From assembly GCA_020060565.1 (NCBI GenBank), contig JAGVAE010000002.1, positions 85,036 through 149,035 on the forward strand: DNA of 64,000 nt, read 5' to 3'. Origin of the DNA: Candidatus Woesebacteria bacterium. Its GTDB lineage: Bacteria > Patescibacteriota > Microgenomatia > UBA8517. This document shows, piece after piece, positions 1 to 64,000 of this stretch (positions are counted from its first letter, which is position 1; every line of letters starts with the position of its first letter). The notes below the pieces were generated by a model. That model did not search any database, was not told the origin of the DNA, and saw only the letters and a list, made by a program, of their open reading frames with translations. The position numbers and the translations under genes are program-made.

Positions 1-809
1 TTAATGAGGGTGTTCTCATTCTCAAAAAACCAAGGGTCAAACTTGAAAACTATATGATCGGGACTTCTATCGAGCTTGTTTGTTAATAAGTTGATAATTG
101 AAGTCTTGCCTTCTCCCCATTCTCCTTGTAAAGCAAAAACAAAAGGTGAGTTAAAAGGGAGGTTTGCTATTTGTGAGTGAAATTCATTGACAAAATCCCC
201 TCTGTCTAGAATATCCTCAGACTCTGTAGTTATGGGTTCGTCAGAAATGTCCTGGTCGAAATTTACAACACCCCTTTTATTTAAGACCTTTTTAAGTGGT
301 TTAAGTTTTACAACAATAAGACAAATCAGGTGGGCGAAATAAATGACAGCGAATGCTATAAAAAACGTAACAAAATATGGAAATATAAGGTTTTGTAATC
401 TTTCCCATTTTATTGAATCTATGTAATCTAGGTTTAAGAAATTAATATAAAGTATGAACAAGACAGCTGTAAACAAAATACTGGTTATTATGTTGTCGGG
501 GATGTTGTTGGTAGTCCTGATGTATCTGATACACATTTTGGAGCAGGGGGTGTATGCCACAACCCCACTGAAAAAGGTAAATAGAATTAATATTATTCCA
601 TAATTTGTGTGCCAGAGAGGGATATTTAAAACCAACCAAGAAAGAATTGCATTGACTATAATTTTACTCACAGAAAAATGGACAATAACATTTATCAATA
701 ATGCAAAAATATTAATTTTTACGACATAAAAGAGGGCATCTTTTAAACCCACCGTTGTGAATGAGGATGAGAATAATCTAAGAAGGTTTTTTGTTTTTTT
801 CCAGCCCAT
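1..809 (-). CDS. Membrane-anchored P-loop NTPase with a KAP-like Walker A; the C-terminus runs off the window.
   Basis: My translation of the minus strand from ATG 809..807 is open all the way to position 1. About 5 predicted TM helices are followed by a soluble region containing PFVFALQGEWGEGKTSIINLL, i.e. the GxWGxGKT/S Walker A typical of KAP NTPases. The ORF track omits it because it has no in-window stop. Confidence 0.45.
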   Translation of the reverse strand, partial: MGWKKTKNLLRLFSSSFTTVGLKDALFYVVKINIFALLINVIVHFSVSKIIVNAILSWLVLNIPLWHTNYGIILILFTFFSGVVAYTPCSKMCIRYIRTTNNIPDNIITSILFTAVLFILYINFLNLDYIDSIKWERLQNLIFPYFVTFFIAFAVIYFAHLICLIVVKLKPLKKVLNKRGVVNFDQDISDEPITTESEDILDRGDFVNEFHSQIANLPFNSPFVFALQGEWGEGKTSIINLLTNKLDRSPDHIVFKFDPWFFENENTLI

Positions 810-877
810 ATAAATATATAGGCAGTTCAGAGACAATTATAAGCTTATAAGAAGCATTTAACAAATTGGAATGAATC

Positions 878-1720
878 TTATATTTTGCAGTACTTATTTA
901 CGAATTCGTCAACAATTTTAGTTGCTTCTAAAAAGTATTGTTGAGAGATTGAGTCGGGTAATTCTATTGTTTTATTTACTACATCTAATGACATATTGTA
1001 TGCCTGAGAATCAATACCTTTTGGACAATAGTATTGTCTTAAATTGTGGGGAAGTGTTACTAAAACGAACTCTTGGTTATTTGTTTGTTGTAATTGTTGG
1101 CATTCTGTTTTTGATTTAATTTCCCAGTTTGTTCCTATCTGACAACACGTATACGATCCACTCTGACAGGCCTCTAGGCTTATTTTAATGCTTCTATTTT
1201 CGCACTTTGAACCAGTTGCACCTTTACAGTCTCCAATAAGTTTTTTCGGATCTGGAGTGGGTGTGGCGACAGGTTTTTTGGTGGGTATTGGAGTTGGGAA
1301 TAGAGTGGGGCTTGTGGGGGTTTCTAATTGAGGAGCTGGTGTTTGATTTGTGTTTGACTTTGCAAATGACATTATTCGAAGTTGTAATGTTGCCAAGATG
1401 ATAATGAACAATAAAATGGTTAAAATTAAAATTTTGGGGACACTAAGATTTTTTAAATATCTCGTAATATGTTGAAAGGATTTTTTATAGTTTGGAGGAT
1501 CTTTGATTAAGGTGTAAATGAGCCTAATAAATGCATACAAAATAGCCATTATGATTAGCAAGGGTAGAGGTAAAAAGAAGAGTGATATTTTCTCTGCCCA
1601 AATTGGGGAATTGTTATCCCCAGATATTAGTCGTGTGACCCAGAATAATATGTTTGTTCCAAATATGGAGACCACAACTGCTACAAGAGCGAATATAAAT
1701 TTGCTTCTAAGATTCTTCAT
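878..1720 (-). CDS. Hypothetical membrane protein with TM helices, a Pro/Thr-rich linker and a Cys-rich extracytoplasmic domain.
   Basis: 280-aa ORF. Hydrophobic N-terminal segments, a PTPTP-type linker and a C-terminal domain with about 9 Cys. Confidence 0.45.
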   Translation of the reverse strand: MKNLRSKFIFALVAVVVSIFGTNILFWVTRLISGDNNSPIWAEKISLFFLPLPLLIIMAILYAFIRLIYTLIKDPPNYKKSFQHITRYLKNLSVPKILILTILLFIIILATLQLRIMSFAKSNTNQTPAPQLETPTSPTLFPTPIPTKKPVATPTPDPKKLIGDCKGATGSKCENRSIKISLEACQSGSYTCCQIGTNWEIKSKTECQQLQQTNNQEFVLVTLPHNLRQYYCPKGIDSQAYNMSLDVVNKTIELPDSISQQYFLEATKIVDEFVNKYCKI

Positions 1721-1800
1721 AAAAAATTGGCCTTGAGGTGAGGCTAAAATTTGGTATCCTCGCCACAGCTATATTATGGCATACACGCCATAATTTTACT

Positions 1801-2010
1801 ATGTCGACATTAAATGAAAGGTTCGGGATCAATCTGATGGAATTAAGGAAGAAAAGCAGAATTTCTCAAATGGAGTTAGCAGAAAAATCGAAACTCGACT
1901 TAAAAACCATAAGTAATTTGGAGAATGGTATAAGACAGCCGGTTTTAAAAACAATTTGGAAATTGGCAAATGGTCTAAATGTCAGTATGTCCAAACTTCT
2001 AGATTTTTAA
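1801..2010 (+). CDS. XRE-family helix-turn-helix transcriptional regulator.
   Basis: The ORF is 1738..2010. The internal start MSTLNERFG precedes ISQMELAEKSKLDLKTISNLENG, a classic HTH_XRE motif. Confidence 0.6.
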   Translation: MSTLNERFGINLMELRKKSRISQMELAEKSKLDLKTISNLENGIRQPVLKTIWKLANGLNVSMSKLLDF

Positions 2011-2080
2011 TTATCTCCATTAGGTTATAAATAACGCCATCAAGATTTATACTGAATTCAGGAGTGGTAAGTAGTGGCAT

Positions 2081-2458
2081 ATGAAACAACCTAAATACAT
2101 AACAAAGAAACCTGAATATAGAATCCTCTTAGAGCTTATTAAGAAACACAAACTGTTTTTGTCTAAAGGTAAGGGTTATAACATCCAAGCTATCGTTAAA
2201 ACGCTCCACATTGACCCTAAAACGGCAAGAAAATGGCTAAATACACCCAAGGTTCAGGAAGCCATATCAGAAGAAATTGAATTTTATGTATCTAAGATGC
2301 AAGAAGTTGGGGCTACTGACTGGAAAATGTGGGCAAGACAGATAGAATTTGCATCAAAAAATAAAATGGAGGACTCAGAAGAGATGGGATCTAATGTGAT
2401 AATTATTAGAGATAAAGAGAAAGGCATATTTAGAATAACAGACGAACTACCAATTTAA
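2081..2458 (+). CDS. Hypothetical protein of the mobile element; small basic protein.
   Basis: 125-aa ORF with no motif I can assign. Confidence 0.35.
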   Translation: MKQPKYITKKPEYRILLELIKKHKLFLSKGKGYNIQAIVKTLHIDPKTARKWLNTPKVQEAISEEIEFYVSKMQEVGATDWKMWARQIEFASKNKMEDSEEMGSNVIIIRDKEKGIFRITDELPI

Positions 2459-2813
2459 CCCTTTCCTTTTTATTTGGTCCCATCTAGTACAGGTAGTGGT
2501 TAGAGATAAACCAATGGGTTTTTACCTGTTTTCTGGTGATTTTAATGAGCAATTTTATTCTTTCCAGCCTTGAGTAATAAAGGAAACTAGCAAATTGGTT
2601 ATAATTTTGACTTTTATACTTCATAATTTAAGTTATGTGCCAACAAACATACAAACAAAACAAGTGTAGCCAACTCTTTGAGCTGGTTGACAGATAAGTT
2701 ACGTGCAGAAATATCTTCAATTTTCAATCCCCGTTATGGTAGGAAGTTAACTCCTTTAGAAATTGACGAAATAGCAGAAAGTTTAACGTTGTTTACAGAA
2801 ACAATGACTGGAG

Positions 2814-3002
2814 GTGATTCCGATGGATAAAGTCGACCAAAAAACAACAAAACAGATAAAGATAGATGCCGGGTGGCATAGGTTGTTCAAAATCGCATCT
2901 GCAAAGGCTGGAGTGAGCATCAGGGAGCTTGTAGAGGCCTGTTTTGCTGATTCCCAGAAGAAAATTTGGAAAGAATATGGAATTGGAGCTGTCAATGAGT
3001 GA
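2814..3002 (+). CDS. Ribbon-helix-helix (CopG/Arc-like) small DNA-binding protein.
   Basis: 62 aa. The pattern KQIKIDAGWHRLFKIASAKAGVSIRELVEACF is a beta-strand followed by two helices. Confidence 0.4.
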   Translation: MIPMDKVDQKTTKQIKIDAGWHRLFKIASAKAGVSIRELVEACFADSQKKIWKEYGIGAVNE

Positions 3003-3348
3003 TTTTCAAAAAGCGAGCGAGGTGTTGAAAAAGAGTAACGATAATAACGTTAATAAATATAAATATAATAACGATAGTAACGTTAATGGTAAATACGCCT
3101 TGGATTTAAAAAAATTTACCCCAAATACCGAAGTGAGTGTTTTAGCCAAAGAAATAGCTGAAGATATGAACGATCTGGCCAACTTTGCTTGTTATCTGGA
3201 TGTTGTAAACAAATTGGGAGTACAAGGTGCAAGGGAGCATTGGAGATTAATCAAAAATGACATTTTGGAAAAATCAAAAACTAAAACCCCAGTCCGTTCG
3301 CCTAAAAAGTATTTTATGTATATGTTGAGAATGAAAGGTAGAAAATAA
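2995..3348 (+). CDS. Hypothetical protein translationally coupled to the upstream RHH gene.
   Basis: ATGAGTGA overlap with the RHH stop. N/K-rich 117-aa product (MSDFQKASEVL...). Confidence 0.3.
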   Translation: MSDFQKASEVLKKSNDNNVNKYKYNNDSNVNGKYALDLKKFTPNTEVSVLAKEIAEDMNDLANFACYLDVVNKLGVQGAREHWRLIKNDILEKSKTKTPVRSPKKYFMYMLRMKGRK

Positions 3349-3353
3349 TAGTA

Positions 3354-3382
3354 TTGACATTATCACAGAATGTATATATCAT
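3354..3382 (+). promoter_or_regulatory. Sigma70-like promoter candidate: TTGACA, 17-nt spacer, TATCAT.
   Basis: TTGACA at 3354..3359 and TATCAT at 3377..3382. The likely start codon at 3388 suggests a near-leaderless transcript. Confidence 0.3.
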
Positions 3383-3387
3383 ATATT

Positions 3388-3798
3388 ATGACTAAAATAT
3401 CTACGAGTGAGGCAACAAGAATTCTCGGAATAAATAAACAAACCCTATTTAGGTGGGAAAAAAGTGGATCACTACCAGCTGTTGAGAGAAAGGGTTTAAC
3501 TGAAGCACGTATGTACGATAAAGAGACGATAGAGGAGATTGCTATGTGGAGAAATCTCCGTAAAGAAGAAAAAGCACACCTAAGGAAACTTGGAAAAATT
3601 AGAGAAAAACTAGATAGTTATTTACCCACAAAGCCTCTTGATGCCTTTGAATCACCGAGAATGTTATCCCACGCAGAGTTTTTAGATATGAAAAAAGGGT
3701 ACGAAGATCTAAGAAAGTGGGAAAAGAAATTAGATGAAATTCAAGAAAGTTATTGGAGTTTTGCGAAAGATTATTTTGGAAAAAACTTTGATGAATAA
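3388..3798 (+). CDS. Excisionase/MerR-like HTH DNA-binding protein; possible recombination directionality factor.
   Basis: N-terminal MTKISTSEATRILGINKQTLFRWEKSGSLPAVER is an Xis/MerR-type HTH. It lies directly upstream of the recombinase, with an ATGAATAA overlap. Confidence 0.45.
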   Translation: MTKISTSEATRILGINKQTLFRWEKSGSLPAVERKGLTEARMYDKETIEEIAMWRNLRKEEKAHLRKLGKIREKLDSYLPTKPLDAFESPRMLSHAEFLDMKKGYEDLRKWEKKLDEIQESYWSFAKDYFGKNFDE

Positions 3799-5305
3799 TC
3801 AATCATTACAATATATTATTTATGCTAGAAAGTCGCAGGAAAATAAAGATAGGCAGGTGTTATCCATCGATTCCCAGATAACCGAGCTTCGTGAATTTGC
3901 TGACAAAAACAATCTCAATGTAGTTAAAGAATTTCAAGAAAGTCAGACTGCGTACAAAATTGGAAGACCTATTTTTGCAGAAATGATGGAACTTATTGAA
4001 ATGGGGGTTGCCAATGCAGTTTTAGTTTGGAAACCAGACAGACTTGCTAGAAACGCTATTGATGGAGGGAGGATCATACAGTCAATGGATGACAACTTAC
4101 TTCAAGAAATAAGAACTCCTTATGAAATTTTTCGACAAACAGACAATCGAATGATCGTTTACATATATTTTGGGATGAGCAATGACTATTCAAGACAAAT
4201 TAGTGCAAATGTAAAAAGGGGAAATAGGGAAAAATATAGACGCGGTGAATTTGTAGGAAAAGCACTTCTCGGTTATTTAAATGCTGATGTTGGAAATTCC
4301 AAAAATATAATTTTAGATCCACCTAAATCACAAATAGTGAAAAAACTTTTTGAAGAATACTCGGCAGGATTGTACTCGGTCATTGATATGGTCAAAAAGG
4401 CCGATGTATTGGGATTAAAAGGTATTTACGGAAATCCAATTGCCAAAAGTGGGATGTACAAACTTCTGAAAAATACAGCCTATTATGGTCTGTACAAACA
4501 CGGAGGAGAATATCATCAGGGAAGTTATGAACCTCTAATTTCGATAGATTTATTTAACAAAGTGCAGGATGTGCTAAAAAGTAAAGGGAAACCGAGAAAA
4601 TTTGGTTGGATAAATCACGCTTACAAAGCTAGATTGATTAAATGCGGTGAATGTGGGTGTTCAGTTACAGCTGAAACAAAGAGGAAATTTTATAAGACAA
4701 CAGGTAGGACAGGAATTTACACTTACTATCATTGTACAAAAAGGAGAGGTAAATGTTCGCAAAAGCCAGTATCTGAAGAGGAGATGGAGCAGATGTTGAG
4801 GAAATATGTTTACCGGATAGAGATAGATAAAGAGGTGTGGAATTTGGGCATTGAGTTGTTGAAGGCTAAACATAGTGGTGAGATAAAACAGTCAATTCTA
4901 AGTCGAAGGTTGATAGAAAAAGATTATGAAAAAGTTGACAGAGAACTAGAAAAACTTCTACAGCTTCGAATAGATCAAGAGATCACGGCAGAGGAGTACT
5001 CATCGAGTAAAAAAACACTAATGGATAAAAAGTTGTTAATTAAAGAAAAATTGGGTGATAGGGAACAAACCTCTAACAATTGGTTGGAACTTGCTGAAAA
5101 CTTCTTTGAAACTGCACTTCAGGCACGGAAAATTATGGAAGGTACGGATTTGCAAAGAAAGAGGGATTTGATTCAATCGGTCGGTTGGAACCTCCTTTTG
5201 AAGGATAAAAAACTCGATTTTAGCTTCAAAAAGCCCTATGACATACTACTAAAACCTGATGCACGTACTTCCGTGCAGAGGGGGAGGGATTTGAACCCTC
5301 GATAA
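3791..5305 (+). CDS. Large serine recombinase (integrase).
   Basis: N-terminal resolvase motif YARKSQENKDRQVLSIDSQ with a catalytic Ser, a recombinase domain, and a zinc-ribbon CGECGC...YYHC plus coiled-coil C-terminus. The 3' end overlaps tRNA-Ser(GGA) by 30 nt. Confidence 0.8.
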   Translation: MNNQSLQYIIYARKSQENKDRQVLSIDSQITELREFADKNNLNVVKEFQESQTAYKIGRPIFAEMMELIEMGVANAVLVWKPDRLARNAIDGGRIIQSMDDNLLQEIRTPYEIFRQTDNRMIVYIYFGMSNDYSRQISANVKRGNREKYRRGEFVGKALLGYLNADVGNSKNIILDPPKSQIVKKLFEEYSAGLYSVIDMVKKADVLGLKGIYGNPIAKSGMYKLLKNTAYYGLYKHGGEYHQGSYEPLISIDLFNKVQDVLKSKGKPRKFGWINHAYKARLIKCGECGCSVTAETKRKFYKTTGRTGIYTYYHCTKRRGKCSQKPVSEEEMEQMLRKYVYRIEIDKEVWNLGIELLKAKHSGEIKQSILSRRLIEKDYEKVDRELEKLLQLRIDQEITAEEYSSSKKTLMDKKLLIKEKLGDREQTSNNWLELAENFFETALQARKIMEGTDLQRKRDLIQSVGWNLLLKDKKLDFSFKKPYDILLKPDARTSVQRGRDLNPR

Positions 5306-5362
5306 CCTTGCGGTTATAGCCGATTTCCAATCGACCGCACTAGACCACTATGCGACCCCTCC
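5276..5362 (-). tRNA. tRNA-Ser (anticodon GGA), class II with a long variable arm.
   Basis: Cloverleaf folded by hand. Acceptor GGAGGGG/CCCCTCT (G1·T72 wobble), anticodon loop TTGGAAA, T-arm GAGGG-TTCAAAT-CCCTC. CCA is not encoded. Confidence 0.75.
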
Positions 5363-5377
5363 AGAATCTGTATTATA

Positions 5378-5869
5378 TCAAACAGAACCCTCAAGAAGCT
5401 CTTTGGCTTTTGTTAGCATTTGTTTTTCTCCTCCAAAAGAGAGTCTTTTTTTAGCATCTTCAAAAGATAGCCAAGCTATCTCTTCTGTTTCCCAATCAAA
5501 GCCTTCTGGTAAATCTTTTACATATTCCATTAAAAAGAATGTTACGAATTTTAAAATTTTTCCTCTTTGTGGATCTTTGAAAGAATACATTGAAGTTCCA
5601 ATTTTTTTAACTATCTTTGCCTCAACACCACCCTCTTCATTTACCTCTCTTATTGCAGCCATCTCAAGTGAGGTGGGGTCTGCTTTGATTAGTCCTTTAG
5701 CCATTGGCCCTGGTTGGTCACCATCCTCGTCATCCACTCTTCCTTTGGGAAGCATCCAGTATTGTTTTGGGTATAGTTCACTTTTAGAGGTTTTTCTAAC
5801 AAGCCAAAGTATTTTGTTTTTTTCTTTTTTAAAAACTACTCCCCCTGAAGAAAACTCTCTAGTGGTCAT
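5378..5869 (-). CDS. NUDIX hydrolase.
   Basis: Nudix box GRVDDEDGDQPGPMAKGLIKADPTSLEMAAIREVNEEGGVE. The start at MTTREF avoids overlap with the downstream gene. Confidence 0.65.
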   Translation of the reverse strand: MTTREFSSGGVVFKKEKNKILWLVRKTSKSELYPKQYWMLPKGRVDDEDGDQPGPMAKGLIKADPTSLEMAAIREVNEEGGVEAKIVKKIGTSMYSFKDPQRGKILKFVTFFLMEYVKDLPEGFDWETEEIAWLSFEDAKKRLSFGGEKQMLTKAKELLEGSV

Positions 5870-5874
5870 TGGGT

Positions 5875-6342
5875 TTAAAACATCACTACTTCTTGTTTTT
5901 TGAGGTTGTGTGTTTTTTCCCATTCTTTCAATACTTCTTTTGCTTCTTTTATTATATCCTTCTCTCTTTTGATACTTATTTTTTTAGCGGCATCTGCAAA
6001 ATCCAACCATTTAAATTGATCAAAACCTATAAGTTCACTGCTTCCACCTTTTTGAAGCATTAGATAATAATAAAACTTTTGGGGGATGGATTTGGCATTG
6101 ATTATGGTAGATCCTGTTGCACGCCCAGCCTCTTCCAATACTCTGGCAGCCATTCCACCTTGTTCACTGGCAAGTCTAATAACAGCACGAACAGAAGACT
6201 CTCCACGTCTAACGGTTACTTTTGGAATCTCCCAATCTGGATCGTCTTTTCCTTTAACCAGCAAAAATTGACGTTTACCACGGTTCTCTCTAAAAAGAAC
6301 TGCTCCTCCAATTACTATTTGTTGATTTTTGTTATTTTTCAT
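5875..6342 (-). CDS. NUDIX-like hydrolase with a divergent Nudix box.
   Basis: RRGESSVRAVIRLASEQGG approximates GX5EX7REUXEEXGU. It sits in tandem with the previous NUDIX gene. Confidence 0.5.
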   Translation of the reverse strand: MKNNKNQQIVIGGAVLFRENRGKRQFLLVKGKDDPDWEIPKVTVRRGESSVRAVIRLASEQGGMAARVLEEAGRATGSTIINAKSIPQKFYYYLMLQKGGSSELIGFDQFKWLDFADAAKKISIKREKDIIKEAKEVLKEWEKTHNLKKQEVVMF

Positions 6343-6373
6343 TTTATTTTGAACTCGTTTAAAAATCTTCGTG

Positions 6374-6461
6374 CGGTGGGGGCGAGATTCGAACTCGCGT
6401 GGATGAAATTCACCCCCAAGGTTTTCGAGACCTGGCAGATAAACCGCTCCTGCACCCCACC
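6374..6461 (-). tRNA. tRNA-Ser (anticodon CGA), class II.
   Basis: Acceptor GGTGGGG/CCCCACC, anticodon arm CAGGT-CTCGAAA-ACCTT, long variable arm, T-arm GCGAG-TTCGAAT-CTCGC. 88 nt. Confidence 0.75.
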
Positions 6462-6464
6462 TTG

Positions 6465-6539
6465 TGGTGCACCCACCCAGAATCGAACTGGGACCTAATC
6501 CTCCGCAAGGATCAACTCTATCCGTTAAGCTATGGGTGC
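6465..6539 (-). tRNA. tRNA-Arg (anticodon GCG as read).
   Basis: Acceptor GCACCCA/TGGGTGC is perfect, with an Arg-like D-arm GGATAGAG, anticodon loop TTGCGGA and T-loop TTCGATT. CCA is encoded. Confidence 0.65.
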
Positions 6540-6564
6540 CTTTCGACTCCGCTCAAGGTAAACT

Positions 6565-7143
6565 TTATTTATTCCCAGGCAATTTCTTAGAAACCCAGTT
6601 CGTAACTTTATCAAGTCCTGAGGCAGGTATTTCCTCAAATGGTATATAGGCAGAAATCTCATGCTTCAAACTATCTTTAATTTCAGGATTAATCATTACT
6701 TCAATTCTCCCTGGCATTAAAAATGTTTCAAAAATTAAGATTTCGCTTCCCGATCTTTCTCCAAACCAAAAACGAGACATTGCCTGCCACTCAGTTAGCT
6801 TACCTGCAATTTTTACTCCTTTAGACGTTATTTTATATTCAACATTCTCTGGCGGGACAGTTGAAAGAATGTAGTATAAAAATACTAAAGCTACAATCAA
6901 AATTACTGGCATTATTCCTTCTGCAAGAAAAAGAATCAGACTGATTATACCCGCAATTGCAAAAATTGTTGTATAAAACTGTCTGTCACGCCTCTTAAAT
7001 GGCCTTGCTGGTGCAATCCAAGTAAGAAGTTCACGCTCAGGTTCACGCCTGACAACCACAGCTTGCGGCTCAGAATTTAATGTACTTTCGGAACTAGATT
7101 TTTGATCTGTGGCAGGATCCATAATACGCGTATTATACCTCAA
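6565..7143 (-). CDS. Hypothetical membrane protein with two TM helices.
   Basis: 192-aa ORF containing hydrophobic segments FAIAGIISLILF and VILIVALVFLYYIL. No motif assigned. Confidence 0.4.
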   Translation of the reverse strand: MRYNTRIMDPATDQKSSSESTLNSEPQAVVVRREPERELLTWIAPARPFKRRDRQFYTTIFAIAGIISLILFLAEGIMPVILIVALVFLYYILSTVPPENVEYKITSKGVKIAGKLTEWQAMSRFWFGERSGSEILIFETFLMPGRIEVMINPEIKDSLKHEISAYIPFEEIPASGLDKVTNWVSKKLPGNK

Positions 7144-7170
7144 AAACTGATATAATTGCAGTGCCTAAAC

Positions 7171-7254
7171 GGAGAGCATGCCGAACGGCTAAGGCAACAT
7201 CCTGCTAAGATGTGTCGCGAAAGCGACTGGTGAGTTCGACTCTCACGCTCTCCG
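7171..7254 (+). tRNA. tRNA-Ser (anticodon GCT), class II.
   Basis: Acceptor GGAGAGC/GCTCTCC, 3-bp D-stem, anticodon arm ACATC-CTGCTAA-GATGT, long variable arm, T-arm GTGAG-TTCGACT-CTCAC. Confidence 0.75.
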
Positions 7255-7258
7255 CACT

Positions 7259-7343
7259 GGTGGGTGGGCAGGACGGTAATGCGCGAGTCTTGAAAACTCG
7301 TGAGCGTAAGCTCTAACAGGTTCGACCCCTGTACCCACCGCCA
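7259..7343 (+). tRNA. tRNA-Ser (anticodon TGA), class II; CCA encoded.
   Basis: Acceptor GGTGGGT/ACCCACC, anticodon arm CGAGT-CTTGAAA-ACTCG, long variable arm, T-arm ACAGG-TTCGACC-CCTGT. This is the integration site of the mini-island. Confidence 0.8.
7304..7341 (+). repeat. Left 38-bp direct repeat (attL-like), corresponding to the 3' half of tRNA-Ser(TGA).
   Basis: GCGTAAGCTCTAACAGGTTCGACCCCTGTACCCACCGC is identical to 8205..8242. Confidence 0.8.
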
Positions 7344-7362
7344 ACTTTTTTATCCAATAAAT

Positions 7363-8196
7363 ATGAATACTTACAAAGGCGATATTATTGAAGAATCTTT
7401 GAGTGATAAAGACATTCTCAAAGACATAAATATAATCTCAACCAGGGTCGAAAAGGTGACAAAAGAGCATCAAACGCCGTGGCTTTCTCAATGGACCTTG
7501 GACACGATCGAGGTTAACGATAGTCAATCTGACAATTTAGCTAAAAGTTTAAGCAAAGCCCTTGATTCTAAACATGGCTGGTATATTGATTATCGTAATG
7601 ACAAATATCATTATGTGATTTTTAAAAACAGAGTTTTCAAACTGGATCGTAGTAAAAAATCTGACTATGAAAAAATGATTAAATATGGATTGTCTGTGGG
7701 TACACCAGATTACCAGTTGCCAAACTTTTCTAATTTACCAATTGATGTTTTAGACACTTTTTTGAGAGAAGCGAATTTAAATACTTACGCCAACGAGAAT
7801 GTCAAAAGAGTGTCTTCGCTTCGTCCTGGTTCTAACGATTATCATTTCAAAAAAGGTGACCTAACTTATCATGACACCTATTTTGGTGCCACTAAATTTA
7901 TTGGTGAAGAAATTGTTTATAAAGGTAGTAAAGCCACATGGGGTATGAATTACTATGGTTTTACTGTTAGTAATCAAATAAGTGAGAGTTTGTTTGACGC
8001 GATTTTGCGTCCAGCTTTAATGGCAGGCTCTGGTGATAATATACCAGTTCGTGGACCAAAAGAGTTTATAAACGGCAAATGGAAATATACATTTAAAGCC
8101 GATGGTGACTTGGCAAACTTTACAGGAATAGAGGAAGTTTCTAAAAACGGTAAAGTGATTAGTCGGTTATATTGCCATGGTGGATTCATCGAATGA
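7363..8196 (+). CDS. Hypothetical protein; sole cargo of the tRNA-Ser(TGA) mini-island.
   Basis: 277-aa ORF. The ORF-track start at 7300 would overlap the tRNA, so ATG 7363 is preferred. No catalytic motif recognised; the C-terminal half (WGMNYYGFTV...GKWKYTF) looks beta-rich. Confidence 0.5.
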   Translation: MNTYKGDIIEESLSDKDILKDINIISTRVEKVTKEHQTPWLSQWTLDTIEVNDSQSDNLAKSLSKALDSKHGWYIDYRNDKYHYVIFKNRVFKLDRSKKSDYEKMIKYGLSVGTPDYQLPNFSNLPIDVLDTFLREANLNTYANENVKRVSSLRPGSNDYHFKKGDLTYHDTYFGATKFIGEEIVYKGSKATWGMNYYGFTVSNQISESLFDAILRPALMAGSGDNIPVRGPKEFINGKWKYTFKADGDLANFTGIEEVSKNGKVISRLYCHGGFIE

Positions 8197-8204
8197 ACCG
8201 AAAT

Positions 8205-8242
8205 GCGTAAGCTCTAACAGGTTCGACCCCTGTACCCACCGC
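8205..8242 (+). repeat. Right 38-bp direct repeat (attR-like); a duplicated tRNA-Ser(TGA) 3' fragment.
   Basis: Exact copy of 7304..7341 lying immediately after the stop of the 7363..8196 gene. Confidence 0.8.
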
Positions 8243-8243
8243 A

Positions 8244-8849
8244 TTATTTTGCAATAGTTAACCAAAAGATTCTTTTTACACCCGCTTTTCTTAAAGTTTT
8301 TGAGGCCTCACTGAGAGTGGAGCCAGTTGTGAGAACATCATCAAAAAGAATTAGCGGATAGCGATTAGTGATTAGCGAATAGTTAGAACTAAGAGAGAAG
8401 ACACCTTTTAAATTCTCATGGCGAGTACTACCTTTAAGCCCAACCTGGGGCTTGGTTGAAACTTTTTTAATTAGTAAATTGGGTTCATATTTCCAATTCA
8501 TTTCGCGTGCTACCAGTTTCCCAATCTCTTCTGCTTGATTAAATCCCCTAACATTTTGTTTGTGCCAATGGAGTGGAATAGGAATTAGTAAATAGTTCTT
8601 ATTAATTAGATTTGTTGATTTCAAGTTTCTGACACAAATATCTGCCAGCTCTTTTGCAACTTCTGTTGTGTATTTGTACTTAAGGGCAATAATTGCTTTC
8701 CTTATTACTCCTTCGTATCTAAAAATGGAGAGTTTGTCTTTGGCGAATCCAACCTTTCTGACTTTTTTCAAGCAGCTTTCACAAATATATTTTCCCTCCT
8801 TGCCACACTCAAGGCAGGCTTTGGGAAAGAATAAATCAAGAATTCCCAT
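8244..8849 (-). CDS. comF: ComF-family phosphoribosyltransferase-domain protein (ComFC-like).
   Basis: N-terminal zinc finger CLECG...CESC and C-terminal PRT motif LILFDDVLTTGSTL. The ORF-track N-terminal extension would overlap the tmRNA, so the start is placed at MGILDLFF. Confidence 0.6.
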   Translation of the reverse strand: MGILDLFFPKACLECGKEGKYICESCLKKVRKVGFAKDKLSIFRYEGVIRKAIIALKYKYTTEVAKELADICVRNLKSTNLINKNYLLIPIPLHWHKQNVRGFNQAEEIGKLVAREMNWKYEPNLLIKKVSTKPQVGLKGSTRHENLKGVFSLSSNYSLITNRYPLILFDDVLTTGSTLSEASKTLRKAGVKRIFWLTIAK

Positions 8850-8867
8850 AAAGGCAGTTTTTGTCTG

Positions 8868-9235
8868 CGGAGACGGTGGGAATTGAACCCACGTCCGAAA
8901 ATACTTAATACAAAACTTACTACAAGCTTGTTTGGTTTTTGAATTTTCATCGAGCTTATCCAACCAACAGGAACGCTCGATGTAAGATTTATTTGTCTTT
9001 TGTTTAAGCCTTTAAATCGTTAAAGCTCAAACAGCATCTCTAACGGGTTAATGCCCATTTGATTCGGTAGAGAATCAAACCAAAGGACACCGATTAAGCA
9101 AAGGCTAAATTATAGCCTTGGTAATCAGAAGCTGGACTTGCGTCTGCTTTTATTTTTTAACTCTGTTTAACGAGTATGGGTTAAACTCGGCTTGCAGTTT
9201 TGTTAAAGAGCTTCCCGTCGAAACCGATCGTCTCC
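8868..9235 (-). ncRNA. ssrA: tmRNA (ssrA).
   Basis: Lies immediately downstream of smpB. 5' GGAGACG pairs with 3' CGTCTCC as a tRNA-like acceptor, and the 3' T-arm is GGGTTCAATTCCC. The internal tag ORF GCAGACGCA...GCTTAA encodes ADASPASDYQGYNLAFA. ~368 nt. Confidence 0.7.
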
Positions 9236-9238
9236 AGG

Positions 9239-9661
9239 TTATTTTAGCTCAAGATCAATATCCCTTTGGATATCAACCTTCTTTTGAGCTTCCTTCTTCT
9301 CAAACACGCGTTTACTCTTGGCCAAGGCTAGCTCAAGCTTAATTAAACGCCGTTTAGTATACACGCTTACAGGCACGAGAGTCAACTTTTTTTGCTTGGT
9401 TTTAGTCAAAAGATCTAATATTTGGCCCTTATGTAAAAGGAGTTTTCTTGAAGCTGTTGGTTCATAGTATCTTTTATTGGGAACGGGTATGTTTGCGTTG
9501 ACCAAATAGGCTTCTTTATTGATTATTTTTACAAACGAGCCTGTTAGGTTTATATGTCCCGTTCGAACCGCACGGGCCTCGCCTCCTGTTAGGGAGATTC
9601 CAGCCTCAGTGGTCTCAAGAATCTGGTAATCAAACTTGGCTCTTTTATTAACAATCTTCAT
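9239..9661 (-). CDS. smpB: SsrA-binding protein SmpB.
   Basis: 140 aa with conserved SmpB features (KFDYQILETTEAGISLTGGE...) and a basic C-terminal tail. Confidence 0.85.
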   Translation of the reverse strand: MKIVNKRAKFDYQILETTEAGISLTGGEARAVRTGHINLTGSFVKIINKEAYLVNANIPVPNKRYYEPTASRKLLLHKGQILDLLTKTKQKKLTLVPVSVYTKRRLIKLELALAKSKRVFEKKEAQKKVDIQRDIDLELK

Positions 9662-11493
9662 TTAATCTCCATTGAGTATAACTTATCTCCGGTTAGAAGA
9701 ATTATTTTCTTGTCTGTTTCACTTGCCACCAGGGTTATTGCTGATGAGATAAGATCGTCTACATATTGAGCTTTATAGACTCCTTTTTTGTCTGTAACCA
9801 CTACTCTTTTGCCCGCTCTGTCCAACAGATAAATATATTGATTATCAGGGTTTCCGTAAATAGCATTTACACTGCCTATCTCCGGAAAAGTCCCCTTAAT
9901 ATTAAAATTTTGAGAACTTCCCTGACTGAATTTTTGTATGCGGGAATTCGGGTAAAGTGCGTAGATCGACCCATCGATAGTAATTTGAACAACGTCTGAA
10001 AAATCTACATTAGTTCCCGCCGCCAGCCAATTCTGCTTTTCTCCAAAACCAGTACTATTTCCTGCATATCTATATATTTGATTTCCTGATTTATCTAATA
10101 AATACATGTTTCCTGCAAAAGCTGATATTAGGGCGTCTCCCGACCATGTTTTTTCTATAACTTTATTGTTTCCAGAATCCACTTGATAAACCCCATCACT
10201 TTCAAGTACAAAAACATTGTCTTCATATGCTGCAAGTGCTTGTGCTGAGTTCACTACTCCAGGACCTGCAACTACTTTGCTTTTTTTTGTTGAGGATTCA
10301 ACACTTACTATCCTTTGTCCTGATTTATCTAGTACATAGATTAAACCTCCCGAAAAAGACACCGCGTCACCTTTAAAACCCGACGAAAGAAGTGTTAGAT
10401 CTAAAAACATTTCAGGAGAGGCTTTGTATTCTCCCAAAACAGCCGCCCTACTGTCATCCATTTTTTTCTTTAAAGAATCTATCTCTGGATCTTTTACATT
10501 CAAGTTTTCAATTTGTTTTAATTTTTGTTCACCTGAGGCAAAAAGCTCCCTGCTTCTTTCACTGCTCACACTGGCAAGGCTTATAGCTTGTTCAACATCG
10601 TTTTGTGCTTGCTCTAATATTCCTCTATATTTATTCTTTGTGTCATTGATGCTTTTTTGTCTAATTCCAAATCCAATACTAACCGCAAGAAGACCTAAAA
10701 GAATTGCTGCTATAGTAAATGTCATTTTTTTACTTTGGGGGGAAATTTCCTCAGGGGAATCTACTTTTAAATAAATATTTCTTTTTGGAATTTTTTTAAG
10801 CAAGTCTGTAAAAAAATTACTTTTGGGAATAGTTGGTTTTATTATCTGCTCTTGGGGGACTGTTGTTTCTAATCTTTCTTCAAATTTAATTATTGCTGCA
10901 CCTAAGTTTCCCGGGCTTTGGGCTCCAAGGGCAATTGGACCGAGTGTCTCAATAGAATCTTCTGGGGCTGGAGCAGAAAGTGCGGCTTTGATAACTCCTT
11001 GGGAAACTATTTGAAAAAAAGATTTTGTAGCTAAAAGAATTACATCACCATTCCTTGGGTAACCAGAAGCAGTTATTACTTGATCGGCACCACTTTCCAA
11101 GATTTTTCCCAAAGCCCCTTCTCTAAAGACCATTACACTTGCTCCCCCAACAGCAGCTGAATAAACAACATTGTCTACAAATGAGGCTGCCACTATTTCT
11201 ACATCTCCCCATGTTTGACGAAATTCATCAGCTACTTTTTGAGTAGCATCCCTTAAAACATTAAAGGGTTTTCCCTCGAGCTTTCCGTAATACTCTTCAT
11301 GGTACCTTGTTAGAAGTTCTCGTCCCGCGGTAATAGTATCAATTCCACTTTCTGTATGGTTTGTTGAAACAATTACAAAAAGGTGTCCCCTAAGTTTAAG
11401 TTTATCTGGATCATCGGGAGTAAATTCATGTACCTGAGCCCAACCCGAATTACCAGGAGGTCCTGTGAGTTTTGAAGCACTCTGAATTAGCAT
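9658..11493 (-). CDS. Membrane protein with an N-terminal PP2C-like domain (canonical metal-binding residues apparently substituted), one TM helix, a coiled coil and C-terminal beta-propeller-like repeats.
   Basis: VVYSAAVGGASVMVFREG and GDVILLATKSFFQIV align to PP2C motifs (vAnvGDSRavl / gD.lllaSDGlwd) but lack the GDSR/DG residues. Repeated YVLDKSG / YLLDKSGNQIYRY / YLLDRAGKRVVV motifs are present. Confidence 0.4.
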   Translation of the reverse strand: MLIQSASKLTGPPGNSGWAQVHEFTPDDPDKLKLRGHLFVIVSTNHTESGIDTITAGRELLTRYHEEYYGKLEGKPFNVLRDATQKVADEFRQTWGDVEIVAASFVDNVVYSAAVGGASVMVFREGALGKILESGADQVITASGYPRNGDVILLATKSFFQIVSQGVIKAALSAPAPEDSIETLGPIALGAQSPGNLGAAIIKFEERLETTVPQEQIIKPTIPKSNFFTDLLKKIPKRNIYLKVDSPEEISPQSKKMTFTIAAILLGLLAVSIGFGIRQKSINDTKNKYRGILEQAQNDVEQAISLASVSSERSRELFASGEQKLKQIENLNVKDPEIDSLKKKMDDSRAAVLGEYKASPEMFLDLTLLSSGFKGDAVSFSGGLIYVLDKSGQRIVSVESSTKKSKVVAGPGVVNSAQALAAYEDNVFVLESDGVYQVDSGNNKVIEKTWSGDALISAFAGNMYLLDKSGNQIYRYAGNSTGFGEKQNWLAAGTNVDFSDVVQITIDGSIYALYPNSRIQKFSQGSSQNFNIKGTFPEIGSVNAIYGNPDNQYIYLLDRAGKRVVVTDKKGVYKAQYVDDLISSAITLVASETDKKIILLTGDKLYSMEIK

Positions 11494-11496
11494 TTT

Positions 11497-11718
11497 CTAA
11501 AGTATGAAAAGGGCAGCCAAAAAAACCAATATTGCAAATGCTAGATGAATATATCCTAAAAATATTATTAAACCCTCCGCCCCCAATGTAAGGGTTGATG
11601 TCATTAGTTTTGTCTGTCTAACAACAACCAGAGCAAATACCAAATATAACCCTAAAAGTATTAGAGATGCGATTTTTATTAAAAGCCAGATCGAAATTCC
11701 AAAAATTGAACTTATCAT
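11497..11718 (-). CDS. Small hypothetical membrane protein.
   Basis: Two hydrophobic helices. Start chosen at MISSIFG to avoid overlap with the upstream gene. Confidence 0.25.
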   Translation of the reverse strand: MISSIFGISIWLLIKIASLILLGLYLVFALVVVRQTKLMTSTLTLGAEGLIIFLGYIHLAFAILVFLAALFIL

Positions 11719-11731
11719 AATTATATTATTC

Positions 11732-12415
11732 TCATTTCTTCTTGACTTGGGGCACCAAGTCATTAATTATCCTTACTACACGATCGGGTTTGGGAACTGC
11801 CAAGAAATCAAACTCAGAAACCTCGGATGCAGTTTGAATAAAAACATTTCCATAATTAAAAACTGTTCTAACAACCCCACCCATGCTGTAAGTAACATCT
11901 TGAATATTATCGAGTGTTGCGTCTGAAACTCTTTTATATATCAAATTATTAAAATCTACGTCTACCACTCTTTCGTTTGTAACAATATAAACATTGAAGT
12001 ACCAATTAAGAAAGTTCTCTAGAGCATAAGCCATTGTAAATAAGTACCAGGCCATTGTAATAACCAATTCAAAACCGTTTGGGATTGTATCAAAAACTCC
12101 AAAAGCCTTGGCAACTGACGGAACAAAAAACATGACAATCGCAATTAAAACCCATTTAACATTCACTATTACATGTTGTCTCAAAAGAAGAACAATTTTT
12201 TCATCATTTGAGCGTGATTCGAAATCAACATTGTTGGGATAATAACTAAATGTAGAAAGCGCTTGATGATTATGGCTTTCAAAAGAGTCCTTTTCTTCCT
12301 TATTCACCGAAATATTCTTTTTGGAATTTGAAACAAATACATCAGGCATTTCAAACTTATTATACCAGGTCGAATCAAAAATTGTGCTATTTTTTCTCGA
12401 TATTGAAGAAGGCAA
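11732..12415 (-). CDS. Bacterial PH-domain (YdbS/YdbT-like, DUF304) membrane protein.
   Basis: Two adjacent TM helices (WVLIAIVMFFVPSVAKAFGVF / ELVITMAWYLFTMAYAL) followed by a soluble beta-rich domain, as in bPH_2 proteins. Confidence 0.45.
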   Translation of the reverse strand: MPSSISRKNSTIFDSTWYNKFEMPDVFVSNSKKNISVNKEEKDSFESHNHQALSTFSYYPNNVDFESRSNDEKIVLLLRQHVIVNVKWVLIAIVMFFVPSVAKAFGVFDTIPNGFELVITMAWYLFTMAYALENFLNWYFNVYIVTNERVVDVDFNNLIYKRVSDATLDNIQDVTYSMGGVVRTVFNYGNVFIQTASEVSEFDFLAVPKPDRVVRIINDLVPQVKKK

Positions 12416-14090
12416 AACCTTTTTGTGGAATCATTAGATATCCGGGTGCGCGTAAATTAAATGCCTGTTTGAATTCAGCTCCTGTTAGCTTAATTGACCC
12501 GTTGACAGTAACTTCATTGGTTGTGCCGTCTCCCTGAGAAACTGAAACACTTGAAACCGAATTTACACCACCCTTTTGCCTAAGTTCCGAATAACTATAA
12601 GGGTTCCCACCCCAACAAGAGGTTGATGTTGAACTTACACGATCGTCCGTTCCACTCTTAAGAACAATTGCAGCATTAACAATATCTGTAAACTCCTCAT
12701 TGTTTAACCAGGGATTCGCTTTTCCACATGTTGCACCACTCGCGGTATAACCCTGTCTATACCAAGCTTTATAAACCCAAGGTGATCCCCCCGCATATTC
12801 ATATGTCTTTTCCAAAAATCCCGATCCGCCACTACCATTTGTTGTGTCCCACCCTGAAGTAGTCAAATACCCGCCGGATGTTGATGAATAATAAGTAACC
12901 ACATCTTCCAAAACCTGTCCGCGTGTTGACTGCACTGCTTGTTTCCATGCATCGGGTGGGTTGTCTGCTTTACTCTTTCTGAAAACTTGACACGCTTCCG
13001 TTACGCAGATTTGCTTTCCCTCCTTTTTGTATCTGTACGCATAACTTCTGGCTGCAATTGCTTGAGCCTTTAGGGCTTCTGGGTGCCAGGAAGACGGCAT
13101 TTCAGCAATCCCCATTAGATAATAACTTTCAAAATCCACATTTCCCACTCCCGCAACATTGATTGTTCCTCCAGTATCTTTGTTTACAGGGTCTTTTCCG
13201 TAGTAGGCTTTTAATATCTGATTGGTATTTTGTCCGCTTTGGGCCCTTCCGCGTGCTCCATACTGACTCATTCCTTTCCTGTGTGTATATCCCCCAAATG
13301 AGAATACAGCGAAAGAGCCAGCAGGGGCTGCCTCCTTAAATCCTTTTATAGAGGCTGTATAATCATCAGCCAAAGCACTGTCTCCGACACTGGCTATAAA
13401 ACTACCGCTTTTAGCATTCAATATTTCCTGTTGTTTGTTACTTAAAACCGCTAGGAAACTTTCTACTTTCCCCACTTCTCCCTCCAAAAACTTTGCATCT
13501 TCTGTAACTTTCTTTTGAAGAGATGCCAAAGAAACTTTATTTTTTTCTAAACTTTCTTTATCTGCCTTAAGTGTAGACAAATCTTCTCCATATTCTTCCA
13601 TTACCTTTCTGTCATCATCAGCTGCCATTTGCTGATATGAAACTTCACGGAATGCGTCCACCGCATTAGACATCAAAAATGGAGTTATTGGATCATACAA
13701 TCTTCTTCTTTTATAATCGTTCAATACCTTTTCATCAAAAATTTCACTGGTGTATGCCAGATCTTCCTCTCTTCCTTCTATTTCCTTCTCAATATTTTTA
13801 AGTTGTGTAGAGATTGAAGTAATTCTTTGATTAAGACTATCTATTTGTTTTTTAAGGTTTGCCAGTTCTGTTTTGTTTTTTTCTTGGGCTGGAGCATAGG
13901 CTGCTGCAATTCTGGGAAGAATTACAGTTATACATTCTTCCATCTCCCCACTACTCAAATCACTAACAGATTTGTTTAAACAATCACTCTCACTAACAGC
14001 CAAAGCTGATTTTGAAAAATAAAAAAAGGAAAATGTGGCAAGTAAAAAAACAATCGTTAAAAATTTAAAATTGAAAATTGAAAATTTCAT
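12387..14090 (-). CDS. SpoIID/LytB-domain protein (peptidoglycan remodelling) with an N-terminal signal peptide and coiled coil.
   Basis: HRKGMSQYGARGRA and YYLMGIAEMPSSWHPEALKAQAIAARSYAY match the SpoIID/LytB signature. Confidence 0.6.
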   Translation of the reverse strand: MKFSIFNFKFLTIVFLLATFSFFYFSKSALAVSESDCLNKSVSDLSSGEMEECITVILPRIAAAYAPAQEKNKTELANLKKQIDSLNQRITSISTQLKNIEKEIEGREEDLAYTSEIFDEKVLNDYKRRRLYDPITPFLMSNAVDAFREVSYQQMAADDDRKVMEEYGEDLSTLKADKESLEKNKVSLASLQKKVTEDAKFLEGEVGKVESFLAVLSNKQQEILNAKSGSFIASVGDSALADDYTASIKGFKEAAPAGSFAVFSFGGYTHRKGMSQYGARGRAQSGQNTNQILKAYYGKDPVNKDTGGTINVAGVGNVDFESYYLMGIAEMPSSWHPEALKAQAIAARSYAYRYKKEGKQICVTEACQVFRKSKADNPPDAWKQAVQSTRGQVLEDVVTYYSSTSGGYLTTSGWDTTNGSGGSGFLEKTYEYAGGSPWVYKAWYRQGYTASGATCGKANPWLNNEEFTDIVNAAIVLKSGTDDRVSSTSTSCWGGNPYSYSELRQKGGVNSVSSVSVSQGDGTTNEVTVNGSIKLTGAEFKQAFNLRAPGYLMIPQKGFAFFNIEKK

Positions 14091-14147
14091 ATTTTTATTA
14101 TACCAAGTGAAAACTAATCTAAGGGGTGATAAAATAACTTAGTTAGT

Positions 14148-14540
14148 ATGAAGAAGTTTATATTTAGTATTATTTTTGTTTCTGCATTTATATTTTTGAA
14201 TACTTTGATTTCGCCAAAGGTCTCTATGGCTGCTGATGTTCATGGGGGCTGTGGAGATACAGAGATTGATACAGCCATTGGCTGTGTTCCTGTATTGGGT
14301 GATGGAACAAGTGATTTTATGACTTTTATTCTTAGGTGGGCAATTGGTGTTGGGGGTGGAATTGCTTTTCTTTTGATTCTTTATGCAGGTTTTATGACAA
14401 TGACTTCAGCAGGTAATCCAGAAAGACTTAAGGCGGGGCAAGAATTATTAACAAGTGCCATCTCTGGTCTGATTCTTTTGATATTGTCCGTATTTGTTCT
14501 AAACTTTATAGGAATCAATATTTTAGGTATATTTACATAA
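14148..14540 (+). CDS. VirB2/TrbC-like propilin candidate, paralog 1; the only one with a classical signal peptide.
   Basis: 130 aa. Signal peptide (…PKVSMA), a Cys pair, then TM1, loop TSAGNPERLKAGQELLTSAISG and TM2. Confidence 0.5.
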   Translation: MKKFIFSIIFVSAFIFLNTLISPKVSMAADVHGGCGDTEIDTAIGCVPVLGDGTSDFMTFILRWAIGVGGGIAFLLILYAGFMTMTSAGNPERLKAGQELLTSAISGLILLILSVFVLNFIGINILGIFT

Positions 14541-14873
14541 ATGAAAATAGCATTAGAGAGTCCTTATAAAGGTATTAGCGTTCCTTCAAGTGGTGGAAAA
14601 ATAAATGTAAACGAAACTGATATTGGAGGTATTATTACTGGAGTTTTGCCATATATCTTTGGTGCAGCTGCAATTTTACTTTTAATTTATTTAGTTACAG
14701 CAGGTCTTTCCATGATGCTTTCTCGGGGAGAACCAAAAACAATGCAGGCAGCACAAGCAAAAATAACCAATGCTTTGATCGGATTTGTTATTGTATTTTT
14801 TGCGTTTTCTTTAGTACTTCTTGTTGGAAATATTCTTGGAGTTAATGTTTTTGAAGACATATTTAAAAAATAA
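14541..14873 (+). CDS. VirB2/TrbC-like propilin candidate, paralog 2.
   Basis: 110 aa. ~40-aa leader, then TM1, loop SRGEPKTMQAAQAKITNALIG and TM2. Abuts paralog 1 (TAAATG). Confidence 0.5.
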   Translation: MKIALESPYKGISVPSSGGKINVNETDIGGIITGVLPYIFGAAAILLLIYLVTAGLSMMLSRGEPKTMQAAQAKITNALIGFVIVFFAFSLVLLVGNILGVNVFEDIFKK

Positions 14874-15193
14874 TGAAAAATCTTGCATTAAATATTAAGG
14901 ATTCTTTTTTTGGTAATCAGGGAGCGTCTTCTTTTCAAACAATTACTGGGGTTTCTGATATTGTTTCTTTATTTCTCAAAATTTCTTTTGTCCTGGCAGG
15001 TTTAATTCTTCTTTTCTATTTTATCTTGGGTGGAATTGGAATGATTGGGAGTGCTGGAAAAAATGATCCAAAAGCGGCTGAACAGGCCAAGCAAACCATA
15101 ACATCGGCTGTTATTGGGTTTGTTGTTGTGTTTGTAGCCTATTGGATAGTAAAATTGATTGGAATATTGTTTAATATTCCAAATATTATTTAA
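14873..15193 (+). CDS. VirB2/TrbC-like propilin candidate, paralog 3.
   Basis: 106 aa. Loop SAGKNDPKAAEQAKQTITSAVIG between two TM helices. ATGA overlap with paralog 2. Confidence 0.5.
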   Translation: MKNLALNIKDSFFGNQGASSFQTITGVSDIVSLFLKISFVLAGLILLFYFILGGIGMIGSAGKNDPKAAEQAKQTITSAVIGFVVVFVAYWIVKLIGILFNIPNII

Positions 15194-15547
15194 ATGCAAA
15201 AACTACTCGCAGATAATGTCTTTGGCACAATTAAAGCACCAGATTCTGCATTTAAGGACAGTGCTACTCCCCAAGCAGCCATTGGAAACTTAATTCAGCT
15301 TGTAATCTGGATTCTTATAATTGGCGCTGGGATCTATGCATTGTTTAATTTGGTTTTGGCTGGCTATTCTTTTATGTCAGCAGGAGATGATAGTAAAAAA
15401 GTTAGTGGAGCCTGGGCTATGATTTATCAAACAATGATCGGCTTGGCTGTTGCTGCAGGATCCTTTGTGCTGGCAGCCATCTTTGGACAGTTGATATTTG
15501 GCAAATGGGATTTTATCCTTAACCCAACAATTCCAACATTACAATAA
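15194..15547 (+). CDS. VirB2/TrbC-like propilin candidate, paralog 4.
   Basis: 117 aa. Loop SAGDDSKKVSGAWAMIYQTMIG between two TM helices. Confidence 0.45.
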   Translation: MQKLLADNVFGTIKAPDSAFKDSATPQAAIGNLIQLVIWILIIGAGIYALFNLVLAGYSFMSAGDDSKKVSGAWAMIYQTMIGLAVAAGSFVLAAIFGQLIFGKWDFILNPTIPTLQ

Positions 15548-15548
15548 A

Positions 15549-15923
15549 ATGAATAATTTACTGACAGATATTAAATTGGCACCAGAGAGTGGTTTTAGGG
15601 GTTTTGGTCAGTTGGGACTTGAAGGTTTAAGTGAAGAAAGTGCGGGTACGACATTCAACACCTTTGTTTCAACTGCCATAGGTGTAATGACCATCATTGC
15701 TTTTGTGTGGTTTGTTTTTACACTTTTTGTTGGGGCTTACGGATTTATGACTGCAGGAGGGGATAAACAGGCTCTCGAGTCTGCAAAGAAAAAAATAACT
15801 ACAGGAATAATAGGTGTCGTTATTGTAATTGCCGCCATTTTCATATTCCAACTTGTGGGGTATATACTTGGAATACCAAATATTCTTAATCCTGGGGAAA
15901 TGATTAGACAAATCAGTCAATAA
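15549..15923 (+). CDS. VirB2/TrbC-like propilin candidate, paralog 5.
   Basis: Start at MNNLLTDIK, 1 nt after the stop of paralog 4. Loop TAGGDKQALESAKKKITTGIIG. Confidence 0.5.
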   Translation: MNNLLTDIKLAPESGFRGFGQLGLEGLSEESAGTTFNTFVSTAIGVMTIIAFVWFVFTLFVGAYGFMTAGGDKQALESAKKKITTGIIGVVIVIAAIFIFQLVGYILGIPNILNPGEMIRQISQ

Positions 15924-15924
15924 T

Positions 15925-16326
15925 ATGTTTATTACAAACCTTCTATTAGCACAGGGCGATATCCCTGAGGGGTGGAATGGCCCAGCAAAAGGATCTGAAA
16001 TAAAAAACCCCGCTTTAGGAAACACCTTAAACGGACTTCTTCAAGAGGGTGGTTCCGCGTTTTTTGGAACCCTAATACCAAATCTTATTGGAATCTGTTA
16101 TGTAATTGGGGTAGTTATCTTTCTTTTTATGCTTATTACAGGTGCTATTCAATGGATAAGCTCCGGTGGAGACAAACAAGCATTAGAGTCAGCAAGGAAT
16201 AAAATATCAAATGCTTTGGTAGGAATTGTAATTTTGTTTGCTGTGTTTGCAATTATAAATCTAATTGAAACGTTTTTTGGTATAAATATTATGACCCTTG
16301 ACATGGGGGCTTTAGTAATTCAATAA
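15925..16326 (+). CDS. VirB2/TrbC-like propilin candidate, paralog 6.
   Basis: 133 aa. Loop SSGGDKQALESARNKISNALVG between two TM helices. Confidence 0.5.
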   Translation: MFITNLLLAQGDIPEGWNGPAKGSEIKNPALGNTLNGLLQEGGSAFFGTLIPNLIGICYVIGVVIFLFMLITGAIQWISSGGDKQALESARNKISNALVGIVILFAVFAIINLIETFFGINIMTLDMGALVIQ

Positions 16327-16336
16327 TATAAATGTA

Positions 16337-16675
16337 ATGAATAATTTGCTTGCGGAAACAATTAATTTAAAGCCACAATCAGGTGATTTTGTGGGAATAT
16401 CTAATTTTACACTCCCCTCAATTATTTCTGCTCTTATAAAAGGAGCTATGGTTATTGCTGCTATTATCTTCTTCTTTATGTTGGTTATTGGAGGAATTAA
16501 ATGGATTGCTTCAGGTGGTGACAAAGCTCAAACAGAAGCAGCCAGGAATCAAATTACTGCAGCTCTTGTGGGTTTGGTAATAGTCTTTGCTGCTTGGGCA
16601 ATAGTTTCTCTTATAGCCACATTCTTTGGAGGGGTTAATATCTTTAATCTTACAATTCCTGAAATTGGTAATTAG
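16337..16675 (+). CDS. VirB2/TrbC-like propilin candidate, paralog 7.
   Basis: 112 aa. MNNLLAETI leader. Loop ASGGDKAQTEAARNQITAALVG. Confidence 0.5.
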   Translation: MNNLLAETINLKPQSGDFVGISNFTLPSIISALIKGAMVIAAIIFFFMLVIGGIKWIASGGDKAQTEAARNQITAALVGLVIVFAAWAIVSLIATFFGGVNIFNLTIPEIGN

Positions 16676-16722
16676 TTATCTTCTTGATCATGTTTATCTT
16701 CTAGATTAGAATTATCTTTAAT

Positions 16723-17007
16723 ATGGGTGATGGTCCTGCTAGGATTTCTGATTTGCAATTAGTTTTTGGGAATGTTGTCAAGATTGCCTTGGCGGCCGCA
16801 GGTGTGGTTCTTTTTGTTTTACTTATTATTGGAGGATTAAAATATATTACTTCAGGTGGGGATCCCAAAGCAGCCGAGAGTGCGCAAAAAACAATTACTT
16901 ATGCTATTGGAGGACTTCTTCTTATACTTGCTTCATTTCTAATCCTGGAGCTAATTAGGACAATTACAGGAGTAGATGTCACCAATTTTATTGTTACCCA
17001 ACCGTAA
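16723..17007 (+). CDS. VirB2/TrbC-like propilin candidate, paralog 8; shortest, minimal leader.
   Basis: 94 aa. Loop TSGGDPKAAESAQKTITYAIGG between two TM helices. Confidence 0.45.
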   Translation: MGDGPARISDLQLVFGNVVKIALAAAGVVLFVLLIIGGLKYITSGGDPKAAESAQKTITYAIGGLLLILASFLILELIRTITGVDVTNFIVTQP

Positions 17008-17011
17008 TTTA

Positions 17012-19501
17012 ATGTTCAAAAAACTTGCCCTCATGTTTTTTTTATTTCTAATATCTTTGGGGGCGTATCTAATTGTTTTATCTCCAACTAAGGCTGCTGA
17101 TGAAAAACCCTTTCCTAAGATTTGGCTTCCTTGTGATGAAGATAGAAATATTGAATTTCATTCCTTAAGACCTTATCAAGCCGCTCCATGTGGAGAAGCC
17201 AATAAAGCTCTCTATTGCAGTAATGACCTAATTTTTAACGAGTCTTTTGACATGGAAGGTAAAAAAGATTGCACTATGAAGTTAAGGGGCCCGGGTGAAA
17301 TAACTTTTACTTGTTATCCAGATCATCATGTTTACCCACACACACTCTATGTAAAACTTGACAATTCAGATTTTCCGATTATGGGTAACACTGAAGATGT
17401 TAAAAACAGTAAAAACTCTTCGGAAACATTGGATGATGCAGCAAAAGTTAATGAATATGTGAGCTGGTATCTAAGCGGTGTTAATACAAGGGCTGAGTAT
17501 GGAACTCCAACTGAAGATCAAGTTGTAAACTATTCAGGGCCAGTTCAAAAACTTTTACCAAGTATTATCGCTGATGCTCAAAGATCTACTGTAATAAAAA
17601 ATGTTCTTGACAATAAATCTACTAACCACAATCAAACAGTAGTGTGTGCAACAAAACCAGTTCAACTTCTTCCCTCCTGGCTAACCAACATTTTCGATCT
17701 TCCTGCTGTGGGAATTGGTACAGCCAAAGCCGTCCCTTGCTATGATGGTGGTGGTTCAATTTATAAGCTTAAAAATTGGGATCAATCTTTTATTGGTGTC
17801 GCAAAGGATCTAATTAAACCCTATCTAGATAAAATACTCTCTGTTAATTATGCCACATCTTTTATTAGTAGTGCCCTTGTTGATAGATGGAATAAAAAAA
17901 TTCCACCCCTTCCTTGGGATGATGGAACAGGAAAACCGTTTGAAACTAGTGATAAATATCAAAAAGCCTACAATGAATGGCGGGGAGATTTATGCGCTTT
18001 CTTACCAAATCCTTTTAGCAGTAAAGAATATTTGGCTTGTGTGAAAATTCCTGGTGTTACCAACAATGAATTTGCAGACCTTTTCCAATATGTTCCCCTT
18101 GCAGAGACTCCAGACAAAGCAGGGTCTGAAAGCATTATTGGGGTTTCTATTGAACCAGATGGAGGAACAAAGGTGAATGTAGTTAACTGGGGCAAAAAAG
18201 TGGATCCACCATTATTTTTTGCTCATACAGAAGAAGTAAAACAACTTTCCGAAACTTTAAATAAAACCTATATGCCCAAAGATGTTCAGAGTGTTCCTGT
18301 TCCCGAGTCTACCGAAAAAAATGTTTGCAGTGTAGTAAATGTGCGTGCAAATGCGGGGGATAATTTATTTCCAGGAGATGAAGATGAACTTCAGCTTCAA
18401 AATGTTGAGTACTACATTACAGAAGCCACCTGTCATGAAGTCTGGACCAGGAGGGAATGGGAAGATGAGTTTGGTAAAAAACATTTTGACGATAACCACA
18501 CTATCGAATGTCCCGCCGAAGTGACAATAACCATAAAAACAAACACAATGACGCCAAGTGCTAATGAAATTTTCTCAACCACAGTTGCCGATTCAATGAG
18601 TACCTTTAGAAAAATTTATCCAAAAGTTGAAGCTGGAGCTCCTGTCAGTTGTATTGCTGACATACCAACTGTTACTAATGTTGACTATGACCCCCTTATT
18701 AATAAAAGACCTGGAAGTCAAAGTCCTAACGAAGGAGCTTTATCTTTTAGGGTTGATAACAAACCATCAGATGGTGGAAATGCAACACCACAACTAACCT
18801 TTCCCCACATAGGAAGTGTCTATGAATACTTTTTAAAAGGAATCCAAACAGCCCTTCGTCCGCAGGGCTATGCAGATCCAAACCCAATAAGTGGAAATTT
18901 ATGTCAAACCACCAGTCAAGCAAATCTGGGAGATATCTGTGCGGTAGCAGATGCTTATGGTATTCCTTGTTGTCAATTAAAAGGTATCGCTGCACTTGAA
19001 ACAGGTAGTGGTGCTGGTGTTGGTAATGGATCGTGTAGTACTAAAAATGGAACATTTTCTTGTTGTAATGGTGGAATGTGTGGACCTTCACAGATTGCTT
19101 GTGGTCAATATGATGCATTTACTGGAAACGACAATATTGATATGTGCGATTCTGCAGGATCTGCAGAACTTTTGGCTCGTGCAATGCTTCTAAAATTGTG
19201 TCAGGCAGATGGAAAATGTAATTCGTATGACTGGAATACGTGGGGAAATTATGTAAAAGAAAATTACAGTGTTGGAGACGGTGACTATACAGCAGCTGCA
19301 TATTTTTACGGACTAGCCAATGACTGCACAGTTACTGCTTGTTCACAATACAGATGGGGAGCTGGAAAAAGTTATTGTGATGCTGTAAAAAGCTACTGTG
19401 AAACTGGTTCCATACTTACTTCCAATACATCTAAACAGTTTTGTGATAAATGTAATGAAGAAATTATAAGGGCTGGCCAAACCCCAATCAATTGTAATTA
19501 A
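17012..19501 (+). CDS. Large secreted protein with a C-terminal Cys-rich domain; a possible divergent lytic-transglycosylase-like region is speculative.
   Basis: Start at MFKKLALMFF…AADEK (signal peptide). ~830 aa with about 40 Cys concentrated in the last 250 aa. GIAALETGSGAG…AAAYFYG faintly recalls the SLT motifs ES…AAYNAG. Confidence 0.45.
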   Translation: MFKKLALMFFLFLISLGAYLIVLSPTKAADEKPFPKIWLPCDEDRNIEFHSLRPYQAAPCGEANKALYCSNDLIFNESFDMEGKKDCTMKLRGPGEITFTCYPDHHVYPHTLYVKLDNSDFPIMGNTEDVKNSKNSSETLDDAAKVNEYVSWYLSGVNTRAEYGTPTEDQVVNYSGPVQKLLPSIIADAQRSTVIKNVLDNKSTNHNQTVVCATKPVQLLPSWLTNIFDLPAVGIGTAKAVPCYDGGGSIYKLKNWDQSFIGVAKDLIKPYLDKILSVNYATSFISSALVDRWNKKIPPLPWDDGTGKPFETSDKYQKAYNEWRGDLCAFLPNPFSSKEYLACVKIPGVTNNEFADLFQYVPLAETPDKAGSESIIGVSIEPDGGTKVNVVNWGKKVDPPLFFAHTEEVKQLSETLNKTYMPKDVQSVPVPESTEKNVCSVVNVRANAGDNLFPGDEDELQLQNVEYYITEATCHEVWTRREWEDEFGKKHFDDNHTIECPAEVTITIKTNTMTPSANEIFSTTVADSMSTFRKIYPKVEAGAPVSCIADIPTVTNVDYDPLINKRPGSQSPNEGALSFRVDNKPSDGGNATPQLTFPHIGSVYEYFLKGIQTALRPQGYADPNPISGNLCQTTSQANLGDICAVADAYGIPCCQLKGIAALETGSGAGVGNGSCSTKNGTFSCCNGGMCGPSQIACGQYDAFTGNDNIDMCDSAGSAELLARAMLLKLCQADGKCNSYDWNTWGNYVKENYSVGDGDYTAAAYFYGLANDCTVTACSQYRWGAGKSYCDAVKSYCETGSILTSNTSKQFCDKCNEEIIRAGQTPINCN

Positions 19502-19545
19502 CAAAACCCCTTTGATTTTTTATCTCAAAGCTATAGAATAACTTA

Positions 19546-21150
19546 ATGTCTATCCTGCTCAAAAAAGTTCTGTTATCTTTTCTTTCCTTTTTTGTATTAT
19601 TCTTTTCTGTTGCTCCAAATTTTGCAATTGCCAAGGCCCAATCTACAACTTGGTACAATCAAGACTTCAAAACCTGGTTTGGAAAAGTATCGGACGAAGG
19701 TAACCCGCAAGAGATTTTTGGAGAACGCTATACATCTGCTCAAGTTGAATGGGTCATATATGGGGTATTTGCCTTCTTTATAAATCACGTTACTCCTCCA
19801 GGAACCGCAGGTACTTGTATTAATGGTGATATCACGGGTTGTATCGGTGCAATTAGTGCTTATTTCAGTTCAATATCCTATGAAGATAAAACGAACGAGA
19901 GCCTCGCACAACTTGTTTTTGCAGATCGCCCCCTTTCAGGAATTTCATATGTCAAACATACTATACAGAAATTTGGTTCAGTGCCTACTGCTCATGCACA
20001 AAGCCCTGGTTTTGGCTTCTCGGCACTTTCTGGTCCTATTCAGGATATGTGGAATGGTTTTAGAAATATAGCTTTTGGATTGTTTGTTCTTGCAACTGTT
20101 GCTTTTGCTTTTATGATTATGTTTCGAGTTAAAATTTCTCCACAAGTTGTTATTACTGTTCAATCTGCAATTCCAAAAATTGTTATTTCATTGATCCTCG
20201 TTACTTTTTCCTATGCAATCGCAGGTTTTTTAATTGATCTTATGTACTTGGTTATTGGTTTTATCAGTTTGATCATGGCCCCATTAATACCAAATGTATT
20301 ACTGTTAAATTCAGTCAATTACAATGCCACAGATTTATTTAAACTTCTAACGGTAGGCCAGACAATTGGGATTGGAACTGGTGGTTTCAATGGAATTTTA
20401 CTTCTTTTAGGAATGTATCTTACTCCTTTATTTTTAATCCTTCTCGTTTTCGCTGCACTTTTTCTTGCTATTGCATTTATACCAGGTGCTCAAGTGTTCG
20501 GGGTCGTATTAATGTTATTAACTCTAATTATTATGTTGGTTATTGTTGTATTGGCAATGTGGATGTCTATTAAAATAATGTGGGCACTTTTCAAAGCCTT
20601 TGCAAACATCGTCCTTCTTACCATCTTTGCTCCAATACAGCTTGTTGCGGGGGTAATTGTGCCCAATTTTGGCTTTGGTCAGTGGGTAAGAAGTTATTTA
20701 TCACACCTTGCGGTTTTTGTAGTAACGGGTGTTTTGTGGCTACTTTCTTACATTTTTATGTTGCATGCTTGGGCAGGTATTGGCGATGGCTCCTCTTTAA
20801 CCCTTGCTGGCTCAAACGTAAGTCCCTGGCCACCCCTTCTGAATGTTGGTGGTGGAACATTCTTTATTTTTACTGGGGTTAGTTTTGTGCTTTTTACAAT
20901 GATTCCAAAAGCAACCGAACTAGTACAATCACTTCTTGCAGGTAAGCCATTTGCGTACGGAAGTGCAATTGGTGAAGCCTTTGGACCAGTCACAAAAGGT
21001 GTGGGAATAGGAACTGGGTTTGGAGCAACTTACTTGTCAGAGTTGGGTGAAAGTCAGTTAAGATCAGGTAGCGAAGCAGTAAGAAAACAAGGTAAAAGTA
21101 ATTTAACGAAAGGTTCTGCCTTAAAAGTTATGCAGGGGTTTTTTAGATAA
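19546..21150 (+). CDS. VirB6/TrbL-like polytopic membrane protein (PrgH/TcpH-like).
   Basis: Signal peptide, a ~190-aa extracytoplasmic domain, at least 6 TM helices and a Gly-rich C-terminal tail. The topology and its position in the locus fit the VirB6 family. Confidence 0.45.
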   Translation: MSILLKKVLLSFLSFFVLFFSVAPNFAIAKAQSTTWYNQDFKTWFGKVSDEGNPQEIFGERYTSAQVEWVIYGVFAFFINHVTPPGTAGTCINGDITGCIGAISAYFSSISYEDKTNESLAQLVFADRPLSGISYVKHTIQKFGSVPTAHAQSPGFGFSALSGPIQDMWNGFRNIAFGLFVLATVAFAFMIMFRVKISPQVVITVQSAIPKIVISLILVTFSYAIAGFLIDLMYLVIGFISLIMAPLIPNVLLLNSVNYNATDLFKLLTVGQTIGIGTGGFNGILLLLGMYLTPLFLILLVFAALFLAIAFIPGAQVFGVVLMLLTLIIMLVIVVLAMWMSIKIMWALFKAFANIVLLTIFAPIQLVAGVIVPNFGFGQWVRSYLSHLAVFVVTGVLWLLSYIFMLHAWAGIGDGSSLTLAGSNVSPWPPLLNVGGGTFFIFTGVSFVLFTMIPKATELVQSLLAGKPFAYGSAIGEAFGPVTKGVGIGTGFGATYLSELGESQLRSGSEAVRKQGKSNLTKGSALKVMQGFFR

Positions 21151-21166
21151 TTAAAAACAAGAGTTA

Positions 21167-23269
21167 TTAATCTGTAGAATTTACAGCCATTCGAATAAAA
21201 GCACCTATCTGATTATTTAATAAGGCTTTTTCTTCTTCTGTCTCAGATTTGGCAAAGTTAATACTTTTTGATGTATCAAGAATTTTCTTATCAAGATATC
21301 CCACACTCGCCGCCGTTTCAATTATTGCTTGTCGTTCTGTAGAAATTGTAGCCTGAACCGCTGACAAAAAAGCAATCGCCTTCCATTTGTTTTTTTCTTT
21401 TTTAACATATTTCTTTAATAAAGCATCTTCGGCTTCAATTCTCAGTTGATCATTGGGTAACTTGTTACCACCTGTCTGCATCTTGTCCATCAAAGTGTCT
21501 ATTTCAGTCAAATGATCACTAAACCACTTTTCATATTTCCCTTCTGTTATTATCCAATCTCTGCAAACTATATGGATTGATTTTTCAACCCCTTCCCAAT
21601 ACACAGGATCAAGACCATTTTCTCTATTTTTTCCCTTGGTTAATTCACCATTCATTGCCAAGTAGGCTCCCGTATCTTCCCTTAAGGAAAACAGTGCTCT
21701 TATTAAATAAGCTCTATATCCCCAATCTGCCGTATGGTCCTCATCTTTAAATATCTCCCCTAAAGTTTTACCTTCAACAAACAATTCCATTGCTGAACGT
21801 GTTTTACTCTTTGATTCGGGAAAGTTTCTGTCCCTAACGGGAACCGTTCTTAAAAAATCGACCATTATATGCTCTGGTGCAAAATTGGCCCAAGCAAAAG
21901 GACCTTCATAATACGAGTTCTGTCTGTTGTAGACAGTATTATCGCGAGGCCTTGTTAAATCGGTCATTGCATCCGACCATGGATAGTCTTCAGCATTTAC
22001 CTGAATCGCTCTATCACCATCCGTTTTTGTAGCTCTTGTACCATACATCGCAGCCAATCCAAAAAACCTAAATGTTTTTTCTGCAAAATTTACAGCAATT
22101 TGTGACTGCATTTTCATTGATGAATGGTTTTTAAATTTTCCCTCACTCATCAGGTCTTGAACCGCTTCAAGTGTGGCCTTAACACTTCCTCCATTGCTCG
22201 AATCTGCAAACTTATTAAATGCGGGAATCGAATCTAAAACCGCCTTATCTTCAGCAGTTAAACTTTCGTATGATTTACCATATAAATAAGCTGCCTTGTT
22301 GTATTCATTGGGAAGGGTTTTTAATTTTAATTTATATAACCACTCATTCTCCGTTGTTTCATTTACAAAAAGTTTTTTAAACCCCTTTCCATTTCTAAAC
22401 CAATCTAAATCGGTTTTCCATCTGGGATCAGATTGTAATGCCAAATACGTAAAGGCCCTTATACCAATGTCCACTTGTTCAGAAACACTCTTCCATTCTC
22501 TATCACCTTCTATAAAACCAGGCATTTCTCCGTATACTCTTGCAAAAAATTCGGGAGGCATATATTCAGGTAACTCTCCGTAAACCAGCTGAAAAATTTT
22601 CCCTGAAGGAGCAAGTTTTTTATAGAAAGCAAACCATTGATCAAAAAGTTTATCAACATCTTGAATTATCGTTAATGACTGTTCTATCCCTTTTTGTTTT
22701 TCTACCTGTTCCTGGGTTTTTTTTGAACCCCCGCTCAGTTCATTTAAGGCATCGCTTCCACCAGCTGCTCTTAGTGCTATTGATTCTCTAAGAGATTTAG
22801 CTGGCCATTCGTCGTTATAATTTACAATTCTATCCATAATGAAATATGTCCAGTATTTTCTTTCCTGTTCCGTGGGGGCTTTAGTTATTTTTTCTACTAT
22901 TCCTTCACCAAACATTCCAGACATTATCTGGGCTAATATTTCGGGGTTCATCTTAAAGTCACCAGCATCAGGAGATAAATCGACGGGATTAGTAACAGCT
23001 TTTACCGAATCAGGGGCTCCTTCCATATGAGGACCAACTTGTCCCAAGTGGCGCATATAATCTATTGAAGAACCCTGAGGGCTTGGTTGTTCTGGCGATG
23101 TTGGTCCATCAGACATATTCAAATTGTAGCACGGAGTAGGGTAAAACAACAAACCGTCCCATAGCTTGACTTTGTGGCTAAGTGAGTATACACTCGCGGA
23201 CAAGATGGAATTTGACAAAATTAAAACCGCTGTTGCAAATTTTTTTGACCGGAATGAAAAATTAGCCAT
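21167..23269 (-). CDS. Large hypothetical protein (700 aa) encoded antisense within the secretion locus.
   Basis: Long uninterrupted ORF with no recognisable motif. The N-terminus could be a signal peptide, or the start could be later at MSDGPTSP (23116). Confidence 0.4.
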   Translation of the reverse strand: MANFSFRSKKFATAVLILSNSILSASVYSLSHKVKLWDGLLFYPTPCYNLNMSDGPTSPEQPSPQGSSIDYMRHLGQVGPHMEGAPDSVKAVTNPVDLSPDAGDFKMNPEILAQIMSGMFGEGIVEKITKAPTEQERKYWTYFIMDRIVNYNDEWPAKSLRESIALRAAGGSDALNELSGGSKKTQEQVEKQKGIEQSLTIIQDVDKLFDQWFAFYKKLAPSGKIFQLVYGELPEYMPPEFFARVYGEMPGFIEGDREWKSVSEQVDIGIRAFTYLALQSDPRWKTDLDWFRNGKGFKKLFVNETTENEWLYKLKLKTLPNEYNKAAYLYGKSYESLTAEDKAVLDSIPAFNKFADSSNGGSVKATLEAVQDLMSEGKFKNHSSMKMQSQIAVNFAEKTFRFFGLAAMYGTRATKTDGDRAIQVNAEDYPWSDAMTDLTRPRDNTVYNRQNSYYEGPFAWANFAPEHIMVDFLRTVPVRDRNFPESKSKTRSAMELFVEGKTLGEIFKDEDHTADWGYRAYLIRALFSLREDTGAYLAMNGELTKGKNRENGLDPVYWEGVEKSIHIVCRDWIITEGKYEKWFSDHLTEIDTLMDKMQTGGNKLPNDQLRIEAEDALLKKYVKKEKNKWKAIAFLSAVQATISTERQAIIETAASVGYLDKKILDTSKSINFAKSETEEEKALLNNQIGAFIRMAVNSTD

Positions 23270-23885
23270 ACAACAAAGGATGGTGGATCAGACTTTTCAA
23301 AAAAGCCGTTCGAGTGAAGAAAAGCTAGAACTAGATCAATGTCTATACGCAGAGAAAAACATTCCGATTATAAAAGCGAGACTTGACGAGCTTATTAAAA
23401 ATATCAACACTTCTGTTTTCGACAATAAGGGCTCTGTAATACCATGGAAAGTAACTATTGGTAAAAGCCCTCGTTCACATAATGAGGGAGGGAACTCTAT
23501 ATATGAATATGGGGAAGGATACGGTATTGTTGGTGGCCACGATGTTTTTGATGGTTGGTTTCTCACCAGAGAGCAGGACACTGAACTCAAAGTTGGCAGC
23601 CTATTCCAATTACAAATCAAGTTAATTTTTCCACTTACCGAAACAAACACTGCAGGTCAAATTAATAGACACTCCAATAAATATTTTTCCATTTTTGGTT
23701 TTATGTCTGGAGATTTGTTCCACAATCACGAAAGCGGAACTTTTTACAGGAGCTATAGCAGCCTTTCAATTCATAGAAATTTCTACTTAGATAATCCAAA
23801 CGAACTCGTAGCGGAATTTGGTAACAAATTAAAAGAGGAATTGTTAGGACTTAACGATTTTCAGAACCATTCTCCAAAAAATTAA
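23205..23885 (+). CDS. Hypothetical protein.
   Basis: ORF 23166..23885 with internal start MEFDKIK. Would overlap the 5' end of the divergent 700-aa ORF unless that gene starts later. Confidence 0.25.
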   Translation: MEFDKIKTAVANFFDRNEKLAIQQRMVDQTFQKSRSSEEKLELDQCLYAEKNIPIIKARLDELIKNINTSVFDNKGSVIPWKVTIGKSPRSHNEGGNSIYEYGEGYGIVGGHDVFDGWFLTREQDTELKVGSLFQLQIKLIFPLTETNTAGQINRHSNKYFSIFGFMSGDLFHNHESGTFYRSYSSLSIHRNFYLDNPNELVAEFGNKLKEELLGLNDFQNHSPKN

Positions 23886-24341
23886 CAAGAAATGAAGGGT
23901 TTGTACTTGTGAAAAGGGGTGTCCATTGCAATAAAACAGTAAGCTATTTGAATATATCTTTCCCCAATTCTTTGGCTTGATCAAGAAAAAAATCTTCCAT
24001 CTTTTTTCTATCCTGTTAAACGGATAATAATTAAAATCCACTTTTAGCTCCCCATCTGGAAAAAATAATGTATACGTATGAAGCCCTAAAAATTGGCGGT
24101 GAATAATTTTCTTAACGAACATTTTACTACCAACAATACCAATAAACTTGTTTATGCTAGGTAAATGAATTTCTTGGTTTTCTGAAAACAGATCAATATC
24201 GTGAGACTCTCTATGTTTTAAGTAAAATTCTGAAAGAACGGTTCCACCTGTCAAATAAAACCGTTTTAATAAATAGGGTTCTTTTAGGACAAATTCGAGA
24301 AATTCTTGCTGATGCTTATCGAGGATGGTTTTGTTCCCCAT
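23844..24341 (-). pseudogene. AbiEii/DUF1814-like nucleotidyltransferase, probably truncated or frameshifted.
   Basis: The N-terminus KRFYLTGGTVLSEFYLKHRESHDIDLF matches the AbiEii GGTAL…R.SxDIDf motif. Reading continues in another frame (MEDFFLDQAKELGKDIFK*) across an A7 homopolymer near 23990, and the total length is far below the family norm. Confidence 0.35.
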
Positions 24342-24633
24342 ATTAGGTATTCAAAATATTCTTTGGTCTTTTCGTCAATTTTCTTATTTATATATTTCCA
24401 GGAATTTTTAACCTCTGAGAGGGAAATTTTCTCTCCATCTAAACCGTAATTTATCATTTGTGTTAGTCTCCAGAGTTTATATTCCTTGGGACTATTTTTC
24501 TTAAATTTTACCTCATCGGTGGACCAATTAATCATGACTAATTATATCATTTTTGCTGTGAAAAGGGATTCTTATTGCACAAGTTGCTTCACGTTGTAAT
24601 CTTAACCTAGAGTAGACAACTTCTACTGCCCAT

Positions 24634-25674
24634 ATGGAACAACACGCAATACCACAAAACGTAAGTTCATATCAATTTAAGTTGGTTGGGGATATGACTC
24701 TTAAGCAGTTTTTTCAACTTGCTGGAGGAATTTTAGTTGGAGTAATTTTTTATTCTGCTCCCTTACTTGGAATTATTAAATGGCCTTTGGCAATTCTTTC
24801 TGTTCTTTTAGGGGTTGGGCTTGCTTTTCTCCCTCTTGAGGAGCGTCCCTTGGAAAAGTGGATTTTTGCTTTTTTTCGTGCAATATATGCTCCCACCCTT
24901 TTTAATTGGAAAAAGGCTTTATCTCCTCCTAAATTTTTTCAGGATGAACCAGCGGGTTCCACTCCCGAACAAGATGCTGCTCTTAAGGGTTATCTGACAA
25001 CAACCAATCAAGCCTCTGGTGCTTCTGCAAATTTGGATAAAGCTGAAATTGGTTTTTTTTCAAAGCTTGCTGGACTTTTAACAGGAACTATCAGTGTTAT
25101 TCCTTCTGCCAAACCTGCTACTCCAACTGAGGCTACTTCTCAAAAGCCAGTTGAGTTGAAAGTACCAGAAAATGCTCCAGTTAGAATTCAAACAGGTGCA
25201 TCACATTTAGTGGTTGAGGAAAAACCAAAGATTGCTACTGTCCAAAACCAAGTCACTGTTAATGCTGTTGCCCCAATTGTAGCGGGAGATGAAATGATTT
25301 CTACAAAACAGGCAATTTTTTCAGTTGATGCAGCCCCACCCAATCCCCCAACTATACCCAATGTGGTTGTGGGACAAGTGGTTGATCAAGACAGAAAAAT
25401 TATTGAGGGGGCAATAATGGAAATACGAGACTCAATGGGAAGACCAATAAGAGCCTTAAGGAGTAATCGTGTGGGACATTTTCTTACAGTCACACAGCTT
25501 GATAATGGACACTACGAAATAATTACAGATAAAGATGGTTATGAGTTTGTTGCGGTTTCTTTTGATGCAAATGGTGCCTTGATTCCTCCAATTTTAGTTC
25601 AAGGAAAAAGATTGGGACCAGTGGTTGAGGATATTCCCGTTGGAATTGTTAAACCAGCCTATTCAATAAATTAA
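24634..25674 (+). CDS. PrgI/VirB3-like membrane protein with a long C-terminal extension.
   Basis: The N-terminus IPQNVSSYQFKLVGDMTLKQFFQLAGGILVGVIFY plus two TM helices matches the PrgI-family pattern, and the gene sits directly upstream of VirB4. Confidence 0.45.
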   Translation: MEQHAIPQNVSSYQFKLVGDMTLKQFFQLAGGILVGVIFYSAPLLGIIKWPLAILSVLLGVGLAFLPLEERPLEKWIFAFFRAIYAPTLFNWKKALSPPKFFQDEPAGSTPEQDAALKGYLTTTNQASGASANLDKAEIGFFSKLAGLLTGTISVIPSAKPATPTEATSQKPVELKVPENAPVRIQTGASHLVVEEKPKIATVQNQVTVNAVAPIVAGDEMISTKQAIFSVDAAPPNPPTIPNVVVGQVVDQDRKIIEGAIMEIRDSMGRPIRALRSNRVGHFLTVTQLDNGHYEIITDKDGYEFVAVSFDANGALIPPILVQGKRLGPVVEDIPVGIVKPAYSIN

Positions 25675-25675
25675 A

Positions 25676-26392
25676 ATGAAACCAAAACTTAACAGTTTAA
25701 ATATTCCCAAGATTCCGTATTTAAGTGTTCCTGACAAACCTATTGTTTCAACCTCTCAGAACCACTTACCAATTGCGGATGTTACCAATGATGTTGTTCT
25801 TTATAAAGATGGTGGGGCTGCTCTTGTTATGGAATCTACATCACTAAACTTTGGCCTTTTAAGTGAAAAGGAGCAAGGAGCCGTCATTGCGGCCTATGCT
25901 GCAATGATTAATTCTCTTTCTTTTTCGATACAAATATTAGTTCGAACTCAAAGGAAAGATATAAGTTCATACATAAGTTATATTGATGAACAAGCTAAAA
26001 AACTAACACATCCCCTTCTTCAAAAATTAATGGCTGAGTATAAAGGATTTATCTTAGATTCTGTTAAAAAGAAAAACGTTTTAGGAAAAAGATTTTTTGT
26101 AATTCTCTATCTTTCCCCACTTGAACTTGGAGTTGGAAAATCATTGGCCGTTGTCACAAAACGAGGAGTTACACTTCCTTTTTCCAAATCCTATGTTATT
26201 AAAAAAACAAAAATAACACTTTATCCAAGACGGGATCATCTTATAAGACAAGCTGGCAGACTTGGAATTAAATTTAGACAACTTACCACCAACGAGCTTA
26301 TTGATCTTTTCTATACCGTCTATAATCCTGAACATCCAGCAGTTAAAAAAGAACCTGAAGTAATATTAGAAAGGAGAGAGTCCAGTGGATAA
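25676..26392 (+). CDS. VirB4/TrbE N-terminal domain encoded as a separate ORF.
   Basis: IADVTNDVVLYKDGGAALVMESTSLNFGLLSEKEQGAVIAAYAAMINSLSFSIQILVRTQRKD…YISYI and RFFVILYLSP follow the CagE_TrbE_VirB N-terminal consensus. The stop overlaps the next ORF by 8 nt. Confidence 0.55.
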   Translation: MKPKLNSLNIPKIPYLSVPDKPIVSTSQNHLPIADVTNDVVLYKDGGAALVMESTSLNFGLLSEKEQGAVIAAYAAMINSLSFSIQILVRTQRKDISSYISYIDEQAKKLTHPLLQKLMAEYKGFILDSVKKKNVLGKRFFVILYLSPLELGVGKSLAVVTKRGVTLPFSKSYVIKKTKITLYPRRDHLIRQAGRLGIKFRQLTTNELIDLFYTVYNPEHPAVKKEPEVILERRESSG

Positions 26393-28229
26393 CAATACAA
26401 AACCAATAGTCCAAGCACCAACCCAGCCATCTAGCCATCCAACCATTCAACCTTCACCTCAGTCTGAGGTAAAACCCAAGATTGTAAGTCCTGTGGCGGC
26501 TGTTGATGGGGGAGCTAGTGTAATTGATGTCATAGCTCCCCAAGCGATTGAGCAAGATTTTGATTATTTTAAAATTAATGATGTTTATTTCAGAACCATC
26601 TTTGTAGGGGGCTATCCAAGGTTTGTTGCTCCTGGTTGGTTGGAACCCGTTGTTAATTTTGACTCCTCCTTGGATATTTCTTTCTATGTTTATCCAGTTG
26701 ATGGAAAAACAGTACTTGATGATCTAAGACACAAGATTGCAGAGATGGAGGCGGAAATCTCAACAGACATAGAACGTGGAAGAATAGTGGATCCTTCCAC
26801 CCAAGCCAAGCTTGAAGATGCAAGGAGCCTTCAGGAACAACTAGTTAAAGGAATTGAAAGATTTTATGAGTTTAGTTTCTATATAACCATTCCCGCCAAC
26901 AATCTTGAGGAATTAAACCATGTTACAAAACAAATTGAATCTCAACTTGGATCTCTTTTAATTGTCAGTAAGCATGCACTTCTTGATCAGGAGTCGGGTT
27001 TTCTTTCAACTGCTCCTTTTGGAATGGATAGGTTAAATATTACAAGAAACATGGATACGACTTCTGTTGCTACAACTTTTCCTCTAACTTCAACCGAACT
27101 TTCCAGTGACCGCGGTGTTCTTTACGGAATAAACTCTCAAAATGAGTCTTTTATTATTTTTGATAGATTTTCTTTGGAGAATGCCAACATGACAATTTTT
27201 GCCACCTCTGGTGCAGGTAAATCTTATTTTGTAAAACTGGAGGCAGTTCGCTCCCTCATGATTGGAACTGAGGTAATAATAATTGATCCTGAAAGTGAAT
27301 ATAAACCATTAACACAAGCAGTTGGGGGCGAATATATTTCATTTTCTTTCAACTCTCCTGCCAAAATCAATCCTTTTGATTTGGCACAAATTAGAGAAGA
27401 AGGAGAAAACCAATTGGGTCAAAAGATTCTTTCCCTTCACTCTCTCATGAAAGTTATCATGGGTGCAATCACTCCCACCCAAGAAGCCCTTCTTGATCGC
27501 GCCCTTATCATGACCTATCGCAATAAAGGAATAACAATGGACCCAGATACACAGTCCAAAGAACCCCCACTAATGGAAGATCTTTATAAAACCCTAATTG
27601 GTATGGAGGTTCCTGATGCTTTAGACCTTGCTGCTCGGCTTGAGAAATTTGTAAGAGGGTCATTTGTGGGAATATTTGATAAACAAACAAATATAAATAT
27701 TAACAATCCTTTTACTGTTTTTTCTATTAAAGATTTACAGGACGCACTACGTCCCATCGCCATGTTTACAATTCTTGATTACATTTGGACAAGGGTTAAA
27801 AAAGACCTCAAGAAACGCATCTTAATCGCCGAAGAGGCCTGGCAAATGATGAAGTACCCCGATACCTCAGCCTTTTTGTGGAGTGTTGTTAAAAGGGCAC
27901 GTAAATATTATTTGGGCTTAACTACAATTACTCAGGATGTTGAAGACTTTTTAAGCCAGGATATTGGAAAAGCCATTGTTACAAATAGTTCCATGCAAGT
28001 ACTTCTTAAACAATCTCCTGCTGCAATTGATAAGATTGCGGAAGTTTTTTATTTGAGTCAGGGGGAAAAACAATTATTACTTGCTGCAAATGTTGGAGAG
28101 GGAATTTTCTTTGCAGGACCACACCATGCTCCAATTAGAGTTATTGCTAGTGAGGATGAAAATAAATTGATCACAACCAAACCACAAGAAATGATGATGA
28201 TAAATCCAAATGCATATGAGGCAAAATAA
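26385..28229 (+). CDS. VirB4/TraC-family T4SS ATPase (C-terminal ATPase part), GTG start.
   Basis: Walker A FATSGAGKSYFVK and Walker B RILIAEEAWQMM. The middle region DYFKINDVYFRTIFVGGYPRFVAPGWL is typical of VirB4. Confidence 0.8.
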   Translation: MDNNTKPIVQAPTQPSSHPTIQPSPQSEVKPKIVSPVAAVDGGASVIDVIAPQAIEQDFDYFKINDVYFRTIFVGGYPRFVAPGWLEPVVNFDSSLDISFYVYPVDGKTVLDDLRHKIAEMEAEISTDIERGRIVDPSTQAKLEDARSLQEQLVKGIERFYEFSFYITIPANNLEELNHVTKQIESQLGSLLIVSKHALLDQESGFLSTAPFGMDRLNITRNMDTTSVATTFPLTSTELSSDRGVLYGINSQNESFIIFDRFSLENANMTIFATSGAGKSYFVKLEAVRSLMIGTEVIIIDPESEYKPLTQAVGGEYISFSFNSPAKINPFDLAQIREEGENQLGQKILSLHSLMKVIMGAITPTQEALLDRALIMTYRNKGITMDPDTQSKEPPLMEDLYKTLIGMEVPDALDLAARLEKFVRGSFVGIFDKQTNININNPFTVFSIKDLQDALRPIAMFTILDYIWTRVKKDLKKRILIAEEAWQMMKYPDTSAFLWSVVKRARKYYLGLTTITQDVEDFLSQDIGKAIVTNSSMQVLLKQSPAAIDKIAEVFYLSQGEKQLLLAANVGEGIFFAGPHHAPIRVIASEDENKLITTKPQEMMMINPNAYEAK

Positions 28230-28231
28230 GT

Positions 28232-30973
28232 ATGGTAAAATATTATTCCCCACCAGAAACTCTTGAAACAGACCGTGACTCTTTAGAAAGCCTAATTAAA
28301 TCAACTGAATACGCTTTTAAGGGAGATTTGTTTGGTGGGAGCGAAACCAACCTTTCTCTTTCTCAACCTTTTACCTCTCCCGACGGTAAGTATCGCTGGC
28401 AAAGTGTAAAAGATTTCTTTATTTATATTACAGACTTAACAAAAACTGGAAACATTAAAGTGGCAAACGCTGTTCTTTACGACAATCTTGCCAAAGCGCC
28501 AAAATATGTTGAATTTAAAGGAGCTGAAAAATCCCCTGTTGACCAAACACTTCCACAAAAAGGAATTCTTGAACAGTTTGAAAAGGAGATGGAGACAAAA
28601 GAGGCCGGAAGGAAAAAGGTTGTTGAAGAATCTGATAGACAAGTCCGAGCAGCAATAGAAAAACAAAAAGAAGTATATAAAGCAACTATTCAGGAACAAA
28701 TAAAACAAGCAAAAGAGGCTGAAGTCAATCTTAAAGGTAAAAAGATATATGTAAAAGTTGAAGATCCTGATATTGAACAAGTACCTGAAGTTAAAAGCTT
28801 AAAAGAACAGGCAGAGGTAGATCCTAAAAAATTTATTGAGGATGCATCAAAAGAATTTGGTAAAAACCCAAACATTAAAGATTTATCTATTGATGAACAA
28901 ATGGCTGCAGCAAAACAAGCTTCTCTTACAAGCTACGAGGTATTGACTAACAATTCTCCACTCGTCCAAGCAGCTGTTATTAACAAAGTTGCCTCAGACC
29001 CTAATACTAAAAATTATTTAGAGAATGCCGCAGCCTCTCTAGTCAATCAAAAAATGTCCCAACTTGAGCTAAGTAAGGTGTTTTTTGATTCATCAAAAAT
29101 AGATGGACACAAAAATATCAACGATATCAATGTCGAGATTTCCTATACCCCAAAGCCTGGATTTAAAGAATACGACTTAAACGAACAGATAATTAGACCC
29201 CACCTTGAAAACTTGAACCATCAAAATCTTTTAGTTGACACTTTTAAAGATTTTAGTGAAGGGGAAATAAAATCGCGTATTTTACTAGGAATTGGTGGTC
29301 GAATAGAAGCTCATGTTGCAAAACTTCCTGCGGGGAGTCTAGTTGCCAAAGCATATAGGTCAGACGTGGTTCAACTAGGAATGTCTTCCATGGGTTTTGT
29401 TAGAGCTGTTCCTGTTGCTGCGGTTGAAGGATCTATTGTGGGAGAAGTTATTACCGCTTCTGGGTTAGGGAACGCTGCTTTGGTTGTTCAAGCTAAAACA
29501 GGTATAAATTTAGGTGTTAAGTTGGCTGCCAAAACTAGTGCAGAAACTGCAGTTAAGGTTGGTGTTGAAACCACTGTCAAAGCAGGCGTTTCAACTGCAG
29601 CAAAAACAGGGTTTAAAGGACTACTAGCAAAAATTGGAACTTCTCTTTTTGGAACAGCTGCTGGCGGACCGATAGGATTCATCGCTACTTGGATTGGCAC
29701 AGATGTTTTATTAAAACTTGTCGAAAAAATCCCTTGGGGAAAAATTAAAAAGTTTGGTGTAGCAATTGCCTCTTTTATTGTGGGCGTCCCAATGCTTGCA
29801 ATAGGACTTACAATGGCCAACGCTCCTTTGACACTTGGCGGTTTTGGTTTAACAGCTTTTGGTGCTGCTTCTGCAAAAGGACTTACATTAGCTGGAACTG
29901 TTGGTGGAGCATTTAAATTGTTTGGTGTGATTGGAACAGCAACCCTGGGAGCAATCGGGGGACCCATACTTTCTTTTTTGATTGGTTTTCCATTAGTTGT
30001 TGCCTTGATTTTGTTTATAATAAATTCTGGAGCCTATGTTGTTCCTGAATCCTCTTTGTCTTATTCAAAGGGACAAGATAATCCATATTTGTCTGTAACG
30101 AAAGAGGCAAACCCCGGAAAAATAAGTAATCCTTCAGGAAACCAACCTGTCTCATTTACTGTTTCAGTTACTGCCACCAAAACTACACTTACCAACGTAA
30201 AAATTGAATCTACATCTTGTAATGTAATCAAAAAAGATGGGTCGAATGTTGGGTGTCCTTTAGAGAATATTCAAGAATTACCTGCAGATTTAAAACTTTC
30301 GCCAGGAAACCCTTATGTTTTTGATTTTTCTGTGGATTTTGGATCAAACCTTTCAGATTCGTTAGTTTTTGATTCCATTAAGATTAGTGCAGACTCAGAC
30401 GAACAAAAAGGTATTACAACTTCGGGGTCAGAAACCGTCTGTGTGGGAGAGTGTCCAGTTGATTGTGTTAAAGTTGAAGACAACGCAATGCCCTGGCCAG
30501 GAAATCTGCGAGCAAATCTTGAAGCCGCCGTTGCCTCTCTTTCTGGAGGTCACCCTGGCTTTATAGCAAAAGTGTGTAGTAACAATAAAGAAGTAAACCT
30601 TTGTTATAATCCCCCACAAATAAGTGAGGGGTATTTTGCGTGGCATATACATACTGATAGCTGTGATGTTGTTTTTAATCAAAAAGGTCTACAAAGTGAA
30701 AAGGATGCTCTTTTCTTGGTAACTCACGAATTAACACACCATATCCAAAAAATAGTTGGTGGTAGTGTTCAGGAATATTTAGATTCAGGGGGTTTTAGGG
30801 AATTGGCAGGGGAGGGTTTTTGTACTTACAAAGACACTGCTAATGATGTTTACGAGTCCATGGCTGAAGCCTTAGGTCTTTATGCATCAATTCCTTCATG
30901 GGGAGGGTGTGCAGCCAACTACAGAACCAAGTATCCAAGAAATTATGTTTTTGCAGAAGGTTTTATGAAGTAA
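28232..30973 (+). CDS. Large protein with an N-terminal charged/coiled-coil region, a central Gly/Ala-rich membrane region and a C-terminal HExxH zincin-like domain.
   Basis: 913 aa. Glycine-zipper-like hydrophobic block from about residue 380 to 600. Near the C-terminus, LVTHELTHHIQK carries the HExxH motif, within a Cys-containing region (CVGECPVDC…). Confidence 0.45.
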   Translation: MVKYYSPPETLETDRDSLESLIKSTEYAFKGDLFGGSETNLSLSQPFTSPDGKYRWQSVKDFFIYITDLTKTGNIKVANAVLYDNLAKAPKYVEFKGAEKSPVDQTLPQKGILEQFEKEMETKEAGRKKVVEESDRQVRAAIEKQKEVYKATIQEQIKQAKEAEVNLKGKKIYVKVEDPDIEQVPEVKSLKEQAEVDPKKFIEDASKEFGKNPNIKDLSIDEQMAAAKQASLTSYEVLTNNSPLVQAAVINKVASDPNTKNYLENAAASLVNQKMSQLELSKVFFDSSKIDGHKNINDINVEISYTPKPGFKEYDLNEQIIRPHLENLNHQNLLVDTFKDFSEGEIKSRILLGIGGRIEAHVAKLPAGSLVAKAYRSDVVQLGMSSMGFVRAVPVAAVEGSIVGEVITASGLGNAALVVQAKTGINLGVKLAAKTSAETAVKVGVETTVKAGVSTAAKTGFKGLLAKIGTSLFGTAAGGPIGFIATWIGTDVLLKLVEKIPWGKIKKFGVAIASFIVGVPMLAIGLTMANAPLTLGGFGLTAFGAASAKGLTLAGTVGGAFKLFGVIGTATLGAIGGPILSFLIGFPLVVALILFIINSGAYVVPESSLSYSKGQDNPYLSVTKEANPGKISNPSGNQPVSFTVSVTATKTTLTNVKIESTSCNVIKKDGSNVGCPLENIQELPADLKLSPGNPYVFDFSVDFGSNLSDSLVFDSIKISADSDEQKGITTSGSETVCVGECPVDCVKVEDNAMPWPGNLRANLEAAVASLSGGHPGFIAKVCSNNKEVNLCYNPPQISEGYFAWHIHTDSCDVVFNQKGLQSEKDALFLVTHELTHHIQKIVGGSVQEYLDSGGFRELAGEGFCTYKDTANDVYESMAEALGLYASIPSWGGCAANYRTKYPRNYVFAEGFMK

Positions 30974-30983
30974 AATAAAATAT

Positions 30984-31568
30984 ATGGGAAAAGTTTTTAA
31001 TTTTATTAAAAAATATTGGGTTCTAATTTTGATAGCACTAATGCTTGTGTTGGTTATTATTGATAAATTTATTATTCCTGATAAAAAAGTCTCCCAAACT
31101 GTTTCAACCCCAAAATCAAACAGGGTTGCTGATTACAAATCAATTCAGCCTGGAAAAAGTAAGCTAGAAGAAATTAATAGTCTTTTAGGTTATCCAATTG
31201 AACAGAGTGAAAAGGATGGAAACATAATTGCCGAATACAGATCTTCAAGTAATTATAGAAATAATCTTGTGACTGTACAAAATGGAGTAGCTACTTTGAT
31301 TAAAGAAATTGTTACCGCAACCGACAATAAAAAATCTCAAGACATAATACAAGAATATGGCGAAGCTCCTTTTGTTCTCTATGACCAAAAACCTAGTTCA
31401 ACTTTCAATTTGTATGTTTATCCCACAAACGGAATCGCCTATCTTGGACATGAAGATGGAACCTTACTTGAAGTCTGGTATTTCCAACCAATTGATATTG
31501 ATTCGTTCATTTCAACCTGGGCAAAAGATTATTCTAAAGAAAAAACAACTGAGACCTTAAAATATTAG
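30984..31568 (+). CDS. Bitopic membrane protein; could be a VirB8-like component (speculative).
   Basis: N-terminal TM anchor (WVLILIALMLVLVII) plus a ~165-aa extracytoplasmic domain. It is the last gene of the locus. Confidence 0.3.
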   Translation: MGKVFNFIKKYWVLILIALMLVLVIIDKFIIPDKKVSQTVSTPKSNRVADYKSIQPGKSKLEEINSLLGYPIEQSEKDGNIIAEYRSSSNYRNNLVTVQNGVATLIKEIVTATDNKKSQDIIQEYGEAPFVLYDQKPSSTFNLYVYPTNGIAYLGHEDGTLLEVWYFQPIDIDSFISTWAKDYSKEKTTETLKY

Positions 31569-31574
31569 ATTCTT

Positions 31575-32690
31575 CTAGTTTTGAATTCTAACTGGCATTA
31601 TTAGATGGAGATAATCTGGATCTGTTGAATCTGTAAAAACACCAGCTTTATCCATTGTTGTAAATTCCATTTTTACCTCATCCCCCACTACTGAGTGAAG
31701 GAACTCTTCTAAAAATCTATAGTTAAATGAAATTTCAAAATCTTTTATTTCTCCTTCAATTTTTGCCTCAACTTGGGTTTCTTGACTTCCCGAGGAACTA
31801 CTTTCCGCAAGAACCTTTACTGAGTCTTTAGAAAGTTTCAATTTAACAATATTGGCTGCTTCTCTTGCAAAAATAGATGCGAGCTTAACCGCTCTTAAAA
31901 ATTCTTCTTTATCAAGTCTTACTGAAATTTGTGAGCTTTTTGGAATAATCTTTTCAAAATCAGGATATTCCCCTTCCAAAATTTTGGATGACAAAACAAC
32001 ATCCCCAAGTCCAAAAATAACCTGTTTTTCTTTTTCTTGTATTTCAAACTGAATTTCTGATATCTCATCTGTTGATCTCCCCAATTCCGAAAGGATTCCT
32101 TTGGGTATTACGATTTTTTGCAAACTTTTCTGGTTTTTTTGTGAATCTATTCTTATTTTCTTTTTTGATAACCTAAATCCATCAGTAGCAACTAAAAACA
32201 AATCGTTTTTATCTATTATTACAAGTACACCAGTAAGGATTGGTCTTGTTTCATCTGTACTTGTTGCAAAAATTACTTGAGAAAGTGATTCTACCAACTC
32301 TTTCTTTGGTAACACAAACGGATTAGTTAATATGTTTGGAATTTTTGGAAAATCCGAGGCATTCATTCCTAATACTTTTGATGTAAATCCTGAGGTTGAT
32401 ATTTTTAATTGTTCCTTTTCAGATTCCAATAAGACAGTTTCTTTGGAAAGATTGTTTACTAGGTCTGAAATTACTTTTGAAGGAATGCTTATTTCTCCTT
32501 CTTCTTCTATCTTTGCTCCAATCTGTGTAACCACTGATATTTCCAAATTTGTCGAAGATATCGTAAGTTTCGTTTTGGTTGCTTTTAAAAGAATGTTTCC
32601 AAGTATTGGGAGTTGAGATCTAACACTTACGAATCTGGAGGCTTGGGTAACTGCTTTTGCTAAGTTTTCTTGTAGTACGTTTAATTTCAT
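31575..32690 (-). CDS. dnaN: DNA polymerase III beta subunit (sliding clamp).
   Basis: 371 aa. MKLNVLQENLAKAV…LPILGNILL is typical of DnaN, and the gene is adjacent to dnaA. Confidence 0.9.
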   Translation of the reverse strand: MKLNVLQENLAKAVTQASRFVSVRSQLPILGNILLKATKTKLTISSTNLEISVVTQIGAKIEEEGEISIPSKVISDLVNNLSKETVLLESEKEQLKISTSGFTSKVLGMNASDFPKIPNILTNPFVLPKKELVESLSQVIFATSTDETRPILTGVLVIIDKNDLFLVATDGFRLSKKKIRIDSQKNQKSLQKIVIPKGILSELGRSTDEISEIQFEIQEKEKQVIFGLGDVVLSSKILEGEYPDFEKIIPKSSQISVRLDKEEFLRAVKLASIFAREAANIVKLKLSKDSVKVLAESSSSGSQETQVEAKIEGEIKDFEISFNYRFLEEFLHSVVGDEVKMEFTTMDKAGVFTDSTDPDYLHLIMPVRIQN

Positions 32691-32897
32691 TTTGACGGTT
32701 TTTTGGTTTGGTGTTTCATATTATATATTAAACAGTAGTACTAGTAGTAGTCAGTGTTGATAAGTTGATAAAAACTTAAGTTTAGAATTAAGATTCGGGA
32801 CATATTAGTGTTTACATTGAGCATAGTGAAATGTTGATAAAGTTGTGGATAATTCTGAGATACCTGTTGATAAGTTTGTACTTCTTATCTTTTATCC
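32691..32897. promoter_or_regulatory. Candidate oriC: a DnaA-box cluster plus an AT-rich unwinding region in the dnaA-dnaN spacer.
   Basis: Perfect TGTGGATAA at 32844..32852. Near-boxes TGTTGATAA at ~32755, 32833 and 32867, and TTATCCTCA at 32891. AT-rich ATATTATATATTAAA. Confidence 0.55.
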
Positions 32898-34271
32898 TCA
32901 TATCCCCAATTTGATCTTTGATATATCCTCACGAATATGCACATCTGTTGTGGCTAGTTCTGTAATCTTACCCACAGCGTGCATAACAGTAGTATGGTCG
33001 CGTCCTCCAACCAACCTTCCAACTTCTTCAAGAGGGATTCCTAAATGAGTTCTTAGTAAGTACATAAGAATTTGTCTGGGTCTAGCAACGGGTCTTGCCC
33101 GTGAATCTCCAAGAAGGGACCTCTTGCCTATTTGATAGTAACTTGAAACTGCCTCAACAACCTCTGAAGGGTCTTTTTTTACTATTTTTCCGTTTGTTTC
33201 GATTCCCTTTCCTAAAACTGACTCTATAAGTTCGTTGCTAATTTCTAAGTGTTTAAGTTTTATCTCAGTCATAAGTTTGATAAGTACACCCTCAATTTTT
33301 CTAGCAGAATCGATATTTCCTGCAATCATTTGAATGTGTTCCATTTCAAGAACAATTCCTTTCTCTTTTGCTTTAATTTGGGTAATTGCACACCTAAGTT
33401 CAAAGTCGGGAGGTGCAATGTCTACAATTAAACCTGCTTCAAAGCGGCTCCTAAGACGTTCTTCAAGGCGTGCAATTTCACTTGGTTGTCTATCACTTGT
33501 AAGAATTACTTGTCCCCCAGCGGCTGTTACAGTATTGAATGTATGGAAAAACTCTTCTTGTACAGCGTCTTTACCTGCAATGAACTGGATATCATCAATT
33601 AACAGAAGATCTAGTTTTCTATATTTATCCCTGAAGCTTTGTGTAGTTTTGTTTCTAATACCCTCAATAATATCGTTTGTAAAACTCTCTCCAGTACAGA
33701 GTAAAACTTTAAGGCTAGAGTTCTTTTTAAGAGCGGAGTTTCCCACTGCACCCATTAAATGGGTTTTACCTACCCCTACCCCGCCCCAAATAAAAAGTGG
33801 GTTGTATGCACTTCCTAAACTGTCAGACACCGCAAGGGCTGCGGCATGTGCCATTTGATTTGAACCCGATACTGCAAAGTTTTCAAAATTGAAATTAGGT
33901 CTTATTTTGGCTCTATTTAAAACTTCCAATAGATTCTCGTTTTTTTCATCCTTTTTACCTTCTGATTGGAAAAGGGGAGAAATATTTAATTCTTTTACCA
34001 CGCCCTTTTCTGGGTTCTCTTTGATTACAAATACAACATCACAAGGCTTACCAATTACTTTAGAAATCGAATCTTGTATTAAACCAAAATATCTTGATTC
34101 AATTGTACTTTTTACAAAAAGCGAAGAACAGCCTACCTCAACAAGCATTCTCTCCCCCATCTCTTGAGCCTTTGCTAAATGGGTTTGAGAAAACCAAGTA
34201 GAAAAAATTGCAGGAGAGACGGAAACCTTTACAATCTCTAATGTATCCTTCCAAGAAGATTTGTTATCCAT
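32898..34271 (-). CDS. dnaA: Chromosomal replication initiator DnaA.
   Basis: Walker A GGVGVGKTHLMGAVGN, AAA+ motifs and a C-terminal DNA-binding domain. Confidence 0.9.
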   Translation of the reverse strand: MDNKSSWKDTLEIVKVSVSPAIFSTWFSQTHLAKAQEMGERMLVEVGCSSLFVKSTIESRYFGLIQDSISKVIGKPCDVVFVIKENPEKGVVKELNISPLFQSEGKKDEKNENLLEVLNRAKIRPNFNFENFAVSGSNQMAHAAALAVSDSLGSAYNPLFIWGGVGVGKTHLMGAVGNSALKKNSSLKVLLCTGESFTNDIIEGIRNKTTQSFRDKYRKLDLLLIDDIQFIAGKDAVQEEFFHTFNTVTAAGGQVILTSDRQPSEIARLEERLRSRFEAGLIVDIAPPDFELRCAITQIKAKEKGIVLEMEHIQMIAGNIDSARKIEGVLIKLMTEIKLKHLEISNELIESVLGKGIETNGKIVKKDPSEVVEAVSSYYQIGKRSLLGDSRARPVARPRQILMYLLRTHLGIPLEEVGRLVGGRDHTTVMHAVGKITELATTDVHIREDISKIKLGI

Positions 34272-34301
34272 GGTAACTGTCTATTTACAAAGTTATCCAC
34301 A
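34264..34301. promoter_or_regulatory. DnaA boxes upstream of dnaA (autoregulation or oriC part).
   Basis: Perfect TTATCCACA at 34293..34301. TTATCCATG at 34264..34272 overlaps the dnaA start. Confidence 0.45.
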
Positions 34302-34338
34302 ATGAGTCAAGTGGCAATTTTTGTGATATAATCACTCC

Positions 34339-34479
34339 ATGAGTACAAAAAGAACTTATCAGCCAAGCAAAACCAAAAGAAGAAATACACACGGATTTTT
34401 ATCTAGAATGAAGTCTGCCGATGGTAGAAAAATTTTAAAAAGAAGAAGACTAAAAGGTAGAAAAAATTTAACCGTTTAA
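34339..34479 (+). CDS. rpmH: 50S ribosomal protein L34.
   Basis: [46 protein letters not shown]. Below the ORF-track size cutoff; found by manual translation. Confidence 0.85.
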
Positions 34480-34491
34480 CTTCAATTAATA

Positions 34492-34836
34492 ATGTTGGCA
34501 AAAAAACATAGACTTACAGGTTCAGGTGATTTTGCAAAAGTCCAAAAAGAAGGAAACACCTTCCAGTCAACCAACTTTGGTGTAGCAATACTAGACAGAA
34601 AAGATGACAACCCTCCTAGGTTTGCTTTTGTGGTTTCTACAAAAATTGCTAAGGATGCCATTGATAGAAACACAATCAAACGCCACATGAGCGAAACCGT
34701 GAGGCTGCTAACTAATGAGGTTAAAAACGGACTCGATGTTGTTTTTCTTGCAAAAACCAGCATTATGAGAATTCCTGCAGATGGTATTGTTCGTGAGGTA
34801 AGAACTGCAGTTAGAGAGTGTGGTATTACGAAGTGA
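34492..34836 (+). CDS. rnpA: RNase P protein component.
   Basis: 114-aa basic protein in the conserved position rpmH-rnpA-yidD-yidC. Confidence 0.85.
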
Positions 34837-35054
34837 AGACTCTTTTAACTTTTGTAATTAACCTTTATAAAAAGCTTTTCTCACCAATTCTTGAAGGGTT
34901 GTTTGGTAAGGCTTGCAGGTTTACACCGACCTGTAGTCAGTATACAATTGAAGCTCTGGAAAAATATGGGGCAACAAAAGGTTTGTTATTAGGAATCAAA
35001 AGATTCTTAAGATGTCACCCTTGGGGAAGCTCAGGATACGATCCTGTAAAATAA
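34818..35054 (+). CDS. yidD: Membrane protein insertion efficiency factor YidD.
   Basis: [23 protein letters not shown]…[12 protein letters not shown] is the YidD signature. A GTG at 34833 would be an alternative start. Confidence 0.8.
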
Positions 35055-35058
35055 TTAT

Positions 35059-35898
35059 ATGTTTCAATTTTTAGGACAAATATTTTCAACAATACTAACT
35101 CAGCCACTCGCAAATGGTCTTATTCTTTTTTATAACATCTTTGGTCATAATCTAGGAGTTGCCACAATTGTTTTTAGCGCTGTTTTGTTCTTAATAACAC
35201 GCCCTCTAAATAAACCTCAGATGGAATCGATGAAAAAAATTAAAGAAGTTCAACCTCTTGTAAACAAACTTAAAGCAAAATATGGGACAGATAAAATGGG
35301 TTTTTCTAAAGCCCAGGCCGAACTATATAAACAAAAAGGGATAAATCCAGGAGCGGGTTGTATTTTTCAGATACTACAACTAGTAATTTTGATTACCTTT
35401 TACCAAGTGTTTGCCAATTCTCTTTCAAATACAGCTGATTCGCTGGTTAAATTAAATGATTTACTCTACCAACCTTTAAAAATTGCAACCGATTCAACTC
35501 TTAATACAAGTTTTTGGTATTTAAACATTAGTAAACCCGACCTTATTCATATTCCGGGAATTTCTTTCGGGCTTCCTGGCCTTTTCTTGATTTTGGCAAC
35601 TATTTCTCAGTTTCTATCTATAAAAATTACAGCACCTTATATAAAACAGGAAGAAAAAGTTGTTAAAGCCACAAAGAGCGAGACCGATAACATGCAACTG
35701 GCAATGAGTTCTTCAATGATGTATACGATTCCCTTAATGACCCTTTATTTCGGATATCAATTTCCATCAGGTCTAGCACTTTATTGGTTGATATTCTCAC
35801 TAGGAACTGTTTGGCAGCAGGTATCAATTAATGGTTGGGGAGGTTTAACCCCTTTCTTAAAGAAATTTAATCTGTTAAAATCCGAAGCACAAAAATGA
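35059..35898 (+). CDS. yidC: Membrane protein insertase YidC/Oxa1 family.
   Basis: 279-aa polytopic protein in the conserved operon position. Short Gram-positive-type YidC. Confidence 0.8.
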   Translation: MFQFLGQIFSTILTQPLANGLILFYNIFGHNLGVATIVFSAVLFLITRPLNKPQMESMKKIKEVQPLVNKLKAKYGTDKMGFSKAQAELYKQKGINPGAGCIFQILQLVILITFYQVFANSLSNTADSLVKLNDLLYQPLKIATDSTLNTSFWYLNISKPDLIHIPGISFGLPGLFLILATISQFLSIKITAPYIKQEEKVVKATKSETDNMQLAMSSSMMYTIPLMTLYFGYQFPSGLALYWLIFSLGTVWQQVSINGWGGLTPFLKKFNLLKSEAQK

Positions 35899-36353
35899 AG
35901 AACGAAAAAATTCTAAAAGAGTTGACAGACGAACTGTTAAAACTGATGGCAACTCACGCTTCAGCGGAAGTTTCATACGACAAATCCAACGAGAGCTATG
36001 TGGTTAATATAGATGGAAAGGACGAAACAGGGCTTTTAATTGGTAAAAAAGGAGAAACACTTCTAAGTCTACAAACAATACTTGGAATACTTCTTAAAGG
36101 TAAAACGGGGGAGTGGGAGAGAGTTACCGTCAACGTTGGAGACTATCTTGAAAAAGAAGAGGAGTATCTTAAAAATTTAGCAGTTAACACTGCTTCTCGT
36201 GCAAAAGAAACCAAAGAGCCACAAAGCCTTTATAACCTAAAACCATTTCAGAGAAGAATTATACATATGGTTCTTTCAGAAGACAAAGAAATAGTTACAG
36301 AGTCAGTGGGGGAGGGTGAAGAGAGATATTTAGTTGTGAAAGCTTCAAAATAG
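35895..36353 (+). CDS. jag: Jag/KhpB RNA-binding protein (KH + R3H).
   Basis: GLLIGKKGETLLSLQTIL KH-like motif and a C-terminal R3H-like region. Lies downstream of yidC. Confidence 0.65.
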   Translation: MKNEKILKELTDELLKLMATHASAEVSYDKSNESYVVNIDGKDETGLLIGKKGETLLSLQTILGILLKGKTGEWERVTVNVGDYLEKEEEYLKNLAVNTASRAKETKEPQSLYNLKPFQRRIIHMVLSEDKEIVTESVGEGEERYLVVKASK

Positions 36354-36369
36354 AGTAAAATCCAGTTAA

Positions 36370-37602
36370 GTGATTAGACGGATTAAATTAATTGAATATT
36401 ATTTTGTTATTCTTTTGTTGTTTTTGTTGCCAACACAGCTTGCTTATCATTTTTGGCCCCCCTGGTCATTTGTATTTGGTATAAGGATTGATCTACTTTC
36501 ACCATCAATTTATTTTACTGATTTACTGGTCTTAATATTGGTTGCTCTTAATTTAGAAATCATTAAAAAATACAAGAAATACTTTTGTTTAATCTTAGTC
36601 TTTGCATTTATCAATTCATTTTTTTCAGCATTGCCTCTATTAAGTCTTTATAAATGGTTAAAAATTGTAGAGTTTGTCTTTGTGATTATTTATTTTGTAC
36701 AGGTAAAGGCGATTAGCCTTTCGTTACTGGTCAATACACTTTTTTATTCATTAGTGTTTTTTTCCCTGATTGGAATAGCCCAATTTGTTAATAGAGGAAC
36801 AGTTGGGGGAATTCTATATTACCTTGGAGAGAGAAGTTTTAGTCAATCTACACCAGGAATTGCTCTAATTGCACTTAATGGGGTGGAATACATGAGGGCC
36901 TATTCTACATTTTCTCACCCAAATTCACTCGCGGGTTTTTTAGGGGCAGGGATCTTGTTTGTACTTTTGAGTGGAAAACTTAAGAAGAATTTTTTTAATA
37001 TTTTAGGAGTTTTTTTAATTCTTACTTGTTTTGTTTTATCTTTTTCACTTTCTAGTTATTTGGGAATATTTTTTGTTTTTTCATTCTATTTATTTTCAAA
37101 AAATAAAAACATTTTTACTAAATTAGTGCTTGTCTCGTTTTTTGTTTTTATGCTAAGTAGTTTACTTTTTCCGGTTATTTCTCCTTGGGTACTTAATAAC
37201 TTTTCAAAAATTGGACAAAACATTGTTCAAAGAATTGATTTGGCATATATATCTGGACAAATGATTGGTCAAAGATTTTTGATAGGCCAGGGGTTGGGTA
37301 CTTTTATTGCTAACATACCCACATATAAGGGGATATACACATACTCTTGGCTGCTTCAGCCTGTACATAATATTTTTCTTTTAATTTTTTCAGAGATTGG
37401 AGTGTTTGGGCTATTGGCATTTTACTTTTTGGTAAGTAAAACATTAAAAACATTGGTAAAGTATAGAAGACTTTATCTTCTACTTTCTTTAATATATCTA
37501 TTGTTTACAGGACTTTTTGACCATTACTCACTAACACTTCAACAGAACTTGCTTCTTTTTAGTATCTTCATAGGAATTTCTTTTCGTGCTAAAATAGCCT
37601 GA
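36370..37602 (+). CDS. O-antigen ligase/polymerase-like (Wzy_C family) polytopic membrane protein.
   Basis: About 12 TM helices. HNIFLLIFSEIGVFGL resembles the Wzy_C H-N-x-x-L…E-x-G motif. Confidence 0.4.
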   Translation: MIRRIKLIEYYFVILLLFLLPTQLAYHFWPPWSFVFGIRIDLLSPSIYFTDLLVLILVALNLEIIKKYKKYFCLILVFAFINSFFSALPLLSLYKWLKIVEFVFVIIYFVQVKAISLSLLVNTLFYSLVFFSLIGIAQFVNRGTVGGILYYLGERSFSQSTPGIALIALNGVEYMRAYSTFSHPNSLAGFLGAGILFVLLSGKLKKNFFNILGVFLILTCFVLSFSLSSYLGIFFVFSFYLFSKNKNIFTKLVLVSFFVFMLSSLLFPVISPWVLNNFSKIGQNIVQRIDLAYISGQMIGQRFLIGQGLGTFIANIPTYKGIYTYSWLLQPVHNIFLLIFSEIGVFGLLAFYFLVSKTLKTLVKYRRLYLLLSLIYLLFTGLFDHYSLTLQQNLLLFSIFIGISFRAKIA

Positions 37603-38027
37603 TGGAAAAAAATGAAATTGTAATACACACCGATGGGGGATCTCGTGGAAACCCGGGACCGGCGGCGTGTGCATTTGTCGTTGAAAAAGATGGCAAAGAA
37701 GTTTTTAAATCTGCAAAATTTTTAGGAATCCAAACTAATAATTATGCTGAATACCGGGGTGTTATCTTGGCATTGGAATGGCTATCAAGTCAACCATTCA
37801 ACAATATGACCAATTTGTCAATCGTTTTTTTCCTCGACTCAGAATTAATTGTTAAACAAATTAATGGAATATACAAAGTTAAGGATGAAGGATTAAGAAA
37901 TCTTTTTTTTGAAACAATAACACTTATGAATAAGATTGCTGGTATTTTTGTTTTCAAAAATATTCCTAGAGAGAAAAATAAAATTGCAGATTTTTTGTTA
38001 AACGAAGAACTGGATAAATTTTGTTAA
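37602..38027 (+). CDS. rnhA: Ribonuclease HI.
   Basis: IHTDGGSRGNPGPAACAFVV and NNYAEYRGVILALEW are RNase H catalytic motifs. Confidence 0.8.
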   Translation: MEKNEIVIHTDGGSRGNPGPAACAFVVEKDGKEVFKSAKFLGIQTNNYAEYRGVILALEWLSSQPFNNMTNLSIVFFLDSELIVKQINGIYKVKDEGLRNLFFETITLMNKIAGIFVFKNIPREKNKIADFLLNEELDKFC

Positions 38028-38142
38028 ATGTCTTCGGGTAAGTTTTTGTGTGAAAGTTTCACGTCCTGTTTTAGGTACGGATACTTTAAAAAAAATTTTG
38101 TAAATTTAAAATCTTCTTCTTTGCGGTAAAATAGTTAGAGAC

Positions 38143-40779
38143 ATGAACAGTGAATCAAAAATTCAAGTAGTTCTTTTTTCTGACCCAAATTTTTTGGCGA
38201 TTAATATTCTAGAAATTTTACTTTCTAAAAATTGTAAGGTATTTGTGGTGTCAGATAATGAAGTAGTTTGGAAGGAAAGAATCAAAAATTTAGCAAATAC
38301 TTCAAACTTTTCGGTGATAAACACAGATGACTATAAAAGTCTTGAAAATTTTTCCTATGCAGTTTTTTGTGGGGGCTATATCAACAAGAAAACTTTATTA
38401 ACAGATTTTAAAAAGTTCAACTCTAACAAAAATTTTGGAAAAGCAAAGACGCTAGCAATTTTTCCCTTTGAAACCTTTTCCTATAAAAACAGTGATCGAA
38501 TCGCTATAAGTGATAATGCTGGAATAATTTATACAGGAGATTTAATGGGACCAAGAATTGATCTTGATAGCAATCTTCTTTTACCAACTTTAATTTGTGA
38601 GATGTTTGAAAAAGGGACTTTAACTTTGGGGGTGGGAGAAATTTTTTATCCAGTTTTTGTTGCTGATGTGGCCAAAACAATAGTTAAATGGTTATTGTCA
38701 TTTGGTCCATATGGAAAGGAAATTTTTCTTCTAGGTCGACAGCTATCAAGTGGAGATTTTTGGAAAAAAAATCTTAAAATTTTTCCAGATTTAAAGATTT
38801 TTTATGATACCGAAGTAGAGACCAGGTTTCTCCCAAAAAATTATGAGATTATTTTAATAAACTCCAATCTTAATATATGTTTTAATGAAACTTATAAATG
38901 GTTGATTCAGCAAAATGCCATTTTTTCTCAACCAAAGAGAAAGATGGGTTTAAATACAAAAACTAGAGAGAAAAAGACAAAATCTATAAAATACAAATTT
39001 TTGCGTCCATATGTTTTGTCATTACTATTTCTTCTAATTCTGCCAGTTCTAACATCTTTAATTTCTGGAGGACTTCTTTATTTATCTTTTAGACAATTTT
39101 TATCAGAAAAGACTGATAGCGCAAAGACTTTTTCTTATGTTGCAAAGACAACGTTCTCAATAGGAAAAAAAGTAAGCGACATCTTTAGTTACATTCCATT
39201 AGCGGGAAGGATTTATAAGGAAATGTCTTACATTTCCTTGACCGGAGAGATTTCATCAGATTTAATGGCTACCGTAATTCCAGCTGCAGAGAGCGGAAGA
39301 GAGATAATGACAGGGATACTAGGGACTGGAATATATGATGTTAATAAACCCGCATTGCAAATAAAGTCTAGTTTAGATTACATGTACCAAAAAATATCTA
39401 TTTTCCATGTAACTACTCAAGACAATGCAAACGGTGGTGTTTACGCTGCTCAGCAGATGCTTCAGCTGGTAGATTTTAACAGATTAAAAACATATACCAA
39501 AGAAGGTGGAATTTTAATATCGAATTTACCTTCAATTCTAGGAAGCGGCAACCCTAAAAATTACCTGATTTTATTTCAGAATAATATGGAACTTAGACCC
39601 ACGGGAGGGTTCATTGGTTCTTATGGTGTAGCTAATTTTGGAGGTGGAAAAATGAACGGATTGGCCATAAATGACATATATTCAGCCGATGGACAACTCA
39701 AGGGTCACGTTGAGCCACCCCTTCCTATAAAAAATTATTTAAATGAAGCAAATTGGTGGTTTAGAGATAGTAACTGGAATCCAGATTTTCCAACCTCAGC
39801 AGAACGGGCCGAATGGTTTTTAAACAAAGAAATGGACCAAAAAGTGGATGGGGTAATAGCCGTCGATCTTACCCCAATCAAAAACATAATTGAATATACG
39901 GGATCAATATTTTTACCTGATTATAATTTAACAATATCGTCTAACAATTTTTATGAAAAAACCCAAGAAGAAGCGCAGGCAAATTTCTTTCCTGGTTCAA
40001 GAAAGAAAGCTAGTTTTTTAACTGCTCTTTCTAGAACGCTTATATCTGAGTTGGGCAAAATGAATTCTAAAAATCAATTATTTGTATTAAAAGCTTTTTA
40101 TAAAAACCTAACCAACAGACATATTCAGATATATTTACACGATAAAAATTCTGCAGAAGCATTAAACAAACTTGGGTGGGATGGCAAAATGCAAACTTAT
40201 TCTTGTGGATCTAATTGCTTCTCAGATTTTTTTGGTGGGGTTGAAGCAAACGTTGGTGTTAACAAAGCTAACTATTTCGTAAAAAGAGAATTTGATTTTG
40301 GTGTGGAAATGGATTCACAAAAAATAAAAAGAAATTTAGTAATAAGTTTAGAAAATTCTGCTAATCCAGCATTGGGTCTGGCTGGGGTTTATAAAACCTA
40401 TTTAAGAGTAATGGTTCCAACCGATGCATATTTGATCAGCGTAAAAAAGATAAGTGGTCAAAATGTCAAAAACCTTACTCCTGAGATAACCCAAGAAAAA
40501 GGGAGACAAGAAGTAGGGGTTCTGGTTGAGGTCAGTCCAAAATCTAAAGATCAAATTATTTTTGAATGGCAGAACACACTTCCTGAGGAAACCCCAATAA
40601 ACAGCTATGGACTATATATTAGAAAACAATCAGGTGTGGGGGAGGATTCGTTATCAATAAAATTCAAGGGAATTGGTAAATTGGTAAGTAGTCCGATCTT
40701 TTCCTTGACCCAAGAGGGTGAATACAGCTATAATACGATTCTGGACAAAGACTTCTTCGCAAGGTTGTCTTGGAAATAA
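38143..40779 (+). CDS. Large membrane-anchored extracytoplasmic protein (possibly DUF4012-like).
   Basis: 878 aa, with a TM helix near residue 290 (LSLLFLLILPVLTSLISGGLLYL) and a conserved-looking core ELRPTGGFIGSYGVANFGGG…AVDLTP. Confidence 0.35.
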   Translation: MNSESKIQVVLFSDPNFLAINILEILLSKNCKVFVVSDNEVVWKERIKNLANTSNFSVINTDDYKSLENFSYAVFCGGYINKKTLLTDFKKFNSNKNFGKAKTLAIFPFETFSYKNSDRIAISDNAGIIYTGDLMGPRIDLDSNLLLPTLICEMFEKGTLTLGVGEIFYPVFVADVAKTIVKWLLSFGPYGKEIFLLGRQLSSGDFWKKNLKIFPDLKIFYDTEVETRFLPKNYEIILINSNLNICFNETYKWLIQQNAIFSQPKRKMGLNTKTREKKTKSIKYKFLRPYVLSLLFLLILPVLTSLISGGLLYLSFRQFLSEKTDSAKTFSYVAKTTFSIGKKVSDIFSYIPLAGRIYKEMSYISLTGEISSDLMATVIPAAESGREIMTGILGTGIYDVNKPALQIKSSLDYMYQKISIFHVTTQDNANGGVYAAQQMLQLVDFNRLKTYTKEGGILISNLPSILGSGNPKNYLILFQNNMELRPTGGFIGSYGVANFGGGKMNGLAINDIYSADGQLKGHVEPPLPIKNYLNEANWWFRDSNWNPDFPTSAERAEWFLNKEMDQKVDGVIAVDLTPIKNIIEYTGSIFLPDYNLTISSNNFYEKTQEEAQANFFPGSRKKASFLTALSRTLISELGKMNSKNQLFVLKAFYKNLTNRHIQIYLHDKNSAEALNKLGWDGKMQTYSCGSNCFSDFFGGVEANVGVNKANYFVKREFDFGVEMDSQKIKRNLVISLENSANPALGLAGVYKTYLRVMVPTDAYLISVKKISGQNVKNLTPEITQEKGRQEVGVLVEVSPKSKDQIIFEWQNTLPEETPINSYGLYIRKQSGVGEDSLSIKFKGIGKLVSSPIFSLTQEGEYSYNTILDKDFFARLSWK

Positions 40780-40805
40780 GCAAAGCTTGGTTATGAACTA
40801 AAAAA

Positions 40806-41486
40806 ATGGATAAAAAAACACTAAATGCTGAAGAAAGAAAACTAGAGGGAAGAAAGGTTAAGACCTTAAGAACACAAGGGTATTTACCCGGAAATGTCTA
40901 TGGTAAAAAAGTAAAATCTCAATCGGTTCAGGTAAACAAAAAGGAGTTTGAAACAATATATAACGAGGTTGGGGAGACGGGACTTATTTCTCTTAAACTT
41001 AAAAAAGAGGAACTTCCTGTTCTTGTTTCCAACGTTCAAAAACACCCCATTACTGACGAATTTATACACGTCGATTTTCGTCAAGTTGATCTTAAAACTA
41101 AAGTTACAGCTGAAGTTCCAATTGAAGTAATTGGGGAGTCCCCTGCAGAGAAACAAGCAATAGGAACGGTTGTCCAATACCTTAATGAAGTTGAGGTTGA
41201 GGCTCTTCCAACAGATCTTCCAGAGAAGTTTGAAGTAGATACATCAAACCTTGCTGAGGTAGACCAAGCTATTTATGTTAAAGATCTAAAGGTTGATGTC
41301 ACAAAGATTGAAATCAGGACTGGTGCAGACGAAATAGTTGTTAAAGTAGAACCCCCACAAAAAGAAGAAGTAATTGAAGTACCAGTTGCTGCTGAAGGTG
41401 AAGTTCCAGCAGAAGGATCACCAGCACCTGAAGGTGAAGTTCCAGCAGAAGGATCAGAAACTCCAAAAGAAGAACCTAAGGCTTAA
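40806..41486 (+). CDS. rplY: 50S ribosomal protein L25 / general stress protein Ctc, with an acidic repeat C-terminal extension.
   Basis: The N-terminus LNAEERKLEGRKVKTLRTQGYLPGNVYGK is typical of L25. The C-terminus carries EGEVPAEGS repeats. Confidence 0.8.
   Translation: MDKKTLNAEERKLEGRKVKTLRTQGYLPGNVYGKKVKSQSVQVNKKEFETIYNEVGETGLISLKLKKEELPVLVSNVQKHPITDEFIHVDFRQVDLKTKVTAEVPIEVIGESPAEKQAIGTVVQYLNEVEVEALPTDLPEKFEVDTSNLAEVDQAIYVKDLKVDVTKIEIRTGADEIVVKVEPPQKEEVIEVPVAAEGEVPAEGSPAPEGEVPAEGSETPKEEPKA
41394..41456 (+). repeat. Tandem duplication with a 36-nt period inside the rplY 3' end.
   Basis: GAAGGTGAAGTTCCAGCAGAAGGATCA occurs at 41394..41420 and at 41430..41456. Confidence 0.5.
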
Positions 41487-41748
41487 TAATATAATTAGGA
41501 TCAATTTCGTTTGCTTTATCAATTCTTTCTATTTCAATCCAACCGGGAATGTAATCCGGATGTTTACTTAAAAAGTTTTGCCAAAAAATATCTTCTTTGT
41601 TTTGTGTCTCAGCTCCTAATACCTTAACATCCACATCTACCGGTTTTAAATATGTATCAATATTTATTGAAGCTAAAAGAAGAATAAAAAGAAAAAGTAT
41701 ATAAAAAAAGATCTCAATGGCGGCGTTATTGACCTTCTTGGCAGACAT
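41476..41748 (-). CDS. Small hypothetical membrane protein.
   Basis: 90-aa ORF with one hydrophobic helix. Weak call. Confidence 0.2.
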   Translation of the reverse strand: MSAKKVNNAAIEIFFYILFLFILLLASINIDTYLKPVDVDVKVLGAETQNKEDIFWQNFLSKHPDYIPGWIEIERIDKANEIDPNYIIKP

Positions 41749-42294
41749 GTGTTAATGTTAAATATAGACATGAATCCAGACAATAACAACCCACAAAGTA
41801 CAAACTCAAATTTAGAAAAACTTGAGCAAGATCTTGATAAGTTGACCCAGGAAGCTGCATCAACAACTCAACCCGAAAGCAATACTCCAGTTCAACCTCA
41901 ACCCACTCAACCTATGCCGCAACCAGCCCAACCAATCGAGATCCCACCAGTTTCGCCAGAACCAATGGCAGATCCAGTTCAACCTATTCAGACACCACCG
42001 GCTGCACCAGACGTTCCCGTTGAAGGGGCTAAGAAGGGATCGTCTCTAATGGCTGTTGCTATGACGCTTTTAATTATTGCAATTGTGGTAGCTGTTGGAT
42101 ATGTTGCCTATACAAAGTTTTTTGTGACACCTTCGACACCCGCAGTAGTTGTACCAATACAAACCCCAACAGAAATTCCATTGCCAATTATTACACCACA
42201 AGCCACAGAATCAGCAATACCAACAGCAACCGAATCAGCCCTTCCTTCTGCGTCGCCATCTGCAAGTTCTACGCCTTCGGCCACTCCGCAGTAA
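41749..42294 (+). CDS. Pro/Gln-rich low-complexity protein with a single TM helix.
   Basis: 181 aa. PQP/PT-rich regions flank LMAVAMTLLIIAIVVAVGYVAY. Confidence 0.3.
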   Translation: MLMLNIDMNPDNNNPQSTNSNLEKLEQDLDKLTQEAASTTQPESNTPVQPQPTQPMPQPAQPIEIPPVSPEPMADPVQPIQTPPAAPDVPVEGAKKGSSLMAVAMTLLIIAIVVAVGYVAYTKFFVTPSTPAVVVPIQTPTEIPLPIITPQATESAIPTATESALPSASPSASSTPSATPQ

Positions 42295-44320
42295 TCAGAA
42301 GACCTTTATTTCCCATCTCATGCCATATTTGTTCTGTGACAAATGGCATAAAAGGATGAAGGAGTTTAAGATAAACATTTAAACCTTTTTCTAATTGTTG
42401 TCTATTAATTTTTCCTTGTTTTGCTTCTTCAATATTTTTATTGCAGAAAACTCCCCAAAACTGGCCAAAAAGATACTCAGCTGCATTACTTAATTTATAC
42501 TTATCCAAAAAGTTTGTAGTAATTTCTGTCGCTTGAGTCAGGCCAGTACTAAACAGATCAGCGTCTTTTGCAGATTCTGTTCCTTCAAAGTTTTTTATAA
42601 ATCGTGCAGCGTTCCAAATTTTATTTGCAAATTTTCTCTGAGCATTAATGTTTTCTTCCGAGAGGGCTACATCGTTTTCAATCAAAGCTCCCCAAAGAAG
42701 TCCCATGCGTAGTGCATCAGCACCGTATTTATCTGCCATTTCAATAGGATCAATTACATTCCCCTTACTCTTACTTATCTTTTGTCCTTCTTTATCTCTT
42801 ACAAGTCCATGTAATAAAATATTTTCAAAAGGGGTTTTTCCTGTCACATAAATTCCCAACATTAACATCCTTATTACCCAAAAAGGAAGAATATCATAAC
42901 CCGTTTCCATAACACTTGTTGGATAGAACTTTTCAAAATCACCCTCCGTTGTTGTTTGTAATGTGGCAAAAGGCCATTGACCTGAAGAAAACCAAGTATC
43001 AAAAGTATCTGTGTCTTGGGTTAATTTGCTATTACCACACTTATCACATTTTACTGGTGTTTCTCCTTTTGTTATTGTCCATTCATGACATTCTTCACAA
43101 CTCCAGGCTGGGATTCTAATACCCCAAACAATTTGACGGCTTATATTCCAATCTCTTAGATTTTTGAGCCAGTGAATTGCTATTTTTTCATACTTTTTTG
43201 CCACGAATTTTACTTCACCAGATTTAATATTATCCAAAACTTTGTTTGCTAACGGTTCTACTTTGATAAACCACTGAGTAGATATAGTTGGTTCAAGAAT
43301 TGAATGGTCTCTGTAGCAAGTACCAATTGTGTGGTAAATTTTCTCTACCTTTTTAATAAGTCCTGCAGACTCAAGATCTTTCACAACCTCCTTGCGGGCA
43401 ACGGCAGCTTTCATGCCTAGATATTTTTCTGGGCAATTAATCATTTTCCCTTTTTGGTCTATTACACTAATGATCGGAAGTTTATGTGCTTGTCCGATCT
43501 CAAAATCGGCTGCATCATGCGCGGGTGTAATCTTAAGTGCACCCGTTCCAAAATCTTTATCTACCAAATTATCTTCAATTACCGAAACCTCGCGGTTAAT
43601 CAGCGGTATATTTGCGGTTAAACCGACCAATCTTGAATATCTTTTATCTTTCGGATTAACAGCGACAGCAACATCGGCAAAAATTGTTTCAGGTCTTGTT
43701 GTGGCAATGGTAATTGATCCATAGTCAAGATAATAAATATTGTCATCCTGTTCAATGGAATCAACCTCAAGCTGAGAATATGCAGTTCCACATTTTATAC
43801 AGTAATTAACAATGCGCTCACCTCTGTAAACAAGTCCGTCATCGTGTAATTTTTTGAATGTTGAATAAACAACCTTAATTATTTCAGGATCCAAAGTGAA
43901 CTTAAATCTGGACCAATCACACGATGCTCCCAATCTTTTAAGTTGGACCTCCATTACTCCTGTATTCTCATGAACATAATCCCAGATCATTTTGTAAAGA
44001 GTGTCGCGGTCGTAATCAAACCTGCTTTTGTCATTTTTGGCTAATTTCTTTTCAAAAACATATTGGGTTTCAATTCCAGCATGATCACTCCCTGGAAGCC
44101 AGAGGGTTGGTTCCCCTTTCATTCTGTGATAACGGATTAAGACATCCTCAATTGCTACATATCTGGCGTGTCCAATATGAAGAGGGTCATTTGCGTTCGG
44201 GGGAGGCATAATAATAGTAAAAGCCTTACTGTTACCATTTGGTTTAAAAGCATTTGAACCTTCCCATTTTTTATAAATATCACTCTCAAACTTTTTGTGA
44301 TCGTATGTTTTATCCATCAT
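42269..44320 (-). CDS. valS: Valyl-tRNA synthetase-like class Ia aaRS; unusually short at 683 aa.
   Basis: PPPNANDPLHIGHA (PPPN + HIGH), KISKSKGN (KMSKS), and zinc knuckles CIKCG / CDKCG. Confidence 0.7.
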   Translation of the reverse strand: MMDKTYDHKKFESDIYKKWEGSNAFKPNGNSKAFTIIMPPPNANDPLHIGHARYVAIEDVLIRYHRMKGEPTLWLPGSDHAGIETQYVFEKKLAKNDKSRFDYDRDTLYKMIWDYVHENTGVMEVQLKRLGASCDWSRFKFTLDPEIIKVVYSTFKKLHDDGLVYRGERIVNYCIKCGTAYSQLEVDSIEQDDNIYYLDYGSITIATTRPETIFADVAVAVNPKDKRYSRLVGLTANIPLINREVSVIEDNLVDKDFGTGALKITPAHDAADFEIGQAHKLPIISVIDQKGKMINCPEKYLGMKAAVARKEVVKDLESAGLIKKVEKIYHTIGTCYRDHSILEPTISTQWFIKVEPLANKVLDNIKSGEVKFVAKKYEKIAIHWLKNLRDWNISRQIVWGIRIPAWSCEECHEWTITKGETPVKCDKCGNSKLTQDTDTFDTWFSSGQWPFATLQTTTEGDFEKFYPTSVMETGYDILPFWVIRMLMLGIYVTGKTPFENILLHGLVRDKEGQKISKSKGNVIDPIEMADKYGADALRMGLLWGALIENDVALSEENINAQRKFANKIWNAARFIKNFEGTESAKDADLFSTGLTQATEITTNFLDKYKLSNAAEYLFGQFWGVFCNKNIEEAKQGKINRQQLEKGLNVYLKLLHPFMPFVTEQIWHEMGNKGLLITAEWPKA

Positions 44321-44405
44321 TTCTTTTTAAGAAGCTTAAAGACTAAATAGCCACCAACAAACAAAAAGATTGAAACAATAGTTGTTAAGATGGTTAGATC
44401 AGTTG

Positions 44406-45452
44406 TCATGTGTTAATTTTTAAATTTGGAATCCTATCAATTATATCAGGATTTATAAATTCTCCACGAATAGCCTTGAAGCTGGCTGCAATTCCAATCA
44501 TTGCGGCATTATCTCCTGTAAGCCTTTTGGAATAAGGAAAAAGAATGTTTATTCCATATTCTTTACCAAGCTTTCTAAGGCGTTTTCGTAGTTCTATATT
44601 TGCACAGACACCGCCACCAATTAGAAAATGGCTAAATGGTTGATTTGTTGAATGGTTTAAAACGTAAGAAATAACACGAATTAAATGAGTAAAAGCAACG
44701 TCTTGAAAACTGGCGGCAAGATTGTAAATTTTATCTTTGCTTAATGGCTTTTCGGATTCTACCAATCTACTCATGGCGGTTTTTAGACCAGAATATGTAA
44801 ATATCATTCTTTTTTCCTGACCAATTATGGGAATGGGAAGTTTATAAAGGGCTTGCCCTGAGCTTGCCAAACGGGACATCTTTTCCAATATTGCTCCTCC
44901 TGGATATCCCAAACCCAGCATACGAGCGCCTTTATCCAAAGCCTCCCCTAATGCATCGTCTGTGGTTTGTGCTAGTATTTCATATTCTCCAATTTTATTT
45001 ATCTTCACAAGAAGAGTATTTCCGCCAGAAACAACTAAACCTAACATTGGGAATTTAGAATTTAGAATTTTAAATTTAAAATTTGCCAGGGGTGAGAGAA
45101 TATGCGCTTCCAAATGATTAACGGCGATAAGTTTTTTATTGTGTTTTAATGCTAGTTTTTTAGCCCTATCAATTCCCACCCCAAGAGCAATAGAAAGACC
45201 TGGACCAATAGTGACCGCTATACAGTCTAAATTTTCAATTTTTAATTTTGAATTTTTAATAGCGTGATCGATGACCCAGTCGATGCGCTCTTCGTGCATT
45301 CTTTGGGCAAGTGAAGGCATTACACCACCAAATTTGGCATGGAGAGAAGCCTGAGACCAAATTATATTAGAAAGAATATTTGTTCCTTCTGTCACCGCTG
45401 CCGCCGTCTCATCACAACTTGTATCAATTGAAAGAATCTTCATATTAATCAA
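44406..45452 (-). CDS. tsaD: tRNA N6-adenosine threonylcarbamoyltransferase TsaD (Kae1/YgjD family).
   Basis: MKILSIDTSCDETAAAV…, GPGLSIALGVG and LVVSGGNT motifs. The start may be at 45443. Confidence 0.85.
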   Translation of the reverse strand: MINMKILSIDTSCDETAAAVTEGTNILSNIIWSQASLHAKFGGVMPSLAQRMHEERIDWVIDHAIKNSKLKIENLDCIAVTIGPGLSIALGVGIDRAKKLALKHNKKLIAVNHLEAHILSPLANFKFKILNSKFPMLGLVVSGGNTLLVKINKIGEYEILAQTTDDALGEALDKGARMLGLGYPGGAILEKMSRLASSGQALYKLPIPIIGQEKRMIFTYSGLKTAMSRLVESEKPLSKDKIYNLAASFQDVAFTHLIRVISYVLNHSTNQPFSHFLIGGGVCANIELRKRLRKLGKEYGINILFPYSKRLTGDNAAMIGIAASFKAIRGEFINPDIIDRIPNLKINT

Positions 45453-46032
45453 TACTTCTACATTTTAAATAAATTTCTGAGATTGGTGTTGGTTTACTTA
45501 AAATGTCAGATTGGTGAACAAGCCTAGTGACACAATCAGTTATTTCCTCAGTTTTATTGATTGGTGGCTGCCATGGAAGGAAATTTGAATATTTCCAGAT
45601 GGTTAGGTGGGGAGAAAAATGATAAAAGTTGTCTTCATATGGTACATTGGAGTCAATTTGGTATTGGAAATCTTCAATTTGTTTAGAGCACCTAACCTTT
45701 GCTACTATAGCCCCCGGTGATATACAGCGAATGAATAGAGCCTGACTTAGTGCTACCGTTGCCCCGTTTAAATTGTGTAAATTTGTTTCTATAAACTCGT
45801 TTATTTGTATCAGTTTATTTAATCCCGCCCTGTTCCAATAATAAAGTGTAATATGCGGTTCTTTTTTGGAATCAATCTTTCTTAAGCCAATATGTTTGTA
45901 TTTTCTGTACATTTCTGATTTGATATCAGACCATTCTTGTCTCCATCCGTCTGGTATTGGAATGGCAACATAAAGCCCCCTTATTGGGCGTTCACCCTCC
46001 TTCAGATTTTTGCGAAAACTGATTCTCTCCAT
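45445..46032 (-). CDS. 2H phosphoesterase superfamily protein (LigT-like).
   Basis: Two H-x-T-x motifs (HITLYY and HLTIWK), spaced as in 2',5' RNA ligase/CPDase-family proteins. Confidence 0.45.
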   Translation of the reverse strand: MERISFRKNLKEGERPIRGLYVAIPIPDGWRQEWSDIKSEMYRKYKHIGLRKIDSKKEPHITLYYWNRAGLNKLIQINEFIETNLHNLNGATVALSQALFIRCISPGAIVAKVRCSKQIEDFQYQIDSNVPYEDNFYHFSPHLTIWKYSNFLPWQPPINKTEEITDCVTRLVHQSDILSKPTPISEIYLKCRSID

Positions 46033-47088
46033 TTAAATATTTCCCCAACTGATCAATCTGTCATTTTCATTCTTTCCAAATTCTATCTTTACCCAAATGA
46101 TAATGGCTTCGTCATCAAATTTACGGATCGTGTCGGCTACCCTTTCCGCCCATTCAATTGACACAACTGATTTGTTTTTAATTAAATCTCCAAATCCTAG
46201 TGCATCCAGTTCTTTGGAATTATCAAGTCTCCATGCATCAAAATGAAAAAGTTTTTTATCTTTTTGCCCATATTCATTCTCTAGTGCAAATGTTGGGGAG
46301 GTGACAAGTTCTGTGATTCCCATAGCCCGTGCGAGCCCTTTAGTGAATTGGGTTTTGCCTGTTCCCATTTCTCCTTCAAGAGCAAAAACAATTGTACGTT
46401 TGCCTTTATAGCTTTCATATTTTTGCCAAAGTTCTTTACCCAAATTTTGGGTATTTTCTTCACTTCTACTTAATACCTCATTTTTATCTTTAATTCTAAT
46501 CTCGCCCTGTCTAAGAATAGTGGGGTTATCAAGTGTTGTGTCAATCACGGTTGAGGGTTCATTGTGGGGAAGTTCTCCAGCATCAATAATTAAATCGATT
46601 AGGGATTTTTGCTTTTCAGATATATTTTCAATAATATCCGATATCTTATATGGACGTTTTTGGTATGAAGCATTTGCTGACGTTGCAACAATGGGTCTGC
46701 CAAATTTTTCAATTAAATTAAGCATCAATTTATAATCAGGGATTCTTACCCCAAGAGTTTTTTCTTCTGACTCAATTCCAGATGCCACAAAACCTTTACC
46801 TTTTGAAATGATAGTAACAGGACCAGGAAGAAATGTTTTATATAAATTCCTGGCAACATCATTAAGTGTTACATATTTTTCAGCCATTTCTTGGGATGAA
46901 CACATAATTGCATAGGGTTTTCCAAGTGCCCTTTTTTTGTAAAGGTTTAGTTTTTTTACAGCCTTATTATTTTTAGAGTCAACGGCAATGCCATATACAG
47001 TTTCACACGGAAAGACCACAAGACCTCCATCTTCCAAGACGTCTATAGCCTTTTTGATTACACTATCATCAGCTTTTACTATCTGCAT
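46033..47088 (-). CDS. Fusion protein: TsaC/Sua5/YrdC domain (N-terminal) plus a TsaE/YjeE P-loop domain (C-terminal).
   Basis: N-terminal VVFPCETVYGIAVD…VRIP is the YrdC fold. The C-terminal FALEGEMGTGKTQFTKGLARAMG…SPTFAL is the TsaE Walker A and signature. Confidence 0.65.
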   Translation of the reverse strand: MQIVKADDSVIKKAIDVLEDGGLVVFPCETVYGIAVDSKNNKAVKKLNLYKKRALGKPYAIMCSSQEMAEKYVTLNDVARNLYKTFLPGPVTIISKGKGFVASGIESEEKTLGVRIPDYKLMLNLIEKFGRPIVATSANASYQKRPYKISDIIENISEKQKSLIDLIIDAGELPHNEPSTVIDTTLDNPTILRQGEIRIKDKNEVLSRSEENTQNLGKELWQKYESYKGKRTIVFALEGEMGTGKTQFTKGLARAMGITELVTSPTFALENEYGQKDKKLFHFDAWRLDNSKELDALGFGDLIKNKSVVSIEWAERVADTIRKFDDEAIIIWVKIEFGKNENDRLISWGNI

Positions 47089-47112
47089 GCAGCTATTGTA
47101 GCAATTCTGAAG

Positions 47113-48870
47113 CTAAATTGCTGGCCCTGTGCCACGTAAGTAAATTGCTTGCCAGGGTTTATAGTTGGAGACAAAGTTTTTGTCTGTTAATATCTCCCCA
47201 TTTCTGACTACTTTATAACTAAATGTAACTTTAGCTCCGCGGGCTGCATAATCTATCTGCTTTGTTTGACCTGCAGGAAGGGTGGGATCGTCTTGGTATA
47301 AATCTTCTGGTGCTGGTGTAACGTTTGTAATTGTTGGTTTTGAGGTGGTGGCAACCCTACCATCACTTACACCATAGAGTTCAAACACAAGAGAATATTT
47401 TTTTGAATTGTTTTTAGCCTGAATCAGAATGTAGCCAGGAGTATCATTTTTAAATTTAAAGTCGGGAGAGGGGGAATAAACTGTAGCGTCAAACCCTGGA
47501 GGTGAATTTTGTTCATAATAACTAACTCTATATGCATGTGCCGCACGTTCCAATATTGGTAGCCCCGCATTAAGCACAGACCTAAATAGAGTTGTTGAAA
47601 CCTGGCAAACCCCACCACCGTCACCCAAAATTGTTCTTCCATTTTCAATAATGTATGCTTCTTTATAACCAGTAATTTTAGAAATATCTCCAATATTTTG
47701 ATTAAAGGAAAAGATGTCACCAGGTTTAACTAATGTTCCATTAATTTTGCTTGCAGCTAAATTTACATTAAAAACCCTTCCTGGTATTGAATGATAATAT
47801 GTTGATTCTCCACGACCAATTAACTCCTTAATACCCAAAGTATTAACTTCATCAGTAGAAACATCTGGTGAAGTTCTTAGAACTGGAATCTCAAATGTAG
47901 CTATTTTTTCATCTGTTGAAGCAATCTTGTCCAAAGTGCCTTTGAATAAATCATTAAATTTTTGGCTATCAAGGATTATTCCATCTAGGGCAGGTAAAAA
48001 TTCCGTGACTTTACTGCCGTTAAATTCAAATTTTGGATTTTGAGGATCGCGATTGATGTTTGAGGCTATATCAAATACAATCTTATCCAATTCTTCTTTA
48101 TTATACCCTCCCCTAGGATTAATCAGTTTGAATAAATCACCATCCTTATAATTAAACTTTTGGGATTCAAAACCCAAATTAATGCTTTTACCTAAGTATT
48201 TTTCTCCAATTTCTTTAGCTTTTACAGTCTCTTTATCATCTAGTGAATAATCAACCATTATTAATGGAATTGGAATGTCGTCGCTTCTAATGTAGGACAA
48301 GTTGCGTCCTAAATTTGCTCTAAGAATTTTGATGTCTAATTCTGAACCAGGCAGACCCTTGTTTACTTGTACTATCTCACCCTTCTTCTCAATAGAAGGG
48401 TAGACCGGATTAACTGTAACTTGCCTCTTAACCATAGAAGTAAACTTTTCTAATTTTTCCTCATCGATATTTGTAGCAAGACCGATATTTTGTTTTTCAG
48501 TAACTAAACGAATTTTCTGAATAGTATCTAAAATAAAATTATCTGTCCGTGTCAAGTTGTAAGCTCTGTCAACCGATGCGCTAATATCATAATTTAGGTC
48601 AATATCTCTTGTAATTAGTTCAAAAGATTGAGCTTGTTCTGTTAATTTTATTTTTTCTGGAGGAGAAATGTTTTGGGAAAGAATAGTAACCGCATCTTTG
48701 GGAATTTTACCACCAACTTTTATTCCTGCTATATAAGTATTGGGGTAGATCCTACCCACATATCTAATGTTATAAATAAGAAAAGGACCCAAAATTAGTA
48801 TGATCAGAGAAGATAAAACAATAGTAAGGTAACGAGTACGCTTTTTCTTAAATGATATCGCGGAAGTCAT
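47113..48870 (-). CDS. VanW-family protein with an N-terminal TM anchor.
   Basis: GGGVCQVSTTLFRSVLNAGLPILERAAH is the VanW signature. Confidence 0.6.
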   Translation of the reverse strand: MTSAISFKKKRTRYLTIVLSSLIILILGPFLIYNIRYVGRIYPNTYIAGIKVGGKIPKDAVTILSQNISPPEKIKLTEQAQSFELITRDIDLNYDISASVDRAYNLTRTDNFILDTIQKIRLVTEKQNIGLATNIDEEKLEKFTSMVKRQVTVNPVYPSIEKKGEIVQVNKGLPGSELDIKILRANLGRNLSYIRSDDIPIPLIMVDYSLDDKETVKAKEIGEKYLGKSINLGFESQKFNYKDGDLFKLINPRGGYNKEELDKIVFDIASNINRDPQNPKFEFNGSKVTEFLPALDGIILDSQKFNDLFKGTLDKIASTDEKIATFEIPVLRTSPDVSTDEVNTLGIKELIGRGESTYYHSIPGRVFNVNLAASKINGTLVKPGDIFSFNQNIGDISKITGYKEAYIIENGRTILGDGGGVCQVSTTLFRSVLNAGLPILERAAHAYRVSYYEQNSPPGFDATVYSPSPDFKFKNDTPGYILIQAKNNSKKYSLVFELYGVSDGRVATTSKPTITNVTPAPEDLYQDDPTLPAGQTKQIDYAARGAKVTFSYKVVRNGEILTDKNFVSNYKPWQAIYLRGTGPAI

Positions 48871-48909
48871 ACCGATATGATACCATTTAATTGTTATAGA
48901 AGATCAAAA

Positions 48910-50364
48910 ATGAACGAAGAACAAATTCCACCAAATACATATACTATTCCAACTGGCTCACCAAATAATACACCTGAGGTTCCTTTAGACCAAACACAAG
49001 AAGAAATTCCACCAGTTGTTCCACCTCCAGTAAAGAAAAGTTTTTTTCTTCCATCTCAAATCCCCAAAGTAGCTATCTTTGCAGGAATTGGGGTTTTACT
49101 TTTGGTCGTAATATTCATAATATTCAAAGCCCTAACTTCATCAAAATCAACTACAGCCACAGGAACAATTACCTGGTGGGGTCTTTGGGAAGACCAAACA
49201 GTAATGCAGCCATTAATTAGTGAATATGAGACTCTACATCCTGGTACGAAAATAAATTATATTAAGCAATCTCCACAGGATTATAGAGAGAGATTAACAA
49301 ATTCGTTAGCAAAAAAAACAGGACCAGATATTTTTTTCTTTCATAACTCATGGGTTCCAATGTTCAAAGCAAATTTAGATTCACTTCCTGCATCGGTTAT
49401 GAGTCCCGCTGATTTTTCAAAAACCTTCTATCCAGTAATGTCATCCGATTTAACGTCAGGAAGTAGTATTGTGGGTATTCCTTTGGGGTATGAAGCGTTA
49501 ACTTTATATATTAATCAAGATATATTTGATAAAGCTGGAAAGGCGGCTCCAACAAATTGGGATGATTTTAGATTGGTTGCAAAGCAACTTACAGTTAAAG
49601 ATGACCAAGGAACTATTACTCAAGCAGGGGCGGCGATGGGTAGGACTGAGAATGTTGATCACTGGCCAGAGATTTTAGCCCTTCTTATGCTTCAAAATGG
49701 AGTTAATTTAAGTAATCCCATAGGTGCACCAGCCGAAGGAGCTCTTACATATTTCACTCTATTTTCAACCGTTGACGGAGTTTGGGATGCCACACTCCCT
49801 TCTTCAACACAAGCTTTTTCTGCAGGGAAGCTGGCAATGTATATAGGACCAACGTGGAGAGCTTTTGAAATCCAACAACAAAATCCAAATATTAAGTTTA
49901 AAACTGTGCCAATTCCACAACTTCCAAAAGACAACCCGAACCAAGCTGATATAACATACGCAACCTATTGGGCACAGGGTGTTTGGTCTGGTAGTGAAAG
50001 AAAGGCTGTGGCATGGGACTTCTTAAAATTTCTATCATCAAAAGACTCCCTTACTAAGCTTTATCAAAATGAAAGCAAGATAAGAAGTTTTGGGGAACCA
50101 TATCCAAGGAGTGATATGGCAAACTTACTTTCAACCCATCCAATTGCTGGATCTGTGGTCTCTCAAGCATCGGGAGCGGTGAGCTGGTATCTTAATTCTA
50201 GAACTTTTGATGGACCAACGGGAATAAATTCTCAAATGATTAATTATTTTGAAGATGCTGTCAATGCAGTAGCTAGTGGTAAAACCCCAGCTGACAAGGC
50301 CCTGACAACAGCCGCTCAGGGAGTTCAGCAAATACTTGCCCAATATAAATTAATTGCAAAGTAG
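48910..50364 (+). CDS. ABC transporter substrate-binding protein (family 1, sugar-type) with a TM/signal anchor.
   Basis: Start at MNEEQ. Pro-rich linker, TM, then ITWWGLWEDQ…FFFHNSW, typical of SBP_bac_1. Confidence 0.55.
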   Translation: MNEEQIPPNTYTIPTGSPNNTPEVPLDQTQEEIPPVVPPPVKKSFFLPSQIPKVAIFAGIGVLLLVVIFIIFKALTSSKSTTATGTITWWGLWEDQTVMQPLISEYETLHPGTKINYIKQSPQDYRERLTNSLAKKTGPDIFFFHNSWVPMFKANLDSLPASVMSPADFSKTFYPVMSSDLTSGSSIVGIPLGYEALTLYINQDIFDKAGKAAPTNWDDFRLVAKQLTVKDDQGTITQAGAAMGRTENVDHWPEILALLMLQNGVNLSNPIGAPAEGALTYFTLFSTVDGVWDATLPSSTQAFSAGKLAMYIGPTWRAFEIQQQNPNIKFKTVPIPQLPKDNPNQADITYATYWAQGVWSGSERKAVAWDFLKFLSSKDSLTKLYQNESKIRSFGEPYPRSDMANLLSTHPIAGSVVSQASGAVSWYLNSRTFDGPTGINSQMINYFEDAVNAVASGKTPADKALTTAAQGVQQILAQYKLIAK

Positions 50365-51184
50365 AATGCTTAACAGCAAAGGTCTAACAATCAACGAAAG
50401 AGCTTCAGTTGTTTATCACAATTTATTTGATTATCCATTAAATTTTTCAGATCTGATAAAGTGGACCACAGGAAAACAAATATTGTCAAATGATTCAAAC
50501 GTGTCAGTTGTTAATAAAAGGGGATTTTATTTTATAGAAGGTAGAGATGGACTTGTATATAAAAGGGTATTAAGAAAAAGAATTTCTGCAAAAAAAATAA
50601 AGATTGCCAAAAATACAGCTAAAATCCTTTCTTTTATTCCAACCCTCAAAATGATAGGGATAACAGGTTCCTTAGCAATGCAAAACTCGTCTGAGGATAG
50701 TGATATTGATTTAATGATTGTTGCAAAAAGCGGAAACCTTTGGACTACAAGACTATTTTGCTACATGACTACATGGCTAAATGGTTTTGCGGTAAGAATT
50801 CCAGAAGATAAAGTTCAAAAAAATAAACTATGCCTTAATATTTGGTTGGACGAAAGCGACTTAATCTGGAAGCAAAAAGACAGAAATGTGTATACTGCCC
50901 ACGAAATTGCACAAATAATTCCTTTAATAGACAAGGACAATACTTTTGAAAGATTATTATTTCAAAATAAATGGATTCTTGATTATTGGCCAAGGGCTGT
51001 GAAGATTAAAAATATTAAATTTGAAACTAAAAAACCAACATCTGGTTTAATTGAAAAATTTTGCTATTGGCTGCAATACCAATATATGAGAAACAAAATT
51101 ACTAGGGAAGTTATTACTCCAACTCGCGCCCTGTTTCATCCACAAGATTGGGCAAAAGTAGTTTTAGGCAGACTTTCCTCTTGA
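50354..51184 (+). CDS. Nucleotidyltransferase-domain protein.
   Basis: GSLAMQNSSEDSDIDLMIV is a GS…DxD polymerase-beta-like NTase motif. Confidence 0.4.
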   Translation: MQSRMLNSKGLTINERASVVYHNLFDYPLNFSDLIKWTTGKQILSNDSNVSVVNKRGFYFIEGRDGLVYKRVLRKRISAKKIKIAKNTAKILSFIPTLKMIGITGSLAMQNSSEDSDIDLMIVAKSGNLWTTRLFCYMTTWLNGFAVRIPEDKVQKNKLCLNIWLDESDLIWKQKDRNVYTAHEIAQIIPLIDKDNTFERLLFQNKWILDYWPRAVKIKNIKFETKKPTSGLIEKFCYWLQYQYMRNKITREVITPTRALFHPQDWAKVVLGRLSS

Positions 51185-51209
51185 CACAACATTGTTTTCT
51201 ATTTAGAAT
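51181..51209 (+). promoter_or_regulatory. Sigma70-type promoter of groES-groEL.
   Basis: TTGACA at 51181..51186, a 17-nt spacer, then TAGAAT at 51204..51209. Confidence 0.5.
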
Positions 51210-51234
51210 AGCACTCATCATCATTGAATGCCAA
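51208..51234 (+). promoter_or_regulatory. CIRCE-like inverted repeat (HrcA operator candidate) overlapping the groES start codon.
   Basis: ATAGCACTC-N9-GAATGCCAA versus the consensus TTAGCACTC-N9-GAGTGCTAA (8/9 and 7/9 matches). Confidence 0.4.
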
Positions 51235-51521
51235 AATTAAAACTTAAACCAACAGCAGGATATCTTCTAATTGAACCTTTGGAAAAAGAGGTCAAAACTG
51301 CTTCAGGTATTTATTTACCAGACACGGCTAGCGAGAAACCTCAAAAAGGAAAAGTATTAGTAACTGGGGGAGTTCTCCTTCAAGATGGTCAAAAAATAGC
51401 ATCTCCTGCAAAAGTGGGGGATGTGGTTATTTATAAAAAGTGGGGGGGAAATGAAGTTAAAATTGAAGGTAAAGAATATTTATTTGTAAAATTTGAGGAT
51501 ATATTAGCCATAGAGGCCTAA
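51228..51521 (+). CDS. groES: Co-chaperonin GroES.
   Basis: 97 aa with the typical GroES sequence (LKPTAGYLLIEPLEKE…KVGDVVIYKKWGG). Confidence 0.9.
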   Translation: MPKLKLKPTAGYLLIEPLEKEVKTASGIYLPDTASEKPQKGKVLVTGGVLLQDGQKIASPAKVGDVVIYKKWGGNEVKIEGKEYLFVKFEDILAIEA

Positions 51522-51548
51522 TATATCCGTTATTTAGATGTACCATTT

Positions 51549-53180
51549 ATGGCAAAACAATTAAAATTTAGCAAAGAAGCCCGACGCGCTCTACTTACGG
51601 GAATTAACACTGTGGCCAAAGCAGTTGTTACTACATTGGGGCCAAAAGGAAGAAATATTGCTCTTGATAAAAAATGGGGAGCTCCAAACATAGTTCATGA
51701 TGGTGTTTCTGTTGCAAAGGAAATTGATTTACCAGATCCATTTGAAAACATGGGTGCACAGCTTGTAAAAGAAGCAGCGAGTAAAACCAATGATAATGCT
51801 GGAGATGGAACCACAACATCAACTCTTTTAGCTCAAGTAATGACGGCAAAAGGTATGGCAAAAATTAATGCAGGAGCAAATCCAATGATTGTTAAAAAGG
51901 GAATTGAAAAGGCAGTTGAAGCAGTCACGGCTGAACTCAAAAAGATGGCAAAACCCATTAAGGGAAAGGAGGAAATTACTCAAGTTGCTACAATCTCTGC
52001 TGGAGATGACGCAATTGGAGCAAAAATTGCAGAGGCTTTAGATAAGGTTGGGCGCGATGGCGTGGTTACTGTTGAAGAAGGAAAAGGTTTAACAATAGAC
52101 ATTGAATACAAAGAAGGAATGGAGTTTGACCGTGGCTATGCCTCAGCTTATTTTGTAACCAATGCTGACAAAATGGAGGCAGAAATTGAGGATGCATACA
52201 TTCTTTTAACTGATAAAAAGATTTCTTCTATCCAAGACCTTCTTCCTTTCTTGGAAAAATTTGTAAAAGTAAGTAAAAGTTTGGTAATTATTGCTGATGA
52301 AATAGAGGGGGAAGCTTTGGCTACTTTGGTTGTTAATAAACTAAGAGGAACTTTTAATGTTTTGGCAATTAAAGCTCCTGGATTTGGAGATAGACGCAAA
52401 GAAATGCTTGAAGATATTGCGACTCTTACAGGAGGAACGGTAATAAGCGAAGACACGGGCAGAACTTTTGAATCAATAGAAGTAACAGATCTTGGTCGTG
52501 CAGACAAGGTATGGGCAGACAAAGATAATGCAAGAATAATTGGAGGCAAGGGAGATAAGAAATTGATTGACAGTAGAGTTGAATCAATTAAAAAACAAAT
52601 TAAAGCCAGTGATTCTGATTTTGATAAAGAAAAATTTGAAGAGAGATTAGCTAAACTTTCAGGTGGAGTTGCCCAAATTAATGTTGGTGCTGCGACAGAA
52701 ATTGAGCTTAATGACAAAAAAGAAAGAGTAAAGGATGCAGTTGGAGCCACCAAAGCTGCAGTTGAGGAAGGAATTGTTCCTGGGGGAGAAACAGCACTTC
52801 TAAGAAGTCGTGAAGTACTTAAAAAGTTAAAAGTTGAAAAGGGTGATGAGAAAATTGGACTTGATATAGTTTTCGATGCTCTAGAAGAACCTATTAAATG
52901 GCTTGCAAAAAACGCTGGAGACGATGAACTTGTGGTTCTTAAAAAAGTTTTGGCTAAGAATGATAATGATTATGGATATAATGCTTTAACTTCCGAATTT
53001 GGATCAATGACCAAAATGGGAATAATTGACCCAGTAAAAGTCACAAGAAGTGCTCTTCAAAATGCAGCCAGTGTTGCAATGATGGTTCTCACCACTGAAG
53101 GCTTAGTTACAGATATTGTTGAAGAAAAGAAAGAAACACCTCAAATGCCACCAGGTGGAATGGGTGGAATGGATTACTAA
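51549..53180 (+). CDS. groEL: Chaperonin GroEL.
   Basis: 543 aa with GroEL hallmarks ([12 protein letters not shown]…, [12 protein letters not shown]) and a C-terminal GGMGGMDY. Confidence 0.95.
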
Positions 53181-53201
53181 ACTTCTTGATATAATCTTCT
53201 A

Positions 53202-53768
53202 ATGTGGAAAGAGGCGGAGGAATTTCTTCTAAAAGATAAATATATTGCACCACTAGTCAAAAAATGGGGACATTGTTCAGTCAAACCAATTAAGAAATTG
53301 TTATATTTTCAGGATCTTGTGGAGGCCATAGCAAACCAGCAGCTTTCAGGTAAAGCAGCATCAACTATTTTTGGTAGGGTAAAAGACATGTGTAATGGAA
53401 AAATTGGTCCCAAGGTAATTCTGAAGCTTTCCGAAACTAAGCTTCGTGGTGCAGGTCTTTCATATGCCAAAATAAAATACATTAAAGACTTGTCCAGCAA
53501 AGTTGAAAACAAAGAACTTAAAATTGATAAATTAGACAAACTCTCAGACAACGAAGTTATAGCAAAACTTGTTCAGGTTAAGGGAATTGGAACTTGGACC
53601 GCAGAGATGTTTTTAATGTTTGCTTTGGGGCGGCCCGATATTTTTCCAAAAGATGACCTTGGTATAAATAAAGCAATGCAAAAATTAAAATTGAAAAACT
53701 CTAATAGGTGGAAGCCATATAGAACAGTCGCTTCATGGTATTTATGGAGGTCATTGGAAAATAGGTAA
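53202..53768 (+). CDS. HhH-GPD base-excision DNA glycosylase (AlkA/3-methyladenine glycosylase II-like).
   Basis: LVQVKGIGTWTAEMFLMFALGRPDIFPKDDLG is an HhH-GPD motif with the catalytic Asp region. Confidence 0.6.
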   Translation: MWKEAEEFLLKDKYIAPLVKKWGHCSVKPIKKLLYFQDLVEAIANQQLSGKAASTIFGRVKDMCNGKIGPKVILKLSETKLRGAGLSYAKIKYIKDLSSKVENKELKIDKLDKLSDNEVIAKLVQVKGIGTWTAEMFLMFALGRPDIFPKDDLGINKAMQKLKLKNSNRWKPYRTVASWYLWRSLENR

Positions 53769-53789
53769 TTTGGTGGTAAATTACCTCAA

Positions 53790-54218
53790 ATGGCAGAGAG
53801 AAAAGAAAGATTGGAAAAAAATGGAGTAGTTTTTGCTTTGTGGGATGGGAAAAATCTTCAATTGGAGGTAAGAAAAAAACCTGGTAATTTTTTTGGGTTT
53901 ACGATAATCCCAGGTGGAAAAGTAGAAAAAAGTGAATCTTTTGAAGATGCTTTATTACGCGAAGTAAAAGAAGAATACAGAATTGAAGTTTTGGAATATT
54001 ACACATTAGGTGATTTTACTGAAATTGAGGATGGGGGAATTGTAAATACAAGAAGATTGTTTTTAGTAACACGATGGAATGGAGAATTGGGTAATCCAGA
54101 AAAAATAAACGATCACATTGGAGTGCCTATTGAAAAAGCCTTTGGTCTTAGCAATCATCCTTTAACAAAAACCTTTTTGGATGTGATTCAAAAAGAAATA
54201 TTCAAGTTATCTACTTAG
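53790..54218 (+). CDS. NUDIX hydrolase (MutT-like).
   Basis: Nudix box GGKVEKSESFEDALLREVKEEYRIEV. Confidence 0.65.
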   Translation: MAERKERLEKNGVVFALWDGKNLQLEVRKKPGNFFGFTIIPGGKVEKSESFEDALLREVKEEYRIEVLEYYTLGDFTEIEDGGIVNTRRLFLVTRWNGELGNPEKINDHIGVPIEKAFGLSNHPLTKTFLDVIQKEIFKLST

Positions 54219-54956
54219 GACTGAAAGAGGATTAAGAGCAATGCCATTTTGGCGGATTTCAAGATGAAGGTGGGGGCCTGTTGAATGGCCCGTAATACCA
54301 ACCTGTCCGATTTCGGTTTCTGTAGTAACAATATCCCCAACTTTGACATTGATACCACTCAAGTGTGCATATCGTGAAGTCAAGCCTTTATCGTGATCAA
54401 CAACAACAGTATTTCCGTATCCATATTTGGTGCGTTCAACTTCAGTTACCACACCTGATTTTATAGACGTAATAGAATCTCCAATCTCTCCACCAAAATC
54501 TACTCCAGGATGAAATAACCCAAATCCTTGGTTGATTTTGATTATTTTAAGTGGATATGAAGTGGCCTTTACAGTTTTAAGAGTGTTTTGGGTTTGAATT
54601 ACAGTTTCTGTGGGTTCCACTTCAAAGTCAGCAGCTTGGACACCATTCTGGGCAACGGGTAAAAAGGTACCAGCTATAATGAGTGCACTTAAATTGGCTG
54701 CAAAGTATCTTTTGACATTTTTATGTCCAGAAACATGTCTAGCTATTTTGCCAAACATTGTGCCTGATCTGTACTTTTTTCTTATAATTTTTGGAGTAGG
54801 AACAAATGGCTCTTCCACCAAAGGCTTTCGCCTTTTTATTAGCTTCATATGAAGCTGGAGGCGGTACTTGGGTAATTCAAGACTAAATTTTCTCATATGG
54901 CCCCGAGAACTCAGGGTTTGGTCCCTTCCAAGCTCAACCTGAACCTGGTTAGGCAT
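54207..54956 (-). CDS. M23-family metallopeptidase (LytM domain) with an N-terminal TM anchor.
   Basis: HPGVDFGG…, YAHLSGINVKVGD and GHSTGPHLHLEI are M23 motifs. The true start may be internal (MRKFS or MKLIKRR). Confidence 0.75.
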   Translation of the reverse strand: MPNQVQVELGRDQTLSSRGHMRKFSLELPKYRLQLHMKLIKRRKPLVEEPFVPTPKIIRKKYRSGTMFGKIARHVSGHKNVKRYFAANLSALIIAGTFLPVAQNGVQAADFEVEPTETVIQTQNTLKTVKATSYPLKIIKINQGFGLFHPGVDFGGEIGDSITSIKSGVVTEVERTKYGYGNTVVVDHDKGLTSRYAHLSGINVKVGDIVTTETEIGQVGITGHSTGPHLHLEIRQNGIALNPLSVLSR

Positions 54957-55031
54957 ATAAAAACCCGCAGGAATGCGGGTGAGCCGTGATTCTACAGTAT
55001 GAAAGCAGTCAAAGTCAAGTTTTTGGGGGCC

Positions 55032-55481
55032 CTAAAATTTAATGTCAAAATCCAAGGATGGGGGTTGAAGTCGGCTTTGTTTTATGTCTAGATTGTTAAT
55101 TTCATTTTTTAAACTATTCAATTTGATTTGGCTCTCAGAAAGGATATCTCTCGATGTCGTAGCTTGGGATGTGTTTTGAGCCGTTGGGGTAGGTTTGGGA
55201 GTCTCTAGTGCGACCTGAGCGACGTTTCTCTTTCCAAAGAGAAGTCCTAATATAAGAATTAGAAATATCAAACCAAAAGAGATACTTACAGGCAAAAATA
55301 TTTTCTTATTTGTATAAAATTTACTGTTTTTAAATTTACCCAGTTCAATAGAGGCTACTAGTTTAGCCTTTGATAATATGAGTTTCCAACCAGTGGGTTC
55401 AGAAACTGGTGGCTCAACAGGCAAGGAGGTGGATTCTTGGGGGTTTGGGTTTATGTTGGAATTATCGTTTGGGTTTATCAT
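55032..55481 (-). CDS. Bitopic membrane protein with a C-terminal coiled coil.
   Basis: 149 aa. TM helix PVSISFGLIFLILILGLLF plus LNSLKNEINNLDIKQSRL. Confidence 0.3.
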   Translation of the reverse strand: MINPNDNSNINPNPQESTSLPVEPPVSEPTGWKLILSKAKLVASIELGKFKNSKFYTNKKIFLPVSISFGLIFLILILGLLFGKRNVAQVALETPKPTPTAQNTSQATTSRDILSESQIKLNSLKNEINNLDIKQSRLQPPSLDFDIKF

Positions 55482-56293
55482 TTCATTTGGTTTTGAATAG
55501 AAATAAGCATCTCTGTTAAGTAGCTATTTAGTTGAGAAAGTGGGCTAATTGAGGAGGATAATATTTCAACAGAATTTCTATAAGTTGCTCCAACTCCGAA
55601 GTTTTGAGAATACAAAGTCTGGATTTTTACCACCGCAGAATCTTCATTTTTTTGTAGTTGTTGCAAGACCGCGTCAGTGTCATTAATCCATCTATTAAAG
55701 GGATCAATTTTAAGCTTACCCACAGCCACCTGGTCGTCAATGTATTTTTTAAGATCAGTAAATATTTGTTGATGGGCTAGCCTTATCCCAATTTCCTGAC
55801 TTAAACTAATATCAAAAAGACCCTCATTAATTATGGGTGTTGTATTGGTTTCAAGGCGGCTTTTACTTTCATCAGATTTGTTAAACAAATCTACAGGCTC
55901 ATCACTATCTAGATAATTTTTAATATGATTTTGATACCACTCAATTTCGGGATCAATTTTTGCGTATATAGCATTTTTTTGGTTTTCATCAAAACCCTTA
56001 GATTCCCATATATGCATTCTGATTGCGGTTAAATAAACCACGATCAAATTATCTCTCTCTTTAAGCATTTTTAGGGTCTTGCGTCTAGCTTCACTTTTAA
56101 GTTGGAGTGTTGGGTTCCCTTGATAGAAAGATTTGGCTTCCTGGAATTCTGAATATGCCTTTTGGTAAACACTTAATTGATATTGATAATCGGCATATGC
56201 TTTTGGAGCGTCAAAGTCTTGAGCATGAATGCTAGTACCAAGTACTAAGTACAAAATACTAAATACTAATATTGCTATGGCAGTTTTTTTCAT
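55478..56293 (-). CDS. Hypothetical secreted protein.
   Basis: Start at MKKTAIAILVFSILYLVLGTSIHA (signal peptide). No motif assigned. Confidence 0.4.
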   Translation of the reverse strand: MKKTAIAILVFSILYLVLGTSIHAQDFDAPKAYADYQYQLSVYQKAYSEFQEAKSFYQGNPTLQLKSEARRKTLKMLKERDNLIVVYLTAIRMHIWESKGFDENQKNAIYAKIDPEIEWYQNHIKNYLDSDEPVDLFNKSDESKSRLETNTTPIINEGLFDISLSQEIGIRLAHQQIFTDLKKYIDDQVAVGKLKIDPFNRWINDTDAVLQQLQKNEDSAVVKIQTLYSQNFGVGATYRNSVEILSSSISPLSQLNSYLTEMLISIQNQMK

Positions 56294-56304
56294 TTTGTTT
56301 GATG

Positions 56305-56376
56305 AGGCCACGACCAGAATCGAACTGGTGCATAACTGTTTTGCAGACAGTCGTGTTTCCTCTTCACCACGTGGCC
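56305..56376 (-). tRNA. tRNA-Cys (anticodon GCA).
   Basis: Acceptor GGCCACG/CGTGGCC, anticodon arm ACTGT-CTGCAAA-ACAGT, T-arm ACCAG-TTCGATT-CTGGT. 72 nt, CCA not encoded. Confidence 0.75.
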
Positions 56377-56423
56377 ACTAAGACATTCTACCATAAAATA
56401 TGGTAAACTCGAGGCTACCTAAA

Positions 56424-57293
56424 ATGAAGACATTTAAGATTGTACTTATTATTATTGCCTCCGTTGCGGTTCTTTCGGCTACTTCACTACTTTTAATTGG
56501 TTATTTTAATCCCAAACCAGGTGGCCTTTTAGTTGATACAGTTCCTTCATCAAGTGTGTTTATAAATGGTAATTTTGTTGGTAAAACTCCATATAGAGGA
56601 ACAAATACTGTTGGGCAAATCAGTCTTAAATTGGTTCCTGAGGCGTCTGATAGGAATCTTATTGCTTACGAAACTAAGGTGGGTTTGGTTTCAGGAATTG
56701 AAACAGTGGTTAGACGTGAATTTGGAGAGTCGGAGGAGGAGTCCTCGGGAGATGTCATTTCATTTGAAAAAACTGGGGGGGATTCTTCTGGGTTGGTTGT
56801 AGTTTCTTCACCAGATAATGCTCAAGTGTTAATTGATGGATTTGTTCAGGGGTTTACTCCTTATAGTTTGGGATCTACCACCATTGGAAACCATAATATT
56901 ACAGTTAACGCCCCAGGATACATAGATAAAAGTATTGGAGTAAAAACCAGAAAGGGTTATAAACTTACCATTTTTGTAAAACTGGCCAAATCTCAAGAAG
57001 TAGCTCCAAGTCCATCTCCTTCAATATCTTCTCAAACAGAGAGTAAAACATATGTGGTGATTGGGGAAACCCCAACTGGATTTTTAAGAATGAGGACAAA
57101 GCCAGGAACTACGGGTGAGGAAATTGCAGAACTAACGGTGGGTAGCAAGTACTTATTTATTGAAACAGATATCCCATCTGGTTGGTATAAAATTCAATAC
57201 AAAGATCCCGCCCCAGGTCTTCCAAATGGTATAACTGGTTGGGTTTCTAACCAATATGTGCAGATTTCTACGGAAAGTGGGACACTAAATTAG
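56424..57293 (+). CDS. PEGA-domain protein with a C-terminal SH3-like domain.
   Basis: Two PEGA-like segments (VPSSSVFINGNFVGKTPY and SSPDNAQVLIDGFVQGFTPY), an N-terminal TM, and a C-terminal WYKIQYKD…GWV. Confidence 0.55.
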   Translation: MKTFKIVLIIIASVAVLSATSLLLIGYFNPKPGGLLVDTVPSSSVFINGNFVGKTPYRGTNTVGQISLKLVPEASDRNLIAYETKVGLVSGIETVVRREFGESEEESSGDVISFEKTGGDSSGLVVVSSPDNAQVLIDGFVQGFTPYSLGSTTIGNHNITVNAPGYIDKSIGVKTRKGYKLTIFVKLAKSQEVAPSPSPSISSQTESKTYVVIGETPTGFLRMRTKPGTTGEEIAELTVGSKYLFIETDIPSGWYKIQYKDPAPGLPNGITGWVSNQYVQISTESGTLN

Positions 57294-58262
57294 TTAGGTT
57301 GTGGCAACTACTGAAATTCCTGAATAAAGAATAAGATAGACCAGGGTCACCCAAAGGCCAATAGCTATTATCAGAGATTTGTCTGTTAGAAGTAGTCTTT
57401 CTGGAGTTTCACTTCTATTTTCAAATATAAGAGATTCATACCTCATTATTCCGAAAATTGTCACAGGAATTGTAAACATCATCAGTTTATCAATAGTTGT
57501 AGTTCGACTTACTTCAGCCAGAGCCATCCAAAAAGGAAGTGTCGCTTTGGGACTTTCAAAAAAAGTAAAAAGTGCCCAGGACATCCAAGAAGCACTGGCA
57601 AACATAGTAACAAATGAATTTAGAAGCTCCTTTTTATAATCTCCCAAACTCTTTCTAGTTATTGGATTATCTCCTCCAATTACATTAAGTTCTGCTCTAC
57701 GCTTTCCAGAGGCAAGGAAAAGAGCCACTGAAATTACACAAAGCAAAAACCAAACAGAAAGGTGGGCATTAACAACAAATGCCCCTGCATATACACGCAT
57801 TACAAATCCTGTAGCGATAATTACAATATCGACAACGGCGATATTTTTTAATCCAAGACTATATGCAATTTGAAGAATCATATAAACAAGAACTAAAAAG
57901 AAAAATATAACATTAAGATTAATGCTAATTAAGAATGAAACTCCCGCTAAAACCAGACCCTCAATTATGGCCACACGAACAGGAAGGACACCTGAAGCTA
58001 TTGGGCGATACCTTTTTTTAGGATGGAGGCGATCTCTCTCAACATCTTGAATATCGTTTAATATGTAGGCTGCGGATGTAGCAAAACAGAAAGCTATAAA
58101 TGCTTGAAATGACAACACAAAAAGATCTTTTTCAAACATTGTTCCTGAAAGAAAGACTGCAGCAAAAATAGCCAAGTTTTTAATCCAGTGAACTGGTCGT
58201 GCAACCTTAATCATTGCAACAACTATGTTATCTTTTTGTTTTTCGATCGGTGTGTTAACCAT
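57294..58262 (-). CDS. UbiA-family prenyltransferase, decaprenyl-phosphate phosphoribosyltransferase-like.
   Basis: NDIQDVERDRLHPKKRYRPIASG is a UbiA Asp-rich motif. Polytopic. Start placed at MVNTP to limit overlap with the upstream gene. Confidence 0.6.
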   Translation of the reverse strand: MVNTPIEKQKDNIVVAMIKVARPVHWIKNLAIFAAVFLSGTMFEKDLFVLSFQAFIAFCFATSAAYILNDIQDVERDRLHPKKRYRPIASGVLPVRVAIIEGLVLAGVSFLISINLNVIFFFLVLVYMILQIAYSLGLKNIAVVDIVIIATGFVMRVYAGAFVVNAHLSVWFLLCVISVALFLASGKRRAELNVIGGDNPITRKSLGDYKKELLNSFVTMFASASWMSWALFTFFESPKATLPFWMALAEVSRTTTIDKLMMFTIPVTIFGIMRYESLIFENRSETPERLLLTDKSLIIAIGLWVTLVYLILYSGISVVATT

Positions 58263-59293
58263 AATATTAGACCCCCAAGAAATATAGCTATCCCCACTAT
58301 TGTATAAATCTTTGCTCCCGTATTCAAATTCAGAGCAATGATTCCAAGTATGGCAGTTATTCCCCAATAAAAAAGAGCAACCTGTCCCTTTGTAAAACCA
58401 GCATCTAAAAGTCTGTGATGGAGATGGCCCCTGTCTCCCCAAACGGGAGATTTGCCATTTCTGATTCTATTAACTATTACATATCCAGTATCAATTAGTG
58501 GAACACCAAGAACCACAAGAAGTACACCAACTTTAGTGGTTGCAAGAATTGAAAGAACACCCAAAAGATATCCCGCCAAAGTACTTCCTCCATAACCAGG
58601 CATTATTTTTTGGGGGAAGGCGTGCCATGGCAAAAAACCGAGATATGCACCAGCTGTAATTCCTGCTAGAATTATAACCGGCCATTGAGTAATATCAGCA
58701 GAAAACTTAATAGAAAGAAAAGCTATTGTTAGGGCTGCAATAATAGTGACACCACTGAGCTGTCCGTCCACCCCCTTAGCTCCCATATTTAACATGTTCA
58801 TTAAAAATGTTATCCAAAATATACCAAATAGACTGGAAACCAACCAAATAGTATGTGTGCCAAATAGGTTAAAAGTAATTTGTGGCTGACTTAAATCAAG
58901 GGTTCCTCCCAATGGGTTTGTAATAAACGCAATTCCAATTCCAGCAGCAATTGGAGCTGCCGCAGCCAAGGCACCAATACCAAGTCGAAGATATGGATTG
59001 AGATTGTATTTGTCATCCAACACTCCCATGAAAACCAAGATTAAAGCTCCAATCAGAATTCCTATTAAATGTTTATCAATGGGTAAAAAAATAAGGGCGG
59101 AAATAAAGAGTGCCAGAAATATCGGTATTCCACCACCCCTAGGAGTAGGAACAGAATGAATGACTTTTGGGTGCTTTGTCTTTTTGGGGTCATCAATGAT
59201 ACCCAGCCGTCCCGCAAACTTAATTACCAAAGGCGTAACAAGAAAAGACACTACAGTTGCTACCAACCAAGGAAAGAGAAAGATATTTTGCAT
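58223..59293 (-). CDS. Polyprenyl-phosphate N-acetylhexosamine-1-phosphate transferase (MraY/WecA, GT4 family).
   Basis: NMLNMGAKGVDGQLSG matches NxxNxxDGxDGL, with DDKYNLNPY. About 10 TM helices. Confidence 0.6.
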   Translation of the reverse strand: MQNIFLFPWLVATVVSFLVTPLVIKFAGRLGIIDDPKKTKHPKVIHSVPTPRGGGIPIFLALFISALIFLPIDKHLIGILIGALILVFMGVLDDKYNLNPYLRLGIGALAAAAPIAAGIGIAFITNPLGGTLDLSQPQITFNLFGTHTIWLVSSLFGIFWITFLMNMLNMGAKGVDGQLSGVTIIAALTIAFLSIKFSADITQWPVIILAGITAGAYLGFLPWHAFPQKIMPGYGGSTLAGYLLGVLSILATTKVGVLLVVLGVPLIDTGYVIVNRIRNGKSPVWGDRGHLHHRLLDAGFTKGQVALFYWGITAILGIIALNLNTGAKIYTIVGIAIFLGGLILWLTHRSKNKKIT

Positions 59294-59294
59294 A

Positions 59295-59627
59295 TTAGAA
59301 AAAACCAACCAAAAGAACAATCTTAACTACAGTTATAGCAAGAAGAAGGGAAACAAAGCTACTTGATATGATCAATGCCTTTATTAAGAAAGTATCTTTT
59401 ATAAAATTGGAGATAAGAATGTTTGTAGACGTAATAAACAAACCCACCACGGGAGCTGCAATAAGAAAAAGGGAGGGGGTTAACTGTTCCATTCCAGACG
59501 GTAGACCATAGAAAAAAGGAACTACTGGCGGAAGAAATTCTCTTATAATCAAAACAAAGAAAATTAGTAATAGATTTAAAACAACCGAGAAATAGACACT
59601 GCCTTTAAATGGTATGTTTTTCCACAT
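59295..59627 (-). CDS. Small hypothetical membrane protein.
   Basis: 110 aa with three hydrophobic helices. Confidence 0.3.
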   Translation of the reverse strand: MWKNIPFKGSVYFSVVLNLLLIFFVLIIREFLPPVVPFFYGLPSGMEQLTPSLFLIAAPVVGLFITSTNILISNFIKDTFLIKALIISSSFVSLLLAITVVKIVLLVGFF

Positions 59628-59645
59628 CTCAGGCTTAATATTACA

Positions 59646-61133
59646 CTACTTACCTTTAGGAGCCAAATCAATCCTGGAGTATACATCTGCATTTTCAATT
59701 TGAGAGATAAGAAGATATTTAGTTTTGATAAGTGGGTATATATTTGGAAACGGATGTTGTGAAGTTAAAATAATAAATTTGGGAGGATTAACTGTTAGTT
59801 GTTTTGTCACTTCCTCAAAATTTGAAAAATCATTAATATGATAGTCAGCAACGTATTTAATTGGAGGAAGTCTGCGGGATAGAGCATAGACAGTGGCTGA
59901 ATCAGGATCCCACATGAAGACTTTTTCAGAAGGCATACTCGAAGAAACAAGAAAATCTGAAATCTTGTAATTTCTGTTTACCGAACTTGCAAAACCACGA
60001 AAGTATTGAGCTTTATTTATATTTCCTGTAGCGAAATTAATAAAGCGCAAATAATAGCTTCCTGTTTGGTAATAATAGAATTTATAATAAACCGGAACAA
60101 AGAAGCAGATAGTAAGGGGAATAACCACAAGAGATTGTTCGATTGTTTTTTCTGCAAAAAACATTCCCAAGAAGAAAGAAGCAGGAGCTAGTATTTGGAT
60201 ATAATAGTGAGGATAGGGTCTTTCTGAAAGAGTTACTGCAAAAAGACCTAGAAGTGTCCAAACACAAAAAAGAATGAAATTTTTGGATAGCTTCTTTCGG
60301 AATAGATAAAGAACGACGGTTCCAGCAAAAACTACAGCTGCGCGTATTAAAAGTGGAGCATTTCTAACATAGAAAGGTTTTTGTATGTCCCCTGGTCTAA
60401 AACTACTTAAGTAGCCCACATTCTGCATAAAAGCGGCCTTAATATATTCAGGAAGTGCTCCCGCTGCGTAGTACCAGGCAAAGAAAAATAGTATTGGGAT
60501 AATAAAACCAAGTCCCAGAATCAATGTATTTTTAATTACCCCTTTCCAATCCTTAAAATTGGTGGTAATTAGCCAGTAAATTACTATGATAGGAAGGTCA
60601 AATGCCGCAGGGATTTTAAATAATGCCCCAATCCCAAACATCATTCCTGCAAAAAATAACTTTTTGAAACTTAAACTTCCGTTAAGTAGGATATAGAGAG
60701 CAATAAGACTGAATCCGATCATAAATGGCTCTGCATTGACAATGTTTCCTTCAAATAAAGGAATAGTAGTTAGGATGGCGAAGATAAAGGTGGATATCTT
60801 TTGGATTTTGTCATTACTCGCAAAAAGTTTGGCTGCAAGCTTATAAAAGAAAGCAATAGTGAGCATATTCCAAAAAGCCAGGATTGCCTTAAACCAGAAT
60901 AGATTTCCCGCAATAGCAGCTGTTAAATAAAGAAGGGGAGGTTTATTGTCATGAATATCTTTAAATAAAGTCAGTCCCTGTCTAACTCCCTGGCCGAGAG
61001 TTAGATAAATCATTTCGTCTCCGTAGTAGTAGGGCTCAAAGAAAGAAGGGATTCTAAGGATTAAAACCAAAGCCAAAATCCCCACTACCCAGGCGGGAAG
61101 GTGAATTTTGTGAATCCAATGAGTTTTTGGCAT
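59646..61133 (-). CDS. GT-C fold glycosyltransferase (ArnT/PMT-like, family 39/83).
   Basis: The N-terminus RIPSFFEPYYYGDEMIYLTLGQG resembles the first extracytoplasmic loop with DE of PMT/ArnT enzymes. About 11 TM helices. Confidence 0.55.
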   Translation of the reverse strand: MPKTHWIHKIHLPAWVVGILALVLILRIPSFFEPYYYGDEMIYLTLGQGVRQGLTLFKDIHDNKPPLLYLTAAIAGNLFWFKAILAFWNMLTIAFFYKLAAKLFASNDKIQKISTFIFAILTTIPLFEGNIVNAEPFMIGFSLIALYILLNGSLSFKKLFFAGMMFGIGALFKIPAAFDLPIIVIYWLITTNFKDWKGVIKNTLILGLGFIIPILFFFAWYYAAGALPEYIKAAFMQNVGYLSSFRPGDIQKPFYVRNAPLLIRAAVVFAGTVVLYLFRKKLSKNFILFCVWTLLGLFAVTLSERPYPHYYIQILAPASFFLGMFFAEKTIEQSLVVIPLTICFFVPVYYKFYYYQTGSYYLRFINFATGNINKAQYFRGFASSVNRNYKISDFLVSSSMPSEKVFMWDPDSATVYALSRRLPPIKYVADYHINDFSNFEEVTKQLTVNPPKFIILTSQHPFPNIYPLIKTKYLLISQIENADVYSRIDLAPKGK

Positions 61134-61187
61134 CCACTTATATTACCCCTAAAGCCAAACTGTAATCAATGATATATAATTGACAGT

Positions 61188-62135
61188 ATGGAAAAGGTTT
61201 TAGTTACGGGTGGGGCGGGGTTTATTGGAAGCCATTTATGTGAGTATTTACTAAATAAAGGTTATAAAATAGTTTGCTTGGATAACTTGATAACTGGATC
61301 CAAAAGAAACATAGAGCCCTTTTTGGGAAACCCAAATTTCGAGTTTATTGAGGCAGATGTGACAAGTGGCGAATCAGTAAATCAGTTAATCAATAAATCA
61401 GTTAATTATATTTTTCATCTTGCATCTCCCGCATCCCCCGTGGACTTTGAAAAACTTTCAGAAGAAATTTTAACTGTTAATTCTATTGGGGTATTGAAGC
61501 TTTTGGAATTGACAAAAAATACCAAAGCGAAGTTTTTAATGGCTTCGACATCCGAAGTATATGGGGACCCTAAAGAAAATCCTCAAAAAGAAACCTATTG
61601 GGGAAATGTCAATTCATTTGGTCGAAGATCTTGTTATGACGAAGGAAAGCGTTTTGCTGAAGCTGCCTGTTATGTTTATTTAAAAAAATATGACGTGGAT
61701 TTGCGAGTTGTCAGAATTTTTAATACTTACGGACCCAGAATGAGGACAGATGATGGTAGAGCACTCATAACTTTTGTAATGGAAGCTATAAAAAATGAAC
61801 CACTCACTGTTTTTGGGGATGGAACACAAACAAGGTCTTTTTGTTATGTAACAGATTTAGTTGAAGGATTATTTAAAGCTATGTTTACAGATGGGACCAA
61901 AGGGGAGGTCTTTAATATAGGTAATCTTGAAGAATATTCCATGAATGATTTAGCGAAGAAAATAAAGGAAATGACAGCAACACCATCAAAAATTGTTTAC
62001 AAGGATTTGACTTCTGATGACCCCAAACAAAGACGCCCTGATATATCAAAAGCCAAGAATATTTTAGATTGGGAACCGAAAGTGGGGGTAACCGAAGGTC
62101 TTCAAAAAACAATTGAGTATTATCAGAGTATCTGA
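61188..62135 (+). CDS. UDP-glucuronate decarboxylase (UDP-xylose synthase) / NAD-dependent epimerase-dehydratase.
   Basis: VLVTGGAGFIGSHLCEYL Rossmann motif, SEVYGDP, and the YDEGKR catalytic region, as in UXS. Confidence 0.8.
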   Translation: MEKVLVTGGAGFIGSHLCEYLLNKGYKIVCLDNLITGSKRNIEPFLGNPNFEFIEADVTSGESVNQLINKSVNYIFHLASPASPVDFEKLSEEILTVNSIGVLKLLELTKNTKAKFLMASTSEVYGDPKENPQKETYWGNVNSFGRRSCYDEGKRFAEAACYVYLKKYDVDLRVVRIFNTYGPRMRTDDGRALITFVMEAIKNEPLTVFGDGTQTRSFCYVTDLVEGLFKAMFTDGTKGEVFNIGNLEEYSMNDLAKKIKEMTATPSKIVYKDLTSDDPKQRRPDISKAKNILDWEPKVGVTEGLQKTIEYYQSI

Positions 62136-62161
62136 CGCAACAAATCAATTAAAAATTAAAA

Positions 62162-63652
62162 CTACACCTTCTCAGTAACTTTGTACTCTATATATTTTCC
62201 AAGCATTAAACGGGTGTGGGCATCAAGTCCTGGAAGGGCTGAAAATAAAAGCCCTGCAATAGGCATTAGAACAAATTCAAATGGTGCAAAAATTACTCTC
62301 CATATAGAAACTTCTTTGGGACGGGGTGGCTTTTGAATATAGTCAATTATGAGCATAATAACCAAGAATGCAAGAGAAATAGTAAGAACGAAGGATGATA
62401 GTTTTGGAACTGTATAACCTAGGGCGGTTCTGCCAAAAGCGGGATTAATAAGAGTTGGGACAGTAAGCCCTATGGTAATTAAAAACCAATTAACTGGCCA
62501 AAGGAAATGTGCCCAAACGATCTGAATAAGTCTCATTGTTTTATCCCAAAAAGGAATATCTTTTGATAGAAGATAGCTTTTTATTACCCAGGGATCGTCA
62601 CTTACTCCCCATGCCCATCTTTTAATCTGTTCATACTGAGTTTTTAGGGTCTTCCAAAAAGAAGTTGATTGGGCAGCATCAGCCATTAAAGGAAGATAAA
62701 TTGGTTCTACCTCAATTCCACCTCCACTTTTATAGAAAGCCTTGAAAAATATTCCCCAGTCTTCTGGAATTTTATCTGCATCCCAGTAACCAACACTATC
62801 TAAGAGTTTGTATGAAAGGGTGTAGTTTTGTCCGTTGATTAACTTGTCACGGCGGGAGAGCTGCGACATGTTATAAATACTCATTAAGGTATTGGGTACT
62901 CGGGTAATAGCTGGAATTTCCCAGATATTGTTATAAAACATAACAGCAGGTTGCCAAAAAGTCTTATATCTATTTGGATTATCTAAGAATCTAAAGGCGA
63001 GATTGGCAAAATGCTTGGGGTGAAATTTATGATCTGCATCACAAGAAGTGACTGTAACGTAGTTGATATCAATTTTATTTAAATCAATGTAGTTTTCCTT
63101 TATCCAGATTGCAGCAAATCTTTCATTACTGGCTTTGCCTGCAACTTCACCTGGGACCAGTTCATGAACTGTCATATAAAGATGTCCAAAAACACCCTTA
63201 AACTTTTTAAAGAGTTCTTCAAACTTTGCTTCTCTGTCTTGTTTTATCTCTTTTTCCTCCATAGCAAGAACAGGAATGATCTGACCAGTGGGAAAGTCTT
63301 GGATGGCAAGAGAACTAAGAGTTCGCTCAAGAACATGAATAGGTTCTTTATAAGTTGGGATAATTACAACATGACGAACTTTCTGGTAGTCGGGAAAGCC
63401 TTTAACATCAGCCATCCAGTTGTAGATTTTTGCTGCCTGTATTTTTGTATGAGAGATAATTGATGAGACTGCAATTTGAAGTGATTGATAAAACCAGTAA
63501 ATATTAAAAAATAAAATAAAGTAAGCTACAAATACAGGAAAAACAAAAATGCCCCAATAAGGAAGAAGAATTAAATTCCAGGATACAAACCCCGGTAAAA
63601 TCTCCAGTGCCCTAAGAATCCCTTTGTCATGTTTTATAATAAAATCACGCAT
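62162..63652 (-). CDS. Membrane-embedded family-2 glycosyltransferase.
   Basis: VVIIPTYKEP (DxD-region start), TSCDADH, N-terminal and C-terminal TM helices, QxxRW-like KRWAWG. Confidence 0.6.
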   Translation of the reverse strand: MRDFIIKHDKGILRALEILPGFVSWNLILLPYWGIFVFPVFVAYFILFFNIYWFYQSLQIAVSSIISHTKIQAAKIYNWMADVKGFPDYQKVRHVVIIPTYKEPIHVLERTLSSLAIQDFPTGQIIPVLAMEEKEIKQDREAKFEELFKKFKGVFGHLYMTVHELVPGEVAGKASNERFAAIWIKENYIDLNKIDINYVTVTSCDADHKFHPKHFANLAFRFLDNPNRYKTFWQPAVMFYNNIWEIPAITRVPNTLMSIYNMSQLSRRDKLINGQNYTLSYKLLDSVGYWDADKIPEDWGIFFKAFYKSGGGIEVEPIYLPLMADAAQSTSFWKTLKTQYEQIKRWAWGVSDDPWVIKSYLLSKDIPFWDKTMRLIQIVWAHFLWPVNWFLITIGLTVPTLINPAFGRTALGYTVPKLSSFVLTISLAFLVIMLIIDYIQKPPRPKEVSIWRVIFAPFEFVLMPIAGLLFSALPGLDAHTRLMLGKYIEYKVTEKV

Positions 63653-63654
63653 GG

Positions 63655-64000
63655 TTATTTTGTAAGGCGGGGAAAAAGCGGATCAATAGTTTTTATTTTT
63701 GAATTACTGAATTGATCTAACACTTTCTTGGCAGTTTCTGGTAAAAATGGTTGCAGATCATATGCAATTGCTAATATTTTATCAATTACAGAATCTAAAA
63801 TATCAGTTTTTTCTGAAGTGTTTTCCCAGAGTTTTTCTTCAGAAATTATTCCGTCAACAATTCGGATATTAGTCCAAATGTCGTCAAGTGCTTGACCAAA
63901 TTGAAAATTGGTCAGGTTTGTTTCAATTGAGTCTAGACTAAACGTCGAAGGCTTTGGTTGTCCAGGACGGTTTTGTAGTTCAGCTAATTTTCCAACTCTT
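63655..64000 (-). CDS. metG: Methionyl-tRNA synthetase, C-terminal anticodon-binding part; the N-terminus is beyond the window.
   Basis: …LQPFLPETAKKVLDQFSN… resembles the MetRS anticodon-binding helix bundle (PFMPETAEKI). Partial gene, so confidence is moderate. Confidence 0.45.
   Translation of the reverse strand, partial: RVGKLAELQNRPGQPKPSTFSLDSIETNLTNFQFGQALDDIWTNIRIVDGIISEEKLWENTSEKTDILDSVIDKILAIAYDLQPFLPETAKKVLDQFSNSKIKTIDPLFPRLTK

Follow-up and report, generated by a model that had tools for sequence, protein, structure and literature searches.

Positions 1 to 5291 of the window, by which the whole 64-kb stretch of DNA analyzed is meant, very probably make up the integrase side of a small integrative element that a large serine recombinase (LSR) placed within the tRNA-Ser(GGA) gene of a Microgenomates (Patescibacteria) bacterium, at the 3' end of the gene. 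An integrative element at this tRNA gene was already proposed in the initial annotation of the sequence, and it has since been corroborated by empty sites in related genomes, a hybrid-tRNA signature, direct repeats in related elements, and one attP junction. The left boundary of the element lies beyond position 1. The analysis supports the insertion of this island by a member of a large clade of LSRs that routinely target and rebuild tRNA genes. No description of this clade was found in the literature searched; the targeting and rebuilding of tRNA genes is a habit normally credited to tyrosine integrases. The features of the region are listed in Table 1.

Table 1. Features identified or predicted at the left end of the window.
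Feature	Position	Strand	Remarks
KAP-family P-loop NTPase, PifA-like, N-terminal 269 aa	3..809	-	Hydrophobic N-terminal part; runs off the left window end
280-aa ORF	878..1720	-	N-terminal part hydrophobic, C-terminal part Cys-rich, by inspection only
XRE-family HTH regulator	1801..2010	+	HTH_3 E 1.5e-12; alternative GTG start 1738
125-aa protein, weak HTH signal	2081..2458	+	89% identity in L161
Two-helix protein, 50-aa member of a ~60-aa family	2678..2830	+	Accompanies this LSR clade
Ribbon-helix-helix-like protein, 62 aa	2814..3002	+	Omega_Repress E 3.7e-6, under the curated Pfam cutoff
134-aa ORF	2944..3348	+	True start may be ATG near 2974
Promoter-like site before MerR-like gene and LSR	3354..3382	+	Consensus match only, 11/12
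MerR/HTH_17 (excisionase-fold) protein, 136 aa	3388..3798	+	MerR_1 E 8.2e-8
Large serine recombinase (LSR, integrase)	3791..5305	+	504 aa; last 31 nt inside the tRNA
tRNA-Ser(GGA), integration target	5275..5362	-	ARAGORN; intact, convergent with LSR
Predicted att core in attR	5275..5291		tRNA positions ~58-74, element-supplied; by analogy with eight related elements

Recombinase and target tRNA gene

The reading frame of the recombinase spans positions 3734 to 5305 (+) in the ORF scan, and the ATG at 3791 was the preferred start in an alignment with homologues. The protein matched the Pfam families Resolvase (PF00239, E 7.8e-20), Recombinase (PF07508, E 6.1e-10), and Zn_ribbon_recom (PF13408, E 1.4e-7), as well as the PHROG integrase family phrog_95 (E 4.3e-71). 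Among 38 homologues, Y11, R13, and S15 of the YxRxS motif and the DRLARN arginines R84 and R87 were invariant or nearly so; the zinc-ribbon cysteines C285, C288, and C322 were invariant and C315 nearly so. In the AF2 model, the zinc ribbon is followed by two long antiparallel helices (residues 362-394 and 400-428) that form a coiled-coil motif, and the model gave full-length Foldseek matches to the SPbeta-type, PhiC31, Bxb1, and A118 integrases (E 2.5e-21 to 6e-15). The modeled LSR thus shows the complete architecture of a large serine integrase rather than that of the smaller resolvases, and the Ser-resolvase catalytic domain and zinc-ribbon/coiled-coil C-terminus described in the initial annotation were recovered by Pfam, PHROG, and AF2. 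At the sequence level, the best phmmer E-value against PDB sequences was only 8e-5, and identity to annotated phage or plasmid LSRs was at most 29%.

The stop codon of the recombinase occupies positions 5303-5305, so that its overlap with the tRNA 3' end, previously given as 30 nt, amounts to 31 nt including the stop. Residues 496-504 (QRGRDLNPR) are encoded by antisense tRNA, and the tRNA-encoded tail (residues 494-504) had a pLDDT below 50 in the AF2 model.

A comparison with related genomes, as suggested in the initial annotation, identified three (L243, L244, and L245) that lack the element and carry an uninterrupted site in which tRNA-Ser(gga) is followed by dnaG without a recombinase; in L243 and L244, rpoD follows dnaG. 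Neither dnaG nor rpoD was found in the 64-kb window. The full synteny was retained in L244 (tmRNA, tRNA-Ser/Ser, tRNA-Arg/Ser, two NUDIX genes, and tRNA-Ser(gga)), and only its tRNA-proximal part was kept in the shorter L245 and L243. The NUDIX proteins of the three genomes share 85% and 78% identity with those of the window. Homology to the window detected by blastn (84%, 73%, and 73%) stopped at exactly position 5275 in all three genomes. Since three relatives have an uninterrupted site and homology ends at this position, the occurrence of the element is sporadic.

The tRNA-Ser(GGA) of the window has a G1-U72 pair, in contrast to G1-C72 in the relatives. Its 3' end reads CCCCTCTGC in the window versus CCCCTCCGC at the empty sites, and position 72 is the only difference in the 3' segment; the remainder of the tRNA is identical to that of L243. 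The difference at position 72 marks a tRNA 3' end supplied by the element, as in a hybrid tRNA. The predicted att core covers the 3' part of the T-loop, the 3' strands of the T-stem and the acceptor stem, and the discriminator. A second copy of the tRNA 3' segment was not found in the 64-kb window, in either direct or inverted orientation.

Related loci and the proposed integration mechanism

Homologous LSRs were collected from 163 loci, of which 131, almost all in Patescibacteria, were evaluable. The recombinase ORF entered a tRNA gene in 96 of the 131; the stop codon fell within the convergent tRNA in 77, the whole tRNA was read through in 14, and an intron-containing tRNA was the target in five. 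At or beside the LSR ends, ARAGORN identified 24 anticodon types. With this arrangement repeated in 96 of the 131 evaluable loci, the overlap between LSR and tRNA is not due to chance.

Direct repeats of the tRNA 3' end, 12-21 nt in length, were found 4.4-11.2 kb upstream in eight loci (L002, L004, L005, L031, L032, L046, L056, and L191). They extend from the tRNA 3' end into the T-loop, with the inner edge at T-loop positions 54-59, and by our own calculation about 0.001 repeats of at least 16 nt would be expected by chance over all loci. An attL repeat had been anticipated in the initial annotation; it was present in these eight related elements, and the length to be expected is about 16-21 nt, up to the T-loop, instead of about 20-30 nt. 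Within the 10 kb available, only eight of the 93 loci tested had such a repeat, so that many of the elements must be of greater size or have undergone decay or rearrangement. In addition, an attP junction was observed in L039, where the right end (88% identity) and the left end (72%) of an L046-like element are joined via a 19-nt core. The repeats and this junction are compatible with the short-att-site recombination of LSRs. In an ungapped test for dyad symmetry, the single attP was no better than shuffles.

The proposed mechanism would begin with an attP at the extreme end of the LSR gene, whose sequence repeats the terminal ~17-20 nt of the tRNA (the 3' strands of the acceptor stem and T-stem, up to the T-loop). 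Crossover with the chromosomal tRNA gene (attB) would occur at the T-loop or just 3' thereof, and the rebuilt tRNA would consist of the host 5' body and the element 3' end (attR, 5275 to ~5291). The integrated LSR ORF would then continue into the antisense tRNA as far as a chance stop codon. The displaced host 3' fragment, expected to read approximately GCGGAGGGGGAGGGAT on the plus strand of the window, would form attL beyond position 1, past the region of the KAP gene and next to dnaG-rpoD. Present-day activity of the window's copy, like the exact crossover dinucleotide, is something we infer.

The closest relative of the element is L161, with an LSR identity of 74%. The two share a module of the XRE regulator, the 125-aa protein, the small protein, the ribbon-helix-helix protein, the MerR-like protein, and the LSR. 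The nearest LSR relatives of the window's copy occupy tRNA-Trp, which would imply a target switch from Trp to Ser(GGA) by recent movement.

Many relatives encode rolling-circle (RCR) Rep proteins (REP_ORF2-G2P, phrog_3419; RepSA) or HTH_36/DnaD-like initiators. The eight bounded relatives carry RCR Rep or HTH_36 initiators and defense genes, and no virion gene was recognizable among their scanned proteins. Where the initial annotation had left the choice between a prophage and an integrative element, the latter is favored: the relatives with known boundaries resemble replicons, as islands of 4-11 kb with defense cargo, and are not recognizable prophages.

Upstream genes and candidate excision factors

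The upstream genes named in the initial annotation (a MerR-like HTH gene, a ribbon-helix-helix gene with a small partner, an XRE regulator, and a KAP-like NTPase) were all found again by ORF and Pfam searches. The NTPase matched KAP_NTPase in Pfam (E 7.9e-12) and PifA in PADLOC (4.9e-13), with further matches to PDC-S20 and QatA, and is probably defense cargo. The neighboring 280-aa ORF, which had no family match in Pfam, PHROG, or PADLOC, is probably cargo as well; its exact sequence is listed in JGI/IMG as hypothetical. Together, the two fit the defense cargo of the bounded relatives, and from the unfinished KAP gene we infer an element size of at least ~6.5 kb.

The XRE regulator shares 80% identity with its L161 counterpart, and XRE genes were detected in 46 of the related loci. 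The 125-aa protein had only weak matches, to HTH_23 and terminase-small-like families. The ribbon-helix-helix-like gene (68% identity in L161) overlaps by 17 nt at its start with the end of the two-helix ORF. The 134-aa ORF, with no family match in Pfam, PHROG, or PADLOC, fills the slot where relatives have a replication initiator, and it is not homologous to the HTH_36/DnaD-like protein in the equivalent slot of L161. Unlike in many relatives, no replication initiator was recognizable in the window by Pfam, PHROG, or comparison with L161.

Excision may be controlled by either of two candidates. The MerR-like protein, proposed earlier as an Xis-type directionality factor, had weak PHROG excisionase matches, and its gene does overlap the LSR start, by 8 nt. 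However, its conservation is limited to the closest relative (79% identity in L161), and it is absent from the equivalent position in other relatives; it may act as a local Xis or regulator. As a precedent for such an excisionase-fold partner coupled to an LSR, the serine integrase of PhiRv1 (Mycobacterium) works with a small Xis-type HTH directionality factor. PhiRv1 differs in that its target is a repetitive element rather than a tRNA, and in that the MerR-like gene of the window is not kept across the wider LSR clade.

The two-helix protein is the better candidate for a family-wide LSR cofactor. A converged HMM located members of this ~60-aa family in 123 loci, encoded on the LSR strand and no more than 3.5 kb upstream of the LSR. 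Of the 122 loci in which the sequence extends 2.5 kb or more upstream of the LSR, 104 (85%) had a member. The family also adjoins Bacteroidota LSRs without a tRNA overlap. The window's member was modeled by AF2 as a helical hairpin (pLDDT 82) and had no match in Pfam, PHROG, or PDB; it is a candidate recombination directionality factor or cofactor.

Comparison with known systems and alternative explanations

Most characterized LSRs integrate within protein-coding genes or between genes, and their cores are short. They recombine a short attP with attB through a 2-bp staggered crossover, and the reaction is unidirectional without a directionality factor. The window LSR resembles those of A118/LI, SPbeta (SprA), PhiC31, Bxb1, and TP901-1 in the order of resolvase domain, recombinase domain, and zinc ribbon with inserted coiled coil, and it has retained the catalytic Ser/Arg residues and the cysteines of the zinc ribbon. 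In contrast, its sequence similarity to phage and transposon LSRs is very low, and it targets a tRNA gene, which is rebuilt upon insertion. At 16-21 nt, the att segment in common is long; it is wholly one-sided up to the T-loop, and the recombinase ORF itself traverses attP.

Parallels at the level of the site are the Islander-type tRNA/tmRNA islands and prophages of tyrosine integrases, in which the integrase gene adjoins the tRNA, the 3' segment of the element restores the gene, and the displaced fragment becomes a direct repeat at the distal end. Such islands, too, are found only sporadically among relatives. T-loop and 3'-end sublocation classes were reportedly distinguished for tRNA/tmRNA integration sites by Williams in 2002. 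The catalyst here belongs to the unrelated serine family, arm-type sites and IHF-like requirements are not expected, and excision probably depends on another type of factor. Actinomycete AICEs such as pSAM2 are likewise small replicons (~10 kb) that integrate at tRNA genes and encode int, regulators, and a rolling-circle initiator of the RepSA type, and the Rep proteins of the related elements match REP_ORF2-G2P and RepSA. pSAM2 has a tyrosine integrase and FtsK-like transfer genes, whereas no transfer gene was seen here and a Rep is not recognizable in the window itself.

Serine integrases were previously not known to target tRNAs (PMC7192596), in agreement with the remark in the initial annotation that such targeting is less common for serine recombinases. 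In the TIGER survey, t(m)RNA genes held 14 of 297 serine-integrase elements, a usage called previously unreported (Mageeney et al., 2020; PMC7192596). Those elements share with the present one a serine integrase at a t(m)RNA gene, but they are a few unverified calls from complete genomes, and may include members of the Patescibacteria clade. Here, a coherent clade was observed, with about 100 examples across Patescibacteria, and the pattern is backed by repeats, by empty sites, and by one attP junction. A joint reading, in which an undescribed Patescibacteria LSR clade occupies the tRNA niche of tyrosine integrases with a dedicated two-helix cofactor and defense-carrying self-replicating islands, has in our estimate an even chance of being correct. 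If so, these LSRs would cross over at the T-loop, with the tRNA 3' end within the end of their own gene, and would be retargeted among the 24 anticodon types seen; the two-helix cofactor would represent a new family of recombination directionality factors, and the 4-11 kb islands would be a main vehicle of anti-phage defense genes (CBASS, PARIS/Gabija-like, PifA-like) in these reduced genomes.

The order of regulators, integrase, and tRNA is also typical of prophages, and the region could be the integrase-bearing end of a temperate phage of full size, with structural genes to the left of the window. The left part of the element does lie beyond the window, some elements may be large given that 85 of the 93 related loci lack a repeat within 10 kb, and two small HTH proteins had weak PHROG terminase-small-like matches. 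Apart from these matches, no virion or packaging gene was found in positions 1 to 5305. This explanation appears unlikely, as the eight bounded relatives carry initiators and defense genes instead of recognizable virion genes, the genes at the window edge are oppositely oriented cargo rather than phage functions, and the LSRs of annotated phages share at most 29% identity with that of the window.

An old insertion that became a fixed, immobile remnant, with a recombinase that persists or is otherwise employed, is also improbable. The left boundary of the window's copy lies beyond position 1, the attP junction seen comes from a relative, no replication gene was recognized, and the G-U pair topping the acceptor stem indicates some divergence from the host version; yet the LSR has an intact ORF, the complete set of catalytic and zinc-binding residues, and a confident fold, the element is missing from the host's closest relatives, and the tRNA-Trp location of the nearest LSR relatives points to recent movement. 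Finally, given the compactness of Patescibacterial genomes and the roles of other serine recombinases as invertases and resolvases, the LSR might belong to another system and overlap the tRNA only through tight gene packing. We consider this highly implausible: the comparative data already contradict it, as the protein has the integrase architecture, the overlap recurs over many tRNA species, the tRNA 3' segment has no inverted counterpart in the window, and relatives have empty sites.

Recombinase and probable insertion at tRNA-Ser(GGA)

The protein encoded beside tRNA-Ser(GGA) is a large serine recombinase (LSR), in which every testable feature of large serine integrases was found. Three candidate starts (3734, 3764, and 3791) precede the stop of its ORF, and the last was adopted because an alignment with 37 homologues starts with residues encoded directly 3' of 3791. 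The Pfam domains Resolvase (E = 7.8e-20), Recombinase (6.1e-10), and Zn_ribbon_recom (1.4e-7) were identified, together with a match to the PHROGs integrase family phrog_95 (4.3e-71). The YxRxS motif (S15), R84 and R87, and the zinc cysteines C285, C288, C315, and C322 were invariant or nearly so in the homologue alignment. The AF2 model (pLDDT 81.5) comprised a catalytic domain, a long E-helix, a recombinase domain, a zinc ribbon, and two long antiparallel helices (residues 362-394 and 400-428), and Foldseek matched it at full length to the SPbeta-type, PhiC31, Bxb1, and A118 integrases (E = 2.5e-21 to 4e-14). In sequence, the protein is remote from characterised large serine integrases. The overlap with the tRNA 3' end described in the initial annotation was confirmed with ARAGORN and the ORF: the final 31 nt of the gene, stop codon included, are antisense to the tRNA. 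Residues 494-504 had a pLDDT below 50 and were unconserved, and residues 496-504 are encoded wholly by antisense tRNA sequence.

Features of the window around the recombinase gene
Feature	Position	Strand	Remarks
KAP NTPase			PifA-like; hydrophobic N-terminal part; truncated by the window edge
280-aa ORF			hydrophobic N-terminal part (by inspection only)
XRE regulator			upstream of the LSR
RHH-like ORF			upstream of the LSR; coupled to the 50-aa ORF
50-aa ORF (small partner)	2678..2830	+	member of a ~60-aa two-helix family
MerR_1/HTH_17 gene	3388..3798	+	overlaps the LSR start; translationally coupled
LSR	3791..5305	+	504 aa
tRNA-Ser(gga)	5275..5362	-	ARAGORN
NUDIX gene	5378..5923		adjacent to the tRNA
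RNA-gene neighbourhood	5378..9235		includes two tandem NUDIX genes
tmRNA	8867..9235

Three contigs of relatives encoding close homologues of the tRNA-adjacent NUDIX protein were compared with the window, and no recombinase was found beside tRNA-Ser(gga) in any of them. In L243 (NUDIX identity 85%), the tRNA is followed by a 72-aa ORF and then by dnaG and rpoD, while in L244 and L245 (both 78%) an Exo_endo_phos gene is followed by dnaG and rpoD and by dnaG, respectively, rpoD being cut by the contig end in L245. The full right-hand synteny of the window (tmRNA, tRNA-Ser(tga)/Ser(gct), tRNA-Arg/Ser(cga), two NUDIX genes, and tRNA-Ser(gga)) was kept in L244, and its tRNA-nearest part in the shorter L245 and L243. 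The blastn alignments of the window with L243, L244, and L245 (84%, 73%, and 73% identity) all ended at 5275, the final tRNA base, and dnaG, rpoD, and the phosphatase gene were not found within the 64-kb window; the DNA to the left of 5275 is therefore extra in comparison with these relatives.

The window tRNA was identical to that of L243 from the 5' end through the T-arm, whereas its acceptor 3' strand read CCCCTCT versus CCCCTCC in both empty sites compared, so that position 72 forms a G1-U72 instead of a G1-C72 pair. Judged by its sequence, the tRNA looks as would be expected of one rebuilt with an element-borne 3' end. No repeat of the tRNA 3' end of at least 12 nt was found on either strand of the 64-kb window. 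The displaced host fragment (attL) would lie to the left of window position 1 and read about GCGGAGGGGGAGGGAT(T) on the plus strand, being the host version with a G where the window has an A at 5277. The interpretation as an integrative element was supported, among other evidence, by the empty sites and the tRNA sequence. A prophage is the less likely form of this reading; no virion genes were found among the proteins scanned. In its behaviour the element resembles the classical islands that tyrosine integrases form at tRNA genes.

Two further features of these neighbourhoods were observed. In L243 (1079-1100), a 14-nt duplicate of the tRNA-Ser(gga) 5' end (GGAGGGGTCGCATA) precedes the genuine tRNA by about 30 nt, and may be the trace left by an event on the 5' side of that tRNA. 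The RNA-gene neighbourhood of the window is dense: tRNA-Ser(cga) and tRNA-Arg(gcg) are 3 nt apart, as are tRNA-Ser(gct) and tRNA-Ser(tga) on the opposite strand, and relatives keep this gene order at 73-84% DNA identity.

A recombinase clade at tRNA genes

Homologues of the LSR were abundant and, where named, derived from Microgenomates, Beckwith-, Curtiss-, Pace-, Woese-, Levyi-, Nomura-, and Taylorbacteria, WWE3, and Saccharibacteria. Their C-termini resemble translated T-arms (…RESNPQ, …RDSNPR). A total of 163 loci were collected, of which 131 were long enough to be judged: the LSR stop codon lay within a convergent tRNA in 77 and the ORF ran through an entire tRNA in 14, while a tRNA was found 31-101 nt downstream in six and none was found by ARAGORN in 34. 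In five of these 34 (L013, L020, L022, L028, and L166), a group I intron (Rfam RF00028, 53-119 bits) was located exactly at the expected tRNA body, just 3' of the LSR stop, which explains why ARAGORN missed these tRNAs and indicates that serine-integrase islands also occupy intron-bearing tRNA genes. Such genes have been reported in Patescibacteria (PMC13011429), which the RF00028 loci fit. With these five added, the LSR gene runs into a tRNA gene in 96 of the 131 loci. At the LSR ends or next to them, ARAGORN identified tRNAs of 24 anticodon types, led by Gln (36), Trp (14), and Asn (14). No tRNA overlap was seen in Bacteroidota homologues (~30% identity). Only two moderately close LSRs (43% and 35%) were found in IMG/VR, and no phage signal was found among the proteins of locus L080.

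In a neighbor-joining tree of 141 LSRs, the window enzyme nested among ten LSRs of 56-74% identity, nine of which are located at tRNA-Trp(cca); the tenth, in L161, has a cut target whose remainder resembles tRNA-Trp. The two targets are alike, GCAGAGGGGGAGGGATTTGAACCCTC in the window and GCAGGGCCGGAGGGAATCGAACCCCC in the tRNA-bounded element L004 agreeing at 20 of 26 positions by our count. The window element thus seems to have switched its target recently, from tRNA-Trp to tRNA-Ser(GGA). The two contigs with the closest LSR relative, L161 (at 3989-4017) and L162 (at its end), come from different sequencing runs, and each breaks off after about 29 nt of the tRNA; these stops fit a branch in the assembly graph, with occupied and empty sites coexisting in the population.

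Serine integrases are the preferred tools for large DNA insertion, and their natural targets are usually idiosyncratic. This clade appears to recognize tRNA genes by their conserved T-arm and acceptor end and to have repeatedly switched tRNA species, and so provides a natural series in which the evolution of LSR target specificity can be studied. Its attP/attB pairs can be read straight from genomes, and its enzymes are candidate integration tools for Patescibacteria, where genetics is almost nil. The remark that serine recombinases occur at tRNAs less commonly than tyrosine integrases agrees with two surveys: serine-integrase elements were at t(m)RNA genes in 14 of 297 cases, a usage called previously unreported and in need of proof (PMC7192596), and at tRNA sites tyrosine integrases greatly predominate (PMC10484663). 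The present clade shows that integration restoring the tRNA is not bound to tyrosine recombinase chemistry. Neither the clade nor the small partner was found described in the literature searched, which comprised sources outside subscription journals, and within this clade, which is unusual and apparently undescribed, the window copy looks ordinary.

Additional observations concerned two of the contigs compared. L244, which has the empty tRNA-Ser(gga) site, encodes a further LSR of the same superfamily (16980-18766, minus strand, 27% identity), whose ORF enters what looks like an intron-split tRNA-Asn and adjoins an rRNA adenine dimethylase-like gene and an HTH_17 gene. The Patescibacteria-like contig L028 had two cobalamin-riboswitch matches (12765-12884 and 13979-14096) just over the Rfam gathering score.

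Ends and contents of related elements

The region upstream of every LSR, to a maximum of 10 kb, was scanned for a copy of the tRNA 3' end (nine offsets, 664 kb), and eight loci had a repeat beginning 0-4 nt from the final tRNA base. By our calculation, about 0.001 repeats of at least 16 nt were expected by chance across these offsets; matches of 10-11 nt, being within chance, were ignored. No repeat was found at 85 loci within the up to 10 kb searched.

Elements bounded by a direct repeat of the tRNA 3' end
Locus	Repeat	Interval
L004	21 nt	8.4 kb
L032	20 nt	5.5 kb
L046	19 nt	4.4 kb
L056	19 nt	7.6 kb
L002	18 nt	11.2 kb
L031	16 nt (two copies)	9.1 kb
L191	16 nt	10.4 kb
L005	12 nt (+6 after one mismatch)	5.3 kb

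When the repeats were aligned by the T-loop, their inner edges fell at tRNA positions 54-59, which places the crossover at or 3' of T-loop nucleotides 59-60. The 3' strands of the T-stem and the acceptor, together with the discriminator, would come from the element. The 2.5-kb contig L039 encodes an LSR with 88% DNA identity to that of L046 and, on the far side of the same 19-nt core, carries a counterpart of the L046 element's left end (72% identity); it is a P-core-P' junction and therefore an excised or unintegrated form. The best dyad symmetry of this attP (12 of 26 matches) was no better than in shuffles, and no terminal overlaps indicating circularity were found among the contigs compared.

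Unlike in textbook LSR sites, the P and B half-sites are identical here over ~17-20 bp, so the tRNA rebuilt in attR could become a target once more. Such reuse might explain the two copies of its own 16-nt core in L031. A 24-nt motif (GTCYACTTTATGGGGTACAGATCA) was also observed directly outside the attL core in two different elements of one MAG (L031:1430-1455 and L046:1157-1180), and in L033 (~6420-6445) the reverse complement of the motif comes straight after the LSR stop, at the place of a tRNA. A tandem or remnant element, a host repeat, and an alternative site are possibilities for the motif and the double core.

Genes recurring upstream of the LSR encoded a ~60-aa protein (three clusters of 48, 45, and 24 loci), a DUF5659-like ~80-aa protein (47 loci), an XRE regulator (46 loci, mostly divergent), a rolling-circle Rep (REP_ORF2-G2P/RepSA, phrog_3419; 20 loci), and HTH_36/DnaD-like initiators. 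The cargo of L002 (6111-7557) included a CBASS cyclase (E = 5e-102) and a 2TM effector (1.4e-51), and that of L004 (4566-7732) an AriA/GajA-like ATPase and an Mrr-type nuclease; by sequence, both defence modules are complete-looking, and the elements appear to carry defence systems in ultra-small genomes. L191 carried a 985-aa trypsin-like protein. Genes for UbiA, GT28, NTP-transferase, and UppS also lie in the 11.2-kb interval of L002; as cargo they would be odd. No virion genes were detected among the proteins scanned from the elements, which look like small integrative replicons or islands with defence genes rather than prophages. Larger members may exist, since most loci had no boundary within 10 kb.

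Small partner and upstream genes

With a converged HMM, the small partner was traced on the same strand as the LSR and at most 3.5 kb upstream (123 loci). Among the 122 loci whose upstream sequence was long enough, 104 (85%) had it (median gap 803 nt; consensus LSKELIEEFKKIFEPKYGRELSDEEAIEIANNLLNL), as did seven of the eight bounded elements, the exception being L056. Because it also occurs beside Bacteroidota LSRs that do not touch tRNAs, it goes with the enzyme and not with the target. Its AF2 model was a two-helix hairpin. No matches were found in Pfam, PHROG, or PADLOC, and Foldseek returned nothing below E = 2.7 from the PDB, which now includes chains of recombination directionality factors (RDFs). 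A word-indexed homologue search retrieved only two proteins, and an exhaustive search 30 matches at E <= 1e-3, one of them spurious (low-complexity). Several LSR directionality factors are proteins of 50-70 amino acids. RDFs are described in PMC11795197 as having no common fold. On both grounds, the small partner is proposed as the best family-wide candidate for an RDF or other LSR cofactor, and as a conserved 60-aa protein it offers a testable candidate for a new directionality factor.

All of the upstream genes listed in the initial annotation (MerR-like, RHH with its small partner, XRE, membrane-type ORFs, and KAP NTPase) were present. The MerR-like gene, Xis-like according to the initial annotation, is translationally coupled to the LSR, and a strong promoter-like consensus match precedes it; as the Xis of the whole family it was rejected, since it recurs at the same position in L161 only. 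PhiRv1 is a precedent for a MerR/HTH_17-like gene as a local regulator or Xis, and the window protein may be either. The ORF at 2944..3348 was also considered as a replication initiator and rejected, having no similarity to the HTH_36 protein of L161 and no family match. The module that L161 has in common with the window consists of XRE, a 125-aa protein, a small protein, RHH, (a different protein), MerR, and the LSR, while the cargo of the window element is not shared; 1738..5305 is accordingly a conserved core and 1..1720 variable cargo.

Follow-up and report, generated by a model that had tools for sequence, protein, structure and literature searches.

The window, by which we mean the whole 64-kb stretch of DNA analyzed here, comes from an uncultured ultra-small CPR bacterium whose nearest named relatives, as judged from ComF and neighboring proteins, are Candidatus Woesebacteria and Microgenomates. 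On its plus strand, ARAGORN identified a two-tRNA unit in which tRNA-Ser(GCT) (7171..7255) is followed by an intact tRNA-Ser(TGA) (7259..7343; 45.2 bits against the Rfam tRNA model). A sigma-70-like promoter match (9 of 12 positions) is present upstream of the pair at 7109..7136 on the same strand, such sites being no more numerous than in shuffled sequence. The 3' 38 nucleotides of tRNA-Ser(TGA), up to the first C past the discriminator (7304..7341, plus strand), constitute the first copy of a direct repeat. This copy is followed, all on the plus strand, by a 21-nt non-coding segment, CAACTTTTTTATCCAATAAAT (7342..7362), a gene encoding a DUF5680 protein of 277 amino acids (7363..8196; Pfam PF18931, E = 2.6e-26), an 8-nt non-coding segment, ACCGAAAT (8197..8204), and the second copy of the repeat (8205..8242). 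The second copy lies 1 nt from the stop codon of a comF-family gene (8244..8849, minus strand), which is convergent with the tRNA and forms the right chromosomal flank. The Pfam matches of this flanking gene (DZR_2 and PRTase) are weak, and its homologues are named ComF at source. The inserted segment is referred to below as the island, its gene as the cargo, and the two repeat copies as the attL and attR cores, the attR core being a displaced fragment of the tRNA 3' end.

The two repeat copies are 100% identical and are spaced 901 nt apart, as revealed by a repeat search of the window, in which they form the longest direct repeat. When up to three mismatches were allowed, the 38-mer was found exactly twice in 64 kb, with 0 copies expected from 100 shuffles. 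The repeat corresponds to tRNA positions 46-83, comprising part of the variable arm, the T arm, the 3' acceptor strand, the discriminator G, and the first C, and it ends 2 nt short of the encoded CCA end. An earlier reading of the same DNA (the sequence-only reading) had proposed that the end of this tRNA recurs exactly at 8205-8242, that the repeats bracket a single 277-aa gene, and that the element has no recombinase of its own. Each of these points was confirmed: the recurring segment is the last 38 nt of the tRNA short of the terminal CA, nothing more than 21 nt, one ORF, and 8 nt lies between the copies, and the sole ORF is the DUF5680 protein, whose homologues all begin at the same ATG. 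That the repeat might instead be part of a larger segmental duplication, the alternative named at the time, is contradicted by the fact that identity stops exactly at both repeat borders. No terminal inverted repeats were found at the island ends, and the duplication, at 38 nt, is unlike those of IS elements, MITEs, or transposons. The G+C content of the island (0.33-0.40) is similar to that of its neighbors, with no atypical composition.

A tRNA-like or terminator role of the right-hand fragment was considered and rejected, as the folds of 8170-8245 and 8197-8245 were not beyond those of shuffles (z = -1.7 and -1.4, respectively); a search for a terminator-like site at this fragment also returned none. 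On the left side of the island, the 21-nt segment is too short to accommodate a promoter of its own, and a promoter scan between tRNA-Ser(TGA) and the cargo ATG gave no match. We infer that the cargo is likely transcribed by read-through from the tRNA-Ser(GCT)/tRNA-Ser(TGA) unit, for which the promoter match at 7109..7136 may be the source.

Neighborhoods from relatives were collected from three sources, namely a ComF search of species-representative genomes, the genomic context of ComF homologues, and that of homologues of the 185/192-aa protein encoded to the left of the tRNA pair. The order SmpB/tmRNA, comF, tRNA-Ser(TGA), tRNA-Ser(GCT), 185-aa gene, tRNA-Arg(GCG), tRNA-Ser(CGA), two NUDIX genes, tRNA-Ser(GGA) is conserved, and the tRNA-Ser(GCT)/tRNA-Ser(TGA) pair is kept in all relatives (L004-L007, L097, L099, L100, and L104). 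The DUF5680 gene is absent from the tRNA-Ser(TGA)/comF site of eight related genomes. The distance between the tRNA-Ser(TGA) 3' end and the comF stop codon is 1 nt in L097/L098, L099, L100, and L104/L106; the gap between tRNA and comF is 3 nt in L006 and 226-400 nt in L004, L005, and L007, again with no DUF5680 gene.

When the window was compared with L099 by blastn, two collinear blocks were aligned, which share 38 nt in L099 and lie 864 nt apart in the window. With respect to the closest empty-site relative, the window carries a clean 863-nt insertion accompanied by a 38-nt target duplication. A junction alignment (A1), which took in L099, L097, and L006 among the eight empty-site relatives, extended the correspondence into the flank ATTATYTTGC in the comF stop region. 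The sequence-only reading had postulated an insertion at a tRNA 3' end with attL/attR-like geometry and had suggested a comparison with related genomes; this postulate is now substantiated by eight relatives in which the tRNA end lies beside comF with no cargo gene and by the aligned empty junctions, which equal the sequence left of attL, the core, and the sequence right of attR. It follows from the empty-site alignment that the right repeat copy holds the ancestral position of the tRNA end. The native tRNAs at empty sites terminate in ...ACCGC|AT and do not encode CCA, in contrast to ...ACCGCCA in the window tRNA, the last CA of which is accordingly attributed to the island.

tRNA-Ser(TGA) thus carries an insertion at its 3' end, and the borders of this insertion are attL/attR-like. 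The working tRNA now stands 901 nt from its original site, which is the geometry produced when an element with a mimic of the tRNA 3' end integrates. As no integrase, excisionase, or arm-type sites are identifiable, the term "site-specific" is used here solely with reference to this geometry.

We infer that the island is probably an integrase-less relic, similar to a cis-mobilizable element (CIME), left by site-specific integration at the tRNA-Ser(TGA) 3' end. An element, either a small circle or something larger, would have brought in a tRNA 3' end terminating in CCA and recombined at the chromosomal tRNA gene. In this way, element sequence would have completed the functional tRNA, and the original 3' end would have been pushed 901 nt downstream, where it still abuts comF. 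The remainder is 863 nt with one promoterless ORF, probably expressed through transcription of the tRNA unit. The insertion may date to the common ancestor of a small Microgenomates/Woesebacteria-like CPR clade, or to an earlier time, and would have been followed by vertical inheritance and shuffling by homologous recombination, the repeat copies in the window having presumably stayed identical or become identical again through gene conversion. Because the copies are identical, loss of the island by a RecA-type or recombinase-mediated event would restore the ancestral junction exactly. The predicted restored empty junction consists of the tRNA 5' half followed by ...CCTGTACCCACCGC|ATTATTTTGCAATAG, and the predicted circle junction reads ...CATCGAATGAACCGAAAT-(38-nt core)-CAACTTTTTTATCCAATAAATATG.

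The island was also found at the same site in three nearer relatives, L015, L095, and L096, the ComF proteins of which are 82.7, 82.6, and 76.7% identical, respectively, to that of the window at the amino acid level. Rather than being universally present at this position, which the sequence-only reading had considered incompatible with its interpretation if seen in relatives without repeats, the gene is fixed in a clade of four related genomes. The right junctions of L015, L095, and L096 are homologous, with the tRNA fragment following 8-9 nt past the stop codon, and these 8-9 nt are homologous to the right end of the island in the window; the left end has a 22-nt homologous counterpart in L095. 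In L096, a small membrane-protein gene lies between the tRNA fragment and comF. The samples from which L095, L102, and L096 derive are SRR22388165 and SRR22387906, and L102, which is from the same sample as L095, overlaps the latter by 30 nt.

The window is a metagenome-assembled contig and tRNA ends are prone to repeats, which raises the question of an assembly artifact or a chance repeat. Such an explanation is extremely improbable, given that 0 chance matches are expected and that the junction of gene, fragment, and comF was independently assembled in three other samples (L015, L095, and L096).

Identity of ComF among the four carriers is 74-83%, compared with 63-71% between the carriers and the three closest empty-site relatives compared (L097, L099, and L100). 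Because the four carriers group together by ComF, one insertion in a common ancestor is the simplest history. Fixation of the gene in a clade of four genomes is easier to reconcile with an old relic that is largely immobile than with a mini-element that still hops actively.

The state of the repeats differs among the carriers, being perfect in the window and decayed in L015, L095, and L096. The L015 fragment shows four changes, including one deletion, and similarity is gone over the first 8-10 nt of the L095 and L096 fragments. Were the insertion to date back to the origin of the clade, a neutral fragment of 38 nt would be expected to have diverged, as in these three genomes, and the perfect copy in the window therefore counts against a simple relic. 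The outer 30 nt of all fragments vary only at the acceptor-stem positions that are variable in functional alleles, (A/G)CC(C/T)ACC. Both the perfect 38-nt copy in the window and this pattern in the outer part of the fragment go beyond simple decay, and gene conversion, re-integration, or selection would each fit. The L095+L102 genome has a complete working tRNA of a different sequence type (type B, like that of Woesebacteria L005) and a fragment of type A. With a type-B tRNA and a type-A fragment, this genome is therefore left without any repeat, and whichever model is adopted, the combination calls for an additional recombination step.

Comparison of the carriers with one another also revealed exchange within the cargo gene. 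The island genes of L095 and L096 share 98.4% of their nucleotides (96% at four-fold sites) versus 80% (73%) for comF, and between the window and L015, the corresponding values are 93.8% (88%) versus 81% (70%). Recent transfer of the whole island, which the 98% versus 80% identity of the L095-L096 pair might suggest, was considered and rejected, as the identical block is confined within the ORF. In a sliding comparison of these two carriers, the block of 100% identity lies inside the ORF and decays ahead of the right end of the island, which argues for homologous recombination among carriers and not for movement of the unit. The surrounding region is itself mosaic: SmpB/tmRNA occurs as two alleles that are ~54% identical and in opposite orientation, and the neighboring genes are 87-95% identical.

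These observations bear on an explanation in which the window lineage acquired the whole block of tRNA, island, and fragment by homologous recombination (natural transformation), with the tRNA genes and comF as arms, and in which the repeat was perfected by later gene conversion with no site-specific event in this lineage. The mosaic region, with divergent and inverted SmpB/tmRNA alleles amid well conserved neighbors, is consistent with such an acquisition, as are the L095-L096 and window-L015 island genes, which are far closer at synonymous sites than comF and have breakpoints inside genes, the pairing of a type-B tRNA with a type-A fragment in the L095+L102 genome, and the encoding of ComF in the neighborhood. 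It shifts the origin of the island elsewhere, however, because the first event would still need the duplication of the 38-nt tRNA end and the CCA, and no donor with identical flanks was found. We therefore consider this history unlikely. Taken together, the decayed or mismatched fragments and the exchange inside the gene make the island look old, mostly vertically inherited, and not freshly mobile.

The cargo protein comprises an N-terminal alpha/beta domain (residues ~1-115), a linker helix, and a C-terminal DUF5680 domain (residues 171-276). The latter matched the Pfam profile over positions 1-104 of 104 with a score of 92.5 bits against a gathering cut-off of 25; Pfam made no assignment for residues 1-170, and no match to the cargo was returned by NCBIfam, PHROG, PADLOC (E ≤ 1), or a PDB sequence profile. 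The analysis of remote homology and structure that had been recommended earlier was thus informative in part, giving the DUF5680 match and an AF2 model (pLDDT 88.9), but no PDB match and only weak fold matches, which pointed toward ligand-binding folds and not nucleases or recombinases. The sole paper found in the literature with the term uses DUF5680 as a machine-learning feature, and no member of known function was found there. The earlier description of the cargo as a protein of unknown function accordingly holds insofar as no function was assigned, but the protein can now be placed in a family through its C-terminal domain. With low confidence, we suggest that the cargo may be a small-molecule-binding or regulatory protein, normally the partner of an XRE repressor, and not a recombinase.

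Homologues of the cargo (n = 1095) include numerous full-length proteins of 70-86% identity in CPR metagenomes and others of ~50% identity in Bacilli and Clostridia. An exhaustive family search gave 1,413 clusters at 50% identity, most of which consist of the N-terminal module alone (~120 aa) or the C-terminal module alone (~155 aa), with some modules fused to other domains, including unrelated enzymes; the 277-aa two-domain form is a minority architecture in the DUF5680 family. At most loci elsewhere, the ATG of the gene overlaps the stop codon of a 66-aa XRE HTH_3 gene, so that the two are translationally coupled, and the next gene encodes a 326-aa protein with a sub-threshold HhH-GPD match. 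Within the 64-kb window, the cargo gene is single-copy. The gene at 55478-56311, which also encodes 277 aa and is also located beside a tRNA, was examined as a paralogue and rejected, its sequence being unrelated. Among the carriers, the cargo is conserved at 92-94% of amino acid positions compared with 70-88% identity at four-fold sites, which indicates purifying selection, and the island has probably been kept because its cargo is useful.

The sequence-only reading had put the cargo forward as a candidate for an accessory or defense function. The defense part of this suggestion was not upheld, in that the protein matched nothing in PADLOC (at E ≤ 1) or PHROG and had no relative on viral contigs, and its gene is flanked by tRNAs and comF. 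A phage or satellite origin was rejected on similar grounds: PHROG returned no match, and among the viral contigs of IMG/VR, none encodes a relative of the cargo and none holds the 31-nt tRNA-proximal part of the att core. The proposed search for the att core elsewhere therefore verified both copies in the window but located no match to this 31-nt part among the IMG/VR contigs.

Inspection of DUF5680 loci in other genomes revealed a recurrent proximity to tRNA genes. DUF5680 genes directly follow same-strand tRNAs at 5 of 54 non-redundant loci, to which the window and L068 (with a pseudo-tRNA) are to be added; this frequency is several-fold above a rough expectation of ≤3-4%. In L050, for example, the 277-aa gene begins 16 nt past tRNA-Pro(GGG). 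The XRE-DUF5680 module has a homologous left end that starts right after the CCA of tRNA-Lys(CTT) and of tRNA-Leu(TAA), and the same left-end sequence follows an LSR (large serine recombinase) unit beside tRNA-Pro(GGG) in L021. A second repeat-flanked mini-island, of 742 nt, is present in L064/L068. Its 27/28-nt repeat starts 2 nt past tRNA-Leu(CAG) and duplicates the 3' end of a convergent gene, and the island holds a degraded copy of tRNA-Leu(TAA) ending in CCA together with a 163-aa ORF that encodes DUF5680 only. L030/L031 contains a 1.09-kb single-gene islet with a peptidase S51 gene and a 13-15-nt repeat of the tRNA-Ser(GCT) end. The repeats of these two islets and of the window are unrelated in sequence. 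Around the larger XRE-DUF5680 modules and the other tRNA-adjacent copies, tRNA-derived repeats were not above background except in L030. Since the larger modules behind other tRNAs have no tRNA repeats, a parental element with the 38-nt core was not found. Small integrase-less islets at tRNA ends recur in the CPR genomes studied.

One way to account for this recurrence is that the DUF5680 protein is its own mobilizer, a DNA-breaking and -joining enzyme of an unrecognized kind that makes long target duplications beside tRNAs. The two unrelated repeat-flanked islets of the window and L064/L068 have only the DUF5680 family in common, the family is enriched behind tRNAs, and its proteins contain many invariant His, Asp, Glu, and Tyr residues. 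Against this stand the ordinary operon of XRE, DUF5680, and HhH-GPD-like genes without repeats that makes up most loci, the L068 copy without the N-terminal domain, the occurrence of both domains alone or fused to unrelated enzymes, and the fold matches, which, weak as they are, suggest ligand binding and not a nuclease or recombinase. In addition, an islet of the same kind in L030/L031 carries peptidase S51 in place of DUF5680. We consider self-mobilization to be highly improbable.

The only recombinase found in the window is an LSR of 523 aa, encoded at 3734..5305 on the plus strand (Pfam Resolvase, Recombinase, and Zn_ribbon_recom; PHROG integrase, E = 8e-72); a hidden tyrosine integrase was looked for with Pfam among ~35 ORFs of the window and was rejected. 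The 3' end of the LSR gene overlaps by 31 nt the 3' end of tRNA-Ser(GGA), which ARAGORN placed on the minus strand at 5275-5362. In relatives, Exo_endo_phos-DnaG-RpoD directly follows tRNA-Ser(GGA), and the LSR is therefore located in a separate island, which continues beyond the left end of the window. The LSR island also holds XRE, HTH, and MerR-like (3370-3798) genes, as well as a gene with a GEWGEGKTS motif, the product of which we read as a putative KAP-type NTPase. No second copy of the tRNA-Ser(GGA) end was found within the window. LSR homologues (34% identity, full length) abut tRNA-Pro(GGG) in L001 and L021, where they lie beside DUF5680 operons; in L001, a 28-nt direct repeat brackets the LSR unit. 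This LSR family is genuinely associated with tRNA ends.

LSRs require no host factors and no more than short att sites, which for the tRNA-abutting family need measure only ~40-50 bp, so that a substrate of less than 1 kb is mechanistically conceivable. The island might accordingly be an active non-autonomous cassette, in which a 901-bp unit of core and ORF excises as a circle and re-integrates through a recombinase acting in trans, be it the neighboring LSR or another tRNA-abutting LSR. This would agree with the perfect att-like repeats of the window, with an LSR 2 kb away whose gene overlaps a tRNA-Ser 3' end, with the LSR homologues beside DUF5680 genes at tRNA-Pro and the repeat-flanked unit of L001, with the second DUF5680 mini-island and its 27/28-nt repeat, and with the location of DUF5680 genes behind same-strand tRNAs (the 5 of 54 loci, the window, and L068). 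The outer fragment, moreover, varies only where functional tRNA alleles do, as if each fragment were host-derived. The filled sites nevertheless form one clade, recent exchange has taken place inside the gene and not at the island borders, neither further copies of the unit at other loci nor a circle junction were found, and the L068 and window repeats are unrelated in sequence. The sequence-only reading had offered the serine recombinase 2 kb away as an example of an enzyme that could mobilize the island in trans. This proposal was not supported: the target of the LSR is the 3' end of another tRNA, tRNA-Ser(GGA), whose similarity to the 38-nt core is confined to the T loop, and nothing else was found to connect the LSR with the island, so that it is left as a candidate trans-acting enzyme by proximity alone. 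Overall, we regard an active cassette as rather unlikely and retain the reading of the island as a relic of integration.

In a wider version of the cassette model, sub-kb single-ORF cassettes (DUF5680 and peptidase S51) located at, or a few bases from, tRNA 3' ends, with repeats of 13-38 nt, would be served in trans by tRNA-overlapping LSRs. We regard this generalization as quite unlikely. If it were true, such cassettes and LSRs in CPR bacteria of the Microgenomates type would amount to integron-like gene shuffling with tRNA ends as the platform, and both components would be present in the window, namely a cassette whose att sites are intact and, at a distance of 2 kb, an LSR island.

Should the main reading be correct, the island would be an example of a very small genome that has kept a useful foreign gene and discarded the machinery that brought it in, and the tRNA-Ser cluster would stand out as a hot spot of recombination among these CPR bacteria. 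The island also gives a handle on DUF5680, which is widespread (~1,400 clusters at 50% identity) and has no known function; the protein retains 70-86% identity in many CPR lineages, and its gene is usually coupled to XRE and repeatedly located behind tRNA genes. The practical value is modest, consisting of a candidate short att pair and a nearby LSR as a possible genetic tool for organisms that currently have none.

When compared with known systems, the cargo resembles DUF5680 (PF18931) proteins in that its C-terminal domain covers the full model above the gathering score, and differs from most in its extra N-terminal domain, which makes it a minority form. The island is similar to an integron cassette in being a single promoterless ORF with minimal margins and one short recombination-site-like sequence and in that it would rely on a recombinase acting in trans and on an upstream promoter. 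By contrast, it has no attC-type imperfect palindrome, IntI, attI, or array, and its site is a tRNA end. The resemblance to LSR integrative elements lies in the LSR island 2 kb away at another tRNA-Ser, but LSR att sites normally share a few central bases and not 38 nt. With classical tRNA islands and prophages of the tyrosine-integrase type, the island has in common a 3' tRNA target, a rebuilt tRNA, a displaced fragment at the far end, and empty sites in relatives; it differs from these in being 10 to 100 times smaller and in having no integrase, arm-type sites, or compositional signature.

The known element to which we liken the island is the CIME, which keeps its att sites and has no recombination genes (PMC5704250). 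Described CIMEs are elements of several kb from Firmicutes with a demonstrated origin in ICEs or IMEs, whereas the island measures 0.86 kb, contains one ORF, resides in a CPR host, and has no parental element with the 38-nt core among those found. It nevertheless has attL/attR-type repeats that derive from the 3' end of the target gene, is devoid of integration and transfer genes, and is located where related elements could integrate alongside. The island is real and is probably a fairly ordinary leftover of tRNA-targeted integration, of a kind already known.

Four serine isoacceptor tRNAs (GGA, CGA, GCT and TGA) and tRNA-Arg(GCG) lie together in a 2.1-kb segment of the window (5275-7343), a cluster that was retained in all relatives examined. 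The sequence of tRNA-Ser(TGA) itself (7259-7343), at whose 3' end the DUF5680 island resides, was found to fall into three very different types at the same locus among relatives. Type A is present in the window and in the empty-site relatives L099, L100, L004, L006 and L007, and has an unusual D region, with the anticodon placed at position 29-33 by ARAGORN. Type B (empty-site relative L005 and contig L102) and type C (empty-site relative L097) appear canonical. In addition, a homing-endonuclease-like gene of 334-343 aa encoding HTH and LAGLIDADG_3 domains sits between tRNA-Ser(GCT) and a 185-aa gene in some relatives (L097, 8810-9814; L102, 190-1221; empty-site relative L104, 5901-6908; and loci L098 and L103) and is not present in the window, L099 or L100. 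This insertion is a further presence/absence polymorphism of the serine tRNA cluster.

Inspection of Logan contigs from sample SRR22388165 revealed that the break between the start of the island carrier L095 and the end of L102 coincides exactly with the final 30 nt of the pre-island tRNA. The shared 30 nt correspond to a k-1 overlap, and the assembly graph therefore branches at that node. Such a branch could reflect coexistence of filled and empty alleles, or the presence of several tRNA variants in the population.

A second island, separate from that carrying DUF5680, occupies the left end of the window (1-5362) at tRNA-Ser(GGA) (5275-5362, reverse strand). The gene for its 523-aa large serine recombinase (LSR; 3734-5305) shares 31 nt with the 3' end of this tRNA and is preceded by a MerR/excisionase-like gene (3370-3798), an HTH gene (2081-2458), an XRE gene (1738-2010), a gene for a 280-aa membrane protein (878-1720, reverse strand) and a KAP-NTPase-like ORF that continues past the left edge of the window. 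No second copy of the tRNA-Ser(GGA) end was found within the 64-kb window. The position of this island is occupied by Exo_endo_phos-DnaG-RpoD in L097, L099 and L100.

Comparison of the SmpB/tmRNA module (window 8867-9661) with L097, L100 and the island carrier L096 revealed two deeply divergent alleles, with SmpB proteins of ∼54% amino acid identity, different tmRNA tag peptides (ADASPASDYQGYNLAFA versus AISKK...QVAIA or AKSYDSAPAYAGNFAFA) and opposite orientations relative to comF, the right-hand chromosomal flank of the DUF5680 island. The flanking genes are 87-95% identical in genomes with divergent alleles; the divergence is a local mosaic from recombination. The remainder of the window looks chromosomal and includes an array of genes for small T4SS-pilin-like membrane proteins, as well as PrgI-like and TraG/VirB4-like genes (14148-16326 and 24634-28229). 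The presence of dnaN-dnaA (31575-34271, reverse strand) indicates that the window adjoins the replication origin.

In three DUF5680 loci, a module encoding XRE (66 aa), DUF5680 and a 326-aa protein (weak HhH-GPD) has a homologous, GC-rich leader with a hairpin (L018, 5469-6000; L020, 1227-1686; L021, 5560-6000). The leader begins directly downstream of a tRNA CCA in two of these loci, with tRNA-Lys(CTT) in L018 and tRNA-Leu(TAA) in L020; the L021 copy lies behind an LSR unit that is next to tRNA-Pro(GGG) in that locus. Either the module travels among tRNA sites or tRNAs are exchanged upstream of it.

Other repeat-flanked single-gene islets were also observed at tRNAs. A 742-nt DUF5680 mini-island (L068, 5789-6558; also in L064) is bounded by a direct repeat of 27/28 nt. 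The repeat begins 2 nt past tRNA-Leu(CAG) and is a duplicate of the 3' end of a convergent 593-aa gene. The 163-aa ORF of the mini-island encodes DUF5680 only, and the mini-island also contains a degraded tRNA-Leu(TAA) copy ending in CCA, 90% identical to a tRNA-Leu(TAA) 4.7 kb away. A 1.09-kb islet with a single peptidase S51 gene (219 aa; L030, 4734-5930; also in L031) lies between tRNA-Ser(GCT) and a truncated XRE-DUF5680 module, and the repeat at its borders comprises 13-15 nt from the 3' end of this tRNA; a further T-arm-like fragment is present at ∼5790-5830.

The LSR gene beside tRNA-Pro in L021 is enclosed by perfect inverted repeats of 85 and 47 nt (3739-3896 and 5398-5525), which correspond to the gene's own 3' coding end. 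In L001, the homologous unit carries both a 130-nt inverted repeat that is degraded (72%) and a 28-nt direct repeat (7775-7802 and 9650-9677). It is possible that the L021 segment is invertible, in which case inversion would exchange the recombinase C terminus.

Follow-up and report, generated by a model that had tools for sequence, protein, structure and literature searches.

The chromosomal type IV secretion system (T4SS) locus of this Candidatus Woesebacteria genome (Microgenomatia, Patescibacteria) is origin-proximal and combines a tandem array of small genes with PrgI/VirB3-like, TrsD-like and VirB4 genes, after which dnaN and dnaA follow. Within the window, the whole 64,000-nucleotide (64-kb) stretch of DNA analysed, the initial annotation had described eight abutting same-strand genes at 14148–17007, and all eight open reading frames were indeed located there on the plus strand. 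They are designated P1 to P8:

14148..14540, plus strand: P1, 130 aa, three hydrophobic segments; PF18895 28.6 bits, gathering threshold 26.6
14541..14873, plus strand: P2, 110 aa, two-helix pilin-like protein; PF18895 32.1 bits, NF045849 (Mbov_0395 pilin-like) 31.6 bits against a cutoff of 40
14873..15193, plus strand: P3, 106 aa, two-helix pilin-like protein; PF18895 39.2 bits, orthologue matrix
15194..15547, plus strand: P4, 117 aa, divergent paralogue with loop SAGDDSKKVSGAWAMIYQ; profile comparison only
15549..15923, plus strand: P5, 124 aa with ATG 15549 as start; PF18895 30.6 bits, PF04956 TrbC weak at 13.9 bits (E 0.066)
15925..16326, plus strand: P6, 133 aa; PF18895 25.6 bits, gathering threshold 26.6
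16337..16675, plus strand: P7, 112 aa; PF18895 43.4 bits, the top score of the eight
16723..17007, plus strand: P8, 94 aa, shortest N-tail of the paralogues; PF18895 34.2 bits, orthologue matrix

Stop and start codons abut as TAAATG at P1/P2 and P3/P4, overlap by 1 nt as TAATG at P2/P3, and are separated by 1 nt at both P4/P5 and P5/P6, by 10 nt at P6/P7 and by 47 nt at P7/P8. The length range first given, 94–141 aa, is right at its lower end; its upper end would need P5 to start at TTG 15498 and so to overlap P4. In the NCBI and JGI gene calls, P5 starts at ATG 15549 (124 aa) and all eight genes are labelled “hypothetical protein.”

A shared architecture was correctly recognized: in each of the eight, a variable N-terminal tail (N-tail) precedes two helices joined by a conserved loop. 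By hydropathy, every paralogue has two long hydrophobic segments, with an extra N-terminal segment resembling a signal peptide in P1 only, and AlphaFold2 models P7 as a helical hairpin (residues 26–58 and 63–96) with pLDDT above 90 across the hairpin. Local identity among the paralogues spans 22–53% (mean 34%), P6 and P7 being the closest pair at 53%. The proposed loop motif, S-x-G-G-D-(K/P)...E-x-A-(K/R)-x-x-I-T, describes P5–P8 well, P1–P3 loosely and P4 poorly. Leaders and loop had both been thought to have diverged; the N-tails are variable, but the loop is where the paralogues are most alike, and it is near-invariant within each orthologue set. The loops carry a net positive and the N-tails a net negative charge, a bias that is weak, most so in P1, P4 and P7.

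P1 alone has a signal peptide, as originally remarked: hydropathy identifies an N-terminal Sec-type sequence, MKKFIFSIIFVSAFIFLNTLISPKVSMA. Its Cys pair (C35 and C46) is equally real, and its orthologues keep it as C..TAIGC. P1 is laid out as a signal peptide, a short extracytoplasmic segment bearing the Cys pair, and TM1–loop–TM2. It is also the position that duplicates, some genomes having extra copies and N-domains of up to 558 aa. The VirB2/TrbC layout with a long leader, ascribed at first to the entire array, applies to P1; the leaders of P2–P8 lack a hydrophobic core, which leaves these proteins with two hydrophobic segments instead of three.

That the eight belong to a T4SS pilin family is borne out by PF18895 (T4SS_pilin), whose gathering threshold is passed by six of them while P6 falls short by 1 bit, and by a locus that includes the PrgI/VirB3-like, TrsD-like and VirB4 genes. 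Among their orthologues and paralogues, 130 of 144 match PF18895 at E ≤ 0.01, more than chance would explain. P4 gave no PF18895 match; against a profile of P7 orthologues alone, hhalign aligned it from residue 1 with a probability of 90% (E 1.5e-6). Membership in TrbC/VirB2 (PF04956) did not hold up, the best score in the window being 13.9 bits versus a cutoff of 27.9, and hhalign against eight real VirB2/TrbC proteins returned a probability of 10.9%. Judged from sequence, the eight genes encode pilin-like membrane proteins of a Patescibacteria chromosomal T4SS. Such proteins are termed VirB2-like in the literature (PMC12102498, PMC12857230, PMC10633639); direct homology with classical VirB2/TrbC is not established by these profile comparisons.

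The array is flanked by the following genes:

12387..14090, minus strand: SpoIID-domain secreted protein, 567 aa, with signal peptide, divergent from the array; PF08486 SpoIID, E 1e-19
17012..19501, plus strand: B829, 829 aa, secreted, 32 Cys; begins 4 nt past the P8 stop, conserved partner of the array
19546..21150, plus strand: C534, 534 aa, polytopic membrane protein by hydropathy, with signal peptide, a soluble segment of ~140 aa and ~6–8 TM segments
21167..23269, minus strand: D700, 700 aa, between C534 and the PrgI-like gene; position conserved, evolves very fast
24634..25674, plus strand: PrgI family (VirB3-like) membrane protein, 346 aa, downstream in related loci too; PF12666 PrgI 29.3 bits, gathering threshold 27
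25676..26392, plus strand: E238, 238 aa, TrsD/TraD-like; NF041427 TrsD (E 3.8e-6) and NF045975 N-terminal region, both sub-cutoff
26385..28229, plus strand: VirB4-like T4SS ATPase, 614 aa; NF045971 (VirB4-like, CD1110 family) 373 bits, cutoff 325; PF19044 TraG P-loop, E 5e-29
28232..30973, plus strand: F913, 913 aa, directly after VirB4, ~3 central TM segments by hydropathy

The SpoIID-domain gene sits directly upstream of P1 in essentially all complete loci, and its product is a candidate peptidoglycan-remodelling partner. B829 combines a large N-terminal domain with an SLT-like motif at its C-terminus. C534, found downstream of the array in nearly every locus, is fast evolving (median identity 36%) and had no matches in Pfam or NCBIfam; its position and topology would make it a candidate VirB6 analogue. 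Family searches likewise gave no match for D700, which was found at E ≤ 1e-5 in two loci only and is 22% identical to its positional equivalent in the closest relative (L005), or for F913, a possible T4SS membrane component. In long VirB4 proteins the counterpart of E238 is the N-terminal region, and E238 orthologues have PF26593 (TraC-like). No T4CP-like gene was found within the 64-kb window; such a gene is present in loci L001, L002 and L034, lying between P7 and P8 in the first two.

The related loci are labelled Candidatus Woesebacteria or Microgenomates, and the synteny of the array with the VirB4, PrgI and TrsD genes is strict over ~80 genomes. Each of the eight has 1:1 orthologues, in fixed order, over dozens of related species. 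Exactly P1 to P8 in order are present in 54 of 85 loci, most of the others being truncated contigs. A survey of relatives, suggested at the outset as a search for copy-number variation, found exactly eight genes in 49 of 56 complete arrays, extra genes being mostly P1-type. In matrices of the window against L001 and L004, positional orthologues scored ~2–5 times the best non-orthologue for every paralogue, and each paralogue's orthologue set has its own conserved loop signature. The eightfold expansion is not the novelty it had seemed, since arrays of 2–11 such genes are already published for Microgenomatia and Saccharimonadia; what is added to a known kind of array is the fixed order and 1:1 orthology of the eight, together with a single probable main subunit among them.

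The positions evolve at different rates. Median pairwise identity is 70% for VirB4, 64–67% for P7 and 44–59% for the other paralogues, with P4 the second most conserved paralogue at 56–59%. Compared with L005, P4, P7 and P8 are 95–98% identical to their orthologues, P6 58% and P5 48–49%. At such swapped positions the divergent alleles are saturated in dS, and other close pairs show swaps at P1 and P2, which indicates that some positions tolerate or favour variation. Across the paralogues dN/dS (window versus L005) is 0.04–0.30, indicative of purifying selection.

P7 has a dN/dS of 0.04 in that comparison, and its TM1–loop–TM2 is near-invariant among 16 orthologues; by pairwise identity, it evolves about as slowly as VirB4. 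It is preceded by a promoter-like element:

16298..16327, plus strand: sigma-70-like P7 promoter, TTGACA, 18 nt, AATAAT; 11 of 12 positions, the region's best promoter-like match

This element lies in the last codons of P6. With 9 nt between its end and the P7 ATG, the mRNA is predicted to have no leader or a very short one. The element is the sole exact match to TTGACA-N17-19-ATAAT in the 64-kb window. TTGACA occurs at the P6/P7 junction in 47 of 52 non-redundant loci and at any other junction in 0–6 of 52; 11 loci with a differing P6 C-terminus retain the promoter in the intergenic spacer. P7 is a probable candidate for the major or core subunit. A strong promoter at this site would also drive P8, B829 and C534, and so does not by itself single out P7.

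The part of a recent survey considered here reports 441 arrays of 2–11 pilins in Patescibacteria (Quinonero-Coronel et al. 2025, PMC12102498). As that part describes them, these arrays resemble the present one: tandem PF18895/PF04956-type genes, 2–11 per array, Microgenomatia-enriched, near virB4 and dnaA, and with no relaxase nearby. Within-array identity has a mean of 25% and a maximum of 54% there, and a local mean of 34% and a maximum of 53% here. The same portion puts its emphasis on variability and raises the idea of versatility towards host strains, whereas across Woesebacteria the array described here keeps the same eight genes in constant order, each with its 1:1 orthologues. A fixed set with one slow, separately promoted member points to co-assembly over interchangeability. 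Bartonella and Anaplasma likewise have several tandem VirB2 paralogues in one T4SS locus, the virB2/trwL genes (cited in that portion of PMC12102498); those copies are read as antigenic-variation or host-range variants, whereas the present array is fixed in copy number, order and orthology. In Ca. Southlakia epibionticum ML1, Tn-seq showed a series of pilin genes within the T4SS cluster to be essential (Wang et al. 2023, PMC10633639; reviewed in PMC12857230), and recognisable coupling and relaxase proteins are absent (PMC10633639). The two systems share a chromosomal monoderm-type T4SS, several divergent VirB2-like pilins in the cluster and no recognisable coupling or relaxase proteins. They differ in that S. 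epibionticum (Saccharimonadia) has six pilins of experimentally established essentiality, while the eight pilins of the Microgenomatia locus are known from sequence alone.

Classical VirB2, TrbC and TraA (PF04956 and relatives) are similarly small proteins of T4SS loci with two long hydrophobic helices and a short polar loop, and the signal peptide plus two helices of P1 reproduce their layout. In contrast to them, P2–P8 have no hydrophobic leader, the loop is ~7 residues longer, similarity is below significance, the host is a monoderm, and there are eight distinct genes, not one. Seven of the eight paralogues match the Mbov_0395 family of mycoplasma ICEs (NF045849) over its full length, at E 1e-7 to 4e-4 and 20–32 bits against a cutoff of 40. 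This too is a small two-helix protein of a monoderm T4SS, and it is encoded near Mbov_0397, a long VirB4 that E238 matches in the N-terminal part. The mycoplasma elements are conjugative, and the Mbov_0395 family occurs in them as a single copy. Type IV pili and type II secretion pseudopili are built from one abundant conserved subunit and a fixed set of low-abundance, non-interchangeable paralogues, the major subunit often being under its own promoter. They offer a functional analogy only, belonging to an unrelated family with an unrelated assembly machine; the prepilin peptidase motif is absent here.

We read the eight as anciently duplicated, individually conserved VirB2-like pilins that would act as non-interchangeable subunits of a single pilus-like T4SS filament or conduit, and give this reading roughly even credence. 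A fixed one-for-one set favours such subunits over a within-genome variant reservoir, and the heteropolymeric filament or conduit raised in the initial annotation fits the fixed 1:1 orthology. The antigenic or functional variant reservoir raised beside it is contradicted by eight ordered 1:1 orthologues in 49 of 56 complete arrays. In that alternative the paralogues would be functionally equivalent and used singly or in shifting combinations, to escape recognition or to match different host strains; this has been proposed for Bartonella and Anaplasma VirB2 paralogues, and the part of PMC12102498 considered suggests it for Patescibacteria. Low within-array identity (mean 34%), variable N-tails and swaps of divergent alleles at single positions between close relatives (P5 and P6; elsewhere P1 and P2) would suit it. 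However, the constant copy number comes from species-level genomes, and an invariant order with a separate orthologue and loop signature per position is unlike a gene family with turnover. Reading the region revealed neither pseudogene or cassette copies nor repeats able to drive switching, and the dN/dS values indicate purifying selection; we consider this explanation improbable. That the eight are unrelated small membrane proteins (holin-like, transporter fragments) with merely pilin-like hydropathy is disfavoured and hard to credit. A two-helix hairpin is admittedly generic: fold searches return generic hairpins only, spurious sub-threshold matches extend to many membrane families, and annotations vary, some P7 homologues being named “TRAP-type transporter small subunit.” Yet the matches to PF18895 are specific and exceed its threshold, a PHROGs search gave no holin families, the VirB4/PrgI/TrsD synteny is strict, and the genes around the locus are housekeeping genes, phage context being absent.

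A weightier alternative, though still an unlikely one in our estimate, keeps the eight two-helix proteins inside membrane and wall as a hetero-oligomeric ring, stalk or channel that never forms an extracellular pilus. Monoderm T4SSs, conjugative ones included, are generally described without pili (PMC10633639, PMC12857230), and the VirB4 here is of the monoderm CD1110 type; a pilus-like conduit has also been proposed (PMC12857230). No pilus built of these proteins has been observed in any Patescibacterium, and a preprint surveying filament structures of another CPR bacterium identified Ig-like Pam pilins, with the T4SS unmentioned (10.64898/2026.03.03.709456). The sub-threshold likeness to NF045849, a “pilin-like conjugal transfer protein” of ICEs from wall-less mycoplasmas, agrees with a membrane complex, and a fixed stoichiometric set of eight distinct subunits is no less fitting for a defined complex than for a filament. 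Against this, P1 orthologue N-domains of up to ~550 aa and P1 duplication look surface-exposed and host-facing, variable N-tails beside conserved helices and loop fit a polymer with exposed termini, and a highly conserved P7 with a separate promoter suggests one subunit in large excess, as in a filament.

If the eight do form one pilus-like filament or conduit, P7 may be its major or core subunit, having its own strong promoter, a probably leaderless mRNA and a rate as low as that of the VirB4 ATPase. P2–P6 and P8 would be minor or adaptor subunits. Both N-tail and C-tail would lie outside and the slightly basic conserved loop in the cytoplasm, as in VirB2 and TraA; export of the 20–45-residue N-tails of P2–P8 is an assumption, since these have no signal peptide. 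The VirB4 motor, with its PrgI/VirB3-like, TrsD-like and polytopic partners, would draw the subunits out of the membrane and polymerise them, leaving the variable N-tails at the filament surface and the conserved loop facing the lumen. By analogy with Southlakia epibionticum, the structure may serve an epibiotic life style through exchange with the host cell, not conjugation. P1, with the sole signal peptide and a variable, sometimes very large extracytoplasmic N-domain, could be a specialised subunit, perhaps at the tip or in adhesion.

The eight genes of the array are clearly paralogues of one another on the evidence of their sequences, with local identities between paralogues of 22–53% (mean 34%) and global identities to P1 of 15–26%. 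They lie head to tail on one strand, as follows.

14148–14540, + strand, pilin-like gene P1
14541–14873, + strand, pilin-like gene P2
14873–15193, + strand, pilin-like gene P3
15194–15547, + strand, pilin-like gene P4
15549–15923, + strand, pilin-like gene P5
15925–16326, + strand, pilin-like gene P6
16337–16675, + strand, pilin-like gene P7
16723–17007, + strand, pilin-like gene P8

The junctions, in order from P1 to P8, are a TAAATG, a 1-nt overlap, a second TAAATG, and gaps of 1, 1, 10 and 47 nt. Public gene calls name all eight products "hypothetical protein" and, for the same sequence, start P5 at the ATG at 15549, giving 124 residues. The initial annotation was right in describing eight consecutive same-strand paralogues with two transmembrane (TM) segments, and wrong in assigning P5 141 residues, a length that requires an upstream TTG overlapping P4. 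By hydropathy, all eight products contain a polar loop flanked by two long hydrophobic segments; P1 alone has, in addition, a signal-peptide-like segment at its N-terminus, as well as a conserved Cys pair. The AlphaFold2 model of P7 is a helical hairpin, composed of helices 26–58 and 63–96, with pLDDT above 90 across the hairpin.

The array proteins are members of PF18895 (Pfam T4SS_pilin, "Type IV secretion system pilin"); they earn the label "VirB2-like" through their architecture, their context and structure-based annotation by other groups. Whole-protein HMM scores place six of them above the PF18895 gathering threshold of 26.6 bits (P1 28.6, P2 32.1, P3 39.2, P5 30.6, P7 43.4 and P8 34.2 bits), while P6, at 25.6 bits, falls about 1 bit under it. 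P4, the most divergent paralogue, has no PF18895 match in the HMM scan; against a profile of P7 orthologues, it yields an hhalign probability of 90% (E = 1.5e-6). A match to PF18895 at E ≤ 0.01 is found for 130 of the 144 paralogues and orthologues drawn from 18 genomes. Seven of the eight paralogues also match, in every case below threshold, the NCBIfam model NF045849, which describes a pilin-like protein of conjugal transfer in mycoplasma ICEs.

The earlier reading of these genes as VirB2/TrbC propilins holds for a T4SS pilin family (PF18895) in a T4SS context, and is so far unsupported for the classical PF04956 (TrbC/VirB2) family. With a gathering threshold of 27.9 bits, PF04956 has its sole match in the window at P5 (13.9 bits, E = 0.066); among the 144 paralogues and orthologues, four reach E ≤ 0.01, the best at 2e-4, and none passes the threshold. 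An hhalign comparison of the 144-sequence family alignment with eight annotated plasmid VirB2/TrbC proteins gave a probability of 10.9% (P = 0.0028), in an alignment that is colinear over the helix–loop–helix and in which the array-family loop is seven residues longer; a P7-centred profile against the same eight proteins gave 0.9%. PDB sequence searches with the paralogue profiles and the P7-orthologue profile returned nothing relevant, fold searches are unable to discriminate a two-helix hairpin, and P7 had no tblastn match among 72,556 plasmids. Classical propilins bear a hydrophobic leader, whereas P2–P8 lack one, their N-tails of ~10–45 residues being hydrophilic by hydropathy. The classical propilin layout, in which two helices follow a cleavable signal or leader that has a hydrophobic core, is thus matched by P1, with its third, N-terminal hydrophobic segment, and not by P2–P8. 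A holin or phage reading is rejected, no holin families having come up in PHROGs, and the Pam pilus (10.64898/2026.03.03.709456) is Ig-like and unrelated.

The context is that of a secretion system. PrgI (PF12666, VirB3-like), a TrsD-like gene and VirB4 lie 7.6–11 kb downstream of the array on the same strand, a linkage that is syntenic in related genomes, and the VirB4 ATPase is of the monoderm CD1110 type (NF045971, 373 bits, cutoff 325). Beyond it stand dnaN and dnaA, at the positions below.

26385, start of virB4
31575, dnaN
32898, dnaA

The remaining genes of the window are housekeeping genes, among them tRNAs, tmRNA, LeuRS, GroEL and YidC. No T4CP-like gene occurs within the 64-kb window, and Pfam scans of its large ORFs found no relaxase near the array. 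From the T4SS genes, dnaN and dnaA, the housekeeping surroundings and the related loci, it follows that this T4SS is chromosomal, lies close to the origin and belongs to a Woesebacteria (Microgenomatia) bacterium.

Such an array is an already known kind, and would not surprise a specialist. Patescibacteria, whose members account for a sizeable part of bacterial diversity and live attached to other microorganisms, have yielded 441 arrays of 2–11 pilin genes in 383 assemblies, found with PF18895 and PF04956, with a mean within-array identity of 25% and a maximum of 54% (Quinonero-Coronel et al., 2025, PMC12102498). In every descriptive respect, the present array agrees with the published ones: at least two pilin-profile genes in tandem or one gene apart (here eight in tandem), low identity, and a chromosomal T4SS near virB4, often also near dnaA, without a relaxase (PMC12102498). 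A 2025 review speculated on a pilus-like conduit (PMC12857230), and in the single species examined experimentally, epibiotic growth required the chromosomal T4SS, its pilin series included (Wang et al., PMC10633639). The array thus adds no new kind of system. What the comparison across genomes adds, in concrete and testable form, is a fixed eight-member orthology, a promoter for P7 and a reading in terms of major and minor subunits; it sharpens the question of what the Patescibacteria T4SS builds and transports.

A scan of species-representative genomes with the P7 profile recovered 80 loci. Gene order was surveyed in 85 fetched loci, and copy number, as the initial annotation had called for, in the 56 non-redundant loci that retain both flanking genes. 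P1 to P8 occur once each and in order in 54 of the 85; of the rest, most are truncated contigs or carry a divergent P2 or P6 that best matches a neighbouring paralogue. Complete arrays hold eight pilin genes in 49 of 56 cases, seven in two, nine in three, and ten and eleven in one each, the surplus genes of these 56 loci being mostly P1-type copies. Between the window and two related genomes, the positional counterpart scores ~2–5 times the best non-orthologue, with diagonal identities of 51–81%. The flanks are equally fixed. Upstream stand the conserved gene G611, a DUF5657 mini-protein, the conserved gene H227 and a secreted SpoIID-domain protein; the genes B829, C534 and D700 stand downstream, followed by PrgI-like, TrsD-like and VirB4. 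In the window, the upstream block comprises G611, a 73-aa mini-ORF, H227 and SpoIID; the mini-ORF (11497–11718, − strand, two TM), between H227 and G611, has the position and length of the PF18901 (DUF5657) gene of relatives. ORFs were catalogued from 50 aa upwards over 12000–19500 and from 100 aa over the whole window, limits under which this mini-ORF does not appear. Each paralogue has its own conserved signature, and among orthologues the N-tails are variable and the helix–loop–helix core is strongly conserved; the loop lies within that core, and its description as diverged was therefore wrong.

Within this fixed set, P7 and P1 stand apart. P7 has the best PF18895 score in the array, a median pairwise identity across genomes of 64–67% (compared to 70% for VirB4 and 44–59% for the other paralogues) and a dN/dS of 0.04 against L005, the closest relative of the window. 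It is also preceded by the best promoter-like site in the region.

16298–16327, + strand, predicted sigma-70-type promoter for P7, near-consensus TTGACA-N18-AATAAT

This site, the sole exact TTGACA-N17–19-ATAAT in the 64-kb window, is embedded in the end of P6 (final codons and stop codon), and 9 nt separate it from the P7 ATG. A TTGACA is present at the P6/P7 junction (100-nt window) in 47 of 52 loci, compared to 0–6 of 52 at each of the other junctions and a background of 0.055 per 100 nt. It lies inside the last P6 codons in 36 loci and in the spacer in 11 loci with a different P6 C-terminus; since the element moves to the spacer where the P6 C-terminus differs, its conservation is at the DNA level. 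Across loci the −10 element ends 7–15 nt before the P7 ATG, a proximity that predicts a leaderless P7 transcript or one with a very short leader. A scan for intrinsic terminators inside the array found nothing beyond chance. The P1 position, for its part, is the one place where array copy number changes. The extracytoplasmic N-domain of P1 reaches up to several hundred residues in other genomes, and in certain genomes (L043, L049, L064, L068, L070 and L083) two or three P1-type genes are present, whose N-terminal extracytoplasmic domains span 285–558 aa.

Comparison of the window with L005 reveals a mosaic. P4, P7, P8, the PrgI-like gene and the TrsD-like gene (E238) are 94–98% identical, with dS of 0.45–0.68 for the four scored (P7, P8, PrgI-like and E238), while P5 (48–49%), P6 (58–59%), B829 (70%), C534 (~40%) and D700 (22%) are far more divergent, with dS of 1.4–2.4. 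The divergent genes fall into two segments.

15549–16326, segment divergent from L005, P5–P6
17012–23269, segment divergent from L005, B829–C534–D700

Other close pairs display the same pattern at P1, P2, SpoIID or C534. In the few pairs concerned, the pattern resembles replacement of alleles by recombination at certain positions, and such allele exchange at the population level suggests that host- or phage-facing diversification shapes some components.

That eight orthologous pilins recur as a fixed set points to a single composite structure, not to a stock of alternative variants. Co-assembly, with one major subunit and specialised minor ones in the same structure, best accounts for a set that is fixed and non-redundant, in which P7 is highly conserved and separately promoted and P1 carries a variable exposed domain. 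Because P1 is a family member with a predicted cleavable signal peptide, its first helix would have to enter the membrane from outside; by homology, the other paralogues should then be N-out, loop-in and C-out, with which an excess of K/R in the loops relative to the N-tails weakly agrees. VirB2 and TraA are oriented in the membrane in the same way. In a VirB2-type polymer, the variable N-tails would lie outside and the conserved loop would face the lumen, and VirB4 would drive a pilus-like filament or conduit. This is our preferred reading: that the set builds such a VirB4-driven filament or conduit, and that it serves host interaction rather than conjugation, seems to us about as likely as not. 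More tentative, and possible rather than probable, is the full proposal that the eight proteins co-assemble, in a monoderm, into a VirB2-type filament or conduit that is obligately heteromeric and would be the first such known, with P7 as the major subunit under its own leaderless-type promoter, P1 as a tip or adhesin with a variable extracellular domain, and six fixed minor subunits. If true, it would mirror, within a T4SS that Patescibacteria use to tap host cells, the division of type IV pili into major and minor pilins.

The main rival, a hetero-oligomer embedded in membrane and wall that forms no filament, we consider rather unlikely. The variant reservoir envisaged in the initial annotation, in which interchangeable copies within one genome supply diversity, gains something from the apparent exchange of alleles at individual positions among close relatives, but is disfavoured by the eight-gene complement, fixed order and one-to-one orthology, which leave it distinctly improbable. 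In antigenic or host-range paralogue families of the Bartonella/Anaplasma type, copy number and identity vary between related genomes and copies are interchangeable; such a pattern was not found here, yet single positions appear to exchange alleles. The comparison nominates P7 as major subunit, P1 as exposed specialised subunit, and P5 and P6 as exchangeable positions.

Three neighbours of the array may contribute further parts. The ATG of B829 lies at 17012, 4 nt past the P8 stop, and its product, which has no Pfam domain, is secreted, well conserved (347 homologues) and contains 32 Cys. Its poorly modelled, Cys-rich C-terminal region holds an SLT-like motif, VADAYGIPCCQLKGIAALETGSG (residues ~630–700, window ~18900–19100), and the two best PDB matches of the family profile, both MltC lytic transglycosylases, align with it at their catalytic Glu, at non-significant E values of 0.66–0.81; a VirB1-like activity is possible from these sequence features. 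C534 (19546–21150, + strand), a polytopic membrane protein, is conserved yet evolves fast; it combines a signal peptide with ~140 soluble residues and ~6–8 TM segments, has no family match and could be the missing VirB6 analogue, VirB6 being called "scarce" in Microgenomatia (PMC12102498). The SpoIID-domain protein (12387–14090, − strand), secreted, coiled-coil and divergently transcribed from P1, occupies the same position in essentially every complete related locus, and could be a peptidoglycan-remodelling partner of the T4SS.

Several smaller features accompany the locus. VirB4 is seemingly split: the 238-aa E238 (25676–26392, + strand) matches the N-terminal region of the long mycoplasma-type VirB4, and the E238 gene runs 8 nt into the gene for the 614-aa VirB4 ATPase (26385–28229, + strand). 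A T4CP-like gene of 705–711 aa (DUF8128 / TrwB_AAD_bind / TraG-D_C) is present in L001 (10392–12527, − strand), L002 (8214–10349, − strand) and L034, situated between P7 and P8 on the opposite strand in L001 and L002, and is absent from the other loci within ±10 kb. Many related MAG records, including L008 and L010–L013, are titled "uncultured Gammaproteobacteria bacterium" despite Woesebacteria gene content and synteny; the titles are unreliable. Between D700 and the PrgI-like gene lies a 165-aa fragment with an AbiEii toxin domain (type IV toxin–antitoxin nucleotidyltransferase; 23844–24341, − strand), at whose position L005 has an unrelated-looking 252-aa gene. Finally, a large serine recombinase (3734–5305, + strand) adjoins four tRNA-Ser and one tRNA-Arg (5275–7343), and together these may mark the edge of an integrated element.
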